Positions 1 through 64,000 of a stretch of 64,000 nucleotides of DNA are shown here, piece by piece (within the stretch, counting starts at the first letter, position 1; every line of letters begins with the position of its first letter). Where the stretch lies: contig JAFDZW010000001.1 in the NCBI GenBank assembly GCA_018266755.1, positions 85,635 through 149,634 on the forward strand. The letters are read 5' to 3'. A program made the translations under genes and the position numbers. The DNA comes from Bacteroidota bacterium (GTDB taxonomy: Bacteria > Bacteroidota > Ignavibacteria > Palsa-1295). The notes under the pieces are model-generated. The model ran no database searches. It was given only the letters and a program-made list of their open reading frames with translations, and was not told the DNA's origin.

Positions 1-8996: not shown

Positions 8997-10547
8997 ATGC
9001 CACCTAAACCGGCACGTACACCCCTCCTGAGAGCGATCCAGCGAATCGCCTCGCAAGTCCTTGAAAAGCAGCAACAGTCTCAAGATACTGGTGGACATAT
9101 TGTCAGCCGGCGCGCTTTTTTGGCAGGATCTGCGGCCCTAACAGCCGGTCTGCTCGTCGGTGACCAAGTAATACTTGGTGCCGGAAAATCCAACCCTCGA
9201 ATAGTTATTATTGGGGCGGGAATGGCAGGTCTTAATGTCGCCTGGACGTTGAAAAAGGCTGGGGTCGCCTCTACACTTTATGAGGCCTCTGGAAGGGCCG
9301 GGGGACGGATGATGTCCGTTAGTAATGCCCTCATTCCGGGAGTACGGACGGAATTTGGCGGGGAATTCATCGACACCAACCATCGAGATATACACTCGCT
9401 TGCTAGTGAATTTAGCTTAAAATTGCTCGATCGGCGGAATTCGGCGATAAACGAATTAATTCGGCAAGCCTATTTTATAGACGGAAAAGTATATTCGGAA
9501 GAAGATGTCGCCGAGGCACTCAGACCATTGCTGCCGACGCTGCAATCCCATGCATCGGTCCTGACATCTGTCCCTACCTTCGAAGCACCCGGTGCTGCCG
9601 AAATACTGGACAAGACCCCACTTTCCCGCTATCTGGCCGAACTCCGTTTGCCTAATTGGCTCTGGAAGCTTCTCGAAGCTGCGTTCGTCACGGAGTATGG
9701 GCTTGAATTGGGGAAACAGTCGGCCCTCAATTTGCTGATCACCATCCCCACCGTCAATGACGACGGGTCGGTATCGATGTTCGGCGACAGCGACGAACGC
9801 TATAAGATTGCCGGGGGCAATGCAAGACTCCCAGAAGCAATTGCATCGCGATTGAATTCCCAGATCCGCTATTCAAGTGTTCTGAAGTCCGTCAGTATGA
9901 AGGCGGGTCGGTATCAACTTGAATTCGTTACCTCCGGCGCCAGTCAAACGACCGAGGCCGACATCGTCGTCCTCGCGATCCCGTTTAGCGTCCTTCGAGG
10001 CGTGACGCTTGACCTGGACCTCCCGGATTGGAAAACCCGTGCGATCCGCGAGCTCCCATACGGGACGAACACGAAAGTTATGATGGGCTTTTCGCGTCGC
10101 ATCTGGCGCGAAAAGGGGTTCGTCGGCGAAGTCTTTAGCGACGAGCAATTTCAGCTTGCCTGGGACAATACCGAACTCGAGCATTCACCGGCTGGGGCCT
10201 TAACGATCTATACCGGCGGTGATGCAGGCGTTGAGGCGACGAAGATAAAGCTGCAGGTCCAAGTCGAGTCATATCTCGAATTGTTAGAGAAAATATTCCC
10301 CGGCATTTCAAACACTCGAAATTCAAAACAGGCGCGGATGAATTGGATCGACAATCCATTTTCAAAGGGGAGCTACGCCTCCTACGGCCCCGGACACTGG
10401 ACGTCCATTCGCGGGGCGGAATTCAAGCCGATCGGCAATCTGCATTTTGCAGGTGAACACTGCAGCCTCGATTTTCAAGGCTTTATGAATGGCGCCGCCG
10501 AAACCGGTCGGCGCGCTGCCGAGAATATTCTCGCTTCCCTGAAGTAA
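8997..10547 (+). CDS. Flavin-containing amine oxidase (FAD-dependent, Tat-exported)
   Basis: Dinucleotide-binding motif RIVIIGAGMAGLNVAWTL...EASGRAGGRM, amine-oxidase C-terminal region, and an N-terminal twin-arginine signal SRRAFLAGSAALTAGLLVG. Confidence 0.7.
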   Translation: MPPKPARTPLLRAIQRIASQVLEKQQQSQDTGGHIVSRRAFLAGSAALTAGLLVGDQVILGAGKSNPRIVIIGAGMAGLNVAWTLKKAGVASTLYEASGRAGGRMMSVSNALIPGVRTEFGGEFIDTNHRDIHSLASEFSLKLLDRRNSAINELIRQAYFIDGKVYSEEDVAEALRPLLPTLQSHASVLTSVPTFEAPGAAEILDKTPLSRYLAELRLPNWLWKLLEAAFVTEYGLELGKQSALNLLITIPTVNDDGSVSMFGDSDERYKIAGGNARLPEAIASRLNSQIRYSSVLKSVSMKAGRYQLEFVTSGASQTTEADIVVLAIPFSVLRGVTLDLDLPDWKTRAIRELPYGTNTKVMMGFSRRIWREKGFVGEVFSDEQFQLAWDNTELEHSPAGALTIYTGGDAGVEATKIKLQVQVESYLELLEKIFPGISNTRNSKQARMNWIDNPFSKGSYASYGPGHWTSIRGAEFKPIGNLHFAGEHCSLDFQGFMNGAAETGRRAAENILASLK

Positions 10548-10554
10548 CCCCAAC

Positions 10555-10733
10555 TACGGCGTCTTTTTCGACGAGCGGTTTACGTTGCGGATCAACATGC
10601 TCACGCCCCAAAGGATGAGCATTGCAGGGAAGATCACGTCCCAGAGCGGGAGGTCGACGCCGAATACATTACGAAGCAGGATCGTGCCGCCTACGACGAC
10701 GAGTAATATTCCCCAAAACAGACTACCGGACAT
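10555..10733 (-). CDS. Small 2-TM membrane protein, paralogous to the N-terminal membrane region of the adjacent LiaF-like protein
   Basis: 59 aa, below the track cutoff: MSGSLFWGILLVVVGGTILLRNVFGVDLPLWDVIFPAMLILWGVSMLIRN... This resembles residues 20-60 of ORF 10758-11327, the LiaI/LiaF-type transmembrane region. Confidence 0.4.
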
Positions 10734-10757
10734 AGATACAATCTCCTTTCTCTCGAG

Positions 10758-11327
10758 TTAGAACGTGGTGGTTGACGAAGTATCCGGGTAGATCTTCAGA
10801 TCACCGAAGACCACATCGCATCGAAGATCGACGAACGGCTCGCCCTCGCGGTAGCCGGGCGATGTGTAGCGGCGCTCGCCGAAGGTCACGAGGTTGCCGT
10901 CCGGCAGACGCCCGCTGCCGAAGGCAGACGATATTTTAATCTTCATCGGAGTGTTCGGGTTTACCGTCAACGTCGCGCTGGCAAAGACCGCATCGACATC
11001 GACACGCGTACCCGGCTTCGCATTGCGCAGGTCGTACTCCGTCTTGCCGAAGACCACGCTGTGCTTGCTGCCTCCGTTGACCGTCGTCTGCGTATGATTG
11101 AACAGCACCGTATTATCGTCATCGGCCGGCGATCCCTTCGACCCAATGAGCAGGCTCACACCCCACGAGATGATAATCACCGGGATGATCACCCCCATTA
11201 CAGGAATATCGAGCTTGAAGACATTCTTCAGGATCATGAGAATGCCGGCGAGGATCAGTATCCCGGCCCAATAGGTCTCGCGAAAGAGGAAATTCATGAT
11301 GATGTTGGTTTTTGCAAAGATACGCAT
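10758..11327 (-). CDS. LiaF-like cell-envelope stress protein (N-terminal 2-TM plus C-terminal DUF2154-like beta domain)
   Basis: N-terminal ILILAGILMILKNVFKLDIPVMGVIIPVIIISWGVSLLIG membrane region, followed by a beta-rich domain with the LiaF-type pattern (GDLKIY, VDVDAVFASATLTV). Confidence 0.5.
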   Translation of the reverse strand: MRIFAKTNIIMNFLFRETYWAGILILAGILMILKNVFKLDIPVMGVIIPVIIISWGVSLLIGSKGSPADDDNTVLFNHTQTTVNGGSKHSVVFGKTEYDLRNAKPGTRVDVDAVFASATLTVNPNTPMKIKISSAFGSGRLPDGNLVTFGERRYTSPGYREGEPFVDLRCDVVFGDLKIYPDTSSTTTF

Positions 11328-11396
11328 ACCCCGCCAAGATTGTAACAGCCCCGAACCCGCATTTCGCCCAATGTCCCATTTTCTTACTCCCCACCG

Positions 11397-11522
11397 CAGT
11401 AGGACGGACTCTCAGTCCGTCCATCTTCCCACACACCACAGTAGGACGGACTCTTAGTCCGTCCACCCTTCCCACACACCCAGTAGGACGGACTCTCAGT
11501 CCGTCCATCTCTCCCACACCAC
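11397..11522. repeat. Tandem array of three 42-bp units, each with a perfect 9-bp inverted repeat (GGACGGACT-CTC-AGTCCGTCC)
   Basis: Units start at about 11397, 11439 and 11481 and are near-identical, including the inter-palindrome portion (tcttcccacacacc). There are no unique spacers. Track ORFs 11119-11859(-) and 11312-11551(+) merely translate the repeats (VGRTLSPS x3). Confidence 0.8.
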
Positions 11523-11545
11523 CCACCTTGATCCTCGCCCCACAC

Positions 11546-11758
11546 CCATAGGTGCCCATCAACCCAGTCACCCCCCAGCTAACTAATTGATTTCCCGACA
11601 TATCACACAGCACACACCACCCAACCACCTCAAATTCCGGCTTCCTGCGACAACCACGATCCCGCCGCGCCAACGCACCCCCACCATAGGTGCCCATCAA
11701 CCCGGTCACCCCCCAGCTAACTAATTGATTTATCGACATATCACACAGCACACACACC
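11546..11758. repeat. Pair of ~75-80-bp direct repeats (ccataggtgcccatcaacccRgtcaccccccagctaactaattgattt..cgacatatcacacagcacacacc), period ~138 bp
   Basis: Copy A about 11546-11628 and copy B about 11684-11758, roughly 95% identical. The region is non-coding. Confidence 0.75.
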
Positions 11759-11992
11759 AACCCGCCAGAAACAGAAACGTCCGCCGAAGCGGACGTTTCT
11801 CTGACGATCTGTCTCCCGAGCGGGGGCGCATTATTCATACCACAAATATACGGAAACATGTCCTTTTTAGCAACAGGCTAAGTGATTATTTTAGAAATTT
11901 AACAAAAGAAGCACCTACCAATCAGCCTCCCTCTCCTTGAAATGAGCTTGTCCTGAGCTTGCCGAAGGAAGAGGGCCGGGGTGAGGTCAGCC

Positions 11993-12019
11993 CAGTAGGA
12001 CGGACTCTCAGTCCGTCCA
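11993..12019. repeat. Solitary fourth copy of the GGACGGACTCTCAGTCCGTCC palindromic element
   Basis: cagtaggacggactctcagtccgtcca is identical to the core of the tandem units at 11397-11522, about 470 bp downstream. Confidence 0.75.
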
Positions 12020-12151
12020 TCCTACCGACGACACACAATTCCCATGAGAAAGAGGTTGCGATGATCACAGTTCACATGCCTCCCAGCGGACGAAACGAAT
12101 TCGGCAATTCAGGGCAGAACCTTGATGCCCCATGGAAGGGGCTTGTCAACC

Positions 12152-12379
12152 CTATGCAAAGAAATCATCTTTATTCAAGCCCATCAGACGCAATAAGTTC
12201 TTTACCACGAACTCAGGGACGGGATCGATGTGGCTGGAAAATGTGAGGGGCCGGGTAAGGTCGCTTCTGGTCCAATGCTCATGCCCGCCCGTTGTTCGCG
12301 TGCACTTGCAACCCTGCTTTTTCAGGAATGCTCTGAGTTCGTCGGGAGAAATGTTCTTGAGTTTCCGCGTTGACATCAA
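12152..12379 (-). CDS. hicA: HicA-family mRNA interferase toxin
   Basis: 75 aa with the HicA/YcfA core (ELRAFLKKQGCKCTRTTGGHEHWTRSD...HIDPVPEFVVKNLLRLMGL). It overlaps the upstream hicB by 4 nt. Confidence 0.7.
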   Translation of the reverse strand: MMSTRKLKNISPDELRAFLKKQGCKCTRTTGGHEHWTRSDLTRPLTFSSHIDPVPEFVVKNLLRLMGLNKDDFFA

Positions 12380-12762
12380 GCATACTGCGGGATTCTTATT
12401 GGTTGGCGAATGACCGTATGCGGGACCGACTCAATGATCTGTTGAAAGTGCGGATTCCTCTCCTGAAGCGTTTCGAATGACGGCGGAAATGCTGTCTTCT
12501 TCGTCTTGCCGCTAATGCTCCACCCAAGTCTGGCAAGTTCTTCGAAGATCGTCTTCTTTGCCATAGTATAGCGAACAAACTCTTCGAGTGCGATCTTGAA
12601 TGATTCTAACGCCTCGGACTCCGTCTTGCCATAACCGGACATGTCCATCGCAGCAGAATAGACAATATACGTCCCGTCCTCCTGGAAGCTGATGAGGTTC
12701 AGATTCGTCTCGACCGCAACACCCTGTTCCTTGAACTGCGCGTTTACCCTGTAGTTGCTCAT
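12376..12762 (-). CDS. hicB: HicB-family antitoxin
   Basis: Start MSNYRVNAQFKE (ATG at 12762, internal to track ORF 12376-12828). HicB N-terminal UPF0150-like domain (ISFQEDGTYIVYSAAMDMSGYGKTESEALESFKIALEEF). Confidence 0.6.
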   Translation of the reverse strand: MSNYRVNAQFKEQGVAVETNLNLISFQEDGTYIVYSAAMDMSGYGKTESEALESFKIALEEFVRYTMAKKTIFEELARLGWSISGKTKKTAFPPSFETLQERNPHFQQIIESVPHTVIRQPIRIPQYA

Positions 12763-12901
12763 TGAGCCCTTCGATAGAGATTGCTTACTGATAACAAGGT
12801 GATTTTTGGAATTGTGCCGACAGCACACCCAAGGCCCACCGAGGCGCTGTACTTGCAGCCCAGGGTTTAGGCCGCAGGCCTAAACCCTGGGTCAAGTTAG
12901 A

Positions 12902-14170
12902 TCAGAAGGGGATGATGTCTTTGATCCGGTCCAAAGGAAATTCCTTTCCAAAATACAGATAGTAGCTTGGGGAAAGCAGCGAATTCCCGTAGACCTCTCC
13001 CCCTAGCTTCAGGCCATACTTCAATTCCATCACGCGGAACCTGACCTGGTAGAACCACGACTTCGGGTCGAAGTTGATGCTGTAGTTGTTGAGGCTTCCG
13101 TCGAAGTCGGTAGACTCGATATAGTCGGTGCCGCTTTGCCAACAGTAACCGGTTACTGCTGTGATCTTGCAAGCGACATCGGCAGTCGATAGATCCAAGA
13201 GCAGACCGACCCCAAGCTCGATCTGCGAAAACCGTGAAGTATATCTGTTTTCAAGCTGGCGTTTGCGCCCAACGATCGTGTCCTTCCCGAATACGTCAAT
13301 GCTGTCGAGGAGGACGAAGTTGGCAGTCGAGCTGGAGGTATACGTGCGGTAGCCGAGATGTGGAAACGTTAAGTACACACCTTTAGCGAGCCCCTCGAGC
13401 AGGTTCAACGCTATGTTGTTCTCGGAAGATGTTGAGCTACGCGAGACTGTGCTGGGAAGGGCGTACCAAACATCGGAGTTTGCACCTGAAGTAGTATCGA
13501 AATGACGTACGTTCACGAAGTATGAATCCCGAAGCAGGTCCCTCTGGAGTGAGTCAGCTGACTTGGTTTGGACTTTTCCCGCCGTAGAGACCACCCAACC
13601 ATCGACTCCCATGGACGTGCTAACTCCGAGAATAGGCAATGCAACGTCTTTCCAGACGATCGGCATATAGAATGTGCCTTCAACGTAGGGAGAGGACACA
13701 GAAACGCTCTTGTTCGCAAAATCGAGTGCGCCTCCCACCGTAATAGCTCCGATCGACGCACGATACTCCGACTCCTTTAGATCGGCATTCTTGTCCACAA
13801 GTTCGACGAGCTCCTGGTCGATTGCTTTGCCCGAATTATCTCGAAGAACGAGCATGAACTTGGTGTTCAATTTTGCCTTGCCTTTGATCGTGAGCGGCAG
13901 CGAGTACTCCATCGCTCCGTTCGCTTTGGCGATGACCACCGATGCAGGAGGTGAGAACGCAAAGTCCACGTCGGGTTTTGCATCCACCGGAAGTGCCGCT
14001 ATATTCAGAGTATCATCCGTACTTTGGCTCGAAGGCGCAACGAACCGGATCATGATGGTCCGGTCTGTGTCTGCGACAGCGACCGGTAGTGTTCGTTGTT
14101 GGAAGTGGATACCCTGTGCTTTCACCGAGCCCGCCGCCGCAAGGAGAATCATCAGATAGATGTGTTTCAT
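12902..14170 (-). CDS. Secreted hypothetical protein, probable outer-membrane beta-barrel
   Basis: Signal peptide MKHIYLMILLAAAGSVKAQG (ATG at 14170). Beta-rich with alternating hydrophobics and a C-terminal ...DIIPF ending in an aromatic residue. No family recognised. Confidence 0.45.
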   Translation of the reverse strand: MKHIYLMILLAAAGSVKAQGIHFQQRTLPVAVADTDRTIMIRFVAPSSQSTDDTLNIAALPVDAKPDVDFAFSPPASVVIAKANGAMEYSLPLTIKGKAKLNTKFMLVLRDNSGKAIDQELVELVDKNADLKESEYRASIGAITVGGALDFANKSVSVSSPYVEGTFYMPIVWKDVALPILGVSTSMGVDGWVVSTAGKVQTKSADSLQRDLLRDSYFVNVRHFDTTSGANSDVWYALPSTVSRSSTSSENNIALNLLEGLAKGVYLTFPHLGYRTYTSSSTANFVLLDSIDVFGKDTIVGRKRQLENRYTSRFSQIELGVGLLLDLSTADVACKITAVTGYCWQSGTDYIESTDFDGSLNNYSINFDPKSWFYQVRFRVMELKYGLKLGGEVYGNSLLSPSYYLYFGKEFPLDRIKDIIPF

Positions 14171-14207
14171 AGTAAGTGATGTGATTGTTGATGACAAAAC
14201 GAAAAAA

Positions 14208-17200
14208 CTACTCCATCCTCAACCCCGCGATCTCCTTCACCGCTTTCACCGTTTCGAGGCTGACCGTGATGACTTGTTTGATGAGGCGTAGGATATAGCC
14301 CTCGTCATCCTCGCGGTTCGGGTCGTTGGTGATGCCGCTGCGTTTGTCGGTCGAGACTTGGTATTGGTCGATCACCCACTCGAGCGCGCTGCGGTTACCG
14401 AGTTTGTAGTCGAACACTTCCGGCGGGATGCCGCGCAGCGTCAGGTCGGCGTTGTAGATGAGCGACGCTTTGTCTTTCGTCAGCTTCATCTTCTCCACCC
14501 GCAGGTTCAGGACCGAACCCTTGCGCCACTCTTCTTCGAGGTCGAACTCCTTCGCAGACTCGTAGTTCACGTGCAGATCGGCAAGATGCTTGCCAAGCTC
14601 CGAGATCCGGAAAAAGTCCGGCGAGATCGGCACGCGCGGTAACTCCCGGCGCAAGTTCGCCGCATACTTCGTCCGATACTCAGGATGATGCAGAATGCCG
14701 TAGATGTAATAGAAGATGTCCCACTTCGTGACCTCCTTCTTGGTCTTCAGCTTTGTTTTGAATTGCTCAAGCGCCCAATCGGTGATGTTCTCTTTTCTGT
14801 TGGTGCCATCTTCGTTGTAGGTGTAAAACGCGAAGCACTGGCTATTTGGAGTTAGCTGTACATCCGGCAAGATGTTTGTCGCGAGCGCCGAGAAAGGCGA
14901 ACTCATTCCAATGCCGTGCAGACTTATCACAAGATTTTCCTTCTCCGATTCCGGGGTAGGCAATATCCGTGTAAACTGGTAGGTTCGCTCTATTAATGCC
15001 TTCTCAAAGTAGACGAATTGACGTTCAAAGGGCCTCTGTAGTACCACCCGGACATTTTCATCATCAACAATCAGCTGCTTACCTTTGCGCAATTTGTTCT
15101 TAAGGCCCTCGCTCCACGCAATCTTCCTGTCATCATAGTCAGTTGTGGGATCAAGTTCTAGCCGCTTTCCAGCATTAGCGAGCTTGATCAAGTGACGATT
15201 GAACTCATCGGTGAGCGTTGTAACATTCTTGAGTAATGCGCCTTCGTCGAAATTATATATCCATTGATCCCGATTTGTCTTTATTCCACTCGAGTAAATC
15301 TTGAAGATGGTACCACTACCACCAGCCGCCTTGCCTTCCTTAGTCCCCATCGCTAGGAGGCTGTCAAACCCTTCAATCATTCCGGCTGTCAACCAATTCC
15401 CTTTAGCACTTGGCTCCAAACGTTGCCAATCAATGCCCGTGACGTCAACTGCAGTGCTCAGAGCAGAATACTTTTCGCTCTTGCGAGCGAATTCATCAGT
15501 CCTCGAGTAATAAATTGACGCTGTTGTGCCCTTCTTATGAGACTTCCGCCGGACAAGGATATTTATGCTAACGCCTACCTGGATCCCAAATACGTTATGC
15601 GTTGTGCCCGACAGTTTAGGGTTCTTGCGGACATTCCCTCCGAGGTTGAAAATAAATATCTCATCAAACTCTTCAGATAGCTGCTTCCGCATGCCATCGA
15701 AAGCGACATCTTCAAGAAAGCTAGAATTTGAAACGAAAGAGATGACGCCCTCTCCATTAGCTATAACTCTGTCGCTCGCAAAGCGAAATGCCTTTACATA
15801 TGGATCAGAAAGTGCAATCTTGTTCGTTGCCCGACTTTCCTTTGAGTAAGATTCTGATACACGCTTGTCAATAACCGGATACTTACGATTCTTATTGTTA
15901 TCGTTCTCATTCACTTGGCCTGCATTGTATGGTGGATTGCCAACAATGACAAAGATTGGTGATTGCTTCTGGCGTTTGACGCGCTCCGTATTTTCTGTAG
16001 AGAACAGGGCTCCCTGGTCCGGCTCCGCAAGCTCGAACGTATCCACCAGACAGATCCCTTCGAACGCCTCATACTTCCCGACCTCGGAGTAGTACTCGTG
16101 CTCGATGTTCATGCTTGCGATGTAATAGGGCAGGAGCATGACCTCGTTGCAGTGGAGTTCGTTCTTGTATTTATGAGGTAATGCGGTGCGCTTGATCTCG
16201 CGCATGATGCGCATGATGAAGTTGCCGGTCCCGACGAAGGGGTCGAGGATATGGACGTTCTTATCCGAGAGCGAGCGGTCGAACTCGGTCTTGAGGATAT
16301 GCTCGACCGAGCGCACCATAAAATCGACGATGGGCTGCGGCGTATAGACGATGCCGTGCGTATCCGCGACCTTCACCGCGAAGCCCTGGAAGAACTTCTC
16401 ATAGACGGTGTTCAGGAAGTGCTGCTTCTGGCTCCAGTCGGTGATGGATTTCGCGCGATTTTCGAGCGCGACATAGAAATGATCGAGCGGCGCGAAGAAC
16501 TGATGGCGGTTGAAGCTCTGCGAAGTGAGGGCGTCGATGACGGTCTCTATCTCGGCGGCGATGACGTTGCGGCGCAGGAACTCGGCGTTATCGAACACCG
16601 ACGAGAATATGCGCGACGTGAGCAAGTGCTGGACCAGCATTTCCTCAATCGCAGGATCGGCAAGGTTCGGGTTGATCGAAGCACGGCAGAGCTCGGCGAA
16701 GGTCTTGAATGCCTCTTTGAAGCGAGTATTTGTTTTCTTCTCCTCCTCGATCATCGAGATAAGCTTCTCGGCTGATTCCGGGATGCGCTGTTTGAACTGC
16801 GCGACGAGTTCTTCCCAATCGGCCTGTTCGTCGGCCTTGTAGCCGAAGAACGTTTCGAGGCATGCGACGAGGCGTTCGGGCTGGGTCAGGTCGTAGGTAT
16901 CGACGAGGATGCCGTCCTGGTACAGTACAGCAAGATCAGGTTGCTGAAACAGAATGTTACTCTTGGGGTAGCCCTTTTCAAACTTCGCTTTGATCTCCTT
17001 TTTCAGATCATCTTGCGTGTCCTTTGCTTCCCAGAAACCCATGGGGGTCGTCATGGCATCAGTCAACGCACCGTCAACCGAACCCTTGTTCTTATTCGCG
17101 AGTGTGATCGTATATTCTTCGGTGAGCGTCCATTTCAGCTTCTTGGCGTAAAAGGAGAGCAGGTCGGCGAATGCCCCGCGTACAGAGGTCTCTTTGGTTA

Positions 17201-17276
17201 CGCCGTTCTTCGAGTAGATCGCGAGCGCAGCGTAGTAATTCTTAATGGGCTTATGGGACGGCTTGATGTCGAGCAT
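14208..17276 (-). CDS. Single-polypeptide type IIG/IIL restriction-modification enzyme (MmeI/PglX-like N6-adenine DNA methyltransferase with N-terminal nuclease-like region and C-terminal specificity domain)
   Basis: 1022 aa. SAM motif I ILDPFVGTGNF, catalytic motif IV VIVGNPPYNAGQ, and a C-terminal region with ILHHPEYRTKYAANLRRELPRVPI, the conserved block shared by MmeI-family and BREX PglX proteins. No separate restriction or specificity genes and no other BREX genes nearby. Confidence 0.6.
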   Translation of the reverse strand: MLDIKPSHKPIKNYYAALAIYSKNGVTKETSVRGAFADLLSFYAKKLKWTLTEEYTITLANKNKGSVDGALTDAMTTPMGFWEAKDTQDDLKKEIKAKFEKGYPKSNILFQQPDLAVLYQDGILVDTYDLTQPERLVACLETFFGYKADEQADWEELVAQFKQRIPESAEKLISMIEEEKKTNTRFKEAFKTFAELCRASINPNLADPAIEEMLVQHLLTSRIFSSVFDNAEFLRRNVIAAEIETVIDALTSQSFNRHQFFAPLDHFYVALENRAKSITDWSQKQHFLNTVYEKFFQGFAVKVADTHGIVYTPQPIVDFMVRSVEHILKTEFDRSLSDKNVHILDPFVGTGNFIMRIMREIKRTALPHKYKNELHCNEVMLLPYYIASMNIEHEYYSEVGKYEAFEGICLVDTFELAEPDQGALFSTENTERVKRQKQSPIFVIVGNPPYNAGQVNENDNNKNRKYPVIDKRVSESYSKESRATNKIALSDPYVKAFRFASDRVIANGEGVISFVSNSSFLEDVAFDGMRKQLSEEFDEIFIFNLGGNVRKNPKLSGTTHNVFGIQVGVSINILVRRKSHKKGTTASIYYSRTDEFARKSEKYSALSTAVDVTGIDWQRLEPSAKGNWLTAGMIEGFDSLLAMGTKEGKAAGGSGTIFKIYSSGIKTNRDQWIYNFDEGALLKNVTTLTDEFNRHLIKLANAGKRLELDPTTDYDDRKIAWSEGLKNKLRKGKQLIVDDENVRVVLQRPFERQFVYFEKALIERTYQFTRILPTPESEKENLVISLHGIGMSSPFSALATNILPDVQLTPNSQCFAFYTYNEDGTNRKENITDWALEQFKTKLKTKKEVTKWDIFYYIYGILHHPEYRTKYAANLRRELPRVPISPDFFRISELGKHLADLHVNYESAKEFDLEEEWRKGSVLNLRVEKMKLTKDKASLIYNADLTLRGIPPEVFDYKLGNRSALEWVIDQYQVSTDKRSGITNDPNREDDEGYILRLIKQVITVSLETVKAVKEIAGLRME

Positions 17277-17379
17277 AATGGGTACAAATATAAGTTACGG
17301 CGGGAGAATGCTTATCAATATACGGGGTAGAGGGCGTAGCGATCAGGCCGGGAGTTCGGCTACGGAGGGAAAACGAGAG

Positions 17380-17469
17380 CGGAGAGGGAGGGATTCGAAC
17401 CCTCGATAGCGCTTTACACACTATGACGGTTTAGCAAACCGTTGCCTTCAGCCACTCGGCCACCTCTCC
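17380..17469 (-). tRNA. tRNA-Ser (anticodon GCT)
   Basis: The reverse complement reads GGAGAGGTGGCCGAGTGGCTGAAGGCAACGGTTTGCTAAACCGT...GAGGGTTCGAATCCCTCCCTCTCCG. Anticodon loop TTGCTAA, long variable arm, 7-bp acceptor stem. Confidence 0.8.
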
Positions 17470-17589
17470 TGCGCTATCAGTTGTTGAAGCGAAGAGTAAA
17501 CCTCGCTTTTCTTGGAGTCGTTCCGAAATCCGTGGCTGGCGTCGGGTCGCCCAACTCATCCGCGCCCGGCGCTGTTGAGTGGGCTACGT

Positions 17590-18267
17590 ATGGCTACGCG
17601 AACCGTTGAATTGCGCACACTTGGGCCAACCCCGTATCGGCAGGTGTGGGACGTGCAGCACCGAATCTTCGACTCTCTCTTGGATGGGTCCGGGAATGAT
17701 ACGCTTATCCTGTGCGAACACAAGCCGGTCTTCACGCTCGGCCGCGTGACCGATGTGACGAACGTCCTCTTTAGCGATGCCGAACTTGCGAAGATCGGCG
17801 CGGAGAAGTTCGAGATAGAACGCGGTGGCGACGTGACATTCCATGGCCCCGGGCAGATCGTTGGATACCCGTTGTTGAATTTGGCGCACTTCAAAGAAGA
17901 TCTTGGCTGGTATCTGCGCTCGCTTGAAGAAGTGATTATTCGCACGCTAGCAACCTACGGCATCGAAGCATTTCGTGTTGAAGGACGTACCGGAGTGTGG
18001 GTAGGGAAGCCGCCGTTCGAAGAGAAGATATGCGCCATCGGTATCAAGGCATCGAGGTGGTGCACGATGCACGGGTTTGCGTTCAACGTGAATACCGATC
18101 TTCGGTACTTCGACTATATCGTTCCGTGCGGGATCAGTGATCGGAACGTGACGAGCATGAAGAAGTTGTTGGGGAGAGACGTTGATATTGCCGAGGTCCG
18201 CGACCGACTCAGCCGCGCATTTGAAGAGGTGTTTGACGTAAGACTTGTCACTACGTCAGATGAGTGA
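17590..18267 (+). CDS. lipB: Octanoyltransferase (lipoyl(octanoyl) transferase)
   Basis: Start MATRTVELRTLGPTPYRQVWD (internal Met of ORF 17512-18267). LipB motifs LCEHKPVFTLGR, RGGDVTFHGPGQIVGYPLL, KICAIGIK. Confidence 0.75.
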   Translation: MATRTVELRTLGPTPYRQVWDVQHRIFDSLLDGSGNDTLILCEHKPVFTLGRVTDVTNVLFSDAELAKIGAEKFEIERGGDVTFHGPGQIVGYPLLNLAHFKEDLGWYLRSLEEVIIRTLATYGIEAFRVEGRTGVWVGKPPFEEKICAIGIKASRWCTMHGFAFNVNTDLRYFDYIVPCGISDRNVTSMKKLLGRDVDIAEVRDRLSRAFEEVFDVRLVTTSDE

Positions 18268-18311
18268 CCTGCCCAGATTCCTCCCTTCGGTCGGAATGAC
18301 AGGAGTGTGCA

Positions 18312-18788
18312 TCACAATGGTTTGAAGCGTTCGAAGCCTTGCTTACAGTTGTTGCAGAAATGAATGCTGCGACAGAGCGTGGAGCCGAACATCGAGTTCA
18401 TCACCGTATCGGTGCTGCCGCAATGAGGACAGGTGGCGTGTTCGATCTGGTCCATGTCCAGCACCCCTTCGATCTGCACCGGCGCTCCGAGTCCGAATGC
18501 GGTGAGCAGCTCGCGTCCGCGGTCGGTGATCCGGTCGCTCGACCATGAATGCTCGGTATCAAGCTCGACTTCGACATTCCCAAATCCCGATCGCTCAAGC
18601 TGCTCCTTGATATTCGCGGAGATGACGGACGTTGCCGGACACGAGACGAATGTCGGAAGTAGGCGCACGCGAACGCCCGCGTCGGTCTCGACAACCCCCG
18701 TGATCATCCCGAGATCCACGACGGAGAGCGTCGGGATCTCGGGATCCATCACATGGCGCAATGCGTCGATGACATGGGCTTCGTTCAT
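18312..18788 (-). CDS. paaD: Phenylacetate-CoA oxygenase subunit PaaD (DUF59 + zinc-ribbon)
   Basis: DUF59-like N-terminus (VMDPEIPTLSVVDLGMI) and a C-terminal CPHCGS...CNNC zinc ribbon. Last gene of the paaABCD cluster. Confidence 0.65.
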   Translation of the reverse strand: MNEAHVIDALRHVMDPEIPTLSVVDLGMITGVVETDAGVRVRLLPTFVSCPATSVISANIKEQLERSGFGNVEVELDTEHSWSSDRITDRGRELLTAFGLGAPVQIEGVLDMDQIEHATCPHCGSTDTVMNSMFGSTLCRSIHFCNNCKQGFERFKPL

Positions 18789-18795
18789 CGTTGTC

Positions 18796-19554
18796 TTACC
18801 ACACGGCTGTGGGTTCTTCGCTCCGGTAGACTTCGGTCATTTCCTCGAGCATCGGCGCGAGGTACTCGGTATGATATCCCTTACGACCGCCATACTCCGC
18901 TTCGATCTTCGAAAGGTCAGGCATCGTGAGGCCGGCCTTCTCGATGATCGGCGTGATTGCGGCAAGCCACTCTTGCTGCAATGCGTTCTCACCGATGAAT
19001 ACTCCGGATTCGATCAGCTCGTTCTCAAACTCGCCCGGCTCGAACATTCCAAGGGCGAACCGCATGCACTCGTTGAGTGCCGATTGCATACGGGCATGGC
19101 TTTCCTCAGTACCGTTGCCAAGCTTCGTCACCCAGAGATCTCCGTGGAGCGTGTGATACTTCAGTTCGCCTTTGATCTTCTTGGCCAGCGCTGCAAGCGG
19201 TGCGAAGCTCGAGCCCTGGAGCGAAGTGAAGCGGCACTGCTCGGCGTGATCGAAGAGGAAATCGCGCATGAGCGAGAAATCGTATTCTCCGATCGGCAGC
19301 TCGACGAAATGGCAGCACTTGTACTGCATTTCATCTCGCCCGAACGCGATGCGGTCCGGATCCGGCTCGGCGAATTCTTTTTCCAGCAACGTATAGAGCG
19401 CGAGCGCATGCCCGATCTGATCCTGCGCGAGCGAGCTGAACGCAATATCCTCTTCGAGGATCGGTCCGAGGCCGGTCCATTCGCTATTGCGGTGGCCGAG
19501 CACAAGGGCGTCGTCGCCCATCTTATAGAGTAGTTCTTTGATCGCTTCGCTCAT
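18796..19554 (-). CDS. paaC: Phenylacetate-CoA oxygenase subunit PaaC
   Basis: 252 aa, ferritin-like PaaC pattern. Overlaps paaB by 4 nt. Confidence 0.7.
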   Translation of the reverse strand: MSEAIKELLYKMGDDALVLGHRNSEWTGLGPILEEDIAFSSLAQDQIGHALALYTLLEKEFAEPDPDRIAFGRDEMQYKCCHFVELPIGEYDFSLMRDFLFDHAEQCRFTSLQGSSFAPLAALAKKIKGELKYHTLHGDLWVTKLGNGTEESHARMQSALNECMRFALGMFEPGEFENELIESGVFIGENALQQEWLAAITPIIEKAGLTMPDLSKIEAEYGGRKGYHTEYLAPMLEEMTEVYRSEEPTAVW

Positions 19555-19931
19555 GAGTGTGCCTCCTCGAGATCGTGCAGGTACTTATTGATGCGCTTGC
19601 GCACGGGATAGCCCGATGCTTCGCGGTAGTTCTTCTCCGGGACCGTCGCGAACATATCCTCATCCTCGTGACGGAACGTATAAATATCGGTCGAGCGGAC
19701 GACCCACATGTTCACGGTCTTCTTGCGGCGGCCGTACTGCTCCTTCGCGAACACGAGGGCAAGTTCGGGGTCCGGCGCATGAACAATCCCGACGAAGACG
19801 TGCGCGTCGCCGCGCTTGTCCTGATGAAAGACGGCGAATGTTTCCCAGTTCTCGTTTTCACCGACTTGGTTGAAGCCGCTGGCCGAATCAAGATCGGAGC
19901 GGCGAATGCGTGGGTCAAGACTGTTTTGCAT
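19551..19931 (-). CDS. paaB: Phenylacetate-CoA oxygenase subunit PaaB
   Basis: 126 aa, characteristic PaaB core WETFAVFHQDKRGDAHVFVGIVHAPDPELALVFAKEQYGRR...VNMWVV. Confidence 0.7.
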   Translation of the reverse strand: MQNSLDPRIRRSDLDSASGFNQVGENENWETFAVFHQDKRGDAHVFVGIVHAPDPELALVFAKEQYGRRKKTVNMWVVRSTDIYTFRHEDEDMFATVPEKNYREASGYPVRKRINKYLHDLEEAHS

Positions 19932-19946
19932 TTTCGTGGCTCCTTC

Positions 19947-20960
19947 TTATGCGTAGGGGACGTGATGAACCTGCTTCGGATTCTTGAGCGCTTCGCGCAC
20001 CCAGCGACCGCTTAGTTCGGCGTAGCGGCGCACAGCCAATCGTTCTTTGTTGCAGGGGCCATCACCGTTGATGACGCGGAAGAACTCGTCCCAATCCGGT
20101 TGTGTGTATTCCCACTTGCCGGTGGTCTCGTCCCTTCGGAGTTTCGGGTCGGGAAGGGTCAGGCCCATTTCCCAGATCTTCGGGACGTACTGGTCCATGA
20201 ATTCCTGACGCATCTCTTCATTAGTCATCATTTTGACTTTCCAACGAATGAGCTCTTCGCTATGTACCGAGAGATCGTCCGGCGGGCCGAAGAAGTGCAT
20301 CAGCGGGGGAAACCACCAGCGGTTGAGCGCGTCCTGCACCATCGCACGCTGCTTCGGCGTGCCGGCAGCGAGCGCGACGAAGGCATCGTAGCCCTGCTTC
20401 AGATGGAATGACTCTTCGTAGCAGATCCGCTCGAGTGCGCGGCAATACGGTCCGTAGCTCCCTTTCGAGTTTGCGAGCTGATTGACGATCGCACCTGCAT
20501 CGACGAGGAAGCCGATAACCGCGATGTCGGCCCAGGTTTTCGCCGGATAGTTGAAGACATTGCTGTACTTCGACTTTCCGTTGAGTAGATCGTTGATCAT
20601 CGCTTCACGCGACTTCCCGAGCGTCTCGGCGGCAGCATAGAGCAAATGGCCGTGCCCGACCTCATCCTGCACCTTCGCGATCAGGGCCAGCTTGCGTTTG
20701 AAGCTTGGTGCGCGTGTGATCCACGTGCCCTCGGGCAGCGCGCCGATGATCTCGGAGTGCGCGTGCTGCTCGATCATGCGAATGAGCGTCTTGCGATATT
20801 TCGCCGGCATCCAATCGTCGGGTTCGATCTTCTCGCCACGCGCGATCCGTGCTTCGAACTCTTCCAGTTTTACCGGATCGTCAACGTCCGTCGAAGGACG
20901 GATGTCGTTCTTGTCAATGTATGCGTTACCGTACATAACAGTAGTGTATATCGAGTGCAA
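19947..20960 (-). CDS. paaA: 1,2-phenylacetyl-CoA epoxidase catalytic subunit PaaA
   Basis: 337 aa, diiron ferritin-like PaaA motifs ([17 protein letters not shown]..., [11 protein letters not shown]). Confidence 0.75.
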
Positions 20961-20996
20961 CGATCAACTTCATCATCGTACCGTAGCGAGCGAATG

Positions 20997-21572
20997 CTAC
21001 TGTACGATCAAACCATCGAGCAATAACGAGCCGATGAGCTGGCTCATAGCTTTTGGCGACACCTTCCCGTTCGGGTTATACCATTCATAAGTCCAGTTCA
21101 TCGACGAAAGGATGGTTCGGGTTGTCATAATAACATCGCCTTCACGGAAGTCGCCGGTTTTCATGCCCGATTCGACGATAAAACGGAACATGCGTTCGTA
21201 GCGACGGCGCATCAACCGGAAATCCGAGAGATACGGTTCGCCCAAATGTCTCCATTCGTGCAGAAACACCGCAGAGGCATTCGAGTTTGCCGCGATCACC
21301 CCAAGATGCGCTTCCATCGCTGAACGCAGCTTCTCGGGCGGAGCAAGATCGGTATCCACGATCGGCTCCAGCGCGGCGAAGAACGCCGTCGCCATCGAGA
21401 AGCAGATATCCTGCAGAATCTCCTCTTTGGAGGTGATGTGATTATACAGGCTTGCCGCCTCGATTCCGAGCGAATCCGCAAGGTCGCGCATCGACGTCGA
21501 TGCGTACCCCTTCTCCCGGAACAGGAGCTGGGCCTTCTGGCGGATTTGGTCTTTACGCGGTTTCGATTTCAT
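20997..21572 (-). CDS. TetR-family transcriptional regulator (likely paa cluster repressor)
   Basis: N-terminal TetR helix-turn-helix QIRQKAQLLFREKGYASTSMRDLADSLGIEAASLYNHITSKEEIL. Immediately upstream of paaA on the same strand. Confidence 0.75.
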   Translation of the reverse strand: MKSKPRKDQIRQKAQLLFREKGYASTSMRDLADSLGIEAASLYNHITSKEEILQDICFSMATAFFAALEPIVDTDLAPPEKLRSAMEAHLGVIAANSNASAVFLHEWRHLGEPYLSDFRLMRRRYERMFRFIVESGMKTGDFREGDVIMTTRTILSSMNWTYEWYNPNGKVSPKAMSQLIGSLLLDGLIVQ

Positions 21573-21661
21573 CTATACTAACGAACACTTGTTAGTTTGA
21601 CTGTGTTCCGTACAGTGAAGATAGACATTGTTTTTCATCCACCTATCTTTAGGAGACGAGT

Positions 21662-22114
21662 ATGAAAAAGGTTGAAGTCATTATCACAGCGAACTTTGGT
21701 GCTCTGAAGGCATATCGCATCGAAGAGAAGTCCCTTGTCCATCGTCGCGGTTGCGAACTCATTCGTAAGACGGAGTATGAACGCGCCCATAAGAAATTGT
21801 CGGAGATCGTGACCGATCGTGCCGGGCGCTTCCGTGGGTCGGGGGTAGCGACGAATAAGAACCGCTCCTTCGGCGAGGAACATCATCTGGCTGACGACTT
21901 GAAACAGAAGGCGGTAAAGCAGATCGCCCATGATATCGACGGTGTTATCAAGCACACACCTGCAAACGGATATTATCTTGCGGTCCCAAAAGCAATCTCG
22001 AAGGACATCCTCGATCGATTAAGTGCGGCGACGCGGTCGAAGATTACCAAGCGTGTCGATGTCGACATCGTCAAGGAGCCCGTACAGGCGATCAGAGACC
22101 GATTCAAGGTCTGA
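21662..22114 (+). CDS. Host-attachment-protein family (PF10116-like) protein
   Basis: 150 aa; C-terminal YYLAVPKAISKDILDRLSAATRSKITKRVDVDIVKEPVQAIRDRF parallels the Host_attach block ...VVAPPRALGELR...IVAEVDKDLT...IERVL. Confidence 0.5.
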   Translation: MKKVEVIITANFGALKAYRIEEKSLVHRRGCELIRKTEYERAHKKLSEIVTDRAGRFRGSGVATNKNRSFGEEHHLADDLKQKAVKQIAHDIDGVIKHTPANGYYLAVPKAISKDILDRLSAATRSKITKRVDVDIVKEPVQAIRDRFKV

Positions 22115-22246
22115 GTTCGACCCCGACTGATTGCTCGAATAGTTACTAATTGCGGGAAATCGCGGTAGCGCCCCCGTAAAAAAACAGACAGGCAAATTCT
22201 GCGAGACGGAATTTGCCTGTCTGTTGTTTTATACGGTCTATAATAA

Positions 22247-23431
22247 TTGCATCAAATGAATACGACCGTTATCTTGTCTGGCGCCCGCACTCCGATTGGC
22301 GCATTTATGGGAGCCCTTTCCGATCTTACTGCGCCGCAGCTTGGTTCTGCCGCGATCAAGGCCGCGCTGGAGCGCTCGGGCGTTAAACCGGAAGAAATCA
22401 ATGAGGTATTGATGGGCTGCGTGTTGACAGGCGGCATCGGTCAGGCACCTGCACGTCAGGCATCGCTCGGAGCTGGCATCCCGAATTCGGTGCCGTGTAC
22501 CACCGTCAATAAAGTGTGCGGTTCCGGCATGAAGACTGTTATGCTCGGTACGCAGAGCATCATGACCGGCGATAACAAGCTGGTCGTCGCCGGCGGCATG
22601 GAATCGATGTCCAATGCACCGTTCATTCTTCCGAAGGCGCGCAGTGGGTACAAGATGGGTAACGGAACGCTCGTCGACAGTATGATCAACGACGGACTCT
22701 GGGACCCGTACAATAATTTTCACATGGGCAACTGCGGCGAGATCTGCGCCCGCGACCTGAAGATCACGCGCGAAGAACAGGACGAATTCTCGATCCGCAG
22801 TTTCAAGCTCGCCAACGAGTCGCTCGATAAAGGATACTTTGCAGACGAGATCATTCCGGTTCAGGCCCCGAAGGGGAAAGAGACCGTGACGGTCAGCGAG
22901 GACGAAGGCCCGCGCAAAGTGAAGTATGATAAGATCCCGACACTGAAGCCGTCGTTCGATAAGAATGGCACGATTACTCCGGCAAATGCCAGTTCGATCA
23001 ACGACGGAGCGGCTGCACTTGTCCTTGCGGACGAGGCCTACGCAAAGGAAAAGGGATTGAAGCCGACTGCGAAAGTGGTCGCGTACTCCAGCTATGCACA
23101 TGAACCGCACCTCTTCACGACGGCGCCGGTCACCTCGATCGAGATGGTATTGGCTCGTGCCGGCATGAAGGTGAGCGATATCGACCTCTTCGAGATCAAC
23201 GAGGCGTTTGCTGTCGTCCCGCTCGCCGCACAGAAGCAACTGGGTATCCCGACCGAGAAGCTCAACACGATGGGCGGCGCAGTCGCACTCGGGCATCCGA
23301 TCGGCGCAAGCGGCACCCGCATTATCCTGACCCTGCTGACGGCGCTCAAGCGCGCGAACAAGAAGATCGGTCTCGCATCGATCTGTATCGGGGGCGGCGA
23401 AGCGACGAGCATTATCGTTGAGCGCTTCTAA
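22247..23431 (+). CDS. Acetyl-CoA C-acyltransferase (thiolase; possibly PaaJ-type 3-oxoadipyl-CoA thiolase)
   Basis: Thiolase motifs: VNKVCGSGMK with active-site Cys, NEAFA, and C-terminal CIGGGEATSIIVERF. The long antisense ORF 22238-23449(-) is rejected. Confidence 0.8.
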   Translation: MHQMNTTVILSGARTPIGAFMGALSDLTAPQLGSAAIKAALERSGVKPEEINEVLMGCVLTGGIGQAPARQASLGAGIPNSVPCTTVNKVCGSGMKTVMLGTQSIMTGDNKLVVAGGMESMSNAPFILPKARSGYKMGNGTLVDSMINDGLWDPYNNFHMGNCGEICARDLKITREEQDEFSIRSFKLANESLDKGYFADEIIPVQAPKGKETVTVSEDEGPRKVKYDKIPTLKPSFDKNGTITPANASSINDGAAALVLADEAYAKEKGLKPTAKVVAYSSYAHEPHLFTTAPVTSIEMVLARAGMKVSDIDLFEINEAFAVVPLAAQKQLGIPTEKLNTMGGAVALGHPIGASGTRIILTLLTALKRANKKIGLASICIGGGEATSIIVERF

Positions 23432-23468
23432 ACGATCACTCACATCCACGATCTAATCGAAGAAGACT

Positions 23469-24320
23469 ATGTCGATCAAGCATGTCATGGTAGTCGGTGC
23501 GGGGACGATGGGCAACGGTATTGCTCATGTGTTCGCACAAAGCGGGTTCAACGTTACGCTCGTCGATATTAAAGACGATTTCCTTACACGGGCGCGTGAT
23601 ACGATCGGTGCGAATTTGGCACGTCAGGTCAAGAAGGGCGTATTGACAGAGGACGATTCGAAGGCGACACTCGCTCGTATCACTACATCGACCGACCTTG
23701 AAGGCTCTGCGAAGAATGCCGATTTTATCATCGAAGCGGCGACAGAAAATTTCTCGCTGAAGAAAGATATCTTCAAGAAGCTCGATGCGAACGCGAAGAC
23801 CGGCGTGATTCTTGCGACCAATACCAGCTCGATCTCAGTGACCGAACTGGCCGCACAGACGGGCCGCAGTGAGCGGGTGATCGGGATGCACTTCTTCAAT
23901 CCGGTGCCGGTGATGAAGCTCGTCGAGATTATCCGTGCTATTCAGACCACGGACGAAGTGTATGCACAGGTGAAGCAGCTTTCGGAGCAGCTTGGCAAAA
24001 CTCCGGTCGAAGTGAACGACTTCCCGGGCTTTGTCTCAAACCGCATCCTGATGCCGATGATCAACGAAGCGATCTACTGCGTGATGGAAGGGGTCGCGAA
24101 GCCGGAGGATATCGATACGGTCATGAAGCTCGGCATGGCGCACCCAATGGGACCGTTGCAACTTGCAGATTTTATCGGCTTGGATGTCTGTCTTGCAATC
24201 ATGAATGTCCTTCACGAAGGGCTTGCCGACACCAAGTATCGTCCGTGTCCGCTGCTGAAGAAGATGGTGGCGGCAGGGATGCTCGGCAAGAAGTCGGGTA
24301 AGGGATTCTACAACTACTGA
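23469..24320 (+). CDS. 3-hydroxyacyl-CoA dehydrogenase (Hbd/PaaH-type)
   Basis: NAD-binding HVMVVGAGTMGNGIAHVFAQSGFNVTLVD and the 3HCDH central and C-terminal domains. Confidence 0.8.
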   Translation: MSIKHVMVVGAGTMGNGIAHVFAQSGFNVTLVDIKDDFLTRARDTIGANLARQVKKGVLTEDDSKATLARITTSTDLEGSAKNADFIIEAATENFSLKKDIFKKLDANAKTGVILATNTSSISVTELAAQTGRSERVIGMHFFNPVPVMKLVEIIRAIQTTDEVYAQVKQLSEQLGKTPVEVNDFPGFVSNRILMPMINEAIYCVMEGVAKPEDIDTVMKLGMAHPMGPLQLADFIGLDVCLAIMNVLHEGLADTKYRPCPLLKKMVAAGMLGKKSGKGFYNY

Positions 24321-24345
24321 GTTGTAATAGCATTCACTACGAGAA

Positions 24346-24367
24346 GGCGGCCGAGAGCCGCCTTTTC
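24346..24367 (+). terminator. Rho-independent terminator after the dehydrogenase gene
   Basis: GGCGGC-CGAGA-GCCGCC hairpin followed by TTTTCT. Confidence 0.6.
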
Positions 24368-24505
24368 TATTACAGGCCCACAACTCATCGGGGACACCCG
24401 TGCTGAACACTTCATCGCATGATGCCGCTCGGAGCTCCTTGAGGGCGGGCAACCACATCCCATAGCCGAGTGTTAGCACAAACACTTTCGCACGAAGACC
24501 ACCGT

Positions 24506-25387
24506 ATGTATCCGATCCTGTTCAGAATCTTTGGCTTGCCGATATACAGTTTCGGGCTGATGATGGCGATCGCGTTCATGGTTGCGCTGTCGCTGTTCGG
24601 CGCTGAAGTGAAGCGCCGCGGCCAGAATGAAAAGCTCGTTAATGGTGTGTCCATGCTTGCACTGATTCTTGGCGTTGCAGGCTCCAAGCTTTTTTCCGTA
24701 TTCGAGGATTGGGATGCATTTACCCGAGCACCGATCAAGACATTGTTCTCTCCGTCTGGTCTGACGTTCTATGGAGGCTTTATCTGTGCAACGATCGGTA
24801 TTCTCATCTACCTTCGCAAGCACAAAGTGCCGTTCCGGCTATTCGCGGATATGATCGCGCCGATCGTGTTTCTTGCCTACGGCATCGGTCGTATCGGCTG
24901 CCAGCTCGCGGGTGACGGCGACTATGGCATCCCGACGCATCAGGCCTGGGGAATGCACTATTCGGGAGGGACAGCAAAACCCACGTATGTGTTCGAGGAG
25001 TACTTCGCACGATACCCCAACGAGAGAGTGGCATGGCAGTACGATTCGCTTCGCGCGATCAAGACCGGTACCGATGCGCTCGGCCAGACGATCACTCGCT
25101 TCGACGAAGTGGTCACGTGCCAGCCTACGCCGATCATGGAGACGATCGCAGCCGTTGTGTGCTTCTTGTTTTTGTGGTCCCGCCGCAAACGAGACGAGCG
25201 ACAACCGGGAAAGATGTTTGCAATGACGGTCGTGCTGATGGGGATTGAGCGATTGCTCGTCGAGTTCATGAGGATCAATCCGCTGTACTTCTCGCTCTCG
25301 ATGGCGCAGTGGATATCGATCGGGCTGATCATCTATGGTATTGTGGCGATTGCACGCATGAAACCGGCACCCATCAAGTCCACATAG
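24506..25387 (+). CDS. lgt: Prolipoprotein diacylglyceryl transferase
   Basis: Start MYPILFRIFGLPIYSFGLMMAIAFMVAL is the typical Lgt N-terminus. Downstream YGIGRIGCQLAGDGDYGIPTHQAWGM matches the Lgt signature region. Multi-pass membrane protein. Confidence 0.6.
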   Translation: MYPILFRIFGLPIYSFGLMMAIAFMVALSLFGAEVKRRGQNEKLVNGVSMLALILGVAGSKLFSVFEDWDAFTRAPIKTLFSPSGLTFYGGFICATIGILIYLRKHKVPFRLFADMIAPIVFLAYGIGRIGCQLAGDGDYGIPTHQAWGMHYSGGTAKPTYVFEEYFARYPNERVAWQYDSLRAIKTGTDALGQTITRFDEVVTCQPTPIMETIAAVVCFLFLWSRRKRDERQPGKMFAMTVVLMGIERLLVEFMRINPLYFSLSMAQWISIGLIIYGIVAIARMKPAPIKST

Positions 25388-25393
25388 ATTGTT

Positions 25394-25663
25394 ATGGCGA
25401 CACCTCAGGTTCAGTTTATCACGAAAGAAGGCGGCTGTTCGCTCTGCGACGATCTGTTCGCAGAGTTGGAGTCTGCCGCAGACTACACCGAGTTCGATCT
25501 TGAAATCCTCAAGATCGATTACGATGACGAGCTTCGAGAGAAATACTGGGACAAGATCCCCGTCGTGATCATCAACGGGAAGGTTGCATTCAAATATCGT
25601 GCGACCCGCGACCAACTCATCAAAGCCATCGAAGGCCGTTCCGGCTGGAAGTTCTGGAAATGA
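25394..25663 (+). CDS. Glutaredoxin-like small redox protein (DUF836 family, CxxC)
   Basis: 89 aa with GCSLCD active-site-like motif in a thioredoxin-fold context (KIPVVIINGK). Confidence 0.55.
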   Translation: MATPQVQFITKEGGCSLCDDLFAELESAADYTEFDLEILKIDYDDELREKYWDKIPVVIINGKVAFKYRATRDQLIKAIEGRSGWKFWK

Positions 25664-25830
25664 AGAATCTGCTAAAGTTCGTTCAAGCGCTCGGGATCGC
25701 CGTTACGGGTGTGGGGTTAGTATCGGGCATCGCTCGCGACTCGATGGGCGACGAATATCTGTATGCCTCCATCGGCATAGGCCTTTTCTTCATCGCCCGG
25801 TTTGTCGAAACGCGAATGTTCTCGGAGTAA
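25660..25830 (+). CDS. Small hydrophobic protein (56 aa), translationally coupled to the glutaredoxin-like gene
   Basis: ATGA overlap with the upstream stop. MKNLLKFVQALGIAVTGVGLVSGIARDSMGDEYLYASIGIGLFFIARFVETRMFSE has two predicted membrane helices. Below the track cutoff. Confidence 0.3.
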   Translation: MKNLLKFVQALGIAVTGVGLVSGIARDSMGDEYLYASIGIGLFFIARFVETRMFSE

Positions 25831-25834
25831 TACC

Positions 25835-28039
25835 TTAATTATGGCTCACCAGCAGCCAGCCATTCTTGCTGGAGCTATAGATCAATGTGACCGCATCGAA
25901 CTGATAGCCATTCGGCGTCATATATGCAAGCGCATTCCCGGTGAAGATCCGGTTACCTGCCGCTGAATTGACGTCGTTACTGGTGATCGTCATTGCCTGT
26001 CCGCTCGAATTATACAGAATAACGATTTTTCCGTTCGTACCGCCGCTGATCCCCGTGATCGAGAACGGAGCCGTTGGTCCGCTGACCTGAATGAATGTAT
26101 AGGCGCCGATCGCAAGATTGTTGTTATTCCCGTTAACAAGCGTTACCTGATGCTCCCGCGTTGCGAGATCTCCATTAACGTCGACGGATGTTCCGGGGGA
26201 AGTAGTGCCGATCCCGAGACGACTGTTCGTGCCGTCCCAGTTTGCGCCGGAGGTCCAACTCCATTGTCCGCCGGTGGTGCTTGTCAGCAACGCGCCGTTC
26301 GCTGATGGTGCCGCAGTCGGAAGAGTGTAGGTAATGTTCGTGCTCTGTGAGCCTGCTTTGAACGCGGTATAGTTGGTGTTTGCACCTGGATACGTGTATC
26401 CACCGTTCTGTCCCTCATAGAGCCGAAGTGCATGCGTCGTAGAGTCCGTACTACCGATCCATAGATCGACATTGCCGAAATATGCTGTCTGCGAAGCTGA
26501 AACGACGGCGCTGTCGGCTGAGAATCGTCCGCCGTTGAACCCGAACGAGTTACTGCCGACCAGACGCATATACGATCCGCCGGGGATAACAGAACCGTCA
26601 CCGGAGATCACATCATTATACCCGCCACCGATGGTCGATATCGAACCGACGATCTTTCCATTGATGCCGCCTCCGATCGTTGAGCCGTCGCCGCCGCTGA
26701 GTGAATTGCCGTATCCACCGCCGATGGTCGCGTAGTATCCCGTTCCGATGGTGCTCGACGTTCCGCCGGCGATCGTGCCGCCCACGCCTTTGACGTAGTT
26801 GCTGGTACCACCTCCGATGGTTGCAGTATAGCTCGTCGCGGTATCGGAAATGCCTCCTGCGATCACAGAGCCGTTACCGCTGGCAAGATTCGATTGTCCG
26901 CCTCCAACTGTGGAGTACGTCGACGATGCACTGTTATGGCCGCCGCCGCTCACGACGGCGAAGAGGTCCGACGCAACGTTATTTGCACCTCCGCTTACCG
27001 TTGTGTACGAACTGGTTGCAGCATTCGTAATACCGCCGCCCACCGTGCTGGTAGAACCGGATGCAGTGTTGTATTCGCCACCTCCGATGACGGCATCGTC
27101 GCCGCTGGCAACCTGAAGCGTGTTCGAGCGAGCCGTCTGCAGATCGATCGCTCGTTTACCTCGCGCGTTTCCGTTACCGTCTCGCTGCAACGACCCATTC
27201 GGATTCAACCGAAGACTAATGGTATTGTACGTTCGCAGATCCAGTGCCTGAGAATCGAGCGTGCCGAGAAAATCCAGACCGGATTGTGTTCCGGAGTTTC
27301 CGATCGTTAACCAGCCGCCGTTGCTTCCGCCACTGATCGGGTTAGCCGGCGCCCATTTACTGCCGTTCCAGGTGAGTACTTGTCCGTATGCAGCATCCAT
27401 CGAAGTAAACTTCTGCGCGGTGATCGAACTATCGGCAACGTCGAGCGATGTGATCGGACCCCGGGGAGTTATAATAGACACTGTATGTTGCGGGGAGACC
27501 AGTTGGTGAACCCCTTGCGGGTTTGCACTGATCGTGATGCCACGCCCGTTCTGTACAATACTTATAGTACTATCACCAACAATCCGGATCGGACCATCCA
27601 CCTCATTGATCGATGTTACCACACCCTGAGCATCGGCAGAGACAGAGCTTGCGCGGTCGGCAGTTTGGGCATGCAATGCGTACGGAGTTGAGACGAGTGG
27701 TGTTCGAGGCGACATCTCCTCCGCACTATCGATAGAGATGCCCAGCCAGTATTGATTGGAAAAATCGAGTGAGTTCGGTATTGCCCCGCTTGCACCGATG
27801 ATGATGTTAAACACTCCGCTGGTTATGTTGACCGGCTGTGATTGCGTGAACAGGACAGTCCCGCCAGTTGGGGCGTCGTAGAAGGATGTTTTGATCACAT
27901 GTTGTCCGTCAGCGATCGGATGTCCTTGATGGTCGGCTATGACGCCTTGATAGCTGATCTGCCGAGGAATTTGTGCGTATGCCGGCGCAGCAACGATAGC
28001 TGCAAACAATGCCACGAGAAGAGATACTGTGTTTTTCAT
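25835..28039 (-). CDS. Secreted tail-fibre-like repeat protein (N-terminal Bacteroidota fibre-type domain + long Gly/Ser/Thr-rich GGGxxN repeat region)
   Basis: Signal peptide MKNTVSLLVALFAAIVAAPAYAQ. N-terminal ISYQGVIADHQGHPIADGQHVIKTSFYDAPTGG...FNIIIGASG. About 250 aa of degenerate repeats (TVGGGITNAATSSYTTVSGGANN..., ATIGGGTSNY..., STIGGGYND...). The track lists a TTG start at 28066; the ATG at about 28039 is preferred. Confidence 0.5.
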   Translation of the reverse strand: MKNTVSLLVALFAAIVAAPAYAQIPRQISYQGVIADHQGHPIADGQHVIKTSFYDAPTGGTVLFTQSQPVNITSGVFNIIIGASGAIPNSLDFSNQYWLGISIDSAEEMSPRTPLVSTPYALHAQTADRASSVSADAQGVVTSINEVDGPIRIVGDSTISIVQNGRGITISANPQGVHQLVSPQHTVSIITPRGPITSLDVADSSITAQKFTSMDAAYGQVLTWNGSKWAPANPISGGSNGGWLTIGNSGTQSGLDFLGTLDSQALDLRTYNTISLRLNPNGSLQRDGNGNARGKRAIDLQTARSNTLQVASGDDAVIGGGEYNTASGSTSTVGGGITNAATSSYTTVSGGANNVASDLFAVVSGGGHNSASSTYSTVGGGQSNLASGNGSVIAGGISDTATSYTATIGGGTSNYVKGVGGTIAGGTSSTIGTGYYATIGGGYGNSLSGGDGSTIGGGINGKIVGSISTIGGGYNDVISGDGSVIPGGSYMRLVGSNSFGFNGGRFSADSAVVSASQTAYFGNVDLWIGSTDSTTHALRLYEGQNGGYTYPGANTNYTAFKAGSQSTNITYTLPTAAPSANGALLTSTTGGQWSWTSGANWDGTNSRLGIGTTSPGTSVDVNGDLATREHQVTLVNGNNNNLAIGAYTFIQVSGPTAPFSITGISGGTNGKIVILYNSSGQAMTITSNDVNSAAGNRIFTGNALAYMTPNGYQFDAVTLIYSSSKNGWLLVSHN

Positions 28040-28172
28040 AGTTGTAAGCGATGTACCGCAATACAACCATGAAATACTGAAAAAGGACTCCCAACCGCGG
28101 CGTTGAAGAACTACCCGATCGTCTGTTCACTTCGGCAGGACGCGCACCGACCGAAGCGAAAAGACAATCAGG

Positions 28173-29792
28173 TTAATGCACGATCAACATCCGTTTCGTT
28201 ATGGTGCCGACCGGAGTTTGAAGACGGTACAGGTATGTACCGGATGGCAACGATCCCGGTTTGAATACGGCAAGATGAGTGCCGGCTTCCTGACGGGCGT
28301 CGATAATACGCTCTACCTCGATGCCGGACGTATTGAATACACCGAGCGTGACGGGCATTGAGGCTGGCAATACGTATTCGATCGAAGTCTGGCTCGACAC
28401 CGGATTAGGATAGTTCTCCAATAGCATAAGTCCCGGCGCATCGCTCGATGTCACGACATTGCTTTGTGACTTTACAAGACCCAAATACTTCCACGATGCA
28501 TTCTGGCTGTATGTATTCCCGTCTCCTGCCGTGAGTACATTGCCGATGAGAGCAGTTTTATCGGTGTCGGCGCCATCGAGAAGCCACTCATACATCATCG
28601 TGGCATATATGTTGCGGAAGTCGTGGTCTTGCTGGTAGGTTAGGTTGCCGGAGCCCGCAGTAAGCGACGCAGCATCAAGAGCCGGATCGTTGCCATACAC
28701 GCCTGCATTGACCTGCGTGCCGACGATAAAGAGCGGTGCCGCAGTACCGTGATCTGTCCCGGAGCCATTTTCCTGCGGTCTGCGACCGAATTCCGAATAC
28801 GTCATCGTCAGTACTTTATCCGCCACAGCGAACGCTTCGAGGTCGTCTTGAAAGGCTTTCAGCGCATCGCTGAGGTCTTGAAGGTTTGCGCCTTGATCGC
28901 TCAATTGATTACTGTGCGTATCGTATCCACCTTGATAGACGAGATAGATCTTCGTGCCGAACCCACTTGCGATACACTGTGCGACTTGCGCGAGTTGGTC
29001 GCCGAGTGTGTTATCGGTCGGATAGGTCACCTTGTTTGTGGTGACCGAACGGTTGAGTAATGTTTTGCTATACACTTCCGTCTCTTCCTGAATCGTGCGG
29101 ACATATTCAAGTTCGACGTAAGGGATTGGCGGATTTGCGGGAATGTCGTCGTAGTTGTGAACACTCTTGTTCGCAGATGTCGGCAGTTGATTGATGGCAA
29201 TACCCATCCCACCGCTCTTGGAGAGGAATAGGTTGCTCAGTGACGCGCCGAACTGGATCCCGAGCGGTGTACTCCCATCGGGGATTTGGGATGGCGGGTA
29301 GTTTGGGTTCAGTTGGCTTAAGAAGCGGCCGATCCATCCGGTCGTCGCGTAGATATTGGAGTCGGTGGATGTATTCCAAATGTCAGTCCCTCGGAAATGT
29401 GAAAGCTCCGGGTCAGGGTACCCCACGCCTTGGACGATCGCCATCCGTTTGTTGCTGTAGAGGCTTGCAGCACCACTCATATTGAAATGAAGCGCCAGGC
29501 TCTGGTGATCGGGTAGCGGCAGGATGTTGTCGCTCGGTTTCAATCCGAGCGTTGGCCGCAGTGCACTGTAGTTCGGATCGGTGTACGGGATCACACAATT
29601 GAGACCGTCGTTGCCTCCGGCAAGCTGGACGATCACAAGTATATGATCGTTCGCCGTCGCCGATTGTGCGAGCAGGTCACGAAGCGGCGATCGGCCGAAG
29701 GCTTTCACAGGGAAACCGCCCATCATGACCGGCAACGCATTCAATGCAACGCCGATCGTGGCTCCGTGCTTTAGAAAATCGCGACGTTTCAT
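28173..29792 (-). CDS. DUF1501-family protein with Tat signal peptide and T9SS (Por) C-terminal sorting domain
   Basis: N-terminal MKRRDFLKHGATIGVALNAL is a canonical twin-arginine motif. DUF1501 core (GGYDTHSNQ). The C-terminal 80 aa (YPNPVSSQTSIEYVL...GVFNTSGIEVERII...AGTHLAVFKPGSLPSGTYLYRLQTPVGTITKRMLIVH) fit the type-A T9SS C-terminal domain. Confidence 0.65.
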   Translation of the reverse strand: MKRRDFLKHGATIGVALNALPVMMGGFPVKAFGRSPLRDLLAQSATANDHILVIVQLAGGNDGLNCVIPYTDPNYSALRPTLGLKPSDNILPLPDHQSLALHFNMSGAASLYSNKRMAIVQGVGYPDPELSHFRGTDIWNTSTDSNIYATTGWIGRFLSQLNPNYPPSQIPDGSTPLGIQFGASLSNLFLSKSGGMGIAINQLPTSANKSVHNYDDIPANPPIPYVELEYVRTIQEETEVYSKTLLNRSVTTNKVTYPTDNTLGDQLAQVAQCIASGFGTKIYLVYQGGYDTHSNQLSDQGANLQDLSDALKAFQDDLEAFAVADKVLTMTYSEFGRRPQENGSGTDHGTAAPLFIVGTQVNAGVYGNDPALDAASLTAGSGNLTYQQDHDFRNIYATMMYEWLLDGADTDKTALIGNVLTAGDGNTYSQNASWKYLGLVKSQSNVVTSSDAPGLMLLENYPNPVSSQTSIEYVLPASMPVTLGVFNTSGIEVERIIDARQEAGTHLAVFKPGSLPSGTYLYRLQTPVGTITKRMLIVH

Positions 29793-29820
29793 TCGAGTGT
29801 CTCCTATATCGGTGGGGTGA

Positions 29821-31563
29821 TTAGATGAGCTGGTATTCCGGTAATGTCATGATACTGATCGCGAAGAGCGAGACGTAGGCATCGCTCAGGTAAAAATCGG
29901 AATCCGGCAGCGAAAGCGGATTGAGTGTAGCATAGAGCGTCGCAGATTCCTTCGGTCCGAGTGCGAACGAAAGGGTTGCTGATTCGAGTGCGGTGGCAAT
30001 ATCATGACTCTTCATCGAACTGACATTCGGCAACTGGTTTGCCCACCCCGTCGGGCTAAACGTCAGCTTCACACCCCGCACCTTCGTCGAGCCGTCGAGC
30101 GGACTCGGATATGTTCCCATCACGGCGGCGATCGCGAGTCGTTGGGGCAGCGTTCCGGTCGAGACCCAGTTGTGTGCGCCGGGCCAGCCTTTGACATTCG
30201 GCGGATTTAGTAATTGCTGGCCGAGCTCCACTCCGCCGATCGCGGTGACAAGGTAGGAATAGGATACGTTCGGATCGGAATACAGATTTCCTTTTGCATC
30301 GCTTCCATTCTTGGGCGGATCGCTCGGATCGAAATTCGGCAGCGACATGCCGAAGTCGCGGATGATCCCGGCCAGGAATTCGACCGGACTCTTCAATTGA
30401 GCACCCATGACGGCGCTGTCATAGAAATGCGCACTTGAGAGCAATGCCTTCATCACCGGTTTGATCTCCCAGTTGCTTGCAACGAAGAGGTTCGCCATCG
30501 CATCGACGACCTGCGGATTCGGGACGTAATACACGAATTGCGCATAGAGCTTCGAGCAGATGAAATACGCCACGTTATAGCCCGGCGCATTCTTCCCGTC
30601 GGTTGTCGTGCCTTTGGAAAGGATAATGTTGACGATATCGGACAACTGGAATTTACCGGTCTGTCCGTAAAACGTCTCGGTATCTACCGAGTCGTGCAGA
30701 TTTGTATTGAACTGACCGACGAACGGCGCAGTCGTCGTAGGCTGCCAACCCGAGAGTGCCTTTGCAGCTTGCTGTACGTCGGTCTCAGTGTAGTTCGGCT
30801 CTCCGGTTTTTGGATCGGTCAGGCCGATGGTAAAGAGTTCTTGTAGTTCGCGCGCGTAATTCTCGTTGATGTTGTTAATGGTGTGCCCGTTCTTGATCGT
30901 ATACGTATTTTGATTGCCATTGAGGTACACGAGCATCGCAGGGTCAATGGAGATCGCATTGACAAAGTCTTTGAAATTCCCGAGTGAGTGCTGACGCAGC
31001 GTTTGATTATACACAAACGAGTATTGTGGTGTTTTGACGGTAGAAGTACCGATCACGAAATGATTGCTCCAGAAAAACGTCATCTTTTCTCGGATCGACA
31101 GGTTCTCTTTGATCATCCGGTCGAACCACCAGTTCATCACTTGCAGCGTCTGGACCGAGTTTTTCCGCAGAAGCGACTGCGCGGGGCCAGTGCTTGCTAC
31201 GGTATTGATCGTGTCTAACCAGCTTGCGAACGCTGGAGGCATCGGCTGATCGGCCAGGAGTTGATTGACGACCGCATTCATCGAGCCGAGAGCCTTCGCT
31301 GCCTGGAATTGTGAAAGCGGGACGCCAAACATGGCTCGGCCGAGAAGGTGGCGCACTTGTTGATCGCCCCACGGACCTGTATACGGCGACAGGTCGTTCG
31401 ATTCGGTTTGTAGCGGTGCGGGGTTCGGATTGCCGGTGGTTGTATATCCCGGGATCGAGTAGGCAGAGCCCTTGCCTGCCGAAGCAGTGTCTGCAAGACC
31501 AGTTGTCGCTGCTGCGGCAGCGACCGTTGCACTCGAGCTTAAAAGAAATTTCCGTCGATTCAT
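29821..31563 (-). CDS. DUF1800-family protein (Tat signal), partner of the DUF1501 protein
   Basis: MNRRKFLLSSSATVAAAAATTGLA Tat-type signal. 580 aa with DUF1800-like conserved blocks (WFDRMIKE, HFVIG). The conserved DUF1800-DUF1501 gene pair is in the usual order. Confidence 0.65.
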   Translation of the reverse strand: MNRRKFLLSSSATVAAAAATTGLADTASAGKGSAYSIPGYTTTGNPNPAPLQTESNDLSPYTGPWGDQQVRHLLGRAMFGVPLSQFQAAKALGSMNAVVNQLLADQPMPPAFASWLDTINTVASTGPAQSLLRKNSVQTLQVMNWWFDRMIKENLSIREKMTFFWSNHFVIGTSTVKTPQYSFVYNQTLRQHSLGNFKDFVNAISIDPAMLVYLNGNQNTYTIKNGHTINNINENYARELQELFTIGLTDPKTGEPNYTETDVQQAAKALSGWQPTTTAPFVGQFNTNLHDSVDTETFYGQTGKFQLSDIVNIILSKGTTTDGKNAPGYNVAYFICSKLYAQFVYYVPNPQVVDAMANLFVASNWEIKPVMKALLSSAHFYDSAVMGAQLKSPVEFLAGIIRDFGMSLPNFDPSDPPKNGSDAKGNLYSDPNVSYSYLVTAIGGVELGQQLLNPPNVKGWPGAHNWVSTGTLPQRLAIAAVMGTYPSPLDGSTKVRGVKLTFSPTGWANQLPNVSSMKSHDIATALESATLSFALGPKESATLYATLNPLSLPDSDFYLSDAYVSLFAISIMTLPEYQLI

Positions 31564-31659
31564 GAGCCTCGATAGTTTGATGAACGGAATTCGCGTTGCG
31601 AAGAACTGTTGTTGCTCTTAGGAGCGGCCAGATCGCCGGAGGTTTAAAGAAATAATCGA

Positions 31660-32583
31660 TTGTACGTGAGCACATCGGATCGAATCATCCTCGTAGCCAT
31701 CAATAGTGGCGGCTCGCATACCGAGATGTGTATCTCGTTTTCTGGTGGCAAGCAGACGCGATACGAACGCAGCGGTTCGTGGAAATACACCGATATCGGG
31801 ATCGAGCGTTCGGTGTCGAATATGCTTCAACTGATATTTGATGCGGCCTCACCCGATGTGTATGATGTCCTGCGGGTCGTTATCTCAATGTCAGGGGCAA
31901 GTGATGAAATACGAAATCGGGAGTTCGAGACGGAGTTCACACATCGATCACCGTTCCGGCAGACACATATTCATCTCGAAGGGGATTCTTTGTTTTCGCT
32001 TCGAGCCGCCTATGGCTCACATGGCAGTGGCTTTCTTATGATTGCCGGTACAGGAAGTGTGGTAGTTGCAGCAGATCGTACCGGACGGGTTGTCAAACGT
32101 GGCGGATGGGGACGCATGCTTGGTGATGATGGAAGTGGTTACTGGCTTGGGCTGGAATCGTTACGACATTATACCAAGGCAATCGACGGAGCCGAGCGCA
32201 CAGGAAGGCTCTTTGAACTTGTTCGAGAACAAATACGCTCGCTTGTGGGAAGCGATTTTGCCGACTTGCGTTTGGCGTTATATTCGGGTAAGGTTAGTCC
32301 CGCGCAATTTGGACGGTTGATATTTGAAGCCGGTGACGATCCTGCCGCGGATGAGATCCTTCGCAACGGAGCGAAGCACTTAGTCGATCTCGTTCGCTTA
32401 ATTGAACGTGAAACCGGAGGATCCATCGATCGCATCGTTACCAGACACGGATCGGTCGCGTGTAGTCCGATCTACTCTGCTGCGATCGCCCGAGAGCTTG
32501 GTGATGGTTTCGAACTACGAACGCTTCACACTGACGACGTACTTGGGTTCGCACTAACTGAAGCAGCCCAGCTGGGAAGGTAA
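31660..32583 (+). CDS. BadF/BadG/BcrA/BcrD-type ATPase (N-acetylglucosamine-kinase-like ASKHA fold)
   Basis: ILVAINSGGSHTE phosphate-1 motif, GTGSVVVAADRTGRVVKRGGWGRMLGDDGSGYWLG phosphate-2/adenosine motifs. Confidence 0.55.
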   Translation: MYVSTSDRIILVAINSGGSHTEMCISFSGGKQTRYERSGSWKYTDIGIERSVSNMLQLIFDAASPDVYDVLRVVISMSGASDEIRNREFETEFTHRSPFRQTHIHLEGDSLFSLRAAYGSHGSGFLMIAGTGSVVVAADRTGRVVKRGGWGRMLGDDGSGYWLGLESLRHYTKAIDGAERTGRLFELVREQIRSLVGSDFADLRLALYSGKVSPAQFGRLIFEAGDDPAADEILRNGAKHLVDLVRLIERETGGSIDRIVTRHGSVACSPIYSAAIARELGDGFELRTLHTDDVLGFALTEAAQLGR

Positions 32584-32594
32584 GCGAAGTCCTG

Positions 32595-33167
32595 TTATTT
32601 TTTTGCCCAGGTCTTATACAACGGGACCAGAGAACGCTCCGGTGCCTGTGCCTGAGAGAGCGCTACTTTTACGAAGAAATCGCGACTGCTTTCGTCCCAG
32701 AATACAAGTGGCATTTTGTCGCCGCCGAACGAGCCGTTCGATGCCTCGAACACCCCGCTCGAGAAATACCCGTCGGCAAGAGTGTAGTACATAAACGGTC
32801 CGGAATTCTTATACCGAAAGAAGCCAAGATCGGCAATATTGGCAAAATCGAAGGTAAGTTCGCCCGCGAGCTCATTGCCATCGAGGAATAAGCGTTTCTT
32901 GACGTTGGAGATATTGGGGAACAAGTCGGTAAGTTTCTTCCCCTGATAGTATTCCGAAATCAGCGAATTGAAGTCGTCTTTCGTCTGATCGGCCGTGTCG
33001 TTCGAGGCCTCGGAGTGGATGCGGGTAAAGAGGATAACGGCAGAGCCGCTCTTCCCATCCGGATTGAGCGAAACGCGCATTTCTTTATGGCCGGCGGTCA
33101 GGCAGGACGAGAGCGTGGCGGCAAGGAGCAGCGCGAAGGCGACGAATTGAGCGGTTGGTCGAATCAT
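32595..33167 (-). CDS. Hypothetical lipoprotein
   Basis: Internal start MIRPTAQFVAFALLLAATLSSCLTAG (ATG at 33167) gives a signal peptide plus lipobox Cys. The upstream 122 codons of the track ORF are Arg-rich and probably not translated. Confidence 0.4.
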   Translation of the reverse strand: MIRPTAQFVAFALLLAATLSSCLTAGHKEMRVSLNPDGKSGSAVILFTRIHSEASNDTADQTKDDFNSLISEYYQGKKLTDLFPNISNVKKRLFLDGNELAGELTFDFANIADLGFFRYKNSGPFMYYTLADGYFSSGVFEASNGSFGGDKMPLVFWDESSRDFFVKVALSQAQAPERSLVPLYKTWAKK

Positions 33168-33277
33168 GCGTGCCCATAACACCGGAAGTAGGGTATTGAG
33201 ATTCACCGAACAATCATGAAATTTTCCGTAGCGCGTCCCTTGTTGTTGCGGCCTGTAACCATCACTTTCACAACCCG

Positions 33278-34300
33278 TTGCCGACTTCCGAAGCGAATAT
33301 AGAGATCCGTGTCGTCGAATACGACCCTGCCGTACATCGTTCGGAGTGGGATTCGTTCGTGCGCCGGTCGATGAACGGCACCGTCTTTCACGAGCAACGA
33401 TTCCTGAATTATCATCCCGAGGGCCGCTTTGCGTTTGCGCATCTGCTGTTCTATTCGCAGCAGCGCCTGGTTGCAGTACTTCCAGGAGGATATAAGAACG
33501 GCGGCAAGATATACGAATCTCCCCTCGGCTCAAGCTATGGCTCGTTCGTCGTCGAAGACGTGAGTGCCGACGTTGCGCTCGCTATCGTCTCCGCATTCGA
33601 ACGCTATATCGACGAACACGGCGTCGAAGAAGTATTCCTGACCAGTGCGCCGGTCATCTATTCACCGATCATTACACAAAATTTGGATTTCGCGCTCCTG
33701 TATAAGGGGTATGCGTACCAACGACATTATATTTCGCACGCGATCGAACTCTCGCGTGGCGGGGTGCCGTTCGATCGATTTCAGTCCACTGCACGCAAGC
33801 ATATACGCCGTGTGACCCGGGAACATCCGGAGGTTCGGATCGAGGATGTCCCGCACAGCGAGCTGGAACGGGGACTACGCGAATTCTATCCGATTCTGCT
33901 CGAGAATAAAGCAAAGTTCGATGCAAAACCCACTCATACCCTCGACGAACTGCTGCGCTTGAACGAGTTGGTACCGGAGTTGATGCAGTTGTTTCTCGTT
34001 CGCGTCAATGACGAGCCAGTAGCAGGTTCGCTCCTGTTCCTCGCCAACAAGCGAGTGGCGCTGATCTTCTACCACATGCTGCGCTATGCGTTCGATGACA
34101 TGAAGCCGATCTATTTGCTGATGAACCGAGTCACACAGTGGTCGCAGGAGAATGGCTTTGCGTTCGTCGATATCGGGGTGTCACAGGATACGCACGATGC
34201 GAACCCGATGACGCCGGCATTGTCGTTGATCCGGTTCAAAGAGAAGTTCGATTCGCGCGGGTTGCTGCGTTCGACGATGTCCAAACGTTATCGCCCATAA
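33278..34300 (+). CDS. FemAB-like / GNAT-fold acetyltransferase (Acetyltransf_6-type)
   Basis: 340 aa with the FemAB-family layout (EWDSFVRRSMNGTVFHEQRFLNYHPEG..., ...LLFLANKRVALIFYHM...) and a C-terminal GNAT-like segment. It is the first gene of a putative glycan-modification operon with the glycosyltransferase (stop and next ATG are 2 nt apart). Confidence 0.45.
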   Translation: MPTSEANIEIRVVEYDPAVHRSEWDSFVRRSMNGTVFHEQRFLNYHPEGRFAFAHLLFYSQQRLVAVLPGGYKNGGKIYESPLGSSYGSFVVEDVSADVALAIVSAFERYIDEHGVEEVFLTSAPVIYSPIITQNLDFALLYKGYAYQRHYISHAIELSRGGVPFDRFQSTARKHIRRVTREHPEVRIEDVPHSELERGLREFYPILLENKAKFDAKPTHTLDELLRLNELVPELMQLFLVRVNDEPVAGSLLFLANKRVALIFYHMLRYAFDDMKPIYLLMNRVTQWSQENGFAFVDIGVSQDTHDANPMTPALSLIRFKEKFDSRGLLRSTMSKRYRP

Positions 34301-34302
34301 GA

Positions 34303-35466
34303 ATGGCAGACGGCGGCGCGCGTAAGAGCATACGATTCCTCTTTGTCGGAGATCCTCGGTTCGACCGCCGCATTCGTAATCTCGTATCTCTCTTCGTTCG
34401 TGCGGGGTGGCGCATCGAGTTGTTCTATGGTTCTGTTACTCCGACCGAGGGAACATTGGATGGAGTGTCTGCGATGGTGCATATCAAGCCCTCTGCACCA
34501 AGCGGCCCAAGATTTTTCTTTTCCTACGATCGACTTCTGACAACGTACCTACGCAATGCACCTCCTGTGGACGTTACCGTGGTCTCGGACCTGTTCGGAC
34601 TCAGAGCCGCAGCACGAACCAAGCCGGGGAAATCACTGCTCGTCTATGATGCTCGCGAGGTCTATACTCAACTTCCGGCAGTCGAGGGGAGCCAATTGAA
34701 GCAGTGGTTCTGGAAACAATGGGAGCGGCGAGGGCTTGGACAGACCGATCTCGTCGTTACCACTGCCCCTCTGGACGGCGACGTTATCAAAGCGGTGCAT
34801 GGTACGTTGCCGCCAACGGTTGTTCTAAAGAACATGCCATCCGAAGCCGACATGGACAGCAGGAGTATCGATCTTCGCTCTGCTCTGGGCATCGGGCGTG
34901 ACAGGGCGCTCCTGGTGTATGTCGGAGGGTTACAACAGGGCAGGGGCTTAGTGACTACTATCGAAGCACTGCAGCAAATCCCTGAGGCGGATCTGGTCTT
35001 GATCGGAACGGGAGCATTCACCGATACACTTCGTGAAGCGTCTGCACGAGCAGGATTGGCGAGCAGAACCCATTTCTACGGCCCGGCACATGCTGCGGAC
35101 GTACTTCCGCTGCTGCGTTCTGCAGATGTCGGTATCTCGCTCATCGAACGGACATCCGGTAGTTACCGGCTCGCATTGCCAAGTAAGGTGTTCGAGTACT
35201 TGCATGCGGGGCTTCCGGTGGTATCGAGTCCGTTGGAGCAGGTGCAAATGTGCATCGGTGAGCAACCGTATCTATTCTATGCCGACGAGAACGATCTCGC
35301 TGCTGTTGTTCGTGCGATTCGAAACGCGCTCGACGCATCGACAGCAAGCGGAATGCGCGAACGCATCGCATCGGACGCCCGGGCCCACTATACGTTCGAG
35401 CATGATGCTGTGACATTGCTCGAACAGATCGAACGAATGACCTCACACGAACCACCCGTCGCGTGA
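34303..35466 (+). CDS. Glycosyltransferase family 1 (GT4-type)
   Basis: Start MADGGARKSIRFLFVGDP (ATG at 34303; the track's 5' extension overlaps the upstream gene in another frame). GT-B C-terminal motifs LLVYVGGLQQGRGL, EALQQIPEADLVLIGTG and the E-x7-E region SKVFEYLHAGLPVVSS. Confidence 0.7.
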   Translation: MADGGARKSIRFLFVGDPRFDRRIRNLVSLFVRAGWRIELFYGSVTPTEGTLDGVSAMVHIKPSAPSGPRFFFSYDRLLTTYLRNAPPVDVTVVSDLFGLRAAARTKPGKSLLVYDAREVYTQLPAVEGSQLKQWFWKQWERRGLGQTDLVVTTAPLDGDVIKAVHGTLPPTVVLKNMPSEADMDSRSIDLRSALGIGRDRALLVYVGGLQQGRGLVTTIEALQQIPEADLVLIGTGAFTDTLREASARAGLASRTHFYGPAHAADVLPLLRSADVGISLIERTSGSYRLALPSKVFEYLHAGLPVVSSPLEQVQMCIGEQPYLFYADENDLAAVVRAIRNALDASTASGMRERIASDARAHYTFEHDAVTLLEQIERMTSHEPPVA

Positions 35467-36332
35467 TCTATTTCTGGATATTTATACAACAGTCGATCGC
35501 CAGTATTACCCACATTGTCGGGCAAGATGCTGCGCGCGCACTGGACCCGGCCACGTTGTTACTGTTTCGTGCGAGCATTGCGTCGATCTCGCTCATGTTA
35601 CTCGTTGGGGTTCAACAGCGGCGTTGGAATCTCTTTGCGGGCTTGACGCGCAATGAATACGCCCGCCTGCTCGTGCTTGGGTTTCTCAATATTGTCATTA
35701 ATCAATTCCTCTATTTGGAAGGACTTCGGCTCACCACGCCGGCAAATAGTGCGCTCCTCTACGCTCTGACTCCTGCGATCGTATTTATATTTGCGCTCCG
35801 GGCACATTGGGAGCGGATGAACTGGAAGAAGATCGCAGGGATTCTCGTCGCCTTTGTCGGTACTGCAATTTTGATGTTCGAACACGGTGCCTCGTTTGCA
35901 TCGCAGCATACCCAAGGCGATATTCTGATCTTCGTCGCTGTCCTTGCGTGGTCGTTATTCACCCTGCTGGGAAAACCGTTGATAGTAAAGTATGGGGCAC
36001 TTCGTGTCACCGCATTACACATGACCGTCGGTGCGATTCTGTATCTGCCGATCGGCTTATGGAATTTTCACGCTCAGGAGGTGCTCACATATTCGAATCA
36101 GATCTGGATCGAGATACTCTACCTCGGCCTGTTTGCCTCGTGCGTGAATTACGTCCTGTGGTACTATGCGCTGGGGAAGATGGATACGAGCAAGGTAGCG
36201 ATTTTCCAGAACCTCCAACCCGTGCTGACAACCGTTCTCGCGCTCGCACTCGGTCGAGCAGAACTTACCGGGGAGTTGCTCGCTGGCGGAGCACTCGCAC
36301 TTGGCGGAGTGCTCCTGGTTCAATTTGGGTGA
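35463..36332 (+). CDS. EamA/DMT-superfamily transporter
   Basis: Ten predicted transmembrane helices in two EamA repeats. 4-nt overlap with the glycosyltransferase stop. Confidence 0.7.
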   Translation: MIYFWIFIQQSIASITHIVGQDAARALDPATLLLFRASIASISLMLLVGVQQRRWNLFAGLTRNEYARLLVLGFLNIVINQFLYLEGLRLTTPANSALLYALTPAIVFIFALRAHWERMNWKKIAGILVAFVGTAILMFEHGASFASQHTQGDILIFVAVLAWSLFTLLGKPLIVKYGALRVTALHMTVGAILYLPIGLWNFHAQEVLTYSNQIWIEILYLGLFASCVNYVLWYYALGKMDTSKVAIFQNLQPVLTTVLALALGRAELTGELLAGGALALGGVLLVQFG

Positions 36333-36341
36333 GGGTGACCG

Positions 36342-37727
36342 TTATCGAACGATCGCAATTTTGAATATGCAACGCGTCTGACTGCCCTCAATCACTCCGT
36401 GATACACTCCGGCCGGTAGGGAAGATACTTCCATTGCGAGCGTATTTTCTCCGACATTCACCGTCGATTGGTCAGACATACGTATTTGACGACCTGTTTC
36501 GTCAAAGAGACGGCACCGGACGACATCACTCGTATGTGCATAGAATTTCACGACGATCACATTTGTCGACGGATTTGGACTGACCTGCACTTCAGTCGCC
36601 GCATCAGTCGCTTCCAGCGACACATCTTGCGTGGTAATCACCGTTGCGTACAAATACACCGGAATACGAGATTTTGCCGCATTGGAAATAACGATGATGG
36701 AGTCTTTATATGTACCGATCAACGGCGGGTCAAAATGAACGGTCAGATCCTGCGCTTGATTTTGTGCAAGTTCTACATGGTCGTTGATGCCGGACACCGT
36801 GAACGGAGGGTGTGGGAAGAGTAAGTTCATGATCAACGTCCGCTGAGTATCCGAGACGTTCTTGATCGTCATGCTCAGTTGGACTTCCGGCGCGCTATGA
36901 ATTGTAAATGTTCCGAAATCGAGCGATGTGGTGCTGAGGTAAATCTTCGGCAGCAATTCGTCCGCAGAATGGACATGGGCACGCAGGATCACAACGATCC
37001 GTCTATTCGCATCGTCGGCATTGCTGTTGATCACGATCGAATCGCGGAAGGTCCCGGTGTCTGTCGGAGCACATTGAACCGTCAGCGACTTCGACGCGCC
37101 ACTATCGAGCAGGAAATTGCCGAGCCCGACGGTTACGAAGAACGGGGCATGTGCATTGACCACATTCCCGTTGAGTTGCAAACCGGTGTTTGTCACGTTC
37201 TTGATCGTCACATTGAGCGGCTTGGACTGCCCGGTGTACACGATGCCATAATCCAGGATGGTGGGCGACACGAGGATGCGTGCAACCGTATCCGGGACAA
37301 ACCCTGTGCCACTGAGGTAGACGATGATCCGCTGGTGGGCGGAGTCCGAGTTCGTCGTGATCACGAGTGAGTCGGAAAACTGTCCGACAAACAGCGGTTT
37401 GAAGGAAAGATAGACCCGCCGCGCGGCGCCCGAATCGAGGCTTGAGACTCCTCCGCCGGAATCCACTGCAAACGGGGAGCCGAGCCCGCCGACCGAATCG
37501 GTGAGCGTGAACGCACCGGTACTGGTGTTGGTGATGACAACCGAAAGTTGCTTGCTGTTGCTGACAGCGACCCTCCCGAAATTAAGCGCTACCGGAGTAA
37601 CGCTGACCTTGGGGATCGAATCGGCTGCCGAAAGCGGGTGCGCAAATCCAATCGAGGCCCCCGCCATGTATAACAATGAGAAAAGTACCAGTCGTGTAGC
37701 GAATCGCATAGTGCGGTGTAGTAGCAT
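36342..37727 (-). CDS. T9SS cargo protein with repeated choice-of-anchor-D/ASH-like Ig domains and C-terminal Por sorting domain
   Basis: Signal peptide MRFATRLVLFSLLYMAGASIGFA. Repeats of LNFGRVAVSNSKQLSVVITNTSTGAFTLT type. C-terminal VQVSPNPSTNVIVVKFYAHTSDVVRCRLFDETGRQIR...AGVYHGVIEGSQTRCIFKIAIVR. Confidence 0.6.
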   Translation of the reverse strand: MLLHRTMRFATRLVLFSLLYMAGASIGFAHPLSAADSIPKVSVTPVALNFGRVAVSNSKQLSVVITNTSTGAFTLTDSVGGLGSPFAVDSGGGVSSLDSGAARRVYLSFKPLFVGQFSDSLVITTNSDSAHQRIIVYLSGTGFVPDTVARILVSPTILDYGIVYTGQSKPLNVTIKNVTNTGLQLNGNVVNAHAPFFVTVGLGNFLLDSGASKSLTVQCAPTDTGTFRDSIVINSNADDANRRIVVILRAHVHSADELLPKIYLSTTSLDFGTFTIHSAPEVQLSMTIKNVSDTQRTLIMNLLFPHPPFTVSGINDHVELAQNQAQDLTVHFDPPLIGTYKDSIIVISNAAKSRIPVYLYATVITTQDVSLEATDAATEVQVSPNPSTNVIVVKFYAHTSDVVRCRLFDETGRQIRMSDQSTVNVGENTLAMEVSSLPAGVYHGVIEGSQTRCIFKIAIVR

Positions 37728-38115
37728 GATACGATTAAAGTTGTGCGGACGATGGATAGTTCTAAAAATTTCTTTGAAAAAAATTCAAAAGCTTGTCACA
37801 CGCCCCTTGGGGTCGGGCGTTAGACCAATAGATAACGACGGAATATCTGGATCTGTAATGCTGAGTGCTCACATTGATCGCAGATAGTCATCCGAACGAT
37901 CAGCCGGGTCATCCGGGCTCGAGGTAGAGGGATGAACGCAGCTATCCGCTTCCGATTTCGTGGCAATGGAAAACGGATAGCAGCGAAACGCTCTCTCTCG
38001 GTGGAAATGCTTGCCGTACGTCTGGGGAGTCACATGGTAAGCGCTACTGCCACGAGCCCGTATGGCCCGCCGCGATCGATACGTCTCAAGGAAGAGCGGC
38101 CTCGTGCCGCTTTTC

Positions 38116-41100
38116 TCATTTTCGGACCACAAGCTGCGAACTGCTCACAATCCCAGCATCGGTCCGCAGTTCAACCGTGTAGATGCCCGGGGCGAGGACG
38201 AGTCCGTCCGGCATAGTCATTTGATTCGGTCCCAGCTGTCGGAGCGCCCCCTCGAAGACCACCTGACCAAGTACGGTAACGATCTTCGCCTGCACCCCTT
38301 TCAGTGGTGAGTCTGAGATAACCCCAAGTGAACCAGACGATGGGTTCGGTACGATCCGAAGCTGCGGAGGAATCCCCCGCAAATAGTCGCGGAGCGTCGG
38401 GTGTCCGCATTCGTTTTGATAATTGAACGTGGCACTGATGGTAAACGCCACAGCGTGACAGCCGGTAAAGATCGAATCGTCCCCATTAAAACGTACATCC
38501 CGCATCGAGAGGGACGTTTGCTCGGCGGTCGTAAGATACACGCCGAATGTGAACGTTGCTAATGCATTGACAGAATCGATGTGCAGCCCGCTGTCATTTT
38601 CAATATGAATGTTGCGGCCATCGCTATCGACGACTGTATTCAACGAGTTGTGGCCTCGGTACTCGAGAAGATCGTTGTTATAGTCGAGTGTGAGATCGAC
38701 AGCCGAAATATTATCGAGTTCGTGAGGATTTGTTTTCAGCGTTGCAGTCCACAATTGTCCTGCGGTGAGCGGCGTAGGGTCGGTCTCAAGCCAGAAATGC
38801 ACTTGTTTTGGGTATCGGATGCCCATGATACAGGGGACCGGCGGAATGGCCGAATCCGAGTTTGTTCGAAAACTCGCCACCGATCGGTTGTCAGCCGGGT
38901 GACCGTTCGTATCCGGCTCGGAAATGATTTCGAGTTCTGTTACACTTCCTGGCAGAAGCGTCAACGGAAGCGGAGTCAGCACTCGGAAGGATGACGATGA
39001 CCAGTCCACACCCGAAATGACGACAGAATCGCAGCTCGGATTTCGAAGGGTGACTCGTTTGACCTGCTGTTCGCACACCCAGGATGTATCGAACGTTAGG
39101 GTGCCGACGGAATCGAGCGTTAGGCGACGCACGGCACGAAGCGAAGCAGCGGTCAGTGGAATCGAGATGGACCCGCCCGAATCGAGCGGGACGGTAATCA
39201 CAGCGAATTTCAAACCGACCGAATTCGGCACGAACGATACAGTAAGCACAATGGAATCTCCGGGAGCGATCGATTTTGTGCCTTGTGTTTGCAACACGAA
39301 GTCAGAATCTCCTGAAAGAGTGATCGCGCCGAGCGAGAGAGAATCGCAACCGGTACTGTAGACCGTGATCGTGCGTGCCTGGCTCTCACACAAATGCAGC
39401 GTATCGAATTGTAGCATCGACGCGGAGAGAGAATCTGCAGAGACTCCCGGGAAGCCGACGGCCATGACAGTGAGGAGAGTGTCGAACGTCACTGTAGCGG
39501 TCGGTTCGTAAAAACTCAAATGCGCCATCGCCTGAGTGGATACCGGTCCTCGAACAGTGGGAGTAAATCGAATTCGTAATCGGATACTGTCACCGCTTTG
39601 TACCTGAACCGGCAGTTGATTCGGGAATACGGTAAACGGCGCTGCCAGCGTAAGCGAATCAACGGAAATTGTTCGGCACGTTGGGTTAGTCAACACGATC
39701 GAGCCATCGGCTACCTCACACAGAGGCGAGCGCAACGTATCGGTTGCGGCAACAATAGCACGCTCATCCGGGAGAACATTTGCAACGATCGGGATCGTGA
39801 ATGTTCCAATACTCGTATATATCACCAATGAGGCCTTTTTTGTCCCAGATTTCAACGGGTGAAAATTGACGGCAATGCCTTTTGGCCCGTCGGTTGATTT
39901 GAGTCGCAACTTGCGAATACCTGAAATACTCACTTCAAGGGAAGTCAGCGAGTCGCTCAGGAGTATCGTGCTGTCGATCATCAGTGGCAGGCACCCAATC
40001 GCAGAGAGGCTGATCGTATCAAGCCCCCCGGCACCGCAGAGCGATTGCGTTGCGAAGCGGAGCGAGTCTTTGTGATCGATTACTAATTCCGTCGGATGTG
40101 CAGTAACGACAATGACGAGTGGGAAAGTAGTGTCGACCCCAGTCCAGTCGGATGCGCAATAGTGCAGATGAATTGTCGCCTGGTACGTCCCCGGCGTTGT
40201 CGGAACGATGGAGAGATACGATGTGTCCGGGGCACCGGTATGGATGATCTTATTCGGCGTGATTATCGTTTTCGTGGAGCCTCCTGCAAAATTATCGAGC
40301 GTGAGACTTTGGATACGCATGTAGTCACAGGCCGAGAAGAACGTCTGTATCCGTAGGAGCGCCGAATCGCATGCATCGATCACGAGGGTGTCGCCCACAT
40401 TCGAGTAAATACGAGCATCGCTCAGCAAGGGGGTGACGACGCTTCGGTCGGTGAATTTCCAGATCGTATCGCTGTCATACCAGGTGTCGATTGCATAACA
40501 CACGCTTCCGCGCGTGGTTACCCCGCAGATCGGGACGTCATCGCGTTGGTCGGTCCCTGCGCTCGGTCCGCCGATGGGCGTCCAACTTGCGCCGAGATCG
40601 GTCGAACGCAGCACTCCGCCGGGGTATGTATTGCCTTTCATCTGCGTATACGCGATACATGCATCGCCCCAGAGGCCGTCGTCAAGTCCGAATCGCTGTG
40701 CCGGTCCGAGGACTGTGTTCCACGTTGCGCCGCCATCGGTCGAGCGCTGAATCCTCGATGCCCCGGGTCGCGGAAGCGTGTCGTCTCCGCCGGCTCTTAT
40801 GTAAATGAGTGAAAACGGGAATGCATAGCCGTAGTCTGCTTCGATCGCATTTTGCGAGACATTCCAGGATAGCCCTCCGTCGGTAGAGTACAGACCGGGC
40901 ACGAGTCCCCGGCTCGAACTACCACCCCAGATCGCGATGCTCTTATCAAGATTTCCGGTAATGCATTCTCCGGCAGTCAGCACCGATCTCGACCAGTTCT
41001 GAGCATGGTCGGCACTGATGCGCCCGCGACAATCGAAGAAGATGTCGTTGAGAATATATAATGGCTGGTCACGATAGACCGTAGGGTTCCAGAGCGTGCG

Positions 41101-41469
41101 CCAGGTCGTTCCGCTGTCCGTGCTTTCGTAGGTGCCGTAGAGGAAAATATTCGCCGGGGTATGGAAATAGCATTGTCCCATTCCGAGCATGGGAGCCGGG
41201 GTGCGGATCTGCTTCCAGTTCTTGCCGCCGTCGGTGGTGCGGAATACCTGATTGTTGGCAAGGGTAACGAATCCGTACTGTTCGTTGAGAAATGCGGCAC
41301 CGACAGGGGTGCTGGAATTCAGTGAGGTAATGAACGGTTGCCACGCCGGTTGCGCTGAGGCGATCGACGTGCTCAGGATAACGAACACAGATACGACGAG
41401 CGAACGTATCTTCATTCTGTGTGGGATACTGGGTACTTGTGCGGTTTCACACAACCTCGGGGGAGTCAA
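38116..41469 (-). CDS. Large T9SS cargo protein: N-terminal BNR/sortilin-type beta-propeller + choice-of-anchor-D Ig repeats + C-terminal Por sorting domain
   Basis: Signal peptide MKIRSLVVSVFVILSTSIASAQ. At least five BNR motifs (TDGGKNWKQI, STDSGTTWRTL, STDGGLSWNV, STDGGATWNTV, STDLGASWTP). C-terminal LRIVPNPSSGSLGV...GIYTVELRTDAGIVSSSQLVVRK. Confidence 0.6.
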   Translation of the reverse strand: MTPPRLCETAQVPSIPHRMKIRSLVVSVFVILSTSIASAQPAWQPFITSLNSSTPVGAAFLNEQYGFVTLANNQVFRTTDGGKNWKQIRTPAPMLGMGQCYFHTPANIFLYGTYESTDSGTTWRTLWNPTVYRDQPLYILNDIFFDCRGRISADHAQNWSRSVLTAGECITGNLDKSIAIWGGSSSRGLVPGLYSTDGGLSWNVSQNAIEADYGYAFPFSLIYIRAGGDDTLPRPGASRIQRSTDGGATWNTVLGPAQRFGLDDGLWGDACIAYTQMKGNTYPGGVLRSTDLGASWTPIGGPSAGTDQRDDVPICGVTTRGSVCYAIDTWYDSDTIWKFTDRSVVTPLLSDARIYSNVGDTLVIDACDSALLRIQTFFSACDYMRIQSLTLDNFAGGSTKTIITPNKIIHTGAPDTSYLSIVPTTPGTYQATIHLHYCASDWTGVDTTFPLVIVVTAHPTELVIDHKDSLRFATQSLCGAGGLDTISLSAIGCLPLMIDSTILLSDSLTSLEVSISGIRKLRLKSTDGPKGIAVNFHPLKSGTKKASLVIYTSIGTFTIPIVANVLPDERAIVAATDTLRSPLCEVADGSIVLTNPTCRTISVDSLTLAAPFTVFPNQLPVQVQSGDSIRLRIRFTPTVRGPVSTQAMAHLSFYEPTATVTFDTLLTVMAVGFPGVSADSLSASMLQFDTLHLCESQARTITVYSTGCDSLSLGAITLSGDSDFVLQTQGTKSIAPGDSIVLTVSFVPNSVGLKFAVITVPLDSGGSISIPLTAASLRAVRRLTLDSVGTLTFDTSWVCEQQVKRVTLRNPSCDSVVISGVDWSSSSFRVLTPLPLTLLPGSVTELEIISEPDTNGHPADNRSVASFRTNSDSAIPPVPCIMGIRYPKQVHFWLETDPTPLTAGQLWTATLKTNPHELDNISAVDLTLDYNNDLLEYRGHNSLNTVVDSDGRNIHIENDSGLHIDSVNALATFTFGVYLTTAEQTSLSMRDVRFNGDDSIFTGCHAVAFTISATFNYQNECGHPTLRDYLRGIPPQLRIVPNPSSGSLGVISDSPLKGVQAKIVTVLGQVVFEGALRQLGPNQMTMPDGLVLAPGIYTVELRTDAGIVSSSQLVVRK

Positions 41470-41567
41470 ATATACTACAATTGTATCCTCCGATCAATTT
41501 CCGGCCTCCGGCCATTTCCCGGGACGTACTATCGTAACTTTGCACCGTATTATCGATCATAACCCCG

Positions 41568-42011
41568 ATGGAGCTGAAAATCAAACGTTTATACCCCGAC
41601 AGAGATACAGATATTCCCTTGCCGTCATACGCGACGGAACATTCGAGCGGCCTCGACCTGCGTGCATCCGAAGACGTTGAGCTTACGAGCGGCGCATGGA
41701 CACTGGTGCCGACCGGCCTTGCGATCGAAATACCCGAAGGGTTCGAAGGACAAGTTCGCCCGCGTTCGGGGCTGGCAGCCAAGCATGGTGTCACGTGCCT
41801 GAATACTCCCGGCACGATCGACGCCGATTACCGCGGAGAGGTACGAGTGATCCTGATCAATCTCGGCCCTGATTCCGTTCGCTTTTCTCGGGGCGAGCGC
41901 ATCGCGCAGCTTATCATATCGCGCTATGAACGCGTTGAAGTCGTCACTGCGGATACTCTGACCGATTCGGAGCGCGGGAGCGGGGGCTTCGGCCACACAG
42001 GGGTACACTAA
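41568..42011 (+). CDS. dut: dUTP diphosphatase
   Basis: Complete set of dUTPase motifs ([44 protein letters not shown]). Confidence 0.8.
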
Positions 42012-42075
42012 CGCCCTTCGGGCCTGCGTAACACTTCTTTCGTAATTTGCGAAGCATACCAAGAGATGCGATATC

Positions 42076-43086
42076 ATGTCAAATAAAGTTATTACGATCG
42101 AGCGTCACATTATCGAAGAAGAGCGCTCGTCGAACGGTGCGACCGGCGATTTTTCCGGATTGTTGCGCGACCTGACCCTTGCGATCAAGATCATTCACCG
42201 CGAGGTGATCCGAGCTGGGCTTGTCGATATTCTTGGCGCGACCGGGCAGGAGAATGTTCAAGGCGAGATCGTGCAGAAGCTTGACGAATATGCAAACGAC
42301 GTGATCTTCCGTGCAATGGATCACGGCGGACATCTCTGTGCAATGGCAAGCGAAGAGAATGAGGACTTGCTGAAGATACCGGCCGAATATCCGAAAGGGA
42401 AATATGTATTGTTGTTCGACCCGCTCGACGGTTCGTCGAACATCGACGCAAACGTATCGATCGGGACCATCTTCTCGATCCATCGCCGGGTGACCGAGTC
42501 GGGCGACGGGACCGAAGCCGACGCACTGCAACAAGGCTATAAGCAGGTTGCGGCGGGATATACGATTTATGGCCCGTCCACGATGCTGGTCTACACAGCG
42601 GGGCGGGGAGTGTTCGGGTTTACGCTCGACCCATCGGTCGGCGAGTTCTTACTTTCCCATCCGAACATCCGCATCCCCGAGCACAAAGGAATTTACTCCG
42701 TGAACGAGGGCAACTACAACAAATGGTCGCCCGAGATGCGACGCTACATCGACTGGTGCAAACAAGACGATCCTGAGAGGAATAAGAAGGCGTACAGTCT
42801 GCGCTATATCGGCTCGATGGTCGCCGATGTGCATCGTACGCTTCTCTATGGTGGTGTATTCCTCTACCCTGCGGATGTCAAGAGCAAAAAAGGCAAGCTA
42901 CGCCTGCTCTACGAGGCAAACCCGATGTCGTTCATCGTCGAGCAAGCTGGCGGCCGTGCAACCGATGGAATGGGAAAGCGACTACTTGAGATCGAACCGA
43001 ACGAATTGCACCAGCGGACGCCGCTTGTCGTCGGTAGTCCCAAGAATGTCGAAGAGGTCGAGTCATTCCTCCAAGGTACACGCTGA
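42076..43086 (+). CDS. fbp: Fructose-1,6-bisphosphatase class I
   Basis: 336 aa. N-terminal TLTRFIIEE-like IERHIIEEE, metal-binding DPLDGSSNID, and the C-terminal GG...YP...KLRLLYEANPM block. Confidence 0.85.
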   Translation: MSNKVITIERHIIEEERSSNGATGDFSGLLRDLTLAIKIIHREVIRAGLVDILGATGQENVQGEIVQKLDEYANDVIFRAMDHGGHLCAMASEENEDLLKIPAEYPKGKYVLLFDPLDGSSNIDANVSIGTIFSIHRRVTESGDGTEADALQQGYKQVAAGYTIYGPSTMLVYTAGRGVFGFTLDPSVGEFLLSHPNIRIPEHKGIYSVNEGNYNKWSPEMRRYIDWCKQDDPERNKKAYSLRYIGSMVADVHRTLLYGGVFLYPADVKSKKGKLRLLYEANPMSFIVEQAGGRATDGMGKRLLEIEPNELHQRTPLVVGSPKNVEEVESFLQGTR

Positions 43087-43098
43087 AACCGAGAACCT

Positions 43099-44838
43099 GT
43101 GAATAGTCTCCGTTCCAGCCATATCCATCCGCTGACCTCTCCGCTGCCGATCGTGCTCGGGGTGACGGGTCATCGCGATCTGCGTACACAGGATATTCCG
43201 CAGCTCAAGCATAGCGTCCAGACCATCTTCCGTGAGCTGCTGGCAAACTACCCCTCAACTCCGCTGACGATGCTCTCATCACTTGCCGAGGGAGCGGATC
43301 GACTCGTCGCCGATGTGGCGCTCGAGATGGGTATCGATCTCGTTTGTCCGTTGCCGTTGCCCCCGGAATTATATCGAAGCGATTTTGTGACCGAAGAATC
43401 GCGTGCAGAGTTCGACCGGTTGCTTCGCGCAGCGAAGAGCTGGTTCACCCTGCCGCTCGTCGAAGGAGTCACCAATGAGGATATTAAGACGCATGGTCGC
43501 CCGCGTGATCTGCAATATGCACAGGTCGGTGCATATCACGCACAGCATAGTCAGATACTGATCGCGCTCTGGGACGGGCTCGTGCTCGACAGCGTCGGTG
43601 GGACGGGGAAGGTCGTACACTACAAGCTCGACGGAGTGCCGAAGATATTCGGGAAGACTCAAAGTCCGCTCGATCCAGTCGAGACCGGTCCGGTTTATCA
43701 TGTGCTTACCCCGCGCGAGTCGAACGCTGACATCAAGGATGCGCCATTCACGGTAAAAAAGTATTTCCCTCGTGGTTATGGTGAAGATCAGGAAGCGCGG
43801 ACTGCATTCGACCGCATTTTCCAGCAAATAGATCGTTTCAATTCCGATACCGAGCGATATACGCTTCATCTGCAGCAACACAAACCGCAAAGCGAAGCGT
43901 GGCTGCTGGGTGAGCAATCGAAAGAAGAACTATCCGAAGAACTGCGTTCGATCGTCGATCACTACAGTACTGCCGATACACTAGCAACCTACTTCCAACG
44001 ATACACCCGCAGAGCGTTCGTGGGGATATTCTCGTTCGTGTTCTGTGCAGCAGCTTTCTTCGATCTCTACGCGCACCTCTTTCACGACGAACCGCTGGTA
44101 TTGGCAGGATACCTGTGTGCATTGATGCTTGCGTTTATTTGGTACGTGTTCGCAAAACGGCGTCACTATCAGACGAAGTATCTCGATTATCGCGCGCTTG
44201 CCGAAGGATTGCGCGTGCAGTTCTTCTGGAGAGTTGCCGGGCTGAGGCAGACCGCCGGCGACTACTACATTCGAAAGCAAAAGAGCGAGCTCGACTGGAT
44301 CCGTTTTGCCATGCGGACGGCAGCAATCCCGCTCAACGCCGATTCCGATGCGATGGACCCGGGCGATACCGCAAAACTGCGAACGCGACTCGAGCGAGTT
44401 TTGCATTCGTGGGTCGAGGATCAGGCGAAATACTATCCAAAGGCGCTAAAGCGTGATCATCACCGGCTTCACCGTTTGGAGCGGACGATCAACATATTGT
44501 TCTACGTAGGCGTCATACTTGCGGTTATTCAACTCTTGCTTGAGATACCGCACGAACTCAAAGATTATGTAGTGGTCGCAACCGGGCTGGCCCCCATTAC
44601 TGCTGCATTACTCGGTGGCTATATCGAACGCAATGCACTGATCGGACATATTAAACAGTACGAACGGATGGGGGTGATGTTCGTTCAGGCAAAAGAGTAT
44701 CTGGTTGCATTACTGAAGGATCGCCGCTATGCCGAAGCATCGGATTTTATCTTCGAACTCGGTACCGAAGCGCTTGGTGAAAGCGGCGACTGGATGCTTT
44801 TGCATCGTGAGCGTCCGCTTGAAGTGCCGAAGGGATGA
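43099..44838 (+). CDS. SLOG-domain (LOG/DprA/YpsA-like Rossmann nucleotide-sensor) fused to a multi-pass SLATT-like transmembrane effector region
   Basis: N-terminal ~200 aa: IVLGVTGHRDL (strand-1 plus Gly loop), LSSLAEGADRLVADVALEMGIDLVCPLPLP and ILIALWDG...GGTGKVV reproduce the SLOG/LOG core layout. Residues ~300-579 contain two pairs of transmembrane helices (FVGIFSFVFCAAAFFDLYAHLF / LVLAGYLCALMLAFIWYVFA, and INILFYVGVILAVIQLLLEI / VVVATGLAPITAALLGGYIE), each followed by long helices, as in SLATT 2-TM modules. No signal peptide. Confidence 0.5.
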   Translation: MNSLRSSHIHPLTSPLPIVLGVTGHRDLRTQDIPQLKHSVQTIFRELLANYPSTPLTMLSSLAEGADRLVADVALEMGIDLVCPLPLPPELYRSDFVTEESRAEFDRLLRAAKSWFTLPLVEGVTNEDIKTHGRPRDLQYAQVGAYHAQHSQILIALWDGLVLDSVGGTGKVVHYKLDGVPKIFGKTQSPLDPVETGPVYHVLTPRESNADIKDAPFTVKKYFPRGYGEDQEARTAFDRIFQQIDRFNSDTERYTLHLQQHKPQSEAWLLGEQSKEELSEELRSIVDHYSTADTLATYFQRYTRRAFVGIFSFVFCAAAFFDLYAHLFHDEPLVLAGYLCALMLAFIWYVFAKRRHYQTKYLDYRALAEGLRVQFFWRVAGLRQTAGDYYIRKQKSELDWIRFAMRTAAIPLNADSDAMDPGDTAKLRTRLERVLHSWVEDQAKYYPKALKRDHHRLHRLERTINILFYVGVILAVIQLLLEIPHELKDYVVVATGLAPITAALLGGYIERNALIGHIKQYERMGVMFVQAKEYLVALLKDRRYAEASDFIFELGTEALGESGDWMLLHRERPLEVPKG

Positions 44839-44845
44839 TCCGTAG

Positions 44846-45958
44846 TTAACGGCCGGTGCAACGCCGGTATCGGTCCATCGCTGCATCATAGAGCGCACGA
44901 ACGGATTCATGGTGTTTTACTTGGGCTTTAACCCGTTCTTCGGCGCTTGCAATCCGAGGCTTGAGTTTGTCCGTGTCATAGACGTCCGCTCGTGCTTCGG
45001 CCTCGAGAAGCTCCTTGCGCAAGCGTTCGAGCTGCGCGTAATCCTGCCAGTAGGATTCTTCGATCCGCATCAACGAATCGGAGCGATTAGTGACCGAGAG
45101 CAACAGGCGCAAACATTCTTCTTGCGATGGTAATGCAATGAGCGTATTCGGCTCTGCGAATCGCTCCGGCATATTAATCGGCGAACCGTCAGGATCTTCC
45201 GCCTGCACACTCCACACGAAGTCACCACCTTGCGACGGCAGCCGAAACTCCGCCGGCCACATCAGTTGTGTAACATTCGTAACCACCCGTTCGAAAAACG
45301 AGCGGTTGTTAAGGATGGCCTGTTTTGGATGCTGGTTCGGCAATAACTCGACGACTTTTAGGCGATAGACTACGGCCGACTGTGGGGTAGGAACGATCGG
45401 TGTCCAGGAGAAAAGAGTGCTTGTCTCCAGACCCGACGTGATGGTCGCTGCATTGGCTGGTTGCAACAACTGAGGCAGTGAGTATCGAGTCAGAAAGAAC
45501 GATCGGCATTCGAGCGGCGAGATCGTCTCGCGGGTATCTGCAGCCACGAGATGGACGCAGAGCTCATAGTTTCCTTCGGGAAGCATCCCGGTACGAAGTG
45601 TCGTCGTGCTTGCGTCGCCTTTGAACGTCAGGGCATTGGACGGGAATAGATCACCGCCATAGTATGTGCTTTGTCCCGGTGTGATCGACAGGACAGGCAT
45701 CGATTCGGTTCGTGTCGAAGCAACTTCGTTTCCATTGAGTGTAAGCGATGCGACGATACGTGCATCGACGTTTTTATTGGTTGTATTTGTGATAAGAAGC
45801 GAGGCAATCTCGCGACGACTTTGCCAGTCGGTTAACCGTAACGAGGGATGCGGAGAAATACTCAGGTGTATCTGCATTCCTTGCCCGTGGATATCGGCTG
45901 TCTTGACAAGCAAAGCCAAAAAGAATACACTAATGATGAAGAGCGGTGACCTCGCCAT
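44846..45958 (-). CDS. Secreted hypothetical protein with C-terminal coiled-coil; last gene of the ECF-CHAT operon
   Basis: Internal start MARSPLFIISVFFLALLVKTADIHGQG (ATG at 45958, 2-3 nt from the CHAT gene stop). Beta-rich body. C-terminal 70 aa are heptad-like (LERLRKELLEAEARADVYDTDKLKPRIASAEERVKAQVKHHESV). Confidence 0.45.
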   Translation of the reverse strand: MARSPLFIISVFFLALLVKTADIHGQGMQIHLSISPHPSLRLTDWQSRREIASLLITNTTNKNVDARIVASLTLNGNEVASTRTESMPVLSITPGQSTYYGGDLFPSNALTFKGDASTTTLRTGMLPEGNYELCVHLVAADTRETISPLECRSFFLTRYSLPQLLQPANAATITSGLETSTLFSWTPIVPTPQSAVVYRLKVVELLPNQHPKQAILNNRSFFERVVTNVTQLMWPAEFRLPSQGGDFVWSVQAEDPDGSPINMPERFAEPNTLIALPSQEECLRLLLSVTNRSDSLMRIEESYWQDYAQLERLRKELLEAEARADVYDTDKLKPRIASAEERVKAQVKHHESVRALYDAAMDRYRRCTGR

Positions 45959-46063
45959 GTTCTTTAAACGATCTGTGAATGGATGCCGTGACACCTCAGG
46001 GATCGCCGCCGCGGATCCAATGTGTGATCGAGAAGCCATCATATCGGTCGTTCGTATCATGGT

Positions 46064-48580
46064 TCAATATCCGATCAGTTCGAACCCTGCCCAATACAGA
46101 GGTTCGTCGTTGCCCATTCGTTTGTGCACGACAGAGCGCATCTTCAACTGCGCGGCACGCAGCGCCGCAGGTTTCGAGTCGCCTTGCAGCAATCGTTTAT
46201 AGAAAATCGTCATCAACTCTGCCGTTTCGCGATCCGGGATTCGCCAGAGGCTCATCAGAACGTTGCGTGCACCGGCTGTGCGAAGGGCCCGAGGAAACCC
46301 GAATACACCTTCGCCCGGTTCGATCGTCCCTCTGCCACTCTCACAGGCAGAGAGTGTGACGAGATCGGTCCCGTACAGATCCAAATACATCGCTTCAAGA
46401 CCGCTGACAACGCCATCGTTCGAGGGGTCATCGCTGCCGCGTCGAAGTGTTTTGTTTGCGCCGCTGAGGTAGAGTGCACATTCGAGCAGATCGTCGGTGA
46501 TCGTATTGCCTTCGGAGCTATCCGGTCGAAATGTCGCATGTGTTGCGATATGAACGATCGAGCGATCACGGAGCCGGTCGAGATTCTGTTCACTCGCGTC
46601 GGAACCAAGAAATGATTGCACATCCCAATGAGCACCCCGAAAAATCGCGCCGATGTTCGATGCCTCTGATTTCGTTGCATTGAGCTCTTGCAGCATGCCT
46701 TTCTCCCGTGCGGTCGGCAGCGCTGATACGACAGAGGTACGGACATTTCCATACGCGGGGTCGGCAAAGATCGTGATGGACTGTGTCCGTTGTGACGGAA
46801 CATCACGGGCTACGTCGCCAGTATTTGTAAGCGTGGCGATCTCATAGCGATCGATGACTTGTGTGCGATCGTCGATGGGTAGCATCGGAAGTGACAACTG
46901 CGAATAGATCCCATCGGGTGAGATGTACACTGTGCCGACATGCGGTAATAATTCGGCGATCGGAGCCCATATGAGTTTGCTTACAATCTTCAGCGCCTCG
47001 CGATGTTTGGTGCCAGGCACAAGTGCCAGATAATATGCACGGAGCATAGCGGGGTCTTCTAACGTCGTTGCATCTCCGATCACGGTGCTCTGCGGAGCAA
47101 TACTATCGTGAGGCGAGACCACGAATGCGGCGTAGGTAGCGGTGTCGGTCTGCCGTTCGCCGTCGAAGTATGGAAACCGTGCGATCTCGATTGCAACGGA
47201 CTCCGGTTGCAATCGGTCGCGGACGTTGTTCCACGAGACGCGCGGGAATTGAAGCGCCTTGCCGGCTCGTGCGGAGCGTCTGACAAGTTGTTTCTGAAGT
47301 CGCTCGATCGCGACATCGAGACTGTCGCTGCCGAAGAGCGGTTTTGCAATGAGCAGACTGTCGCCACTGCGTAAGGCCGAGCGCCGTGCAGCAAGGATGG
47401 CGATGTGTGCTATGAGTGAACTTGCAGTCGTGTCTCCCGAACGAGAGAGCGATTCCCGATTGGCGGCAAGGCTGGTGACCGCCGCTGCTTTCTCGAACAA
47501 CAACCAATCGTACGCAACCGCCGATCCTGCCGGATAGATGGAACCGGTGCGAACCGCAGTACTGAACACGCGACCGCTCGTGCGATATATTTCACGGAGA
47601 AATTCTAATCGCTCCCGCTCGCTCGTGTAGCTGAAGTTGACCTGCGCCGCGTCCTCATAGATCGAGAGTGCGCGGTTGTACGCTGCAAATGCGGCATTGG
47701 GACGATTCTGTAACTCGCAAATGCTGCCGTCGACCAGTTGCGAGAGTGCACGTGTTCCGTAGGATCGGTCGCCGGTTCGCATGAGATCGTTCTCGCAGGC
47801 GCGGATATCCGGTTCTGCGGAATCGGGGTCAGATGCGATCGCTCTGGTTCGAGCTCGTGCAAGACGAATGGAGGCTCGGAGTTCGAGTCGAGGTTCGTTT
47901 GCAGCGGAGAGGAGTTCTAATGCCGTCGAATAGATCCGCTCCGCATTGTGATACCGTCCTTTCTCGAATGCAATATCTCCGGCAAACCGTTGGATGCGAA
48001 TTGATTCGGTGCTACCGTTCCCAAATCCCGACATGATTGTCGCCGAAAGGCCGCTGGCAAGGTTTTCGGCTTCTTGTGCATTTCCGCTGCGAAGCGCATA
48101 CTCGGCCGAAGCAAGCGTGGCAAGGGCTGTGAACTTGTTGTCGGCGCCAAGTTCGACACGATATGCACTCACTTGTTCATTCGTTGCTCGAACAGCGTCG
48201 CGGTAGCGTCCTTGTTCCGAATATAGCCGGGCGAGTCTGCTCCACGCAGAGGCGACAATAGGATGGTGTGCGGAATAGAGGCGTGTGTTCGCGGCGATTG
48301 CACGTTCCAGCGCTTCTTCGGCTTCGCCGTATTCTGCTTGCTCGAGCGTGAACACCCCAAGCATGTACTCGCAGTATGCAGCAACGGAGTCGTTGGGTTT
48401 GGATGAATGGTGATCCGCTAAGATCGAGCGTACGTAGTATTCACCATTGTGAAGGTCGGCAGCATACAGAAGGGAGTCGCAATGACGTGTTACAACGGCA
48501 AGCGCGGGTGGTCCTTGTGCCTGAGTCGGAAGGGGAGTCGAAACGAAGAACAGAAATAATAGGAGTACTCGATCGATCAC
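46064..48580 (-). CDS. Secreted TPR-repeat CHAT-domain (caspase-like) protease
   Basis: Signal peptide MIDRVLLLFLFFVSTPLPTQAQG. About 350 aa of TPR-like helical repeats. C-terminal CHAT domain with the His/Cys dyad context IVHIATHATF...LVTLSACESG and the terminal YWAGFELIGY. Confidence 0.7.
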   Translation of the reverse strand: MIDRVLLLFLFFVSTPLPTQAQGPPALAVVTRHCDSLLYAADLHNGEYYVRSILADHHSSKPNDSVAAYCEYMLGVFTLEQAEYGEAEEALERAIAANTRLYSAHHPIVASAWSRLARLYSEQGRYRDAVRATNEQVSAYRVELGADNKFTALATLASAEYALRSGNAQEAENLASGLSATIMSGFGNGSTESIRIQRFAGDIAFEKGRYHNAERIYSTALELLSAANEPRLELRASIRLARARTRAIASDPDSAEPDIRACENDLMRTGDRSYGTRALSQLVDGSICELQNRPNAAFAAYNRALSIYEDAAQVNFSYTSERERLEFLREIYRTSGRVFSTAVRTGSIYPAGSAVAYDWLLFEKAAAVTSLAANRESLSRSGDTTASSLIAHIAILAARRSALRSGDSLLIAKPLFGSDSLDVAIERLQKQLVRRSARAGKALQFPRVSWNNVRDRLQPESVAIEIARFPYFDGERQTDTATYAAFVVSPHDSIAPQSTVIGDATTLEDPAMLRAYYLALVPGTKHREALKIVSKLIWAPIAELLPHVGTVYISPDGIYSQLSLPMLPIDDRTQVIDRYEIATLTNTGDVARDVPSQRTQSITIFADPAYGNVRTSVVSALPTAREKGMLQELNATKSEASNIGAIFRGAHWDVQSFLGSDASEQNLDRLRDRSIVHIATHATFRPDSSEGNTITDDLLECALYLSGANKTLRRGSDDPSNDGVVSGLEAMYLDLYGTDLVTLSACESGRGTIEPGEGVFGFPRALRTAGARNVLMSLWRIPDRETAELMTIFYKRLLQGDSKPAALRAAQLKMRSVVHKRMGNDEPLYWAGFELIGY

Positions 48581-49419
48581 GGAACAACGATGCTTTGCGC
48601 ATCGGAGGACGGACCCTTGGCACGTCCCTTTGTAGCGGTTACACGAACACTGACGGAATGTCCGCTAGGGAGTGAGCCGATCCGGGCATACGCATGCGCA
48701 ACCTGGGCAACAGGATGAAAATGTTGATCATTCTCGGTCTTGATCTCGACGATATAGCTAAGCGCACCCTCGACCGGTTGCCACGTCAGACGGATCGAAC
48801 GCGGAGTTCCGGGCTCGACGGTAAGCTCGTTCGGCCGTTGGATCTGACCGGTGAGCGAACGCCGCAAGCGGGCGAGATCTTCCGGAGAGTTCGACCGGGA
48901 CGATCGAGCCTGATCGTCTGCACCGCGAAATTGGGTTGACGATGGCGTACTCGTCGTTGTCGATTGATCGGTCGGTGTCGAAACGGGGGCAGGGGGGGCA
49001 GTGATACTCTGATCGGAAACCGGTGTCGTCAGCGGAGTGGTAGCGGACCACGGGCGCCATGCGAGTAAGGCAACGACAACCACGGCTGTTGCTCCGACGA
49101 GGCGGTATGTGGTCTGCGATGCAAAGATCGAGGTAAGTCGGGCAAAAAAGCCGCTCTCGCTCTTTATGACGACGGAAGCTGTTGGAGCAACGGCAAACCG
49201 CTGGTATGCCATTGCAATAGCCGAATCGCTTGGGTGGCCGACATCGGCGAGATATCCGTAGAGGATTGAGAGCGAATGAGATTGCTCTCGAAACGAATCG
49301 CCGAGTTCGGGGTATGCGCGCTCATAAGAGGTCAGCACCTCGGCTGCATTTGACCCTTCAAGCATAGCGGCAACGAAGGAGTCACTAAAACGATTGATAA
49401 TGTGCTCAGACTCTCTCAT
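48577..49419 (-). CDS. Single-pass membrane protein with periplasmic fibronectin-III domain; positional anti-sigma factor candidate
   Basis: Cytoplasmic ~115 aa, TM LVGATAVVVVALLAW, Pro/Thr-rich linker, FN3-like LTVEPGTPRSIRLTWQPVEGALSYIVEI...VSVRVTA. ATGA overlap with the sigma gene stop and 4-nt overlap with the CHAT gene. No classical zinc anti-sigma motif was seen. Confidence 0.45.
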   Translation of the reverse strand: MRESEHIINRFSDSFVAAMLEGSNAAEVLTSYERAYPELGDSFREQSHSLSILYGYLADVGHPSDSAIAMAYQRFAVAPTASVVIKSESGFFARLTSIFASQTTYRLVGATAVVVVALLAWRPWSATTPLTTPVSDQSITAPPAPVSTPTDQSTTTSTPSSTQFRGADDQARSSRSNSPEDLARLRRSLTGQIQRPNELTVEPGTPRSIRLTWQPVEGALSYIVEIKTENDQHFHPVAQVAHAYARIGSLPSGHSVSVRVTATKGRAKGPSSDAQSIVVP

Positions 49420-50213
49420 ATAAATAACCCCAGTGATGCAATGACGAAGAAGATCCCTTTGCCGACGAGTGCAGAGTAAAATGCTTCCAGTGCTTCGTCC
49501 TCTGAACTGACTTGGTCGGCCGTGACATCCTCCCGAAGATATAAGCGTCTGAGCACGGCATTTTGTGACGCATCCAGTGTGGAAAGCACGCTACGGTGCT
49601 TGGAGATCAGTTTTTGGCGCAGCATCATAACGCCTCGCTTATGGATCTGGCGGGCATTTGCAACGCTAATTCCATTGTTTTCAGCGATTTCCTCGTACTC
49701 GAGCCCAGAAACGCGCTCTTCGATCACTTTCCGGTACTTTTCATCGAGCTCGGAGAGGATTCGGACAGTCTCCATCCCGCCGAGTATAATGTCGGAAATA
49801 TCAGCCTGTTTGTCTGCCGGTTGGAGCCGAGCTTCCCAATTTGCGGCGGCGTTCTCTTCGGTGGGTGAGTCATCGAAGCTGATAAATACGCGATCCTTGC
49901 GATTGCGGCGGCGGTTGTGGTCCAGCGCAGTATGCTCGGCCACCACATGGACGAACCCAAAGAGTCTGCCTTGTTCAATTACACGTTCTGCCTTCTCTGG
50001 ATTTCGGAATGTCGCCAGAAGCTTTTCCAGCGTCTCCATCATGATATCGTTCAGTTCGTCTTCTCCAAACGATGTGCGCCAGTGTTTTTTGAGCGACGCG
50101 TAGACAAATTTATAGAGCAGCGAAAACAGTCGTTCCTCGCAACGGCGATCACCCTGCGCAGTGCCCCGAACAAGTGGTTCTACGTTCGGCAGATCGTTTA
50201 CGGCAACGGACAT
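49416..50213 (-). CDS. ECF-type RNA polymerase sigma-70 factor with ~60-aa C-terminal extension
   Basis: Region 2 (LYKFVYASLKKHWRTSFGEDELNDIMMETLEKL) and region 4 helix-turn-helix (YEEIAENNGISVANARQIHKRGVMMLRQKL), then an extra C-terminal segment ending in the hydrophobic GIFFVIASLGLFI. Confidence 0.65.
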   Translation of the reverse strand: MSVAVNDLPNVEPLVRGTAQGDRRCEERLFSLLYKFVYASLKKHWRTSFGEDELNDIMMETLEKLLATFRNPEKAERVIEQGRLFGFVHVVAEHTALDHNRRRNRKDRVFISFDDSPTEENAAANWEARLQPADKQADISDIILGGMETVRILSELDEKYRKVIEERVSGLEYEEIAENNGISVANARQIHKRGVMMLRQKLISKHRSVLSTLDASQNAVLRRLYLREDVTADQVSSEDEALEAFYSALVGKGIFFVIASLGLFI

Positions 50214-50285
50214 TTCAGGGTTGTGTCAAGAAGTGGAGAAGTGTATAGTATTGTGTAATCACGCTCTCGAAGAGATGGCTCTGTC

Positions 50286-50360
<75 letters not shown>

Positions 50361-50565
50361 ATGGTGCACGATAATGCAATTATGCCTCCCTATGAAATCG
50401 AAATCGGTGAAAACAGTTTCATTCTTACACAAACACTTGCTGCAAAGCCCATGCCAGAGGGGCGTTTCGGAGTTTGGTACGAATATTGATTGATTCCTTT
50501 AATGAATGCAATGATGTATAGAGCGGCCGCGGCATCACGGCCGGATGGAGAGGAGAGATAGAACG

Positions 50566-51105
50566 ATGAAATTCACCCGAAGCATCAGAATGATCGCCCT
50601 AGCGCTCTTAGTCGCAGGGACCGCACACGCCCAACGATTTGTGGAATCGCCAAATGATTGGGTCACCAAGAATGTCCGCGAACACGGCTTGGATACAACG
50701 CGTCTCGAAATGCACGCGTCGTTCGCCCTCGATCCGATCAACGACACGATCGGGCTGATCTATCACGAACCCTATCCGGATTCCGTAATGCCGAAGACCG
50801 CCATCGAAGTCGCGGTGATCACTGTCCAGGCGGAAGAAGCGGACGAAGTAGTGGAAACGATCGAGAAAGAGGCCCGCAAGATCGGAGCGGATTGGATTAT
50901 CGGCTTCAACGAACCGCGTTTACATGTGATCCGCTATCATGGCGATGCCCGAGGGATCTACCGTTCGACGGCAACGCTCTATCGCGTGATCAACGATGAA
51001 TTGGTACCCGCATCCGACATCGCAGTAATCGACTGCGGCCCGAGTCACCTCAACGAATGCAAAGCTGTCTTGACATGGCTTGAGGACGAACACAAATCGA
51101 AGTGA
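50566..51105 (+). CDS. Secreted hypothetical protein
   Basis: Signal peptide MKFTRSIRMIALALLVAGTAHAQ (internal Met of ORF 50545-51105). 150-aa mature part with no recognised family. Confidence 0.4.
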   Translation: MKFTRSIRMIALALLVAGTAHAQRFVESPNDWVTKNVREHGLDTTRLEMHASFALDPINDTIGLIYHEPYPDSVMPKTAIEVAVITVQAEEADEVVETIEKEARKIGADWIIGFNEPRLHVIRYHGDARGIYRSTATLYRVINDELVPASDIAVIDCGPSHLNECKAVLTWLEDEHKSK

Positions 51106-51288
51106 ACCTAATACAGGGTAATCGATTAGCCTCTGAAAGCCCGAAGAATAGTGCGATGTCAAAAGTGATGATTCTGCATTTTTTTTTCTGAATTGTGAAC
51201 TCGGTACCTGTTTTTTTGTTTTTCACTGCAGAACGTCGTATGTTTGTATCGCTGTTGTCGTTGGACGAACGGCGGACGTTCAAAGAAT

Positions 51289-51385
51289 TTGACAAGTAGG
51301 GGCGCTTCGGAGACTGGCGTGCGTTTCACAAAGGGAGGACCAATTTCTCTTCACCGCCCACGCAGAGCCGAAGCGCTGTTTTTTT
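51289..51385 (+). ncRNA. Candidate small structured RNA (TTGACA -35-like box, long closing stem GCGCTTCGG...CCGAAGCGC, U-tract)
   Basis: The region has no credible ORF. TTGACA at 51289-51294. Nine-bp closing helix between 51302-51310 and 51368-51376 enclosing internal GGCGTG/CACGCC pairing, followed by TGTTTTTTT at 51377-51385. A second terminator lies 30 nt downstream. Confidence 0.25.
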
Positions 51386-51414
51386 GAGGATGAGTTATTC
51401 ATCCGAACGCGAAA

Positions 51415-51446
51415 GACCCGGAGCATCTCCGGGTCTTTTTCGTTTT
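51415..51446 (+). terminator. Rho-independent terminator (second of a tandem pair)
   Basis: GACCCGGAG-CAT-CTCCGGGTC hairpin followed by TTTTTCGTTTT. Confidence 0.55.
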
Positions 51447-51527
51447 CGGCAACTGCTTCATTCAAAGAAATTTGAAACTTCGTGCCCATCGCAGCGGTTG
51501 TAAGCGACTCAAAACTGATTAATAGTT

Positions 51528-51601
51528 CGGGGCGTGGCTCAGCCTGGTAGAGCACCTGGTTCGGGACCAGGGGGTCGGAGGTTCAAATCCTCTCGCCCCG
51601 A
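51528..51601 (+). tRNA. tRNA-Pro (anticodon CGG)
   Basis: CGGGGCGTGGCTCAGCCTGGTAGAGCACCTGGTTCGGGACCAGGGGGTCGGAGGTTCAAATCCTCTCGCCCCGA. Anticodon loop TTCGGGA. Track ORF 51534-51746 merely translates the tRNA. Confidence 0.8.
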
Positions 51602-51681
51602 CACTTCAACCGCAAGGCGGTACTCCGACCATCCCACGATATTCTTCCGATCCTTCAACACGTTCAATCACCGTTCGTCGT

Positions 51682-52134
51682 ATGGAGACCAACTGTATCT
51701 TCTGTCGCATTATAGCTGGCCAGGAGCAATCATGGAAGGTATATGAGGACGAAGCGCATGTCGGGTTTCTCACACCGTATCCCAATACTCCCGGGTTCAC
51801 AGTGCTCATTACCAAGGAGCATCATGAGAGTAACGTGCTGCATCTCGATGAAGCGCGATACCTGTCAATGCTCCGTTCCGCACGGATACTCGCCCACCGG
51901 CTCGAATCGAAACTCGGCGCACGACGTATTGCTTTGGTGATCGAAGGAATGGGCGTCGACCATGCACATATCAAGCTCATCCCAATGCATGGCATTCCCG
52001 ACGGGCCCTGGCAGCCGATCCATTCGAACGAGCCGACGATGCACGAAACGTACCAAGGATTTATCGCAACGCACGACGGGCCTCGCATGAGCGACGAGCG
52101 CCTCGATGCAATTCGCCGTCAAATAGCCGAATAG
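51682..52134 (+). CDS. HIT-family (histidine triad) nucleotide hydrolase
   Basis: N-terminal CIFCRII, central ...FLTPYPNTPGFTVLITKEH..., HIT motif HAHIKLIP. Confidence 0.75.
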   Translation: METNCIFCRIIAGQEQSWKVYEDEAHVGFLTPYPNTPGFTVLITKEHHESNVLHLDEARYLSMLRSARILAHRLESKLGARRIALVIEGMGVDHAHIKLIPMHGIPDGPWQPIHSNEPTMHETYQGFIATHDGPRMSDERLDAIRRQIAE

Positions 52135-52175
52135 GTGCCGCGAACATCATCTCTATCGGCGGTGTTTAAGACACG

Positions 52176-52871
52176 ATGCTCGAGATTGCCCCGCAGTCGC
52201 TGACGATCGCCGAACGGCAACGCCCAGATATCCTTCGCGTGAACGAGATATTCTACTCGATTCAGGGTGAAGGTTCTCGTGCGGGCGAACGCTGTGTATT
52301 CGTGCGGATGACCGGCTGCGGACTCCGGTGTAGTTACTGCGACACGGAGTATGCCTTCTATGAAGGGACCGATCGCTCGATCGAAGATATTCTGTCGGAG
52401 ATTGCAGTCCATGACTGTTCGCTTGTCGAATTGACCGGCGGTGAACCGCTGGAACAAGAAGGAGTATATACGCTCATCGACCAGTTGCTCATTCGAGGCT
52501 ATGAGTTGATGATCGAGACAGGCGGTCATATCGATATCAGCCGTGTCGATATGCGTGTCAAGCGAATCGTCGATCTGAAGACGCCATCGTCGGGGATGTC
52601 GAAACGAAATCTGCTCTCGAACATCGACGTTCTTGGGAAGCACGACGAGGTGAAGTTTGTCATCGGCGATCGCGCCGATTACGAGTGGAGCCGGCAGATG
52701 ATCCGCACCTACTCCCTTCACGAGCGTGTGGGCACGATCCTGGTGTCTGCGGTTGCCGGCGTGCAATCGCTCGAAGAACTCGCGAAGTGCATACTCGAAG
52801 ATTCGCTTCCGGTAACACTGCAGGTGCAGTTGCATAAGCTCATTTGGCCCCATGTCGAGCGTGGCGTCTGA
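52176..52871 (+). CDS. queE: 7-carboxy-7-deazaguanine synthase (radical SAM)
   Basis: FYSIQGEGSRAGERCVFVRMTGCGLRCSYCDTEY carries the CxxxCxxC cluster motif in the QueE context. Followed by queF, queD and queC. Confidence 0.75.
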   Translation: MLEIAPQSLTIAERQRPDILRVNEIFYSIQGEGSRAGERCVFVRMTGCGLRCSYCDTEYAFYEGTDRSIEDILSEIAVHDCSLVELTGGEPLEQEGVYTLIDQLLIRGYELMIETGGHIDISRVDMRVKRIVDLKTPSSGMSKRNLLSNIDVLGKHDEVKFVIGDRADYEWSRQMIRTYSLHERVGTILVSAVAGVQSLEELAKCILEDSLPVTLQVQLHKLIWPHVERGV

Positions 52872-52903
52872 GCGAACGGTTACGATTTTTTTATTCCGAA
52901 CGA

Positions 52904-53335
52904 ATGGCACGATCCAATAAAGTAGAACTCGTTGTATTCAAGAACCCGCACCCTGAGCGCGACTATACGATCACGCATGTCAACCCGGAATTTACATCGG
53001 TGTGCCCGGTGACTGGCTTGCCGGATTTCGGGGAGATCTCGATCGAGTATGTTGCCGACGAACTCTGTGTAGAATTGAAGGCACTGAAATATTACTTTCT
53101 CTCATTTCGTAACCGCGGTATCTTCTACGAAGCAGTGATTAATGAGATTCTCGATGATCTGGTCACGGCAATGAAGCCTCGTTCGATCACCGTTCGCGGT
53201 GCATTCTCGACGCGCGGCGGCTTGCACTCGGTTGTGGAAGTCGGCTATATCAAAGGGCTCGATCGCGAACCGAAGCCGTCGCCGCGAGTGAAGATCGTCC
53301 GCCACACAAAACCCGTTGCAAAACCTGTCGCCTGA
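52904..53335 (+). CDS. queF: NADPH-dependent 7-cyano-7-deazaguanine reductase (type I)
   Basis: Start MARSNKVELVVF. Catalytic-Cys segment TSVCPVTGLPDFGEISIEY and the QueF motif ELKALKYYFLSFRN. Confidence 0.7.
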   Translation: MARSNKVELVVFKNPHPERDYTITHVNPEFTSVCPVTGLPDFGEISIEYVADELCVELKALKYYFLSFRNRGIFYEAVINEILDDLVTAMKPRSITVRGAFSTRGGLHSVVEVGYIKGLDREPKPSPRVKIVRHTKPVAKPVA

Positions 53336-53811
53336 TGCTCACGAAGATCTCAAAGACGTTCCGTTGGGAAATGGCACACCGACTGCCGTTTCACGAGGGC
53401 GGCTGTCGCAATATTCACGGACATAGTTACGCGATGACCATCGAGATCGGCGGAGAGCCCGATGCGAATGGGATGGTTCTCGACTACTTCGATCTGAGTT
53501 CGATCTGCGAACCGTTGGTCAAAGAGATCGATCACGCGTTCTTATGCGATCGCTCCGATGCCGAGGTGAGAGACTTTCTTGTGAAGACAGGATACAAGGC
53601 GGTGTTTGTGGACTTCCCGACAACGGCGGAGAACATTGCATCATGGTTCTTCAGTCGGTTGTCCGATCATTTTATGATCTTTAAGCATATCCGTACACTT
53701 CGGGTCGTGGTGAGCGAAACGGAACGCACGACTGCCGAAGTACACGGTGAGATCCGAATCCCGCCGCTCGACCCGAGAATGCTCGAACATCAATCGCACA
53801 TGCTCGAATGA
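53335..53811 (+). CDS. queD: 6-carboxy-5,6,7,8-tetrahydropterin synthase
   Basis: PTPS-fold motifs [24 protein letters not shown]. 1-nt overlap with the queF stop and 4-nt overlap with queC. Confidence 0.75.

Positions 53812-64000: not shown

Follow-up and report, generated by a model that had tools for sequence, protein, structure and literature searches.

The four palindromic repeats found between a LiaF-like gene and hicA in the stretch of 64,000 nucleotides analysed here (the window) can be identified with high confidence as copies of a GTAG-type REP, of a family tied to a RAYT lineage of Candidatus Kapabacteria and FCB-group relatives. REPs, which are non-autonomous, fold into hairpins when DNA is single-stranded, and their enzyme is the REP-associated tyrosine (HUH/Y1) transposase, known as RAYT or TnpA-REP. 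The consensus of the present family was CCAGTR-GGACGGACT-CTY-AGTCCGTCC. All four window copies were on the + strand, in the 824 bp that separate the LiaF-like gene from hicA, where they read GTAG-GACGGACT-CTY-AGTCCGTC-C. Three of the four made up a 42-bp tandem array and the fourth was solitary; their positions and those of the genes on either side were as follows.

10758..11327, - strand: LiaF-like membrane protein gene (weak Pfam LiaF-TM match)
11392..11525, + strand: array of 42-bp units, three of them head to tail, every unit made up of a REP and a CA-rich spacer of 21 nt (Tandem Repeats Finder; repeat family D1)
11399..11422, + strand: REP copy 1, with the GTAG head (11399-11402) overlapping the 9-bp stem, a CTC loop and the 9-bp stem
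11441..11464, + strand: REP copy 2, with the GTAG head, 9-bp stem and CTT loop
11483..11506, + strand: REP copy 3, with the GTAG head, 9-bp stem and CTC loop
11991..12021, + strand: solitary REP in the same orientation, CCCAGTAGGACGGACTCTCAGTCCGTCCATC, 134 nt past the hicA stop codon
12152..12828, - strand: hicB-hicA toxin-antitoxin pair, with hicB upstream of hicA (Pfam HicA_toxin)

A single array, at 11392-11525, was reported by Tandem Repeats Finder, with 3.1 copies of period 42 and 89% matches; its score of 209 made it by a wide margin the strongest tandem repeat of the window. The 21-nt core of the repeat, GGACGGACTCTCAGTCCGTCC, was located at 11402-11422, 11444-11464 (one mismatch), 11486-11506 and 11998-12018, with no further sites in the 64 kb at three or fewer mismatches and 0.00 matches expected from shuffled sequences. 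An earlier sequence-only reading had described three tandem 42-bp palindrome units and one solitary copy, and this description was borne out by the sequence, by Tandem Repeats Finder and by the core search. The perfect hairpin that it assigned to every unit was likewise present in all three, but not the CTC loop throughout, as the middle unit (11444-11464) carried CTT, the source of its one mismatch, between copies 1 and 3 with CTC. The orphan copy was indeed separate, at 491 nt from the end of the third core to the start of its own as opposed to the "about 470 bp" first given. Conservation exceeded the palindrome and extended over C(C/A)CAGTAGGACGGACTCTYAGTCCGTCCA(T/C)C plus a CA-rich tail; the conserved unit read CCCAGTAGGACGGACTCTYAGTCCGTCCATC, after which the array copies carried the CA-rich tail, alike between units. 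The solitary copy was identical over 31 nt to 11479-11509. When folded as single-stranded DNA, each tandem unit gave a 9-bp stem with a 3-nt loop, and the folding energy of the array was -30.3 kcal/mol (z-score -8.3).

Both genes that border the gap were on the minus strand, with hicA at 12152-12379 (Pfam HicA_toxin). No credible gene was noted in 11328-12151. The gene-free interval of the sequence-only reading thus stood, with a size of 824 bp (11328-12151) that is probably 30 nt too short, because orthologues put the LiaF-like start at 11297; judged from these orthologues, the ATG at 11297 is likely to be the true start. The open reading frames over the REP copies only translated the repeat. 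Thus, the frame with three VGRTLSPS motifs, which did exist as described (11312-11551, + strand), is a mere translation of the repeat, and frames of this kind are spurious and should not be annotated. The LiaF-like protein was 100% identical to NCBI MBS1902138.1 / JSS75_00345 [Bacteroidetes bacterium]. Just upstream of the start shared with orthologues, a TAnnTTTG motif, TATCTTTG, was located at 11322-11315. Set beside Bacteroidetes-type promoters, this motif suggests a LiaF-like promoter downstream of the array. With the array upstream of this likely promoter, the array is probably outside the LiaF-like transcript.

By published definition, a REP consists of a palindrome with a GT(A/G)G head in front of it (Nunvar 2010, PMC2817692; Di Nocera 2013, PMC3733652), and the REP of Stenotrophomonas maltophilia, which the window copies closely resemble, has a perfect 8-bp stem and a 3-nt loop (PMC8266576). 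Here the head was evident in 4/4 window copies, which read CAGTAG-GACGGACT, and the copies of relatives had GTAG or GTGG at this position. The palindrome was short and stable, within the 20-40 nt range expected of REPs, its stem perfect over 9 bp and its loop 3 nt long. All copies were extragenic, within the gap between the LiaF-like gene and hicA. Dispersal within the genome of origin came to four copies at one locus in the 64 kb read. No REPIN was present in the window, since all four copies were on one strand and lacked an inverted partner at three or fewer mismatches, and their uniform orientation differed from that of BIMEs. The term "BIME-like" of the sequence-only reading was therefore dropped, all copies being direct and none alternating. 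Spacers of 21 nt that were mutually alike did not fit a CRISPR array, and no cas-like domains were found among the neighbouring genes scanned. Neither did the copies resemble intrinsic terminators; the stem was followed by ATCT... on the + strand and TACTG... on the minus strand, with no U-tract after any copy, and a terminator scan called none.

The dispersal of the REP was evident from a scan of one genome per species (596 Gb) for GGACGGACTNNNAGTCCGTCC, which matched at least 120 stretches where we estimate approximately 9-17 matches by chance; the scan returned motif-containing tiles only and gives no copy densities. Outside Gammaproteobacteria, the stem was immediately preceded by GTA (or, on the other strand, followed by TAC) in most of the copies listed, and the element was therefore taken to be GTAG-GACGGACT-NNN-AGTCCGTC. 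Gammaproteobacterial matches of the form GG-GGACGGACTTSAAGTCCGTCC-CC, which were without the GTAG head, were left out of the family, as they seem to represent another element. A CAGTR flank and a CTY loop were common to the window and the closest of the listed copies. REP loci were found in Ca. Kapaibacterium sp. Co_metawrap_2078 (L019, L030, L091, L118 and L135), in "bacterium ELA103" (L004, L029, L034 and L090) and in Bacteroidota bin140 (L005 and L088), and at least five separate REP loci per MAG were noted in relatives. A metagenome scan with a specific pattern added 10 further contigs that carried the REP, including contigs from soil metagenomes, while no viral contigs with the motif were found. 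The GTAG-headed, identical 9-bp stem was present in at least 50 assemblies from Planctomycetota, Acidobacteriota, Chloroflexota and Kapabacteria. Thus, the sequence was dispersed in related MAGs and was neither unique to this locus nor unconserved in its palindrome, the two conditions under which the sequence-only reading would have been abandoned.

Most REP copies in relatives were at gene boundaries, several of them just past gene ends. They were mostly arranged as in REPINs, in inverted doublets of the form CCAGTR-REP-(10-25 nt)-REP'-YACTGG. Head-to-tail arrays were also noted, many of them right next to a RAYT gene, with periods of 57-60 bp in L128, 49 bp in L110 (four copies, abutting a RAYT gene), 41 bp in L136 (three copies) and 39-40 bp in L083 (four copies). 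That all window copies were direct, set beside the mostly inverted doublets of relatives, is an observation that counts against the REP reading.

A search of all open reading frames of the retrieved loci with E. coli RayT as probe (phmmer, jackhmmer) identified RAYT-like frames directly beside REPs in L128, L129, L073 and L110. The L128 protein passed Pfam Y1_Tnp (27.9 bits against a threshold of 23), and its homologues included many that bear the JGI name "REP element-mobilizing transposase RayT". One homologue, P0084, was encoded in the REP-carrying Ca. Kapaibacterium MAG (locus L135), where its gene lay between two canonical inverted REPs, CCAGTG-GGACGGACTCTCAGTCCGTCC on the upstream side and GGACGGACTAAGAGTCCGTCC-CACTGG on the downstream side. 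Against NCBIfam NF047646 ("REP-associated tyrosine transposase"), P0084 reached 87.1 bits, above the cut-off of 80, and its only match among solved structures was 4ER8, E. coli TnpA-REP. The RAYTs of L128 and L129 had the same REP-flanked arrangement as that of L135. The GT[AG]G head, the dispersal and the flanking of RAYT genes in relatives together supported the suggestion, made from the letters of the window, that the element is of REP type and is targeted by a RAYT encoded elsewhere.

Homologous RAYTs elsewhere were accompanied by related REPs, the stems of which differed by paired changes on both sides. Thus, the REP of one Kapabacteria MAG was CAGTGG-CGCGGACT-CTT-AGTCCGCG, and that of a Gemmataceae MAG was GTGG-GCCAGACA-CTCT-TGTCTGGC, present as three tandem copies with a 41-bp period upstream of the RAYT gene. 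Outer-stem variants in neighbouring copies were AGAC/GTCT, GAAC/GTTC and CGAC/GTCG, from a sample biased to the motif searched for. The catalytic motifs of the lineage RAYT were DH[IV]H / WQ / Y[IM]WNN[PL]. Subclass 2.4, the members of which come from Cyanobacteria, Bacteroidetes and further phyla, has the signature NH[IFV]H / WQ / YIxNNP (Quentin et al. 2018); as far as these motifs can be read, the lineage RAYT appears closest to that signature and unlike the gammaproteobacterial subclasses 2.2 and 2.5.

In the 64-kb window itself, no RAYT was found among the open reading frames by phmmer, jackhmmer, tblastn or an HMM built from 120 RAYT homologues, and no protein of the JSS75 MAG was recognised among the RAYT homologues found. 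The one match, a weak one at 31006-31257, was within a DUF1800 protein and was dismissed as spurious. A decayed RAYT was considered for the approximately 470 nt that separate the solitary copy from the array, a distance near the length of a RAYT gene; this sequence had no RAYT or TnpA similarity.

RAYTs found beside the identical GTAG-headed stem were only 27-30% identical to each other, and RAYTs 53-64% identical to the Kapaibacterium enzyme carried different stems. These values raise the idea that the stem marks a cross-phylum REP lineage kept constant by something beyond one co-evolving RAYT, and that head-to-tail arrays of 39-60 bp are a direct product of RAYT (e.g., reiterated insertion beside an existing REP) and not of slippage. 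We regard this as doubtful; frequent transfer of REPtrons between phyla, or chance recurrence in a restricted sequence space, would explain these observations more simply.

Comparison with relatives placed the REP cluster at the edge of a variable block, 11328-17470. The window was collinear over 4653-11297 with its nearest syntenic relatives, Candidatus Kapabacteria MAGs L132 and L134, both of which had an unrelated gene of 321-335 aa approximately 15-30 nt upstream of the LiaF-like gene and no REP. The same REP-free arrangement was noted in L140, which has an 80%-identical LiaF-like orthologue; thus, relatives at 80%, 68% and 57% LiaF-like identity all had an unrelated gene directly upstream, without a REP. 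A lipoate-ligase-like gene of L132 matched window 17593-18021, and 11328-17500 of the window therefore replaces five other genes. This block contained the REP region, hicBA (its first gene pair), a 431-aa protein, a Type ISP restriction-modification enzyme and a tRNA-Ser, was without counterpart in the more distant syntenic relatives and had the REP cluster exactly at the junction between conserved genes and lineage-specific sequence. No attachment-site repeat from the tRNA-Ser was found at the block boundary. In L139, a contig from an independent sample (Logan SRR24111729), the LiaF-like protein fell in the 90%-identity cluster of the window protein and the REP was present at the same position with few substitutions, the contig ending inside the repeat. 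The presence of the REP in this sister strain and its absence from relatives indicate that it is stable within the species and that its gain postdates the divergence from the L132/L134/L140 lineages.

How such a cluster might arise is suggested by the known action of the enzyme. RAYTs belong to the Y1 HUH enzymes; in single-stranded DNA they recognise the GTAG foot together with the hairpin, on one strand only, and then cut and religate at a CT or CA close by (PMC8266576), and it is by such cleavage and rejoining that REPs are thought to spread. By analogy, a REP would have been deposited at the intergenic site by a RAYT that reads the GTAG foot and hairpin and cuts at a nearby CA or CT, this RAYT presumably being encoded in another part of the genome or having since disappeared. 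The REP with approximately 20 nt of flank would then have been reiterated to give the three-unit 42-bp array, through slippage, unequal exchange or repeated RAYT action, with the fourth copy approximately 490 nt away. The likeness of the spacers makes duplication of a single unit, REP plus flank, the most likely source of the array. At the DNA level, the REP is most probably a passenger, either selfish or near-neutral. The solitary copy in the likely 3' untranslated region of hicBA is predicted to form a stable RNA hairpin and could protect that mRNA against 3' exonucleases, and because they are without a U-tract the REP hairpins are not classical intrinsic terminators.

The gap contained three further features, all between the array and the solitary REP and two of them on the minus strand.

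11536..11755, + strand: 82-nt direct repeat in two copies (11536-11617 and 11674-11755), 91% identical, with a 138-bp period
11873-11845, - strand: sigma-70-like promoter match (promoter scan)
11797-11765, - strand: hairpin GAAACGUCCGC-UUCG-GCGGACGUUUC with a UGUUUCU tail (-41 kcal/mol, z-score -3.7)

The 82-nt repeats were between the array and the solitary REP, in a C-rich, G-poor region, 11328-11765, the + strand of which had a C content of 0.43-0.45 and a G content of 0.12-0.17 compared with window means of 0.26 and 0.28. They had no match in any locus retrieved for comparison and are treated as a candidate neighbour feature, with no implied membership of the REP family. The base composition of 11328-11765 and the 82-nt repeats are outside what the REP model explains. 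The minus-strand promoter match and hairpin at 11873-11765 may represent a short transcript or a terminator of hicBA read-through; this pair at 11765..11873 is context, separate from the REP. Rfam searches of the window at gathering thresholds returned tRNAs only, and permissive searches of 11250-12200 gave chance-level matches only (e.g., rsmX, E 0.66).

Other explanations of the repeats can be weighed against these results. That the inverted repeats are perfect, with three of them 70-200 nt upstream of the LiaF-like gene and one near hicA, might be expected of duplex-DNA operators, each a 9-3-9 inverted repeat to which a dimeric transcription factor would bind so as to regulate the LiaF-like gene or hicBA. 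Such operators are extremely improbable, given that the same sequence occurred beside unrelated genes in other genomes and flanked RAYT genes, that the conserved GTAG/CCAGTR head is one-sided and suits single-strand recognition as opposed to a symmetric operator, that the orthologous LiaF-like genes of relatives were without such sites and that the solitary copy was downstream of hicA, not upstream. The element might instead be kept mainly for a role in RNA, as a 3' exonuclease barrier, an attenuator or an insulator between hicBA and the LiaF-like gene, with spread by RAYT no more than the route of arrival. The hairpins are very stable, the solitary copy is in the likely 3' untranslated region of hicBA, several copies in relatives were just after gene ends, and there is a precedent in the REPs of E. 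coli, which according to PMC6006769 (as cited there) and PMC3733652 stabilise mRNA and cause termination. A role of this kind would be compatible with REP identity, yet as the main reason for retention it seems unlikely from what could be read in the DNA: a U-tract was absent after every copy and the terminator scan was negative, a separate and better terminator-like hairpin was present at 11797-11765, the triple array was upstream of the probable LiaF-like promoter and close syntenic relatives manage without the element.

The position of the cluster, exactly at the boundary between syntenic and non-syntenic sequence where 11328-17500 replaces five L132 genes, together with the tRNA-Ser at the far end of the block, gives some weight to the view that the repeats are a scar or junction, or the end or attachment sites, of a mobile island that comprises hicBA, the Type ISP enzyme and the tRNA-Ser. 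We consider this very unlikely, as the block contained no integrase or transposase, neither a repeat of the tRNA end nor a REP was found at the other boundary, the REPs of relatives were dispersed independently of such islands and no viral contigs had the motif. Virtually no probability attaches to a chance local duplication or a degenerate CRISPR-like mini-array. Occurrence at one locus only in the 64-kb window and the regular spacing of the array would be in keeping with either, but the family is widespread and RAYT-linked, the 21-nt spacers are similar and not unique, no cas gene was among the genes checked around the locus and nothing significant was found in Rfam. A GTAG-type REP cluster was the identification retained, and it can be compared with systems described elsewhere.

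In the BIMEs of E. coli, REP orientation alternates and the linkers carry defined motifs, among them some bound by IHF or gyrase. The window resembled them in being an intergenic cluster of REPs with short conserved linkers and differed in its uniform orientation and in its linkers, which were CA-rich and had no known motif. The REPIN-RAYT system of Pseudomonas and the REPtron of E. coli (Nunvar 2010, PMC2817692; Bertels and Rainey, as cited in PMC6006769) have inverted doublets and a single RAYT bracketed by inverted REPs in common with the relatives (L135, L129), whereas the window itself was without an inverted doublet and without a RAYT. The subterminal hairpins of IS200/IS605 elements are alike in that a single-stranded hairpin is recognised by a Y1 HUH enzyme and in that a tetranucleotide 5' of and beside the hairpin has a part in the choice of cleavage site (PMC8266576). 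In contrast with these elements, the window had no transposase gene between hairpins and no distinct left and right ends.

There was a close likeness to GTAG-tagged REPs (PMC3733652), above all to those with a short perfect stem, such as the Stenotrophomonas maltophilia REP/SMAG (PMC8266576). In common with these, the window copies had a GT[AG]G head at the foot of a G+C-rich hairpin that is short, with a perfect stem of 8-9 bp and a 3-nt loop, an extragenic site and an occurrence as singletons, dimers and clusters reiterated with flanking DNA. Paired stem changes between sub-families were also common to both. The differences were in host and configuration. The host here was an FCB-group (Kapabacteria-like) bacterium, and the 2013 survey reported only CGTC-type repeats in Chlorobi and Bacteroidetes (PMC3733652). 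All window copies were head-to-tail, a configuration that the same survey reported as rare, with head-to-tail REP dimers under-represented in published surveys (PMC3733652). The exact sequence GTAGGACGGAC was absent from the literature searched, full text and text supplements; the published consensuses of the GTAG families are given in a figure.

GTAG-type REPs and RAYTs are already well described, and RAYT subclasses are known in Bacteroidetes. The present results document a canonical GTAG-REP/RAYT system in the Kapabacteria/Bacteroidota (FCB) group. The understanding of REPs is unchanged by these results, unless the conservation of the stem across phyla reflects a shared host factor. The locus provides a clean example of a REP cluster that edges a variable block and that is present in a sister strain and absent from distant syntenic relatives. 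It also illustrates how such repeats break short-read assemblies, the contig of the sister strain having its end inside the REP.

Runs of REPs (repetitive extragenic palindromes, short DNA hairpins) surrounding genes for RAYTs, the REP-associated tyrosine transposases, were noted at three REPtron-like loci from other phyla; in these runs, some REPs form head-to-tail arrays whose period is 41-49 bp. REP doublets were also located deep within long stop-to-stop ORFs (405-1061 aa) of three metagenome contigs.

L073, 7016-7988: REPtron-like locus
L110, 5438-6684: REPtron-like locus
L136, 1362-2013: REPtron-like locus
L123, 2269-2326: REP doublet within a long ORF
L126, 1625-1676: REP doublet within a long ORF
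L130, 9217-9266: REP doublet within a long ORF

The stem GACGGACT was common to the window, L073 and L110, yet the RAYTs of the latter two loci were just 27-30% identical to the Kapabacteria enzyme. The doublets of L123, L126 and L130 may be intragenic REP insertions, as reported for other GTAG families. A distinct repeat, GG-GGACGGACTT(C/G)AAGTCCGTCC-CC, was present at many loci in several Gammaproteobacteria MAGs (L001, L012, L015, L016, L018, L020, L024 and others); this longer perfect palindrome has the same core as the window REP and is missing the GTAG head.

In the window, the REPs lie within a lineage-specific block (11328-17500) that contains hicBA, a gene for a 431-aa protein (N-terminus resembling a signal peptide, nothing matched in Pfam), a gene for a 1022-aa Type ISP restriction-modification enzyme and tRNA-Ser GCT. 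Neither an integrase nor an attachment-site repeat was found in this block, the place of which, between the same flanking genes of the Kapabacteria relative L132, is occupied by five unrelated genes. Further elements were noted around hicBA and the REPs.

11536-11617 and 11674-11755: 82-nt direct repeat, two copies that share 91% identity at a 138-bp period and sit in the stretch from the REP array to the solitary REP
11873-11845, minus strand: sequence match to a sigma-70-like promoter, TTGCTA-17-TATATT
12859-12891: perfect 15-bp inverted repeat, CCCAGGGTTTAGGCC-NNN-GGCCTAAACCCTGGG, within the 73 bp that separate the end of the 431-aa gene from the hicB start

The 82-nt repeat had no match in any comparison locus retrieved. 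Strong strand asymmetry was evident from 11328 to 11765, where C and G made up 0.43-0.45 and 0.12-0.17 of the plus strand, respectively (window means 0.26 and 0.28); because the plus strand is C-rich and G-poor, the minus strand is G/T-rich, and it carries one G-quadruplex-type motif (11538-11576). A short spurious ORF begins inside each copy of the 82-nt repeat (MISRHITQHT and MIYRHITQHT).

Approximately 40 nt past the promoter-like match, GAAACGUCCGC-UUCG-GCGGACGUUUC forms a highly stable hairpin that is followed by the tail UGUUUCU. Together, these elements (11765-11873, minus strand) could specify a small RNA roughly 75 nt long or, alternatively, a terminator of hicBA read-through; an Rfam search of the hairpin region returned a chance-level rsmX match alone (E 0.66). 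The 15-bp inverted repeat, which is not followed by a U-tract, could be either the terminator of the 431-aa gene or a hicBA operator.

NCBI annotates the LiaF-like gene (189 aa) from 11327, where its longest ORF begins, while orthologues start at the position equivalent to 11297. The extra 30 nt include a Bacteroidetes-type TAnnTTTG motif (11322-11315), and the annotated start, judged from these sequence features, is probably too far upstream. At 28173-31563 of the window, a DUF1800 protein neighbours a DUF1501 protein that carries a Por_Secre_tail (the type IX secretion sorting domain); this pair is compatible with the window coming from an FCB-group (Bacteroidota-like) organism.

Follow-up and report, generated by a model that had tools for sequence, protein, structure and literature searches.

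Genes and features of the locus

The locus lies within the window, that is, the whole 64,000-nucleotide stretch of DNA analysed. It comprises a tRNA-Ser gene, a long open reading frame (ORF) encoding a 1022-aa protein, a second ORF for a putative barrel protein, and a hairpin. Both ORFs, the quoted motifs and the tRNA-Ser(GCT) were found at the positions given in an earlier note prepared from the sequence alone. The features, including domains and divergent tracts of the 1022-aa protein discussed below, are as follows.

17379-17469, reverse strand: tRNA-Ser, anticodon GCT (ARAGORN; Rfam tRNA 61 bits)
14208-17276, reverse strand: DrdV-family enzyme gene, 1022 aa, ATG start
16812-17276, reverse strand: N-terminal PD-ExK endonuclease domain, approximately residues 1-155 (gap-free alignment of the active site to DrdV)
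17007-17186, reverse strand: second, smaller divergent tract in the nuclease domain, approximately residues 31-90 and extending to about 120, with catalytic residues kept
16437-16799, reverse strand: helical connector ("coupler"), residues 160-280 (Pfam ISP_coupler, 4.9e-18; homology to LlaGI/LlaBIII starts here)
15372-16427, reverse strand: gamma-class N6-adenine methyltransferase, approximately residues 284-635 (Pfam N6_Mtase, 6.9e-14)
14760-16016, reverse strand: central mosaic module, approximately residues 421-839, differing from the allele at sister locus L086, with near-identical outer parts
14292-15308, reverse strand: C-terminal target-recognition domain, residues 657-995 (Type_ISP_C, 4.6e-98, profile positions 2-339 of 342)
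12902-14170, reverse strand: barrel gene (probable cargo), 422 aa with the ATG start, 431 aa if translation begins at the TTG further upstream (14197)
12859-12891, reverse strand: hairpin with a perfect 15-bp stem, starting 10 nt past the stop of the barrel gene

The tRNA-Ser(GCT) gene is located upstream of the enzyme gene, 102 nt from its start codon. The enzyme and barrel ORFs lie on the same strand and are separated by a gap of 37 nt that contains no terminator-like site. The hairpin (RNA fold -34.9 kcal/mol, z = -6.0), which occurs only once in the window, is likely the transcription terminator of a two-gene unit. The 37-nt spacing, the common strand and the common hairpin are all compatible with co-transcription, and the two genes are probably transcribed together.

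Family and domain layout of the 1022-aa protein

Judged by its homology, the 1022-aa protein is an ordinary, apparently intact DrdV-family type IIL (IIG) restriction-modification enzyme. A phmmer comparison with DrdV (PDB 7lo5_A; entry 7LO5 is named DrdV in PMC11842806) aligned residues 20-1017 to residues 16-1025 with an E-value of 6.1e-192, and a family profile matched DrdV at 8.7e-272. In addition, the PADLOC model REase_MTase_IIG (PDLC03621) matched the protein from end to end, and Pfam placed ISP_coupler, N6_Mtase and Type_ISP_C in the order expected for the DrdV family. With scores such as 4.6e-98 for Type_ISP_C and 6e-192 for DrdV, the ORF is well beyond chance. The limits of the methyltransferase domain were carried over from DrdV residues 295-635.

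The catalytic and cofactor motifs are intact. Candidate nuclease residues E29, D68, E83, K85 and K98 align without gaps to E25, D64, E79, K81 and K94 of DrdV, whose active-site residues and roles have been described: two metal-binding acids (D64, E79), the ExK lysine (K81), and an accessory lysine and glutamate (K94, E25), with loss of catalysis upon mutation of K81 (bioRxiv 10.1101/2021.01.06.425610). In the methyltransferase, the SAM-binding motif I (ILDPFVGTGNF) occupies residues 343-353 (D345-P-F-V-G-T-G351) and motif IV (NPPY) residues 447-450. The five nuclease residues, DPxxGTG and NPPY are invariant in an alignment of 15 family sequences with 56-75% identity (A1). These results bear out the earlier proposals: the N-terminal region is nuclease-like, the methyltransferase belongs to the gamma class of N6-adenine enzymes, and the enzyme is a self-contained type IIL/IIG system in which one polypeptide combines nuclease, methyltransferase and recognition domain with no separate R or S subunit. 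The protein is predicted, by homology, to be enzymatically active.

On the other hand, the family label "MmeI/PglX-like" in the earlier note was rejected. The HHPEYRTKY...LPRVP block, which that note described as common to MmeI-family enzymes and PglX, corresponds to residues 863-883 and is assigned by Pfam to Type_ISP_C. A displaced BREX PglX/BrxX protein dependent on BREX partners elsewhere, or an MmeI-family enzyme with MmeI-like architecture, would have a similar layout (a nuclease or other N-terminal domain, a gamma-class methyltransferase and a recognition domain), and strand-specific methylation is common to the DrdV, MmeI and PglX groups (PMC11842806). A Pfam MmeI_Mtase match was also obtained, at 7e-4 and 19.3 bits, which falls under the 27-bit cut-off. 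However, MmeI_N, MmeI_hel, MmeI_TRD and MmeI_C gave no match, and none of the 19 PADLOC matches at E<=0.01 was a BREX model. When the family profile was searched against PDB at E<=1, the only solved relatives retrieved were DrdV over its full length and LlaGI/LlaBIII over residues 158-1021, with no match to the MmeI, BpuSI or BrxX structures. As the earlier note had stated, BREX-type genes (brxA/B/C, pglZ, brxL) are absent among window ORFs of at least 450 aa, and the DrdV-type nuclease active site is intact. Such an origin is thus largely refuted by the sequence comparisons and appears extremely improbable.

A relationship to type ISP enzymes requires closer consideration. The coupler, methyltransferase and recognition domains of LlaGI and LlaBIII are homologous to residues 158-1021 (E ~1e-149 with a single sequence, ~1e-210 with the profile), Type_ISP_C and ISP_coupler are Pfam families bearing the type ISP name, and the NCBI product names of many homologues point in the same direction, source names including "type ISP restriction/modification enzyme" and "predicted helicase". 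The gene might accordingly supply methyltransferase and recognition functions to a type ISP-like system whose helicase-nuclease is encoded separately, or it might encode a decayed, methyltransferase-only type ISP enzyme. Nevertheless, the N terminus of the protein itself forms a nuclease domain that is homologous to the one in DrdV and in which every catalytic residue is invariant; this domain is assigned to the DrdV type because the match to LlaGI/LlaBIII begins only at residues 158-160 (at their own residues 554 and 718, past the motor). No helicase or ATPase (SF2) domain was detected in the Pfam search. No helicase gene is adjacent, the neighbours being the tRNA upstream and the barrel gene downstream, and the families listed for the genes downstream of 54 homologues include no helicase. 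Furthermore, DrdV itself cleaves without ATP. A type ISP half-system or remnant is thus very unlikely.

The DrdV-type family is extensive: at E<1e-20 it comprises at least 8000 protein clusters, which come from many phyla and mostly measure 1015-1070 aa. Species-representative genomes contain 252 confirmed family matches, also across many phyla and at times with three copies per genome. The family is already well studied, and the gene described here adds a further member.

A sister locus, a swapped module and a variable cargo slot

A single sister locus (L086) was found, on a 4.5-kb contig, and its enzyme allele is designated P0003. The tRNA-Ser end, the outer parts of the enzyme gene and the hairpin are shared with the window at 88-95% nucleotide identity; positions 1-140 of the contig correspond to window positions 17407-17267 (95%) and include the 3' end of the tRNA-Ser. 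Homology stops no more than 2 nt past the TAG stop codon of the enzyme gene and resumes at the hairpin (4308-4343 in L086), which is kept after a different cargo: between stop codon and hairpin, L086 has an ADP-ribosyltransferase-like gene and a 186-aa ORF. The hairpin is the right-hand border of a cargo slot, and tRNA-Ser(GCT) anchors the locus, which is a small variable spot.

The two enzyme alleles also differ internally. At the DNA level, the blastn alignment runs as far as 15842 and picks up again at 14841, leaving 14842-15841 unaligned. Amino-acid identity to P0003 is 20-60% over residues 481-809, 77-80% at the margins of the tract and 87-100% over most of the rest, while third-codon-position identity is 0.21-0.47 across the central tract versus 0.67-1.0 over most of the rest. 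In both alleles, GC3 drops from 0.70-0.88 across most of the outer parts to 0.38-0.56 in the tract core. These identity and GC3 profiles argue for a module swap, as does the position of the DNA contacts of DrdV (485-807), which map inside the exchanged tract. The module spans the equivalents of all variable DNA-reading residues of DrdV, and five mapped contact positions differ between the alleles (N485/L, K486/V, A488/Q, Q807/H and N811/D). Since the DNA-reading middle module differs, the L086 allele probably has a different recognition specificity. The second, smaller tract, within the nuclease domain, has a third-position identity of 0.37-0.57 with L086, compared with 0.87-0.97 in its flanks; its amino-acid identity is 70-90%.

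The 422-aa protein encoded in the slot has a predicted signal peptide with cleavage after VKA18, before Q19. Its structural model contains a Calx-beta-like beta-sandwich (about residues 27-126) and an outer-membrane-type barrel of about 10 strands (about residues 141-412), with moderate confidence (pLDDT 64.7, pTM 0.48, 5-sequence alignment). The product most likely has all three of these elements, in agreement with the secreted beta-barrel protein suggested earlier. Only four homologues, all remote, were found among 1.8 billion representatives (best E 3.8e-9); together with a genome-typical GC3 of 0.63, they indicate that the ORF is a real gene. The protein has no Pfam match, and it shares only 7-11% sequence identity with the 10-stranded barrels OmpT, OpcA and Legionella Dot/Icm porin I and with Calx-beta domains. 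No evidence of an omptin catalytic site was seen, and no annotated family was found that pairs a Calx-beta-like domain with a small barrel.

One might consider the barrel protein a functional accessory in a two-gene defence operon, for example a surface component that is regulated together with restriction and changes how phages adsorb. The gene arrangement would suit this (common strand, short gap without a terminator-like site, strong hairpin after the second gene), and the gene next to DrdV-type enzymes is sometimes a defence-type nuclease elsewhere: an Mrr nuclease gene lies 10 nt downstream of the enzyme at one locus (L001), and Uma2 and DUF559 occur at others. However, downstream neighbours in the family also include housekeeping genes (tRNA synthetase, ribosomal protein S4). 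Among 54 tightly linked downstream ORFs, each Pfam family occurs in 4 at most, and clustering of an earlier set of 57 such ORFs gave 40 singletons; DrdV-type genes have no conserved partner gene. A barrel homologue is absent from all 163 other loci fetched, and at the one readable locus of a barrel homologue (P0123), the gene lies next to a DUF1353 gene and a fragment of an integrase, and no restriction gene occurs in the vicinity. Given that unrelated genes occupy exactly the same slot in L086 and that no barrel homologue was found in those 163 loci, the barrel gene is probably unrelated cargo without a functional link to restriction, and an accessory role is very unlikely. The unusual neighbour of the earlier note is thus explained and carries no special meaning, since the slot is variable and does not hold a conserved partner. 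Overall, a self-contained DrdV-family enzyme with a swapped module and functionally unrelated cargo is very probably the best joint explanation.

Proposed mechanism and comparison with known systems

Based on homology to DrdV, a single polypeptide would bind its target, a short asymmetric DNA sequence, in the cleft that separates the methyltransferase from the recognition domain, with one adenine flipped out. This adenine might then be methylated on one strand with S-adenosylmethionine, protecting the host. Alternatively, several site-bound molecules might meet, donating their N-terminal PD-ExK domains in trans; the paired nucleases would cut both strands at a fixed downstream distance and foreign DNA would be restricted. 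Neither ATP, a motor nor a partner gene would be required. Multi-site licensing, fixed-distance cleavage and one-strand m6A are what we infer for this enzyme from its sequence relationship to DrdV.

DrdV, a type IIL/IIG enzyme of Deinococcus wulumuqiensis (PDB 7LO5 and 7LVV), is 1029 aa long, compared with 1022 aa here. Both proteins share the order PD-ExK nuclease, helical connector, gamma-class N6A methyltransferase and recognition domain, and neither has an ATPase; the hosts differ in phylum, the present gene occurring in a metagenome-assembled genome of Bacteroidota lineage. Apart from the NPPY asparagine, base contacts in DrdV are made by residues 485-807. Because these base-reading residues largely differ in the 1022-aa protein, CATGNAC is very unlikely to be its recognition sequence. 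In DrdV, cleavage is licensed by oligomerisation interfaces (K8/R12, D15, E41 and R46; D224, E230 and D231 against K251 and other residues), which are not conserved as a whole in the 1022-aa protein. According to residue pairs read from the alignment, D15, E41 and R46 of the nuclease-nuclease interface are replaced by A19, K45 and T50, and the acidic E230 and D231 of the central dimer by arginines (R235, R236), while D224 (here D229) and K251 (here R257) are retained. The oligomer geometry that licenses cleavage may thus differ from that of DrdV; these differences lower confidence in the exact assembly geometry and leave family membership unaffected.

Type ISP enzymes are larger (~1400-1580 aa). 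At their N terminus, an Mrr-like nuclease is combined with a RecA-like ATPase motor, and cleavage follows translocation and collision. Both the motor and the Mrr-like nuclease are absent from the 1022-aa protein, which is ~400-550 aa shorter.

PglX functions only inside a BREX gene cluster. Such a cluster is absent here among window ORFs of at least 450 aa, the gene being flanked directly by a tRNA and the barrel gene, and to our knowledge PglX has no counterpart of the DrdV-type nuclease active site. MmeI has an N-terminal PD-ExK nuclease and requires multiple sites. Past the generic methyltransferase core, neither MmeI nor PglX has detectable sequence kinship with the 1022-aa protein, but all three would follow the same general logic, in which a single chain methylates adenine in one strand of an asymmetric site and specificity is easily changed.

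A DrdV-type enzyme beside tRNA-Ser

The earlier note had described a long reading frame carrying the motifs ILDPFVGTGNF, NPPY and HHPEYRTKY...LPRVP, an adjoining tRNA-Ser and a second gene downstream. ORF calls, translation and a tRNA search bore out the positions, the quoted motifs and the tRNA:

14208-17276, minus strand: enzyme ORF, 1022 aa, ATG start
12902-14170, minus strand: barrel ORF, 422 aa from ATG; an in-frame TTG at 14197 adds nine residues
17379-17469, minus strand (the same as the enzyme gene): tRNA-Ser(GCT), 102 nt upstream of the enzyme start codon

The two genes are separated by 37 nt and lie on a 643-kb contig, under the database names 'MAG: N-6 DNA methylase [Bacteroidetes bacterium]' and 'hypothetical protein JSS75_00360', respectively. 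Across 10500-17600, the tRNA alone reaches the Rfam gathering score, and one below-threshold match overlaps it on the opposite strand. No att-like direct repeat of the tRNA-Ser 3' end was detected, the sole other match being a second tRNA-Ser gene itself, and the island-border search revealed no integrase. None of eight other homologous loci scanned has a tRNA beside the enzyme gene; one relative (L001) has a tRNA-Lys ~2.4 kb downstream, and the sister locus L086 just the cut 3' end of tRNA-Ser.

Pfam domains of the enzyme
ISP_coupler, residues 160-280, E = 4.9e-18
N6_Mtase, residues 284-467, E = 6.9e-14
Type_ISP_C, residues 657-995, E = 4.6e-98, essentially the whole profile

The domain architecture and sequence motifs can be read directly from the protein, as can the absence of a motor, with no helicase or ATPase domain detected by Pfam. 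Of the MmeI models, that of the methyltransferase stays below its cut-off (19.3 vs 27 bits) and those of the other domains go unmatched. In PADLOC, the 1024-position 'REase_MTase_IIG' profile is matched end to end, as are the C-terminal two-thirds of a 1646-position profile, with no BREX model among the matches. The best solved-structure match is the 1029-residue chain of 7lo5_A/7lvv (residues 20-1017, E = 6.1e-192), followed by LlaBIII and LlaGI, which match residues 160-1017 only; 7LO5 is DrdV (PMC11842806). When a profile of 15 family members was compared with solved structures, DrdV again came first (8.7e-272), ahead of LlaGI (2e-213) and LlaBIII (5e-207), and MmeI, BpuSI and BrxX were not found even at E<=1. 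Taken together, these Pfam, PADLOC, structural and profile matches place the enzyme among type IIL (IIL/IIG) enzymes of the DrdV lineage, outside the MmeI/PglX group, and the original label 'MmeI/PglX-like' fails the sequence tests for both.

In DrdV, D64 and E79 bind a metal ion, K94 and E25 complete the nuclease site, and mutation of K81, the PD-ExK lysine, abolishes catalysis (bioRxiv 10.1101/2021.01.06.425610). The N-terminal 100 residues of the enzyme align to DrdV gap-free with an offset of four, placing the equivalents at E29, D68, E83, K85 and K98, all invariant in an alignment of the enzyme with 14 relatives of 56-75% identity. Motif I (D345, P346, G349, T350, G351) and N447-P-P-Y450 are invariant in the same 15 sequences. 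The N-terminal nuclease-like region noted at the outset is thus upheld, as a PD-ExK nuclease, all five DrdV active-site residues being aligned and conserved.

Enzymatic activity, licensing mechanism and target sequence are what we infer, and the cycle, as taken from DrdV, would proceed as follows. An asymmetric site would be held between the methyltransferase and recognition domains with the target adenine flipped, while the bound enzyme's own nuclease domain would make no contact with the DNA it holds. Absent other events, the adenine would be methylated on one strand, after which the enzyme would depart. Capture of further site-bound molecules would instead yield a dimer that grows into a trimer or tetramer; nuclease domains donated in trans would come together in pairs over the scissile phosphates, and the DNA would be cleaved a fixed distance downstream, with no use of ATP. 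In our reading of the alignment, the charged DrdV nuclease-nuclease contact residues D15, E41 and R46 correspond to A19, K45 and T50 in the enzyme, and the acidic E230 and D231 of the DrdV central dimer interface to R235 and R236. Since these interface residues differ, the multi-site assembly licensing cleavage is drawn from homology, and its geometry may differ from that of DrdV.

The DrdV family comprises at least 8000 scored candidates, all at E<1e-20; among those listed, most are 1015-1070 aa long, and the enzyme ORF is of the usual length. The species-representative genome set contains 252 confirmed matches, distributed across Bacteroidota-lineage MAGs, Ignavibacteriota, Chloroflexota, Cyanobacteria, Poribacteria, Acidobacteriota and others, with three copies in some genomes. 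To evaluate linked genes, co-directional ORFs starting -60 to +150 nt from the stop codon were collected from the 125 loci with enough downstream DNA, of which 54 have such an ORF of at least 100 aa. Uma2, the commonest Pfam family in this set, accounts for just 4 of the 54; the remaining families are one-offs, some of them nucleases (Mrr, DUF559) and others housekeeping proteins such as a tRNA synthetase and ribosomal protein S4; an earlier clustering had left 40 singletons from 57 downstream ORFs. Accordingly, no partner gene recurs. BREX components are also absent from all 13 window ORFs of at least 450 aa, and the claim that the system is self-contained stands.

Two alleles of one locus

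The closest relative of the enzyme, P0003 (75% identity), is encoded on the 4547-nt contig L086, which its alignment with the window shows to be this very locus in the chromosome of a related organism.

Homologous segments of the window and the sister locus L086 (nucleotide identity)
Window 17407-15842, L086 1-1565: 88% overall, 95% in the first 140 nt; begins within the tRNA-Ser 3' end
Window 14841-14207, L086 2563-3197: 89.6%; 3' part of the enzyme gene
Window 12892-12857, L086 4308-4343: 89%; hairpin
Window 11930-11797, L086 4414-4547: 92.5%; flank beyond the hairpin

Within the enzyme gene, amino-acid identity to P0003 is 87-100% over most of the length and 20-60% over residues 481-809. 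In a codon alignment, third-position identity is 0.67-1.0 in the conserved parts and 0.21-0.47 over residues ~421-839. In both alleles, GC3 is 0.38-0.56 in the core of this middle tract versus 0.70-0.88 over most of the outer parts, other window genes having values of 0.54-0.72. No donor for the tract was identified among the matches, the best identity in its core being ~66%. In DrdV, bases are contacted by the side chains of N448, Q485, K486, K488, N548, R554, D564, N673, R721, Y764, D803 and K807, all of which, except for the invariant NPPY asparagine, map inside the exchanged tract; the unit of exchange coincides with the DNA-reading module. The mappable contact positions differ between the alleles (N485/L, K486/V, A488/Q, Q807/H and N811/D), and the two enzymes therefore very probably recognize different sequences.

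A second divergent tract lies in the nuclease domain (residues ~31-90, extending to ~120; window 17007-17186), with third-position identity of 0.37-0.57 but 70-90% amino-acid identity and all catalytic residues retained. This second recombinant-looking patch may have been exchanged together with the DNA-reading module; in DrdV, the nuclease domain is in contact with a neighbouring subunit, through an extension of that subunit's recognition domain (bioRxiv 10.1101/2021.01.06.425610). Three paralogues coexist in a Caldilineaceae chromosome (L015, L016, L048) and in a Poribacteria MAG (L057, L064, L079), and such genomes would supply in-genome donors for module exchange of the kind seen here.

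Downstream, homology ends at most 2 bases past the enzyme TAG stop codon and restarts ~10 nt before a hairpin (12859-12891) with a perfect 15-bp stem (-34.9 kcal/mol, z -6.0). The possibility that this hairpin is a dispersed repeat was rejected, as it occurs once in the window. The interval between stop codon and hairpin holds the 1.27-kb barrel gene in the window and unrelated content in L086 (3209-4302), namely a 178-aa ADP-ribosyltransferase-like gene (PF03496, 6.9e-10; PF01129, 5.9e-8) and, overlapping its end, a 186-aa ORF that yielded no match. The ADP-ribosyltransferase-like protein weakly resembles the XopAI effector as well as phage virion proteins in their C-terminal parts, and the two genes may form a toxin/immunity pair. 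In other relatives, the equivalent position is occupied by an Mrr-type nuclease gene 10 nt downstream (L001) or by a deaminase/HATPase_c_4 protein (L002).

In our reading, enzyme gene, cargo gene and hairpin make up one transcription unit whose parts would be co-transcribed, its middle position being a replaceable slot and the barrel gene probably incidental cargo. A consensus promoter/terminator scan gave counts not above shuffled expectation and was uninformative for co-transcription. Searches of metagenome contigs for further sister loci gave no match above 69% amino-acid identity, and the synteny comparison consequently rests on one 4.5-kb contig.

The two loci differ in a third respect, since a ~0.9-kb window segment between the hairpin and 11930 is absent from L086. 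This segment holds, in 12152-12762 (-), a gene for a HicA-type toxin (75 aa; Pfam HicA_toxin, 3e-6; PHROG 'toxin', 7e-8). The 128-aa ORF before it, with a TGA stop codon overlapping the toxin ATG, is a candidate antitoxin by position only; its identification as HicB was left unconfirmed by Pfam, NCBIfam, PADLOC, PHROGs and PDB, none of which gave a match.

The barrel protein and other features of the window

The earlier note had regarded the barrel gene as an unusual neighbour. It does follow the enzyme gene, but partnership is not supported: tblastn with all five family members detected no homologue in the other 163 loci fetched (~160 with DrdV-family genes), and the sister locus carries unrelated cargo in the slot. 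P0123, the sole homologue with readable gene context, adjoins a truncated phage-type integrase and a DUF1353 gene, with no restriction gene nearby. No link between the barrel protein and restriction was found.

The protein and its homologues match nothing in Pfam, NCBIfam, PADLOC or PHROGs. A word-indexed search returned only the query itself with a single sequence, and one already known homologue with a profile, while an exhaustive HMMER search of 1.84 billion representatives yielded four relatives (24-31% identity over matched stretches, E 3.8e-9 to 4.7e-4), so that the family, with five members in 1.8 billion representatives, is very rare. In each of the four full-length members, a hydrophobic N-terminal stretch ends in A-Q, as is typical of signal-peptidase-I substrates in Bacteroidota (the 'Q-rule'), and three of the five have Phe at the C-terminal end. 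A single-sequence AlphaFold2 model (pLDDT 33.5) was replaced by one from the five-sequence alignment. In this second model, of moderate quality (pLDDT 64.7, pTM 0.48), residues 27-126 form a beta-sandwich and residues 141-412 long beta-hairpins. Ten-stranded outer-membrane barrels include OmpT, OpcA and Legionella Dot/Icm porin I. Comparison of the model with BFVD viral structures gave only generic weak barrel matches (TM <=0.45). The N-terminus and the model support, with moderate confidence, the proposed secreted beta-barrel protein, which we take to be an outer-membrane barrel whose N-terminal domain is Calx-beta-like, a fold combination not found in any annotated family.

Beyond the hairpin, the region 11392-12040 is C-rich on the plus strand (GC skew -0.27) and apparently non-coding, with repeats at 11392-11525, 11536-11617, 11674-11755 and 11998-12018 that have no Rfam match. 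These include a tandem array of a 42-nt unit (3.1 copies), every copy containing the palindrome GGACGGACT-CTC-AGTCCGTCC, a fourth solitary copy lying 500 nt off, and an 82-nt direct repeat in two copies of 91% identity. A 246-aa ORF running through the repeats, 11119-11859(-), is probably spurious; its start (MNNAPPLGRQIVRE) is conserved in L086.

Another segment, 5000-9000, is of low GC content (0.43-0.49 vs ~0.54), starting right after a tRNA-Ser (GGA, 5363-5450 +). Its ORFs at 5488-6012, 6054-7583 and 8411-8854 have no Pfam or PADLOC match, and a 52-nt repeat family at 5974, 8346 and 8816 spans the ends of small ORFs (...GAGATGAACTAA). This segment may be an island in its own right, made up of small paralogous genes. 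Unrelated to the enzyme locus and some 30 kb away from it, 46064-48580 (-) encodes an 838-aa TPR-CHAT protein (CHAT, 2.3e-53), a caspase-like protease architecture often tied to conflict systems.

Wider reading and comparison with known systems

A more ambitious reading, which we consider a long shot, is that the tRNA-Ser locus is a miniature exchange platform. The DrdV-type gene would keep its outer 'frames' while recombination swaps residues ~421-839 together with the nuclease-domain patch, and a cassette slot bounded by the stop codon and the conserved hairpin would take up unrelated genes riding on the enzyme transcript. The cassette would be a rare Calx-beta-plus-barrel surface protein here, and the ADP-ribosyltransferase-like gene with its partner ORF in the sister genome; the slot would gather second-line anti-phage functions, and the barrel would modify or mask a phage receptor.

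The allele pair at one chromosomal site, differing in essentially the module with the variable base-reading residues of DrdV, offers a natural experiment on specificity and shows at which points such enzymes can be cut and re-joined, which could help the engineering of new specificities. The cleanly bounded module swap and the cargo slot together make a small, possibly useful curiosity. The family, the mechanism and the easy re-targeting of single-chain restriction-modification enzymes are already known, the gene is already annotated, if loosely, and a specialist in restriction-modification is unlikely to find any of it surprising.

Labels in the source databases are inconsistent: this gene is entered as 'N-6 DNA methylase', its homologues as 'type ISP restriction/modification enzyme', 'predicted helicase' or 'DNA helicase'. 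The evidence supports one specific label, DrdV-type, ATP-independent type IIL enzyme. Although the defining features of type ISP enzymes, a motor and an Mrr nuclease, are missing from the enzyme, the two have three of four domains in common, and, according to the DrdV authors, the methyltransferase and recognition domains of DrdV are 'highly similar' to their type ISP counterparts, with a common origin.

Follow-up and report, generated by a model that had tools for sequence, protein, structure and literature searches.

A SLOG protein with two SLATT modules in the dut-fbp cluster of Kapabacteria belongs to a large family with members adjoining TIR and DUF4062 genes

Genomic context of the SLOG-SLATT gene

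The stretch of DNA analysed here, hereafter the window, is 64 kb long, and at positions 43099..44838 of its forward strand it contains a complete gene for a membrane protein combining a SLOG domain with two SLATT modules. According to the open reading frame list, the gene has a GTG start and, with the stop codon included, encodes 579 aa; the NCBI gene call (P0001) is the identical protein (100% identity), named only 'hypothetical protein' and derived from a metagenome-assembled genome of the Bacteroidetes/Kapabacteria type. The GC content at the gene (0.53-0.56) is the same as in its flanks and uniform over the region. Upstream on the same strand lie dut (dUTPase, 41568..42011) and fbp (FBPase, 42076..43086), both identified with Pfam, and downstream a convergent operon on the reverse strand (44846..50213) encodes an ECF sigma factor, an fn3 protein, a TPR-CHAT protein and a 404-aa protein with no Pfam matches. 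The fbp stop codon is separated from the SLOG-SLATT start by 12 nt, in which a consensus scan found no promoter-like or terminator-like site, and dut, fbp and the SLOG-SLATT gene are probably co-transcribed. Elsewhere in the window we found a queuosine operon, LptD, TilS, FtsH, a glycosyltransferase and T9SS-tailed surface proteins.

HMM searches of all ORFs of at least 70 aa identified neither a TIR nor a DUF4062 gene in the window, and a marginal DUF4062-like match at 52844..53335 is QueF. PADLOC likewise reported no TIR, CD-NTase or cyclase over the 64 kb, and the AAA-type matches it returned are attributable to FtsH; defence is represented by a single gene, for a Type ISP R-M enzyme (14211..17276), about 26 kb from the SLOG-SLATT gene. 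The first-pass annotation, made from the sequence before any database search, had placed the gene between fbp and a convergent ECF-CHAT operon, among housekeeping genes and with no cyclase or nucleotidyltransferase nearby, and the locus is as it described. Both the lack of a TIR, DUF4062, CD-NTase or cyclase gene in the window and the housekeeping neighbourhood, with no defence island, speak against a role as a defence effector.

The order dut-fbp-SLOG-SLATT is kept in about ten loci, down to 46% identity. Within a Kapabacteria subclade, to which this linkage is limited, fbp directly precedes the gene (position -1) in 10 loci, and in 8 loci dut occupies position -2; universal conservation of the homologues beside fbp, which had been named in advance as refuting the effector proposal, is not seen. 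Compared with the syntenic orthologues, identities are 80-91% for fbp, 63-80% for dut, 60-79% for the ECF sigma factor, 46-74% for the SLOG-SLATT gene, 40-55% for the 404-aa protein and 36-49% for the CHAT protein, so that the SLOG-SLATT gene behaves like a core gene of moderate conservation. Stable synteny and a moderate rate of change (46-74% against 36-49% for CHAT) are unusual for defence genes and count against an effector reading. In Kapabacteria the window copy has been passed on by vertical descent, closing the dut-fbp cluster as its last gene.

This setting bears on one alternative to an immune function, in which the Kapabacteria protein would be a domesticated sensor-channel, expressed together with dut and fbp, controlled by one of the cell's own nucleotide metabolites (such as ADPR, NAD(H) or a similar molecule) and functionally comparable to the ADPR-gated channel TRPM2. 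The short gap after fbp with no signals in it, the conserved gene order, the housekeeping surroundings, the lack of a partner within 64 kb and an evolutionary rate near that of dut are all in its favour, but among close relatives common descent may be the only cause of a shared gene order. We consider this explanation unlikely and return to it below with the sensor residues.

Domain architecture and fold

The product is an inner-membrane protein with a cytoplasmic SLOG domain, a linker and two SLATT modules. Its AlphaFold2 model is of high quality (pLDDT 88.6, pTM 0.88), and all features described here are encoded on the forward strand. The sensor domain, of the YpsA/YAcAr-like type, covers residues ~16-225 (43144..43773) and has the Rossmannoid alpha/beta fold of SLOG proteins. 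It is followed by a helical linker (residues ~226-288, 43774..43962), in which the model places helices at 230-253 and 255-270 and which matches no family. The C-terminal part consists of a first module resembling SLATT_3/DUF4231 (residues ~289-420, 43963..44358), delimited with Pfam, NCBIfam and hydropathy, and a second resembling SLATT_1 (residues ~424-579, 44368..44835), for which invariant alignment columns gave additional support.

The motifs of the SLOG domain are GVTGHRDL (residues 21-28), SLAEGADR...CPLP (61-86), ALWDG (156-160) and GGTG (167-170). The YpsA clade has been defined by a Gly-rich loop after strand 1 and a GxD/E signature (PMC6459960), and judging by its sequence the domain appears to possess both: in the model the loop G21-V-T-G24-H-R-D27 comes after strand 18-24 and the signature G65-x-D67, here G65-A-D67, after strand 56-59, both being invariant. 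The domain is further marked by W158 and by G167-G168-T169. In an alignment of 45 sequences, G24, H25, D32, G65, D67, R68, W158, G168 and T169 are invariant, as are the polar residues R26, D27, D95, R136 and Y140.

Such a concentration of invariant polar residues (H25, R26, D27, D32, D67, R68, D95, R136 and Y140) would also suit a membrane-anchored enzyme, in which the SLOG domain acts catalytically on a nucleotide or NAD-derived signal, in the manner of a LOG-like N-glycosidase, and the SLATT part merely anchors or regulates it. Enzymes, LOG among them, are known from SLOG clades, and for viral SLOG proteins degradation of cADPR-type signals has been proposed (PMC9503650). We nevertheless regard an enzymatic role of this kind as very unlikely.

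Hydropathy revealed four hydrophobic segments, at residues ~305-326, 333-353, 462-481 and 490-508, forming two hairpins, and together with the model it showed each hairpin to have a short acidic loop and K/R-rich flanks and to be followed by long helices. These features of the loops and flanks place the SLOG domain in the cytoplasm. The protein thus contains the two-TM hairpin with flanking helices that is typical of SLATT domains twice over, with TM1 (~305-326) and TM2 (~333-353) in the first module and TM3 (~462-481) and TM4 (~490-508) in the second. Two conserved motifs accompany the hairpins, the juxtamembrane motif YLDYRALAEGLRVQFFW (residues 361-377) in module 1 and the C-terminal motif G555-E557..E561..D564-W565..H569-R570-x-R572-P-x-E in module 2.

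The reading frame, the motifs, the SLOG layout of the N-terminus and the pair of 2-TM hairpins with long helices given in the first-pass annotation are borne out by these results, with the exact ORF recovered and the motifs largely invariant. Its description of the C-terminus as a duplicated SLATT module holds in part. The presence of two SLATT modules in one chain is supported, but hhalign aligned the two hairpins in register only weakly and without significance (E 0.0085, probability 4.7%), and a common origin by internal duplication is for this reason not claimed.

Matches to domain profiles

The window protein itself is matched by SLATT-type profiles at scores below the curated cut-offs. 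Pfam located DUF4231 at residues 298-374 (E 5e-3, 17.7 bits, cut-off 24.7), SLATT_3 at 289-372 (sub-threshold) and SLATT_1 at 439-491 (E 1.8e-3, 18.7 bits, cut-off 26.3), while the NCBIfam models gave SLATT_3 with E 3.1e-5 (24.1 bits, cut-off 45) and a sub-threshold match to SLATT_1, the SLATT_1 region extending over ~437-505. These matches fall at coherent positions (~289-374 and ~437-505). At the N-terminus, no SLOG profile was found in Pfam even at E <= 10, and none in NCBIfam, so the profile check suggested at the outset yielded the SLATT assignment, below cut-off, and not the SLOG one. That the query falls short of the SLATT cut-offs and has no SLOG profile match is a further point against the effector reading.

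When 45 homologues were scanned singly, the same families emerged more clearly: SLATT_1 in 34/45, SLATT_3 in 25/45 and DUF4231 in 18/45, with best E-values of 6e-8 to 6e-6 among the SLATT-type matches (7.9e-7 for SLATT_1). The SLOG-type family YAcAr (PF10686) was matched by 12/45 (best E 2.4e-6) and DprA by 3/45; one homologue bears a precomputed PF10686 call, and a full-length homologue is named 'DUF4231 domain-containing protein' by NCBI. PADLOC returned no match for the protein, and neither it nor Pfam or NCBIfam contains a dedicated model for the subfamily that joins a YpsA-like SLOG domain to SLATT_3 and SLATT_1. Neither the protein sequence nor the family profile retrieved anything relevant from the PDB, and a structure search with the C-terminal half returned generic helical-bundle matches only. 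SLOG and SLATT as domains of conflict systems were reportedly defined computationally by Burroughs et al. in 2015.

An ordinary transporter or a decaying relic gene might also be proposed, and sporadic Pfam matches to Cation_efflux and FUSC_2 could be cited for the former. Each of these occurs in 1/45 homologues, however, with no consistent transporter family among them, whereas a relic is at odds with the intact frame, the 50-plus columns that are invariant across phyla, the confident model and the thousands of full-length homologues. Both readings were rejected on these grounds and are extremely improbable; assignment of the C-terminus to a known transporter family had been part of another outcome foreseen as contradicting the initial proposal.

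Family size and distribution

At E <= 1e-30, a profile search of 1.84 billion representative sequences retrieved 3,407 proteins, and a threshold of E <= 1e-3 raised the number to 10,819; almost all of them have a length of 560-640 aa. Clustered at 50% identity, the family amounts to about 3,400 groups, and since more than 4,000 full-length homologues exist, the ORF in the window is not a chance feature. A scan of species-representative genomes found a member in at least 577 of them, including Kapabacteria, Ignavibacteriota, Acidobacteriota, Chloroflexota, Planctomycetota, Verrucomicrobiota, Nitrospirota, Desulfobacterota, Proteobacteria, Spirochaetia and Firmicutes. There was no match in phages, and plasmids gave distant matches only; among these, a plasmid-borne 'DUF4231 domain-containing protein' of Caballeronia proved homologous over the full length (hhalign 99.6%), with a TIR gene coming after its own. 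Despite its great size, the family is annotated 'hypothetical protein' almost everywhere.

TIR and DUF4062 genes adjoin family members

Partner genes were surveyed in 80 loci of family members. Clustering of crude gene calls with BLAST found no neighbour conserved family-wide, and it missed an association with TIR proteins because these have diverse architectures; a domain census recovered it. Among 106 immediate neighbours outside the Kapabacteria subclade, TIR_2 ranked first among the domains (15 proteins), ahead of TPRs and of a K+-channel/TrkA_N/RyR protein. With a locally built TIR HMM, 28 TIR genes were detected in 24/80 loci, and they accounted for 15/140 genes at +-1 of the family gene, 8/132 at +-2 and 5/779 farther away. 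The difference between the +-1 and the farther positions corresponds to a Fisher odds ratio of 18.6 (p = 2e-9, 80 loci, kinship ignored). The TIR genes lie 16-100 nt upstream of the family gene on the same strand, an operon-like spacing, and in three loci a K-channel gene overlaps the SLOG-SLATT start by 4 nt. One locus (L026) has a single TIR gene flanked by two family members.

A second type of partner was found as a DUF4062-NACHT-TPR gene, which recurs in 5 loci of the Ignavibacteriota/Kapabacteria clade beside some paralogues and in two of the surveyed loci (L035 and L041) lies 4-10 nt downstream of the family gene. DUF4062 has been described as a TIR-like NADase that produces ADP-ribose and is often encoded beside NACHT (bioRxiv 10.64898/2026.05.01.722283, a 2026 preprint). 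The connection between DUF4062 and TIR rests on that preprint, as neither hhalign (probability 1.7%) nor lenient Pfam scans joined the two in sequence. DUF4062 genes are present in 6/80 loci, giving 30/80 with a TIR or TIR-like (NAD+-cleaving) gene in total, and the adjacency of TIR and DUF4062 genes to the family is non-random. The association with a signal generator or sensor that characterizes SLATT proteins is therefore seen here both in the SLOG fusion and in the TIR (24/80) and DUF4062 (6/80) neighbours. CD-NTases are absent from the top neighbour families, and CHAT/caspase genes are not enriched at +-1, for which reason we claim no functional connection with the convergent CHAT operon.

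In a neighbour-joining tree, the TIR-linked members occupy a deep, multi-phylum part, and the Ignavibacteriota/Kapabacteria clade with the window gene is essentially TIR-less. The closest syntenic relative of the window locus that has a TIR gene (L003) encodes a TIR-TPR protein four genes upstream, whose cluster also contains the TIR-TPRs found next to Spirochaetia and Chlorobiaceae members of the family. Conservation of the invariant SLOG residues and of the two motifs, juxtamembrane and C-terminal, is the same among 27 TIR-less-clade members as among 21 TIR-linked ones, which argues for an unchanged biochemical function. Inspection of homologue neighbourhoods, which had been advised at the start, was accordingly informative, with TIR genes concentrated at +-1; and of the two possibilities originally offered for the window protein, a self-contained effector or an orphan receptor, the latter fits the lack of a partner within 64 kb and the former does not fit relatives that adjoin TIR or DUF4062 genes.

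For a domesticated sensor-channel without an immune role, the identity of sensor and juxtamembrane residues with those of TIR-linked members is unfavourable, giving no sign of a changed ligand, as is the TIR-TPR gene retained by the syntenic relative L003. It draws some support from YpsA, the closest fold, whose role is physiological and concerns cell division and oxidative stress (PMC6459960), and from a weak full-length Foldseek similarity to TRPM2/TRPM8, though the probability of the TRPM matches is <0.5.

Proposed function

With somewhat better than even confidence, we propose from the analogy to Thoeris systems that the window protein is a Thoeris-type effector gated by an NAD-derived ligand and orphaned, its signal being made in trans. 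YpsA-clade SLOG domains have been linked to the sensing of cADPR variants, and SLATT has been predicted to be a membrane-permeability effector under the control of ADPr derivatives (PMC9503650; PMC7159879). By this analogy we infer that the SLOG pocket would bind an NAD+-derived molecule, either ADP-ribose or a cyclic or conjugated ADPR, made by a TIR or TIR-like enzyme, and that binding would be relayed through the invariant juxtamembrane helices to the SLATT hairpins. These, probably oligomerised, would permeabilise or depolarise the membrane, and the damage would lead to growth arrest or cell death. With neither a TIR nor a DUF4062 gene in the 64 kb, and with the gene inherited vertically, the orphan copy would most likely answer a signal made elsewhere in the genome.

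A more far-reaching version, which we consider quite unlikely, is that in Kapabacteria a Thoeris-type effector has been uncoupled from TIR/DUF4062 and has become a fixed part of a core dut-fbp operon, as its third gene, where it may act as a channel gated by an NAD+/ADPR-type metabolite and tie nucleotide/redox status to membrane potential. If true, the protein would be a functional counterpart of TRPM2 in bacteria and would exemplify an immune effector turned to physiological use.

The kind of protein described here is already known: the Pfam name SLATT records the association with SLOG, and a 2025 preprint counts 'SLOG and 4TM' among the putative Thoeris effectors (bioRxiv 10.64898/2025.12.03.692087, Tables S1/S2), so the initial view that the architecture is none of the recognised named defence families needs correction. 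Modestly beyond the accessible literature are the size and phyletic spread of the family with YpsA-like SLOG, SLATT_3 and SLATT_1, the figures for its association with TIR and DUF4062 genes, a three-gene module (TIR, K-channel-RyR and effector) that recurs, and the TIR-less, vertically inherited copy in the Kapabacteria dut-fbp cluster. The statistical association with TIR and DUF4062 genes supports the addition of an effector class with SLOG and a double SLATT to the Thoeris-like repertoire, and it suggests natural cognate pairs, TIR-TPR with the effector and TIR with K-channel-RyR and the effector, where tests of 'SLOG and 4TM' systems in E. coli have failed. With its intact sensor site, the Kapabacteria orphan is a tractable case for studying abortive-infection effectors that may depend on trans-acting or endogenous NAD-derived signals; for the window itself, the outcome is mainly a better annotation.

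Comparison with known systems

Thoeris loci are recognised by a TIR gene, present in 24/80 related loci and in none of the 64 kb of the window, and by a place in a defence island or mobile element, whereas the window gene has housekeeping neighbours and uniform GC. Lacking both the TIR gene and the defence island, the window protein is filed as an orphan member of the SLOG-SLATT family and not as a Thoeris system. The window has no CD-NTase and the protein no PADLOC effector match, so neither mark of CBASS is found.

The 'SLOG and 4TM' systems, with a SLOG domain and four TM helices encoded beside a TIR gene, resemble the TIR-linked family members, likened by their stated architecture, and differ from the window copy, which is without a TIR gene. 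Their TIRs are not close in sequence to those at family loci, and an attempt to tie the family to the '4TM SLOG' systems through the TIR sequences gave no close similarity. Two such systems, from Streptomyces and Ca. Nitrospira nitrosa, provided no defence in E. coli (bioRxiv 10.64898/2025.12.03.692087), which, with the likeness resting on description, counts against the effector reading.

The same survey validated TIR with SLATT as type VII Thoeris, which uses canonical cADPR, and assigned TIR with an ion channel to type X and SIR2-SLOG to type I (bioRxiv 10.64898/2025.12.03.692087). The type VII effector ThsH is, like the window protein, a SLATT membrane effector; it is TIR-coupled and thought to oligomerise into a membrane-breaching assembly. 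As annotated, however, ThsH has SLATT without SLOG and a ligand proposed to bind between SLATT protomers, in contrast to the SLOG domain and two SLATT modules found here. In type I ThsA (SIR2-SLOG) and in type III Thoeris, SLOG is the receptor for a TIR-made ADPR derivative, and the type III domain is of the DprA type, as in the window protein, and not of the STALD type; the outputs of ThsA and of type III (NucS) are a soluble NADase and nuclease, respectively, where the window protein has a membrane module.

The closest fold to the SLOG domain, Bacillus subtilis YpsA (PDB 2NX2), is a soluble, stand-alone protein of 178 aa that affects FtsZ and cell division and shares 16-17% identity, with no sequence-level match. 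The Pfam families SLATT_1, SLATT_3, DUF4231 and YAcAr represent the same domain types and the same predicted logic of a nucleotide sensor and a 2TM pore-forming module, although the window protein falls below their curated thresholds and is annotated as hypothetical only. TRPM2, finally, is an analogue and not a member of the family, with an unrelated membrane domain (six TM helices, tetrameric) and a Foldseek probability <0.5; its N-terminal SLOG-like cytoplasmic domain binds ADPR and controls a membrane channel, a logic comparable to that proposed for the window protein.

Genomic surroundings of the SLOG-SLATT gene

The sole clear defence gene within the window encodes a Type ISP restriction-modification enzyme (14211..17276, minus strand; Type_ISP_C, ISP_coupler and N6_Mtase domains), matched by PADLOC as REase_MTase_IIG with an E value of 2.5e-232. 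The housekeeping character of the region is confirmed by a queuosine-precursor biosynthesis cluster (51682..54488, plus strand), encoding a HIT-domain protein, a radical-SAM QueE-like protein, QueF, PTPS/QueD and QueC, and by LptD, TilS and FtsH, which come after it. Upstream of dut, the minus strand (36342..41469) encodes a pair of large secreted proteins that combine ASH/HYDIN-type Ig-like domains with BNR repeats, one of them ending in a T9SS C-terminal sorting domain. The corresponding region is occupied by a TIR-TPR gene in L003, the closest syntenic relative possessing a TIR gene.

Convergent to the SLOG-SLATT gene lies a four-gene operon (44846..50213, minus strand), comprising an ECF sigma factor (49416..50213, minus strand), an fn3-containing protein that is possibly an anti-sigma factor (48577..49419, minus strand), a TPR-CHAT protease (46064..48580, minus strand) and a 404-aa protein without a Pfam match (44846..46060, minus strand). 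Its protease, anti-sigma and ECF-sigma layout recalls CalpL/CalpT/CalpS-type modules. The operon is kept beside the SLOG-SLATT gene in 4–6 Kapabacteria loci, and neither CHAT nor caspase genes were enriched among the neighbours of family members elsewhere.

Candidate signal generators

In Kapabacteria MAGs, a second SLOG-SLATT paralogue was found with a DUF4062-NACHT-TPR (STAND) gene 4–10 nt downstream (L035, 9998-14845; L041, 9986-14830), and three Ignavibacteriota loci (L018, L020 and L025) encode DUF4062-NACHT-TPR within 2–6 genes of SLOG-SLATT. As DUF4062 has recently been reported to be a TIR-like NADase (bioRxiv 10.64898/2026.05.01.722283), these arrangements suggest that the DUF4062 gene may be an alternative signal generator in the clade of the window gene. 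Some Kapabacteria genomes encode two paralogues, one linked to fbp like the window copy and the other to DUF4062-STAND (L005 and L035 in assembly JBBQWV; L009 and L041 in JBAWZA), so the orphan copy could be served by a shared signal generator whose gene lies at another locus of the genome.

A Blastocatellia MAG (L026, 6829-11692) holds a 306-aa TIR gene flanked by two tandem family members, all on the same strand. A gene for an Ion_trans_2 (K+-channel)-TrkA_N-RyR protein directly adjoins the SLOG-SLATT gene in seven loci from at least four phyla (L059, 8181-11812; L065, 8130-11905; L072, 8184-11809; L055, L056, L067 and L042), and in three of these the two genes share 4 nt at the start of the SLOG-SLATT gene; a TIR gene is close by in six of the seven. 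This recurring three-gene module resembles type X (ion channel) Thoeris combined with a SLOG-SLATT effector. An Agrobacterium pTi plasmid (L082, NZ_CP039902.1 59954-61795) carries three consecutive genes, for a TIR protein, a caspase-family protein and a SLOG-only protein of 149 aa that shares 31% identity with the N-terminal domain of the window protein. Flanking them are several genes with CHAT domains and another TIR gene; this looks like a type IV Thoeris-like neighbourhood with a stand-alone SLOG protein.

Follow-up and report, generated by a model that had tools for sequence, protein, structure and literature searches.

Four open reading frames lie on the minus strand at positions 44846-50213 of the window, by which we mean the whole 64-kb stretch of DNA analysed. 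They encode, in 5' to 3' order, an ECF sigma factor, a membrane protein with a fibronectin type III (FN3) domain, a secreted TPR-CHAT protein and a further secreted protein of about 370 aa. The genes and the features within and around them are as follows.

50286..50360, minus strand: tRNA-Gly(CCC), predicted by ARAGORN, 72 nt upstream of the sigma ATG
50223..50246, minus strand: promoter-like element ATACACTTCTCCACTTCTTGACAC, 24 nt, consensus ATACAS-N4-5-CCCAC-N6-ACAC
49416..50213, minus strand: sigma gene, 265 aa
49419..49601, minus strand: sigma C-terminal extension, residues 205-265 (alignment A1)
48577..49419, minus strand: membrane FN3 protein gene, 280 aa, at the +1 (anti-sigma) position; its ATG overlaps the sigma stop (ATGA)
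49186..49419, minus strand: conserved cytoplasmic N-terminal domain of the membrane protein, residues 1-78
49048..49107, minus strand: TM helix YRLVGATAVVVVALLAWRPW, residues 105-124, from hydropathy
48835..49047, minus strand: periplasmic S/T/P-rich linker, residues 125-195 (alignment A2)
48580..48834, minus strand: periplasmic FN3 domain, residues 196-280 (Pfam fn3, alignment A2)
46064..48580, minus strand: TPR-CHAT gene, 838 aa, GTG start, overlapping the membrane-protein gene stop (GTGA)
48515-48580, minus strand: N-terminal signal-peptide-like sequence of the CHAT protein
about residues 38-330 of the CHAT protein, minus strand: TPR region
46070-46993, minus strand: CHAT domain, residues 530-837
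46538..46540, minus strand: codon of His681 (HIATH), predicted catalytic His, invariant in 9 orthologues
46343..46345, minus strand: codon of Cys746 (LSACESG), predicted catalytic Cys, invariant in 9 orthologues
44846..45958, minus strand: fourth gene, 370 aa from M35; longest ORF 44846-46060

The gene order was identical in all related loci that extend far enough to reveal it. All four genes recur in this order at L001, L003, L006, L009, L010, L011, L012 and L013 and on two JGI contigs, and each of the shorter related contigs carries the expected part of the set. The order persists across sigma identities of 42-79%, including at L003 with its unrelated flanks, and the CHAT or fourth gene was lost in 0 of the informative related loci. 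The arrangement is not due to chance, and the family is restricted to Kapabacteria MAGs. The sigma/FN3 junction measures -4 to +3 nt across related loci, the FN3/CHAT GTGA overlap is kept in 7 of 9, and the fourth gene, read from M35, follows the CHAT gene after a spacer of 105 nt in the window and 36-105 nt in relatives. Together, these data support a conserved, translationally coupled operon, in agreement with the four-gene minus-strand operon of the initial annotation. That annotation had described the genes as chained throughout by 4-nt overlaps, which holds for the sigma/FN3 (ATGA) and FN3/CHAT (GTGA) pairs but not for the CHAT and fourth genes: even the longest fourth ORF starts 3 nt after the CHAT stop. 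Its counter-case, a sigma factor of a well-studied ECF group with another type of anti-sigma and a CHAT gene not syntenic in relatives, differs from what was found, as the CHAT gene is syntenic with the sigma gene in all of them and the sigma matches no curated subfamily model.

As had been noted, the operon begins beside a tRNA-Gly on the same strand. This tRNA gene keeps its syntenic place upstream in all close relatives, and its 3' end is seen upstream of sigma in L001 and L005-L011/L013; it may be co-transcribed with the operon and is no functional part of the module. The promoter-like element ends 6-34 nt before the sigma start codon. Its ACA, CCAC.T and ACAC blocks are invariant among 10 loci amid unalignable flanking sequence, and CCAC-N6-ACAC occurs exactly once in the 64-kb window, at the element, and once per related locus, always upstream of sigma. 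The element is a candidate autoregulated ECF promoter.

The assignment of the first gene product as an ECF sigma factor was confirmed by Pfam Sigma70_ECF (24.9 bits against a cut-off of 21.1) and TIGR02937 (48.7 bits against 42.9), with Pfam Sigma70_r4 and r4_2 also exceeding their cut-offs; against the NCBIfam subfamily models, every score was far below cut-off. All 47 homologues come from Kapabacteria/Ignavibacteriota/Bacteroidota MAGs, and similarity to DdvS was not detectable at E ≤ 1e-3. The C-terminal extension comprises, in order, a helix (SQxxLLKRLY), a variable acidic linker, a second helix (EExALxAFYxAL) and a hydrophobic C-terminal tail of 10-15 residues, with S216, L221, R223-Y225, E238, A241, L242, F245 and Y246 invariant in alignment A1. 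The tail (19-mer hydropathy of 2.0) is present in 42 of the 47 homologues and missing from five proteins of 251-252 aa. This conserved extension with its hydrophobic tail, and the conserved promoter-like motif 5' of sigma, are new details.

The membrane protein is the quickest-evolving of the four (orthologues 28-39% identical); anti-sigma factors usually evolve fast. Its topology, in which a single TM helix connects a cytoplasmic helical bundle to a periplasmic domain, fits the earlier view of a single-pass protein in the anti-sigma position. Residues 1-78, predicted to form a three-helix bundle plus a fourth helix and devoid of zinc ligands, constitute a candidate non-zinc anti-sigma domain. 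Profile searches and hhalign gave no link between this domain and known anti-sigma domains, so that the cryptic one which the initial annotation had thought worth seeking was not detected by these methods, and a fold search was unspecific. W121, P123 and W124 are invariant in the TM helix. The linker, a candidate site-1 cleavage region, retains two conserved islands amid variable sequence, [QS][FY]RG (R165 and G166 invariant) and D(A/I)ARL(K/R) (R184 and L185 invariant). The periplasmic FN3 domain, also called initially, reached 26.0 bits against a Pfam cut-off of 25; PF00041 is precomputed for several orthologues, and the C-terminus (...SIVVP) is invariant.

The description of the third product as a secreted TPR-CHAT protein was borne out by Pfam CHAT (182 bits, 2.3e-53), TPR_12 (68 bits, 6.6e-19) and its signal peptide; signal peptides were present in all orthologues. 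The Cys746 segment aligns with DdvA C907 in LVVLAACEGG, and the His681 segment aligns weakly with that of DdvA H862, in a non-significant stretch. Comparison of the Kapabacteria CHAT profile with solved CHAT chains returned DdvA (8ROT_B) as the sole match (E 4e-5), with no match to Csx29 chains at E ≤ 10. The sequence data support an extracytoplasmic protein with an intact predicted His681/Cys746 dyad. Secretion had been regarded as unusual for a CHAT protein, but is the rule here: a crude screen for an N-terminal hydrophobic core was positive in 51 of 59 complete relatives in the subfamily. Among the nearest non-orthologous CHAT relatives, the co-directional triad was found in 2 of 42 loci with enough upstream DNA, so the sigma-CHAT link is not general to the subfamily. 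The split triad recurs independently at two loci: in L087 an ECF sigma is joined by a zf-HC2/DUF4384 anti-sigma and a secreted TPR-CHAT, and in L089 by a TM/TPR protein and a secreted TPR-CHAT.

The fourth protein likely starts at M35 (45958), which is NCBI's start and the point at which ortholog alignments begin. It has a signal-peptide-like N-terminus, conserved Cys pairs (134/151 and 282/367) and, in an AF2 model, two beta-sandwich (Ig/FN3-like) domains followed by a C-terminal antiparallel helical hairpin. Of the earlier label, a secreted coiled-coil protein, the secretion stands but the coiled coil does not, the model consisting mostly of the two beta-sandwich domains. Relatives of ~600 aa match part of the protein, and the T9SS sorting domain of one of them points to a role at the surface or as a secreted protein.

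Downstream, the fourth ORF stops 7 nt from the stop of a convergent 579-aa gene, consistent with the close spacing reported before. This neighbour had been named SLOG-SLATT, but its SLATT/DUF4231 scores are below the cut-offs. The SLATT-like gene converges on the operon in the window, L001, L009, L012 and L013, is missing from L003, L006 and the two JGI contigs, and lies outside the module. TIR-domain genes occur a few kb downstream on one JGI contig. The flanking genes encode dUTPase, FBPase, queuosine functions, LptD, TilS and FtsH, and GC content is uniform across the region. A PADLOC search with six proteins gave no significant match, and just two hits in all (HamB for sigma, E 6e-3; PDC-M71B for CHAT, E 9e-4; 12-16 bits). 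The module resides among housekeeping genes in a vertically inherited region rather than in a defence island, and an envelope or environmental response is therefore expected over phage defence.

We read the locus, tentatively and with a probability of about 0.4, as a lineage-specific ECF sigma signalling operon of Kapabacteria that works as a split DdvA-DdvS-type switch; a split DdvA-like module for regulated proteolysis is, we infer, the best reading. Two proteins that are joined as one chain in some organism tend to cooperate when encoded separately, and because the counterparts of the membrane protein and CHAT are fused in M. xanthus DdvA, the two would act together here. The cytoplasmic three-helix domain of the membrane protein would sequester sigma, whose hydrophobic C-terminal tail may help to hold it at the membrane. 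TPR-CHAT, presumably made in a fixed ratio with the membrane protein via the GTGA start/stop overlap, would dock in the periplasm on the FN3 domain and/or its invariant C-terminus. It would be kept inactive, possibly by the fourth protein, whose role as inhibitor, co-sensor or decoy substrate is pure conjecture. An envelope signal would then activate CHAT to clip the flexible linker between the TM helix and FN3. Since many clan-CD peptidases cleave after Arg, the [FY]-R-G motif is a candidate cut site. The truncated membrane protein would become the substrate of an RseP-type site-2 protease, and the freed sigma would transcribe its own operon from ATACAS-N4-5-CCCAC-N6-ACAC, with further target genes probably lying at other genomic sites.

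It is equally conceivable that CHAT and the fourth protein are outputs carried on the same transcript. The first two genes would then encode an ordinary ECF sigma/anti-sigma pair relying on a DegS/Prc/CtpB-like site-1 protease, with the other two products as sigma-induced envelope effectors outside the release mechanism, which we consider possible if somewhat doubtful; the same doubt attaches to their acting on surface or periplasmic proteins, e.g., as a protease with its partner, substrate or inhibitor. Co-transcription suits cargo as well as regulators, an ambiguity stressed in the ECF literature: what follows a sigma/anti-sigma pair is often cargo of its regulon, and gene neighbourhoods do not tell a regulator apart from a target (Casas-Pastor et al. 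2021). The majority of close CHAT relatives are secreted and have no sigma in their vicinity, and secreted TPR-CHAT proteins therefore have sigma-independent roles; the ~600-aa relatives, including the one with a T9SS domain, and the 36-105-nt spacer before the fourth gene also suit outputs. However, the membrane protein/CHAT overlap is conserved, neither CHAT nor the fourth gene is lost from any locus, L087 and L089 repeat the triad with unrelated anti-sigmas, and the DdvA fusion unites exactly the anti-sigma and CHAT functions.

Control of sigma mainly by its own C-terminal extension strikes us as improbable. Sigma would be self-tethered, its tail anchored in the membrane or on the FN3 protein's TM helix, and released by tail removal; that the 280-aa protein would be a co-sensor or scaffold and not a classical anti-sigma is just as hard to favour. 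Such control would account for a conserved 60-residue extension with invariant residues and, in 42/47 homologues, a hydrophobic C-terminus, and for an N-domain that matches no known anti-sigma domain. Extensions of this kind in other ECF groups usually take the place of an anti-sigma, and membrane-spanning ones are predicted in ECF263. Yet the uncharged stretch, at 10-15 residues, is short for a bilayer-spanning helix, five homologues lack the tail, and the +1 gene always encodes a membrane protein with anti-sigma topology. We regard as very improbable a phage-defence or conflict module akin to DdvA-DdvS or type III-E CASP that acts with the SLATT-like membrane protein next to it. The two ECF/TPR-CHAT systems studied by experiment both have links to defence, and the convergent SLATT-like gene of the window and four relatives, as well as the TIR-domain genes on one contig, would fit. 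Nevertheless, PADLOC found nothing significant among the six proteins, the SLATT scores are sub-cut-off and the gene is absent from four related loci, the syntenic region is housekeeping with uniform GC, and the module is vertically conserved across the lineage, not patchy. CHAT, being extracytoplasmic, would therefore be no partner for a cytoplasmic Cas effector.

The split DdvA-like module has a textbook parallel in rpoE-rseA-rseB, where sigma and membrane anti-sigma are followed by periplasmic modulators. It shares with RseA/DegS/RseP plus RseB, and with RsiW/PrsW/RasP, the operon logic and the proposed site-1 then site-2 cleavage. Here, the site-1 candidate is a clan-CD caspase-like CHAT within the operon instead of a serine or metalloprotease encoded at another locus, and the periplasmic domains (FN3, tandem beta-sandwich) are unrelated to those of RseA/RseB.

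ECF-CHAT cassettes had initially been taken as uncharacterised, a view outdated by DdvA/DdvS (2018, 2024), Csx29-Csx30-CASP-sigma (PMC10028731) and ECF54 (PMC8999054). In type III-E systems, an ECF-like sigma is bound and inhibited by Csx30, and Csx30 in turn is cut by the TPR-CHAT protease Csx29 (PMC10028731). CASP/Craspase (Cas7-11, Csx29, Csx30, Csx31, CASP-sigma) thus provides experimental proof of principle that TPR-CHAT can control an ECF-like sigma via its inhibitor, but it is wholly cytoplasmic and activated by RNA-guided Cas7-11, whereas the Kapabacteria CHAT carries a signal peptide and none of the cassette genes is a Cas gene or a homologue of Csx30/31. Actinobacterial ECF54 lies among CHAT, subtilase and carboxypeptidase genes (PMC8999054; Casas-Pastor et al. 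2021), and its neighbouring CHAT-domain protein has likewise been proposed as a proteolytic regulator of sigma (PMC8999054). ECF54 has no putative anti-sigma, and sigma itself is the proposed target of proteolytic control, whereas the Kapabacteria loci always encode a membrane protein with anti-sigma topology, and their CHAT is predicted to be periplasmic.

M. xanthus DdvA joins an anti-sigma domain, a TM helix and a periplasmic TPR-CHAT in one polypeptide, and on TPR-CHAT removal it is degraded by RseP (PMC11506125). In the published model, periplasmic CHAT is a signal-activated site-1 protease acting before RseP, a role that is unproven, as dyad mutants had no phenotype and autoproteolysis was not seen (PMC11506125). 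The circuit that the initial annotation had proposed, with a periplasmic CHAT as site-1 protease or sensor, matches this model. DdvA-like proteins have been reported only from Myxococcota and one Comamonas (PMC11506125, PMC6061681), whereas the Kapabacteria phylum is Bacteroidota/Ignavibacteriota-related. The Kapabacteria TPR-CHAT is a separate secreted protein, its place in the membrane protein being taken by FN3; the N-domain has neither the CHCC zinc site nor sequence similarity to zinc anti-sigma domains; sigma carries a C-terminal extension; a fourth conserved secreted protein is added; and the context is housekeeping rather than a CBASS/CRISPR island. Common to both systems are an ECF sigma gene adjoining that of a single-pass membrane regulator whose small cytoplasmic domain has three helices (here predicted), a flexible linker after the TM helix, a large periplasmic TPR-CHAT module with a His/Cys dyad, and the proposed logic of CHAT as a signal-activated site-1 protease followed by RseP.

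ORF calls and profile searches established that the four head-to-tail minus-strand genes proposed in the initial annotation are real, with minor corrections. The cassette and its immediate surroundings are laid out as follows.

50545-51105, plus strand: gene for a 186-aa signal-peptide protein of no family, divergent from the tRNA-Gly/sigma unit
72 nt upstream of the sigma gene, minus strand: tRNA-Gly(CCC)
50223-50246, minus strand: candidate promoter element, 24 nt, ATACAS-N4-5-CCCAC-N6-ACAC, common to ten loci
49416-50213, minus strand: ECF sigma gene, 265 aa (ORF call)
48577-49419, minus strand: membrane FN3 protein gene, 280 aa (ORF call)
46064-48580, minus strand: TPR-CHAT gene, 838 aa, GTG start (ORF call)
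44846-46060, minus strand: fourth ORF in its longest form (ORF call)
43099-44838, plus strand: convergent SLATT-like gene, 579 aa, with its stop 7 nt from the fourth-ORF stop

The genes had been described as chained by 4-nt overlaps, which holds for the sigma/FN3 (ATGA) and FN3/CHAT (GTGA) junctions and fails for the fourth gene, which does not overlap the CHAT gene. Across nine loci of relatives that encode sigma homologues, sigma/FN3 spacing lies between -4 and +3 nt in eight and reaches 59 nt in locus L003, the GTGA overlap is kept in 7/9, and the CHAT and fourth genes are 36-105 nt apart across all nine. As judged from their sequence, the first two junctions of the cassette are translationally coupled. 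The fourth gene most likely starts at M35 (45958), which is the start called by NCBI (370 aa), the point from which orthologues align and the residue after which a signal peptide follows; this start places a 105-nt spacer between the CHAT and fourth genes in the window. A sigma-70-like sequence at this junction (TTGAAC-18-TATGAT, 9/12 matches; 46038-46067, minus strand) could be an internal promoter. A scan for sigma-70 promoters and terminators gave nothing above shuffled controls.

The first gene encodes an ECF (group IV) sigma-70 factor, with matches to Pfam Sigma70_ECF (24.9 bits, cut-off 21.1; residues 11-202), Sigma70_r4 (32.3, cut-off 24.1), r4_2 (32.3, cut-off 25.7) and TIGR02937 (48.7, cut-off 42.9). 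Its region 2 is divergent, as the separate Sigma70_r2 model gave no match. Scores against the NCBIfam subfamily and equivalog models were all far below cut-off (e.g., Sig70_bacteroi1, 37.6 vs 126.4; SigZ, 26 vs 212), and the family profile retrieved no solved sigma factor from the PDB at E ≤ 1e-3, including DdvS, the ECF partner of the Myxococcus xanthus anti-sigma factor DdvA. By these comparisons, the family falls outside all curated subfamilies. Group ECF54 is actinobacterial, lacks an anti-sigma factor and occurs in a CHAT/subtilase/carboxypeptidase context; both the phylum and the anti-sigma-like gene argue against assigning the present sigma factor to it.

All sigma orthologues carry a conserved extension of ~60 residues beyond sigma-4, consisting of a helix (SQxxLLKRLY), a variable acidic linker, a second helix (EExALxAFYxAL) and a hydrophobic C-terminus of 10-15 residues. 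The hydrophobic tail is found in 42 of the 47 sigma homologues, while the remaining five are shorter and stop just ahead of it. These tail-less proteins (homologues P0014, P0029, P0032, P0033 and P0037) comprise 251-252 aa and end in ...FYAALMNSGRI; in the window, the extension, which the initial annotation did not mention, corresponds to 49419-49601 (minus strand). Candidate roles for it are membrane tethering, contact with the TM helix of the partner protein, and regulation.

The layout of the 280-aa membrane protein is that of a class I anti-sigma factor, with a single TM helix after an N-domain, an extracytoplasmic C-domain and a gene in the +1 position coupled to sigma. Conservation of residues 1-78 begins at the first methionine, and AF2 predicts a three-helix bundle plus a fourth helix for this stretch (pLDDT 83). 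The NCBI start (262 aa) is therefore probably wrong, and on this sequence evidence the 280-aa start overlapping the sigma stop is the better call. All orthologues conserve the 18 residues dropped by the NCBI start (49366-49419, minus strand; M1, I7, F11 and D13 are invariant), and these residues make up most of predicted helix 1. The TM helix (residues 105-124; invariant W-x-P-W) is followed by a 70-residue S/T/P-rich linker that is variable apart from two islands, [QS][FY]RG (R165 and G166 invariant) and D(A/I)ARL(K/R). An FN3 domain occupies residues 196-280, and the protein ends in an invariant SIVVP; the Pfam fn3 match is marginal (26.0 bits, cut-off 25; residues 196-273), and PF00041 is also precomputed for orthologues.

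Searches with the N-domain found no Pfam or NCBIfam match even at E 10 and no anti-sigma match in the PDB, and among 1.84 billion representatives its profile retrieved only ~18 orthologues. Alignment by hhalign to the N-termini of anti-sigma proteins from two loci of more distant CHAT relatives gave a probability of 0.1% for the zf-HC2 protein of L087 and no similarity for L089. The N-domain alignment contains no conserved Cys or His and hence no HxxxCxxC zinc motif. Identification as a known anti-sigma domain by sequence (zf-HC2, RskA and similar) was rejected because only orthologues were found. An anti-sigma role nevertheless fits the position and coupling of the gene, the topology and rapid divergence of its product and the helices predicted for the N-domain, and we regard the N-domain as a candidate for an apparently new anti-sigma-like domain family.

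The third gene encodes a predicted clan CD peptidase, with a CHAT domain at residues 530-837 (Pfam PF12770, 182 bits, cut-off 24) and a TPR_12 match (68 bits). Signal peptides are present in all orthologues, and the predicted catalytic dyad, His681 (HIATH) and Cys746 (LSACES), is invariant in nine of them. The fourth protein belongs to no family, its sole profile match being a sub-threshold one to TANFOR, and it is modeled with a signal peptide, two beta-sandwich domains and a long C-terminal antiparallel helical hairpin (AF2, pLDDT 83). Its conserved Cys pairs (134/151 and 282/367) fit an oxidizing compartment. Fold searches gave generic tandem Ig/FN3-like and coiled-coil matches only. Distant relatives of ~600 aa (P0071-P0074) match part of the fourth protein, at 26-35% identity over 26-72%; in one of them, a T9SS C-terminal sorting domain (Por_Secre_tail, 23 bits) hints at use of the fourth-protein module at the cell surface in other settings.

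Upstream of the sigma gene, the sequence flanking the 24-nt element fails to align between loci, and the distance from element to ATG varies from 6 to 34 nt. The core CCAC-N6-ACAC has a single copy in the 64-kb window and a single copy in each related locus, always upstream of sigma; a search for further copies found none in either. The outer blocks are spaced roughly like the -35 and -10 elements of ECF promoters, which makes it reasonable to read the element as an autoregulated promoter. A promoter spacer would not usually contain an invariant block such as the central CCCAC.

Conservation of the operon in relatives was confirmed by a tblastn survey with the four proteins, in which every locus long enough carries all four genes in the same order. 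The cassette is complete in L001, L003, L006, L009, L010, L011, L012 and L013, shorter contigs carry the expected partial gene set, and gene tables show the same arrangement in two large JGI contigs. Identity to the window proteins is 42-79% for sigma, 32-55% for the fourth protein, 33-49% for CHAT and 28-39% for the membrane protein. L003 retains the cassette at 42% sigma identity, with unrelated flanks on both sides. A search of 5.8 billion protein clusters yielded only the 47 sigma homologues, and every named one belongs to a MAG of Candidatus Kapabacteria, Ignavibacteriota or Bacteroidota. When one genome per GTDB species was scanned, the sigma family turned up in ten species, where eight records are labeled Kapaibacterium, Bacteroidota, Bacteroidetes or Ignavibacteriae, one is labeled Alphaproteobacteria (L006) and one locus duplicates L001. 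The L006 record (CAYOJJ010000002.1), a 255-kb contig named 'uncultured Alphaproteobacteria bacterium', carries a Kapabacteria cassette with 69% sigma identity and is probably mislabeled or misbinned. The cassette is a small, lineage-restricted system, confined to Kapabacteria.

Its setting is the core genome and not a defense or mobile island: flanking genes encode dUTPase, FBPase, tRNAs, queuosine biosynthesis, LptD, TilS and FtsH, and GC content is uniform across the region (0.51-0.58). A mobile island at the tRNA was rejected because both flanks consist of housekeeping genes that are syntenic in relatives. The convergent gene does not sustain its earlier description as SLOG-SLATT, with SLATT_1, SLATT_3 and DUF4231 scores all sub-threshold and no PADLOC match. 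It lies beside the cassette in L001, L009, L012 and L013 only (53-73% identity); its absence there from L003, L006 and both JGI contigs marks it as a neighbor by descent and not a component. The 186-aa secreted protein is syntenic in seven related loci (48-56% identity), L003 not among them, and could be a regulon member or a mere conserved neighbor.

ECF-CHAT cassettes had been taken to be uncharacterized; prior art exists in DdvA and in the type III-E pair Csx29/Csx30. DdvA is a transmembrane anti-sigma factor with a periplasmic TPR-CHAT module of ~900 residues and a His/Cys dyad (PMC11506125). Its authors propose that, on a signal, CHAT cuts the linker that follows the TM helix and RseP then acts, and DdvA is degraded by RseP once the TPR-CHAT module is removed (PMC11506125). 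Dyad mutants showed no phenotype and autoproteolysis was not observed (PMC11506125), so that the CHAT step in DdvA is still hypothetical. DdvA-like proteins have been reported solely in Myxococcota and one Comamonas (PMC11506125). In type III-E systems, Csx30 binds an ECF-like sigma factor and inhibits it, and is itself cut by the TPR-CHAT protease Csx29 (PMC10028731).

A metagenome scan with a CHAT-domain profile identified 79 loci of more distant relatives (30-37% identity), most of which encode secreted TPR-CHAT proteins of 900-1450 aa. Co-directional triads occur in two of the 42 loci with at least 2 kb of upstream sequence.

L087, 547-5682: ECF sigma, zf-HC2 anti-sigma with a TM helix and DUF4384, secreted TPR-CHAT
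L089, 3667-8601: ECF sigma, TM/TPR protein, secreted TPR-CHAT

No homologue of the fourth protein of the Kapabacteria cassette accompanies either triad. In two other loci, the sequence upstream of CHAT contains an ECF sigma gene that reads from the opposite strand; it is next to CHAT in L069 and lies ~2.5 kb from it in L068. The two triads indicate that the split arrangement evolved repeatedly, once around a bona fide anti-sigma factor in the middle position, and their low frequency marks ECF linkage as sporadic and not the rule for this CHAT subfamily. In Kapabacteria, the split triad is fixed and extended by a fourth gene.

Together, these data describe a co-conserved operon of a sigma factor, a single-pass membrane protein, a dyad-complete extracytoplasmic TPR-CHAT and a secreted fourth protein. 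We consider it highly probable (roughly 0.85) that this is an ECF sigma/anti-sigma-type signaling module to which the CHAT and fourth proteins are functionally linked. By analogy with DdvA, the N-domain of the membrane protein would sequester sigma, and the periplasmic TPR-CHAT, made in step with the membrane protein, would be activated by an envelope cue. Active CHAT may then cut the membrane-protein linker, with the invariant [FY]RG island as the candidate site, and an RseP-type protease would complete the degradation. Released sigma would activate its own operon, and the fourth protein may modulate CHAT in the role of inhibitor, co-sensor or decoy. The circuit suggested in the initial annotation is plausible and has good precedent; the full chain, with CHAT as site-1 protease, is a tentative proposal to which we give somewhat less than even odds.

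The strongest support for this mechanism is indirect: one polypeptide unites the two proteins in DdvA, the GTGA overlap is conserved, and triads occur independently in L087 and L089. The CHAT and fourth proteins may instead be co-transcribed outputs, an unlikely though serious alternative that would make the cassette one more lineage-specific ECF operon. That sigma is governed chiefly by its own tail or extension seems improbable. A defense-related module acting with the SLATT-like gene is the least credible reading: the six local proteins have no significant PADLOC match, the only two hits being marginal at 12-16 bits (HamB for sigma, E 6e-3; PDC-M71B for CHAT, E 9e-4), the SLATT neighbor is not universally linked, and GC is uniform. 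The defense reading of the cassette was rejected on these grounds. The most elaborate form of the signaling reading is a core-genome, non-defense cascade in which a free periplasmic TPR-CHAT, gated by its dedicated beta-sandwich/hairpin partner, would cut a new, non-zinc kind of anti-sigma factor in trans at the conserved [FY]RG of its linker and free an ECF sigma factor that is also tail-anchored by its own extension; taken with all its parts, this cascade is rather doubtful. If true, the sigma factor would define a new ECF group whose periplasmic sensor has three parts, and nature would have supplied a split system in which the site-1 protease role of CHAT, still hypothetical for DdvA, could be tested directly.

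ECF/TPR-CHAT coupling has so far been studied only in connection with defense, as a fusion (DdvA) and as a cytoplasmic system (type III-E CRISPR), and the cassette places such a pairing beyond defense islands, in a vertically inherited housekeeping region of a whole uncultured lineage. As protease and membrane regulator are separate proteins, a CHAT-in-trans site-1 step is directly testable with purified parts. Further features that the cassette contributes are the conserved C-terminal extension of sigma, the anti-sigma-like domain, apparently a new one, and the candidate cognate promoter, the last of interest for building orthogonal ECF switches.

Searched against all PDB sequences, the Kapabacteria CHAT profile found a single CHAT chain, that of DdvA (8ROT_B, E 4e-5), with the catalytic Cys segments in alignment (LvtlsaCesG vs LVVLAACEGG, DdvA C907), and no Csx29 chain at E ≤ 10. 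Models for Cas and Csx proteins (Pfam, NCBIfam, PADLOC) gave no match among the four cassette proteins, the 186-aa protein and the SLATT-like protein. In contrast to type III-E CASP, where cytoplasmic Csx29 is bound to Cas7-11, the Kapabacteria CHAT carries a signal peptide. Like DdvA, the cassette combines extracytoplasmic TPR and CHAT domains with a His-Cys dyad and an ECF sigma factor encoded alongside, here two genes upstream. Whereas DdvA joins a zinc ASD, TM helix and TPR-CHAT in one polypeptide beside a CBASS/CRISPR island, the cassette divides N-domain/TM/FN3 and TPR-CHAT between two proteins at all loci, has no zinc motif in the N-domain and is flanked by housekeeping genes. The description that suits it best is a split form of the DdvA-type ECF/TPR-CHAT switch, made of four components and confined to Kapabacteria.
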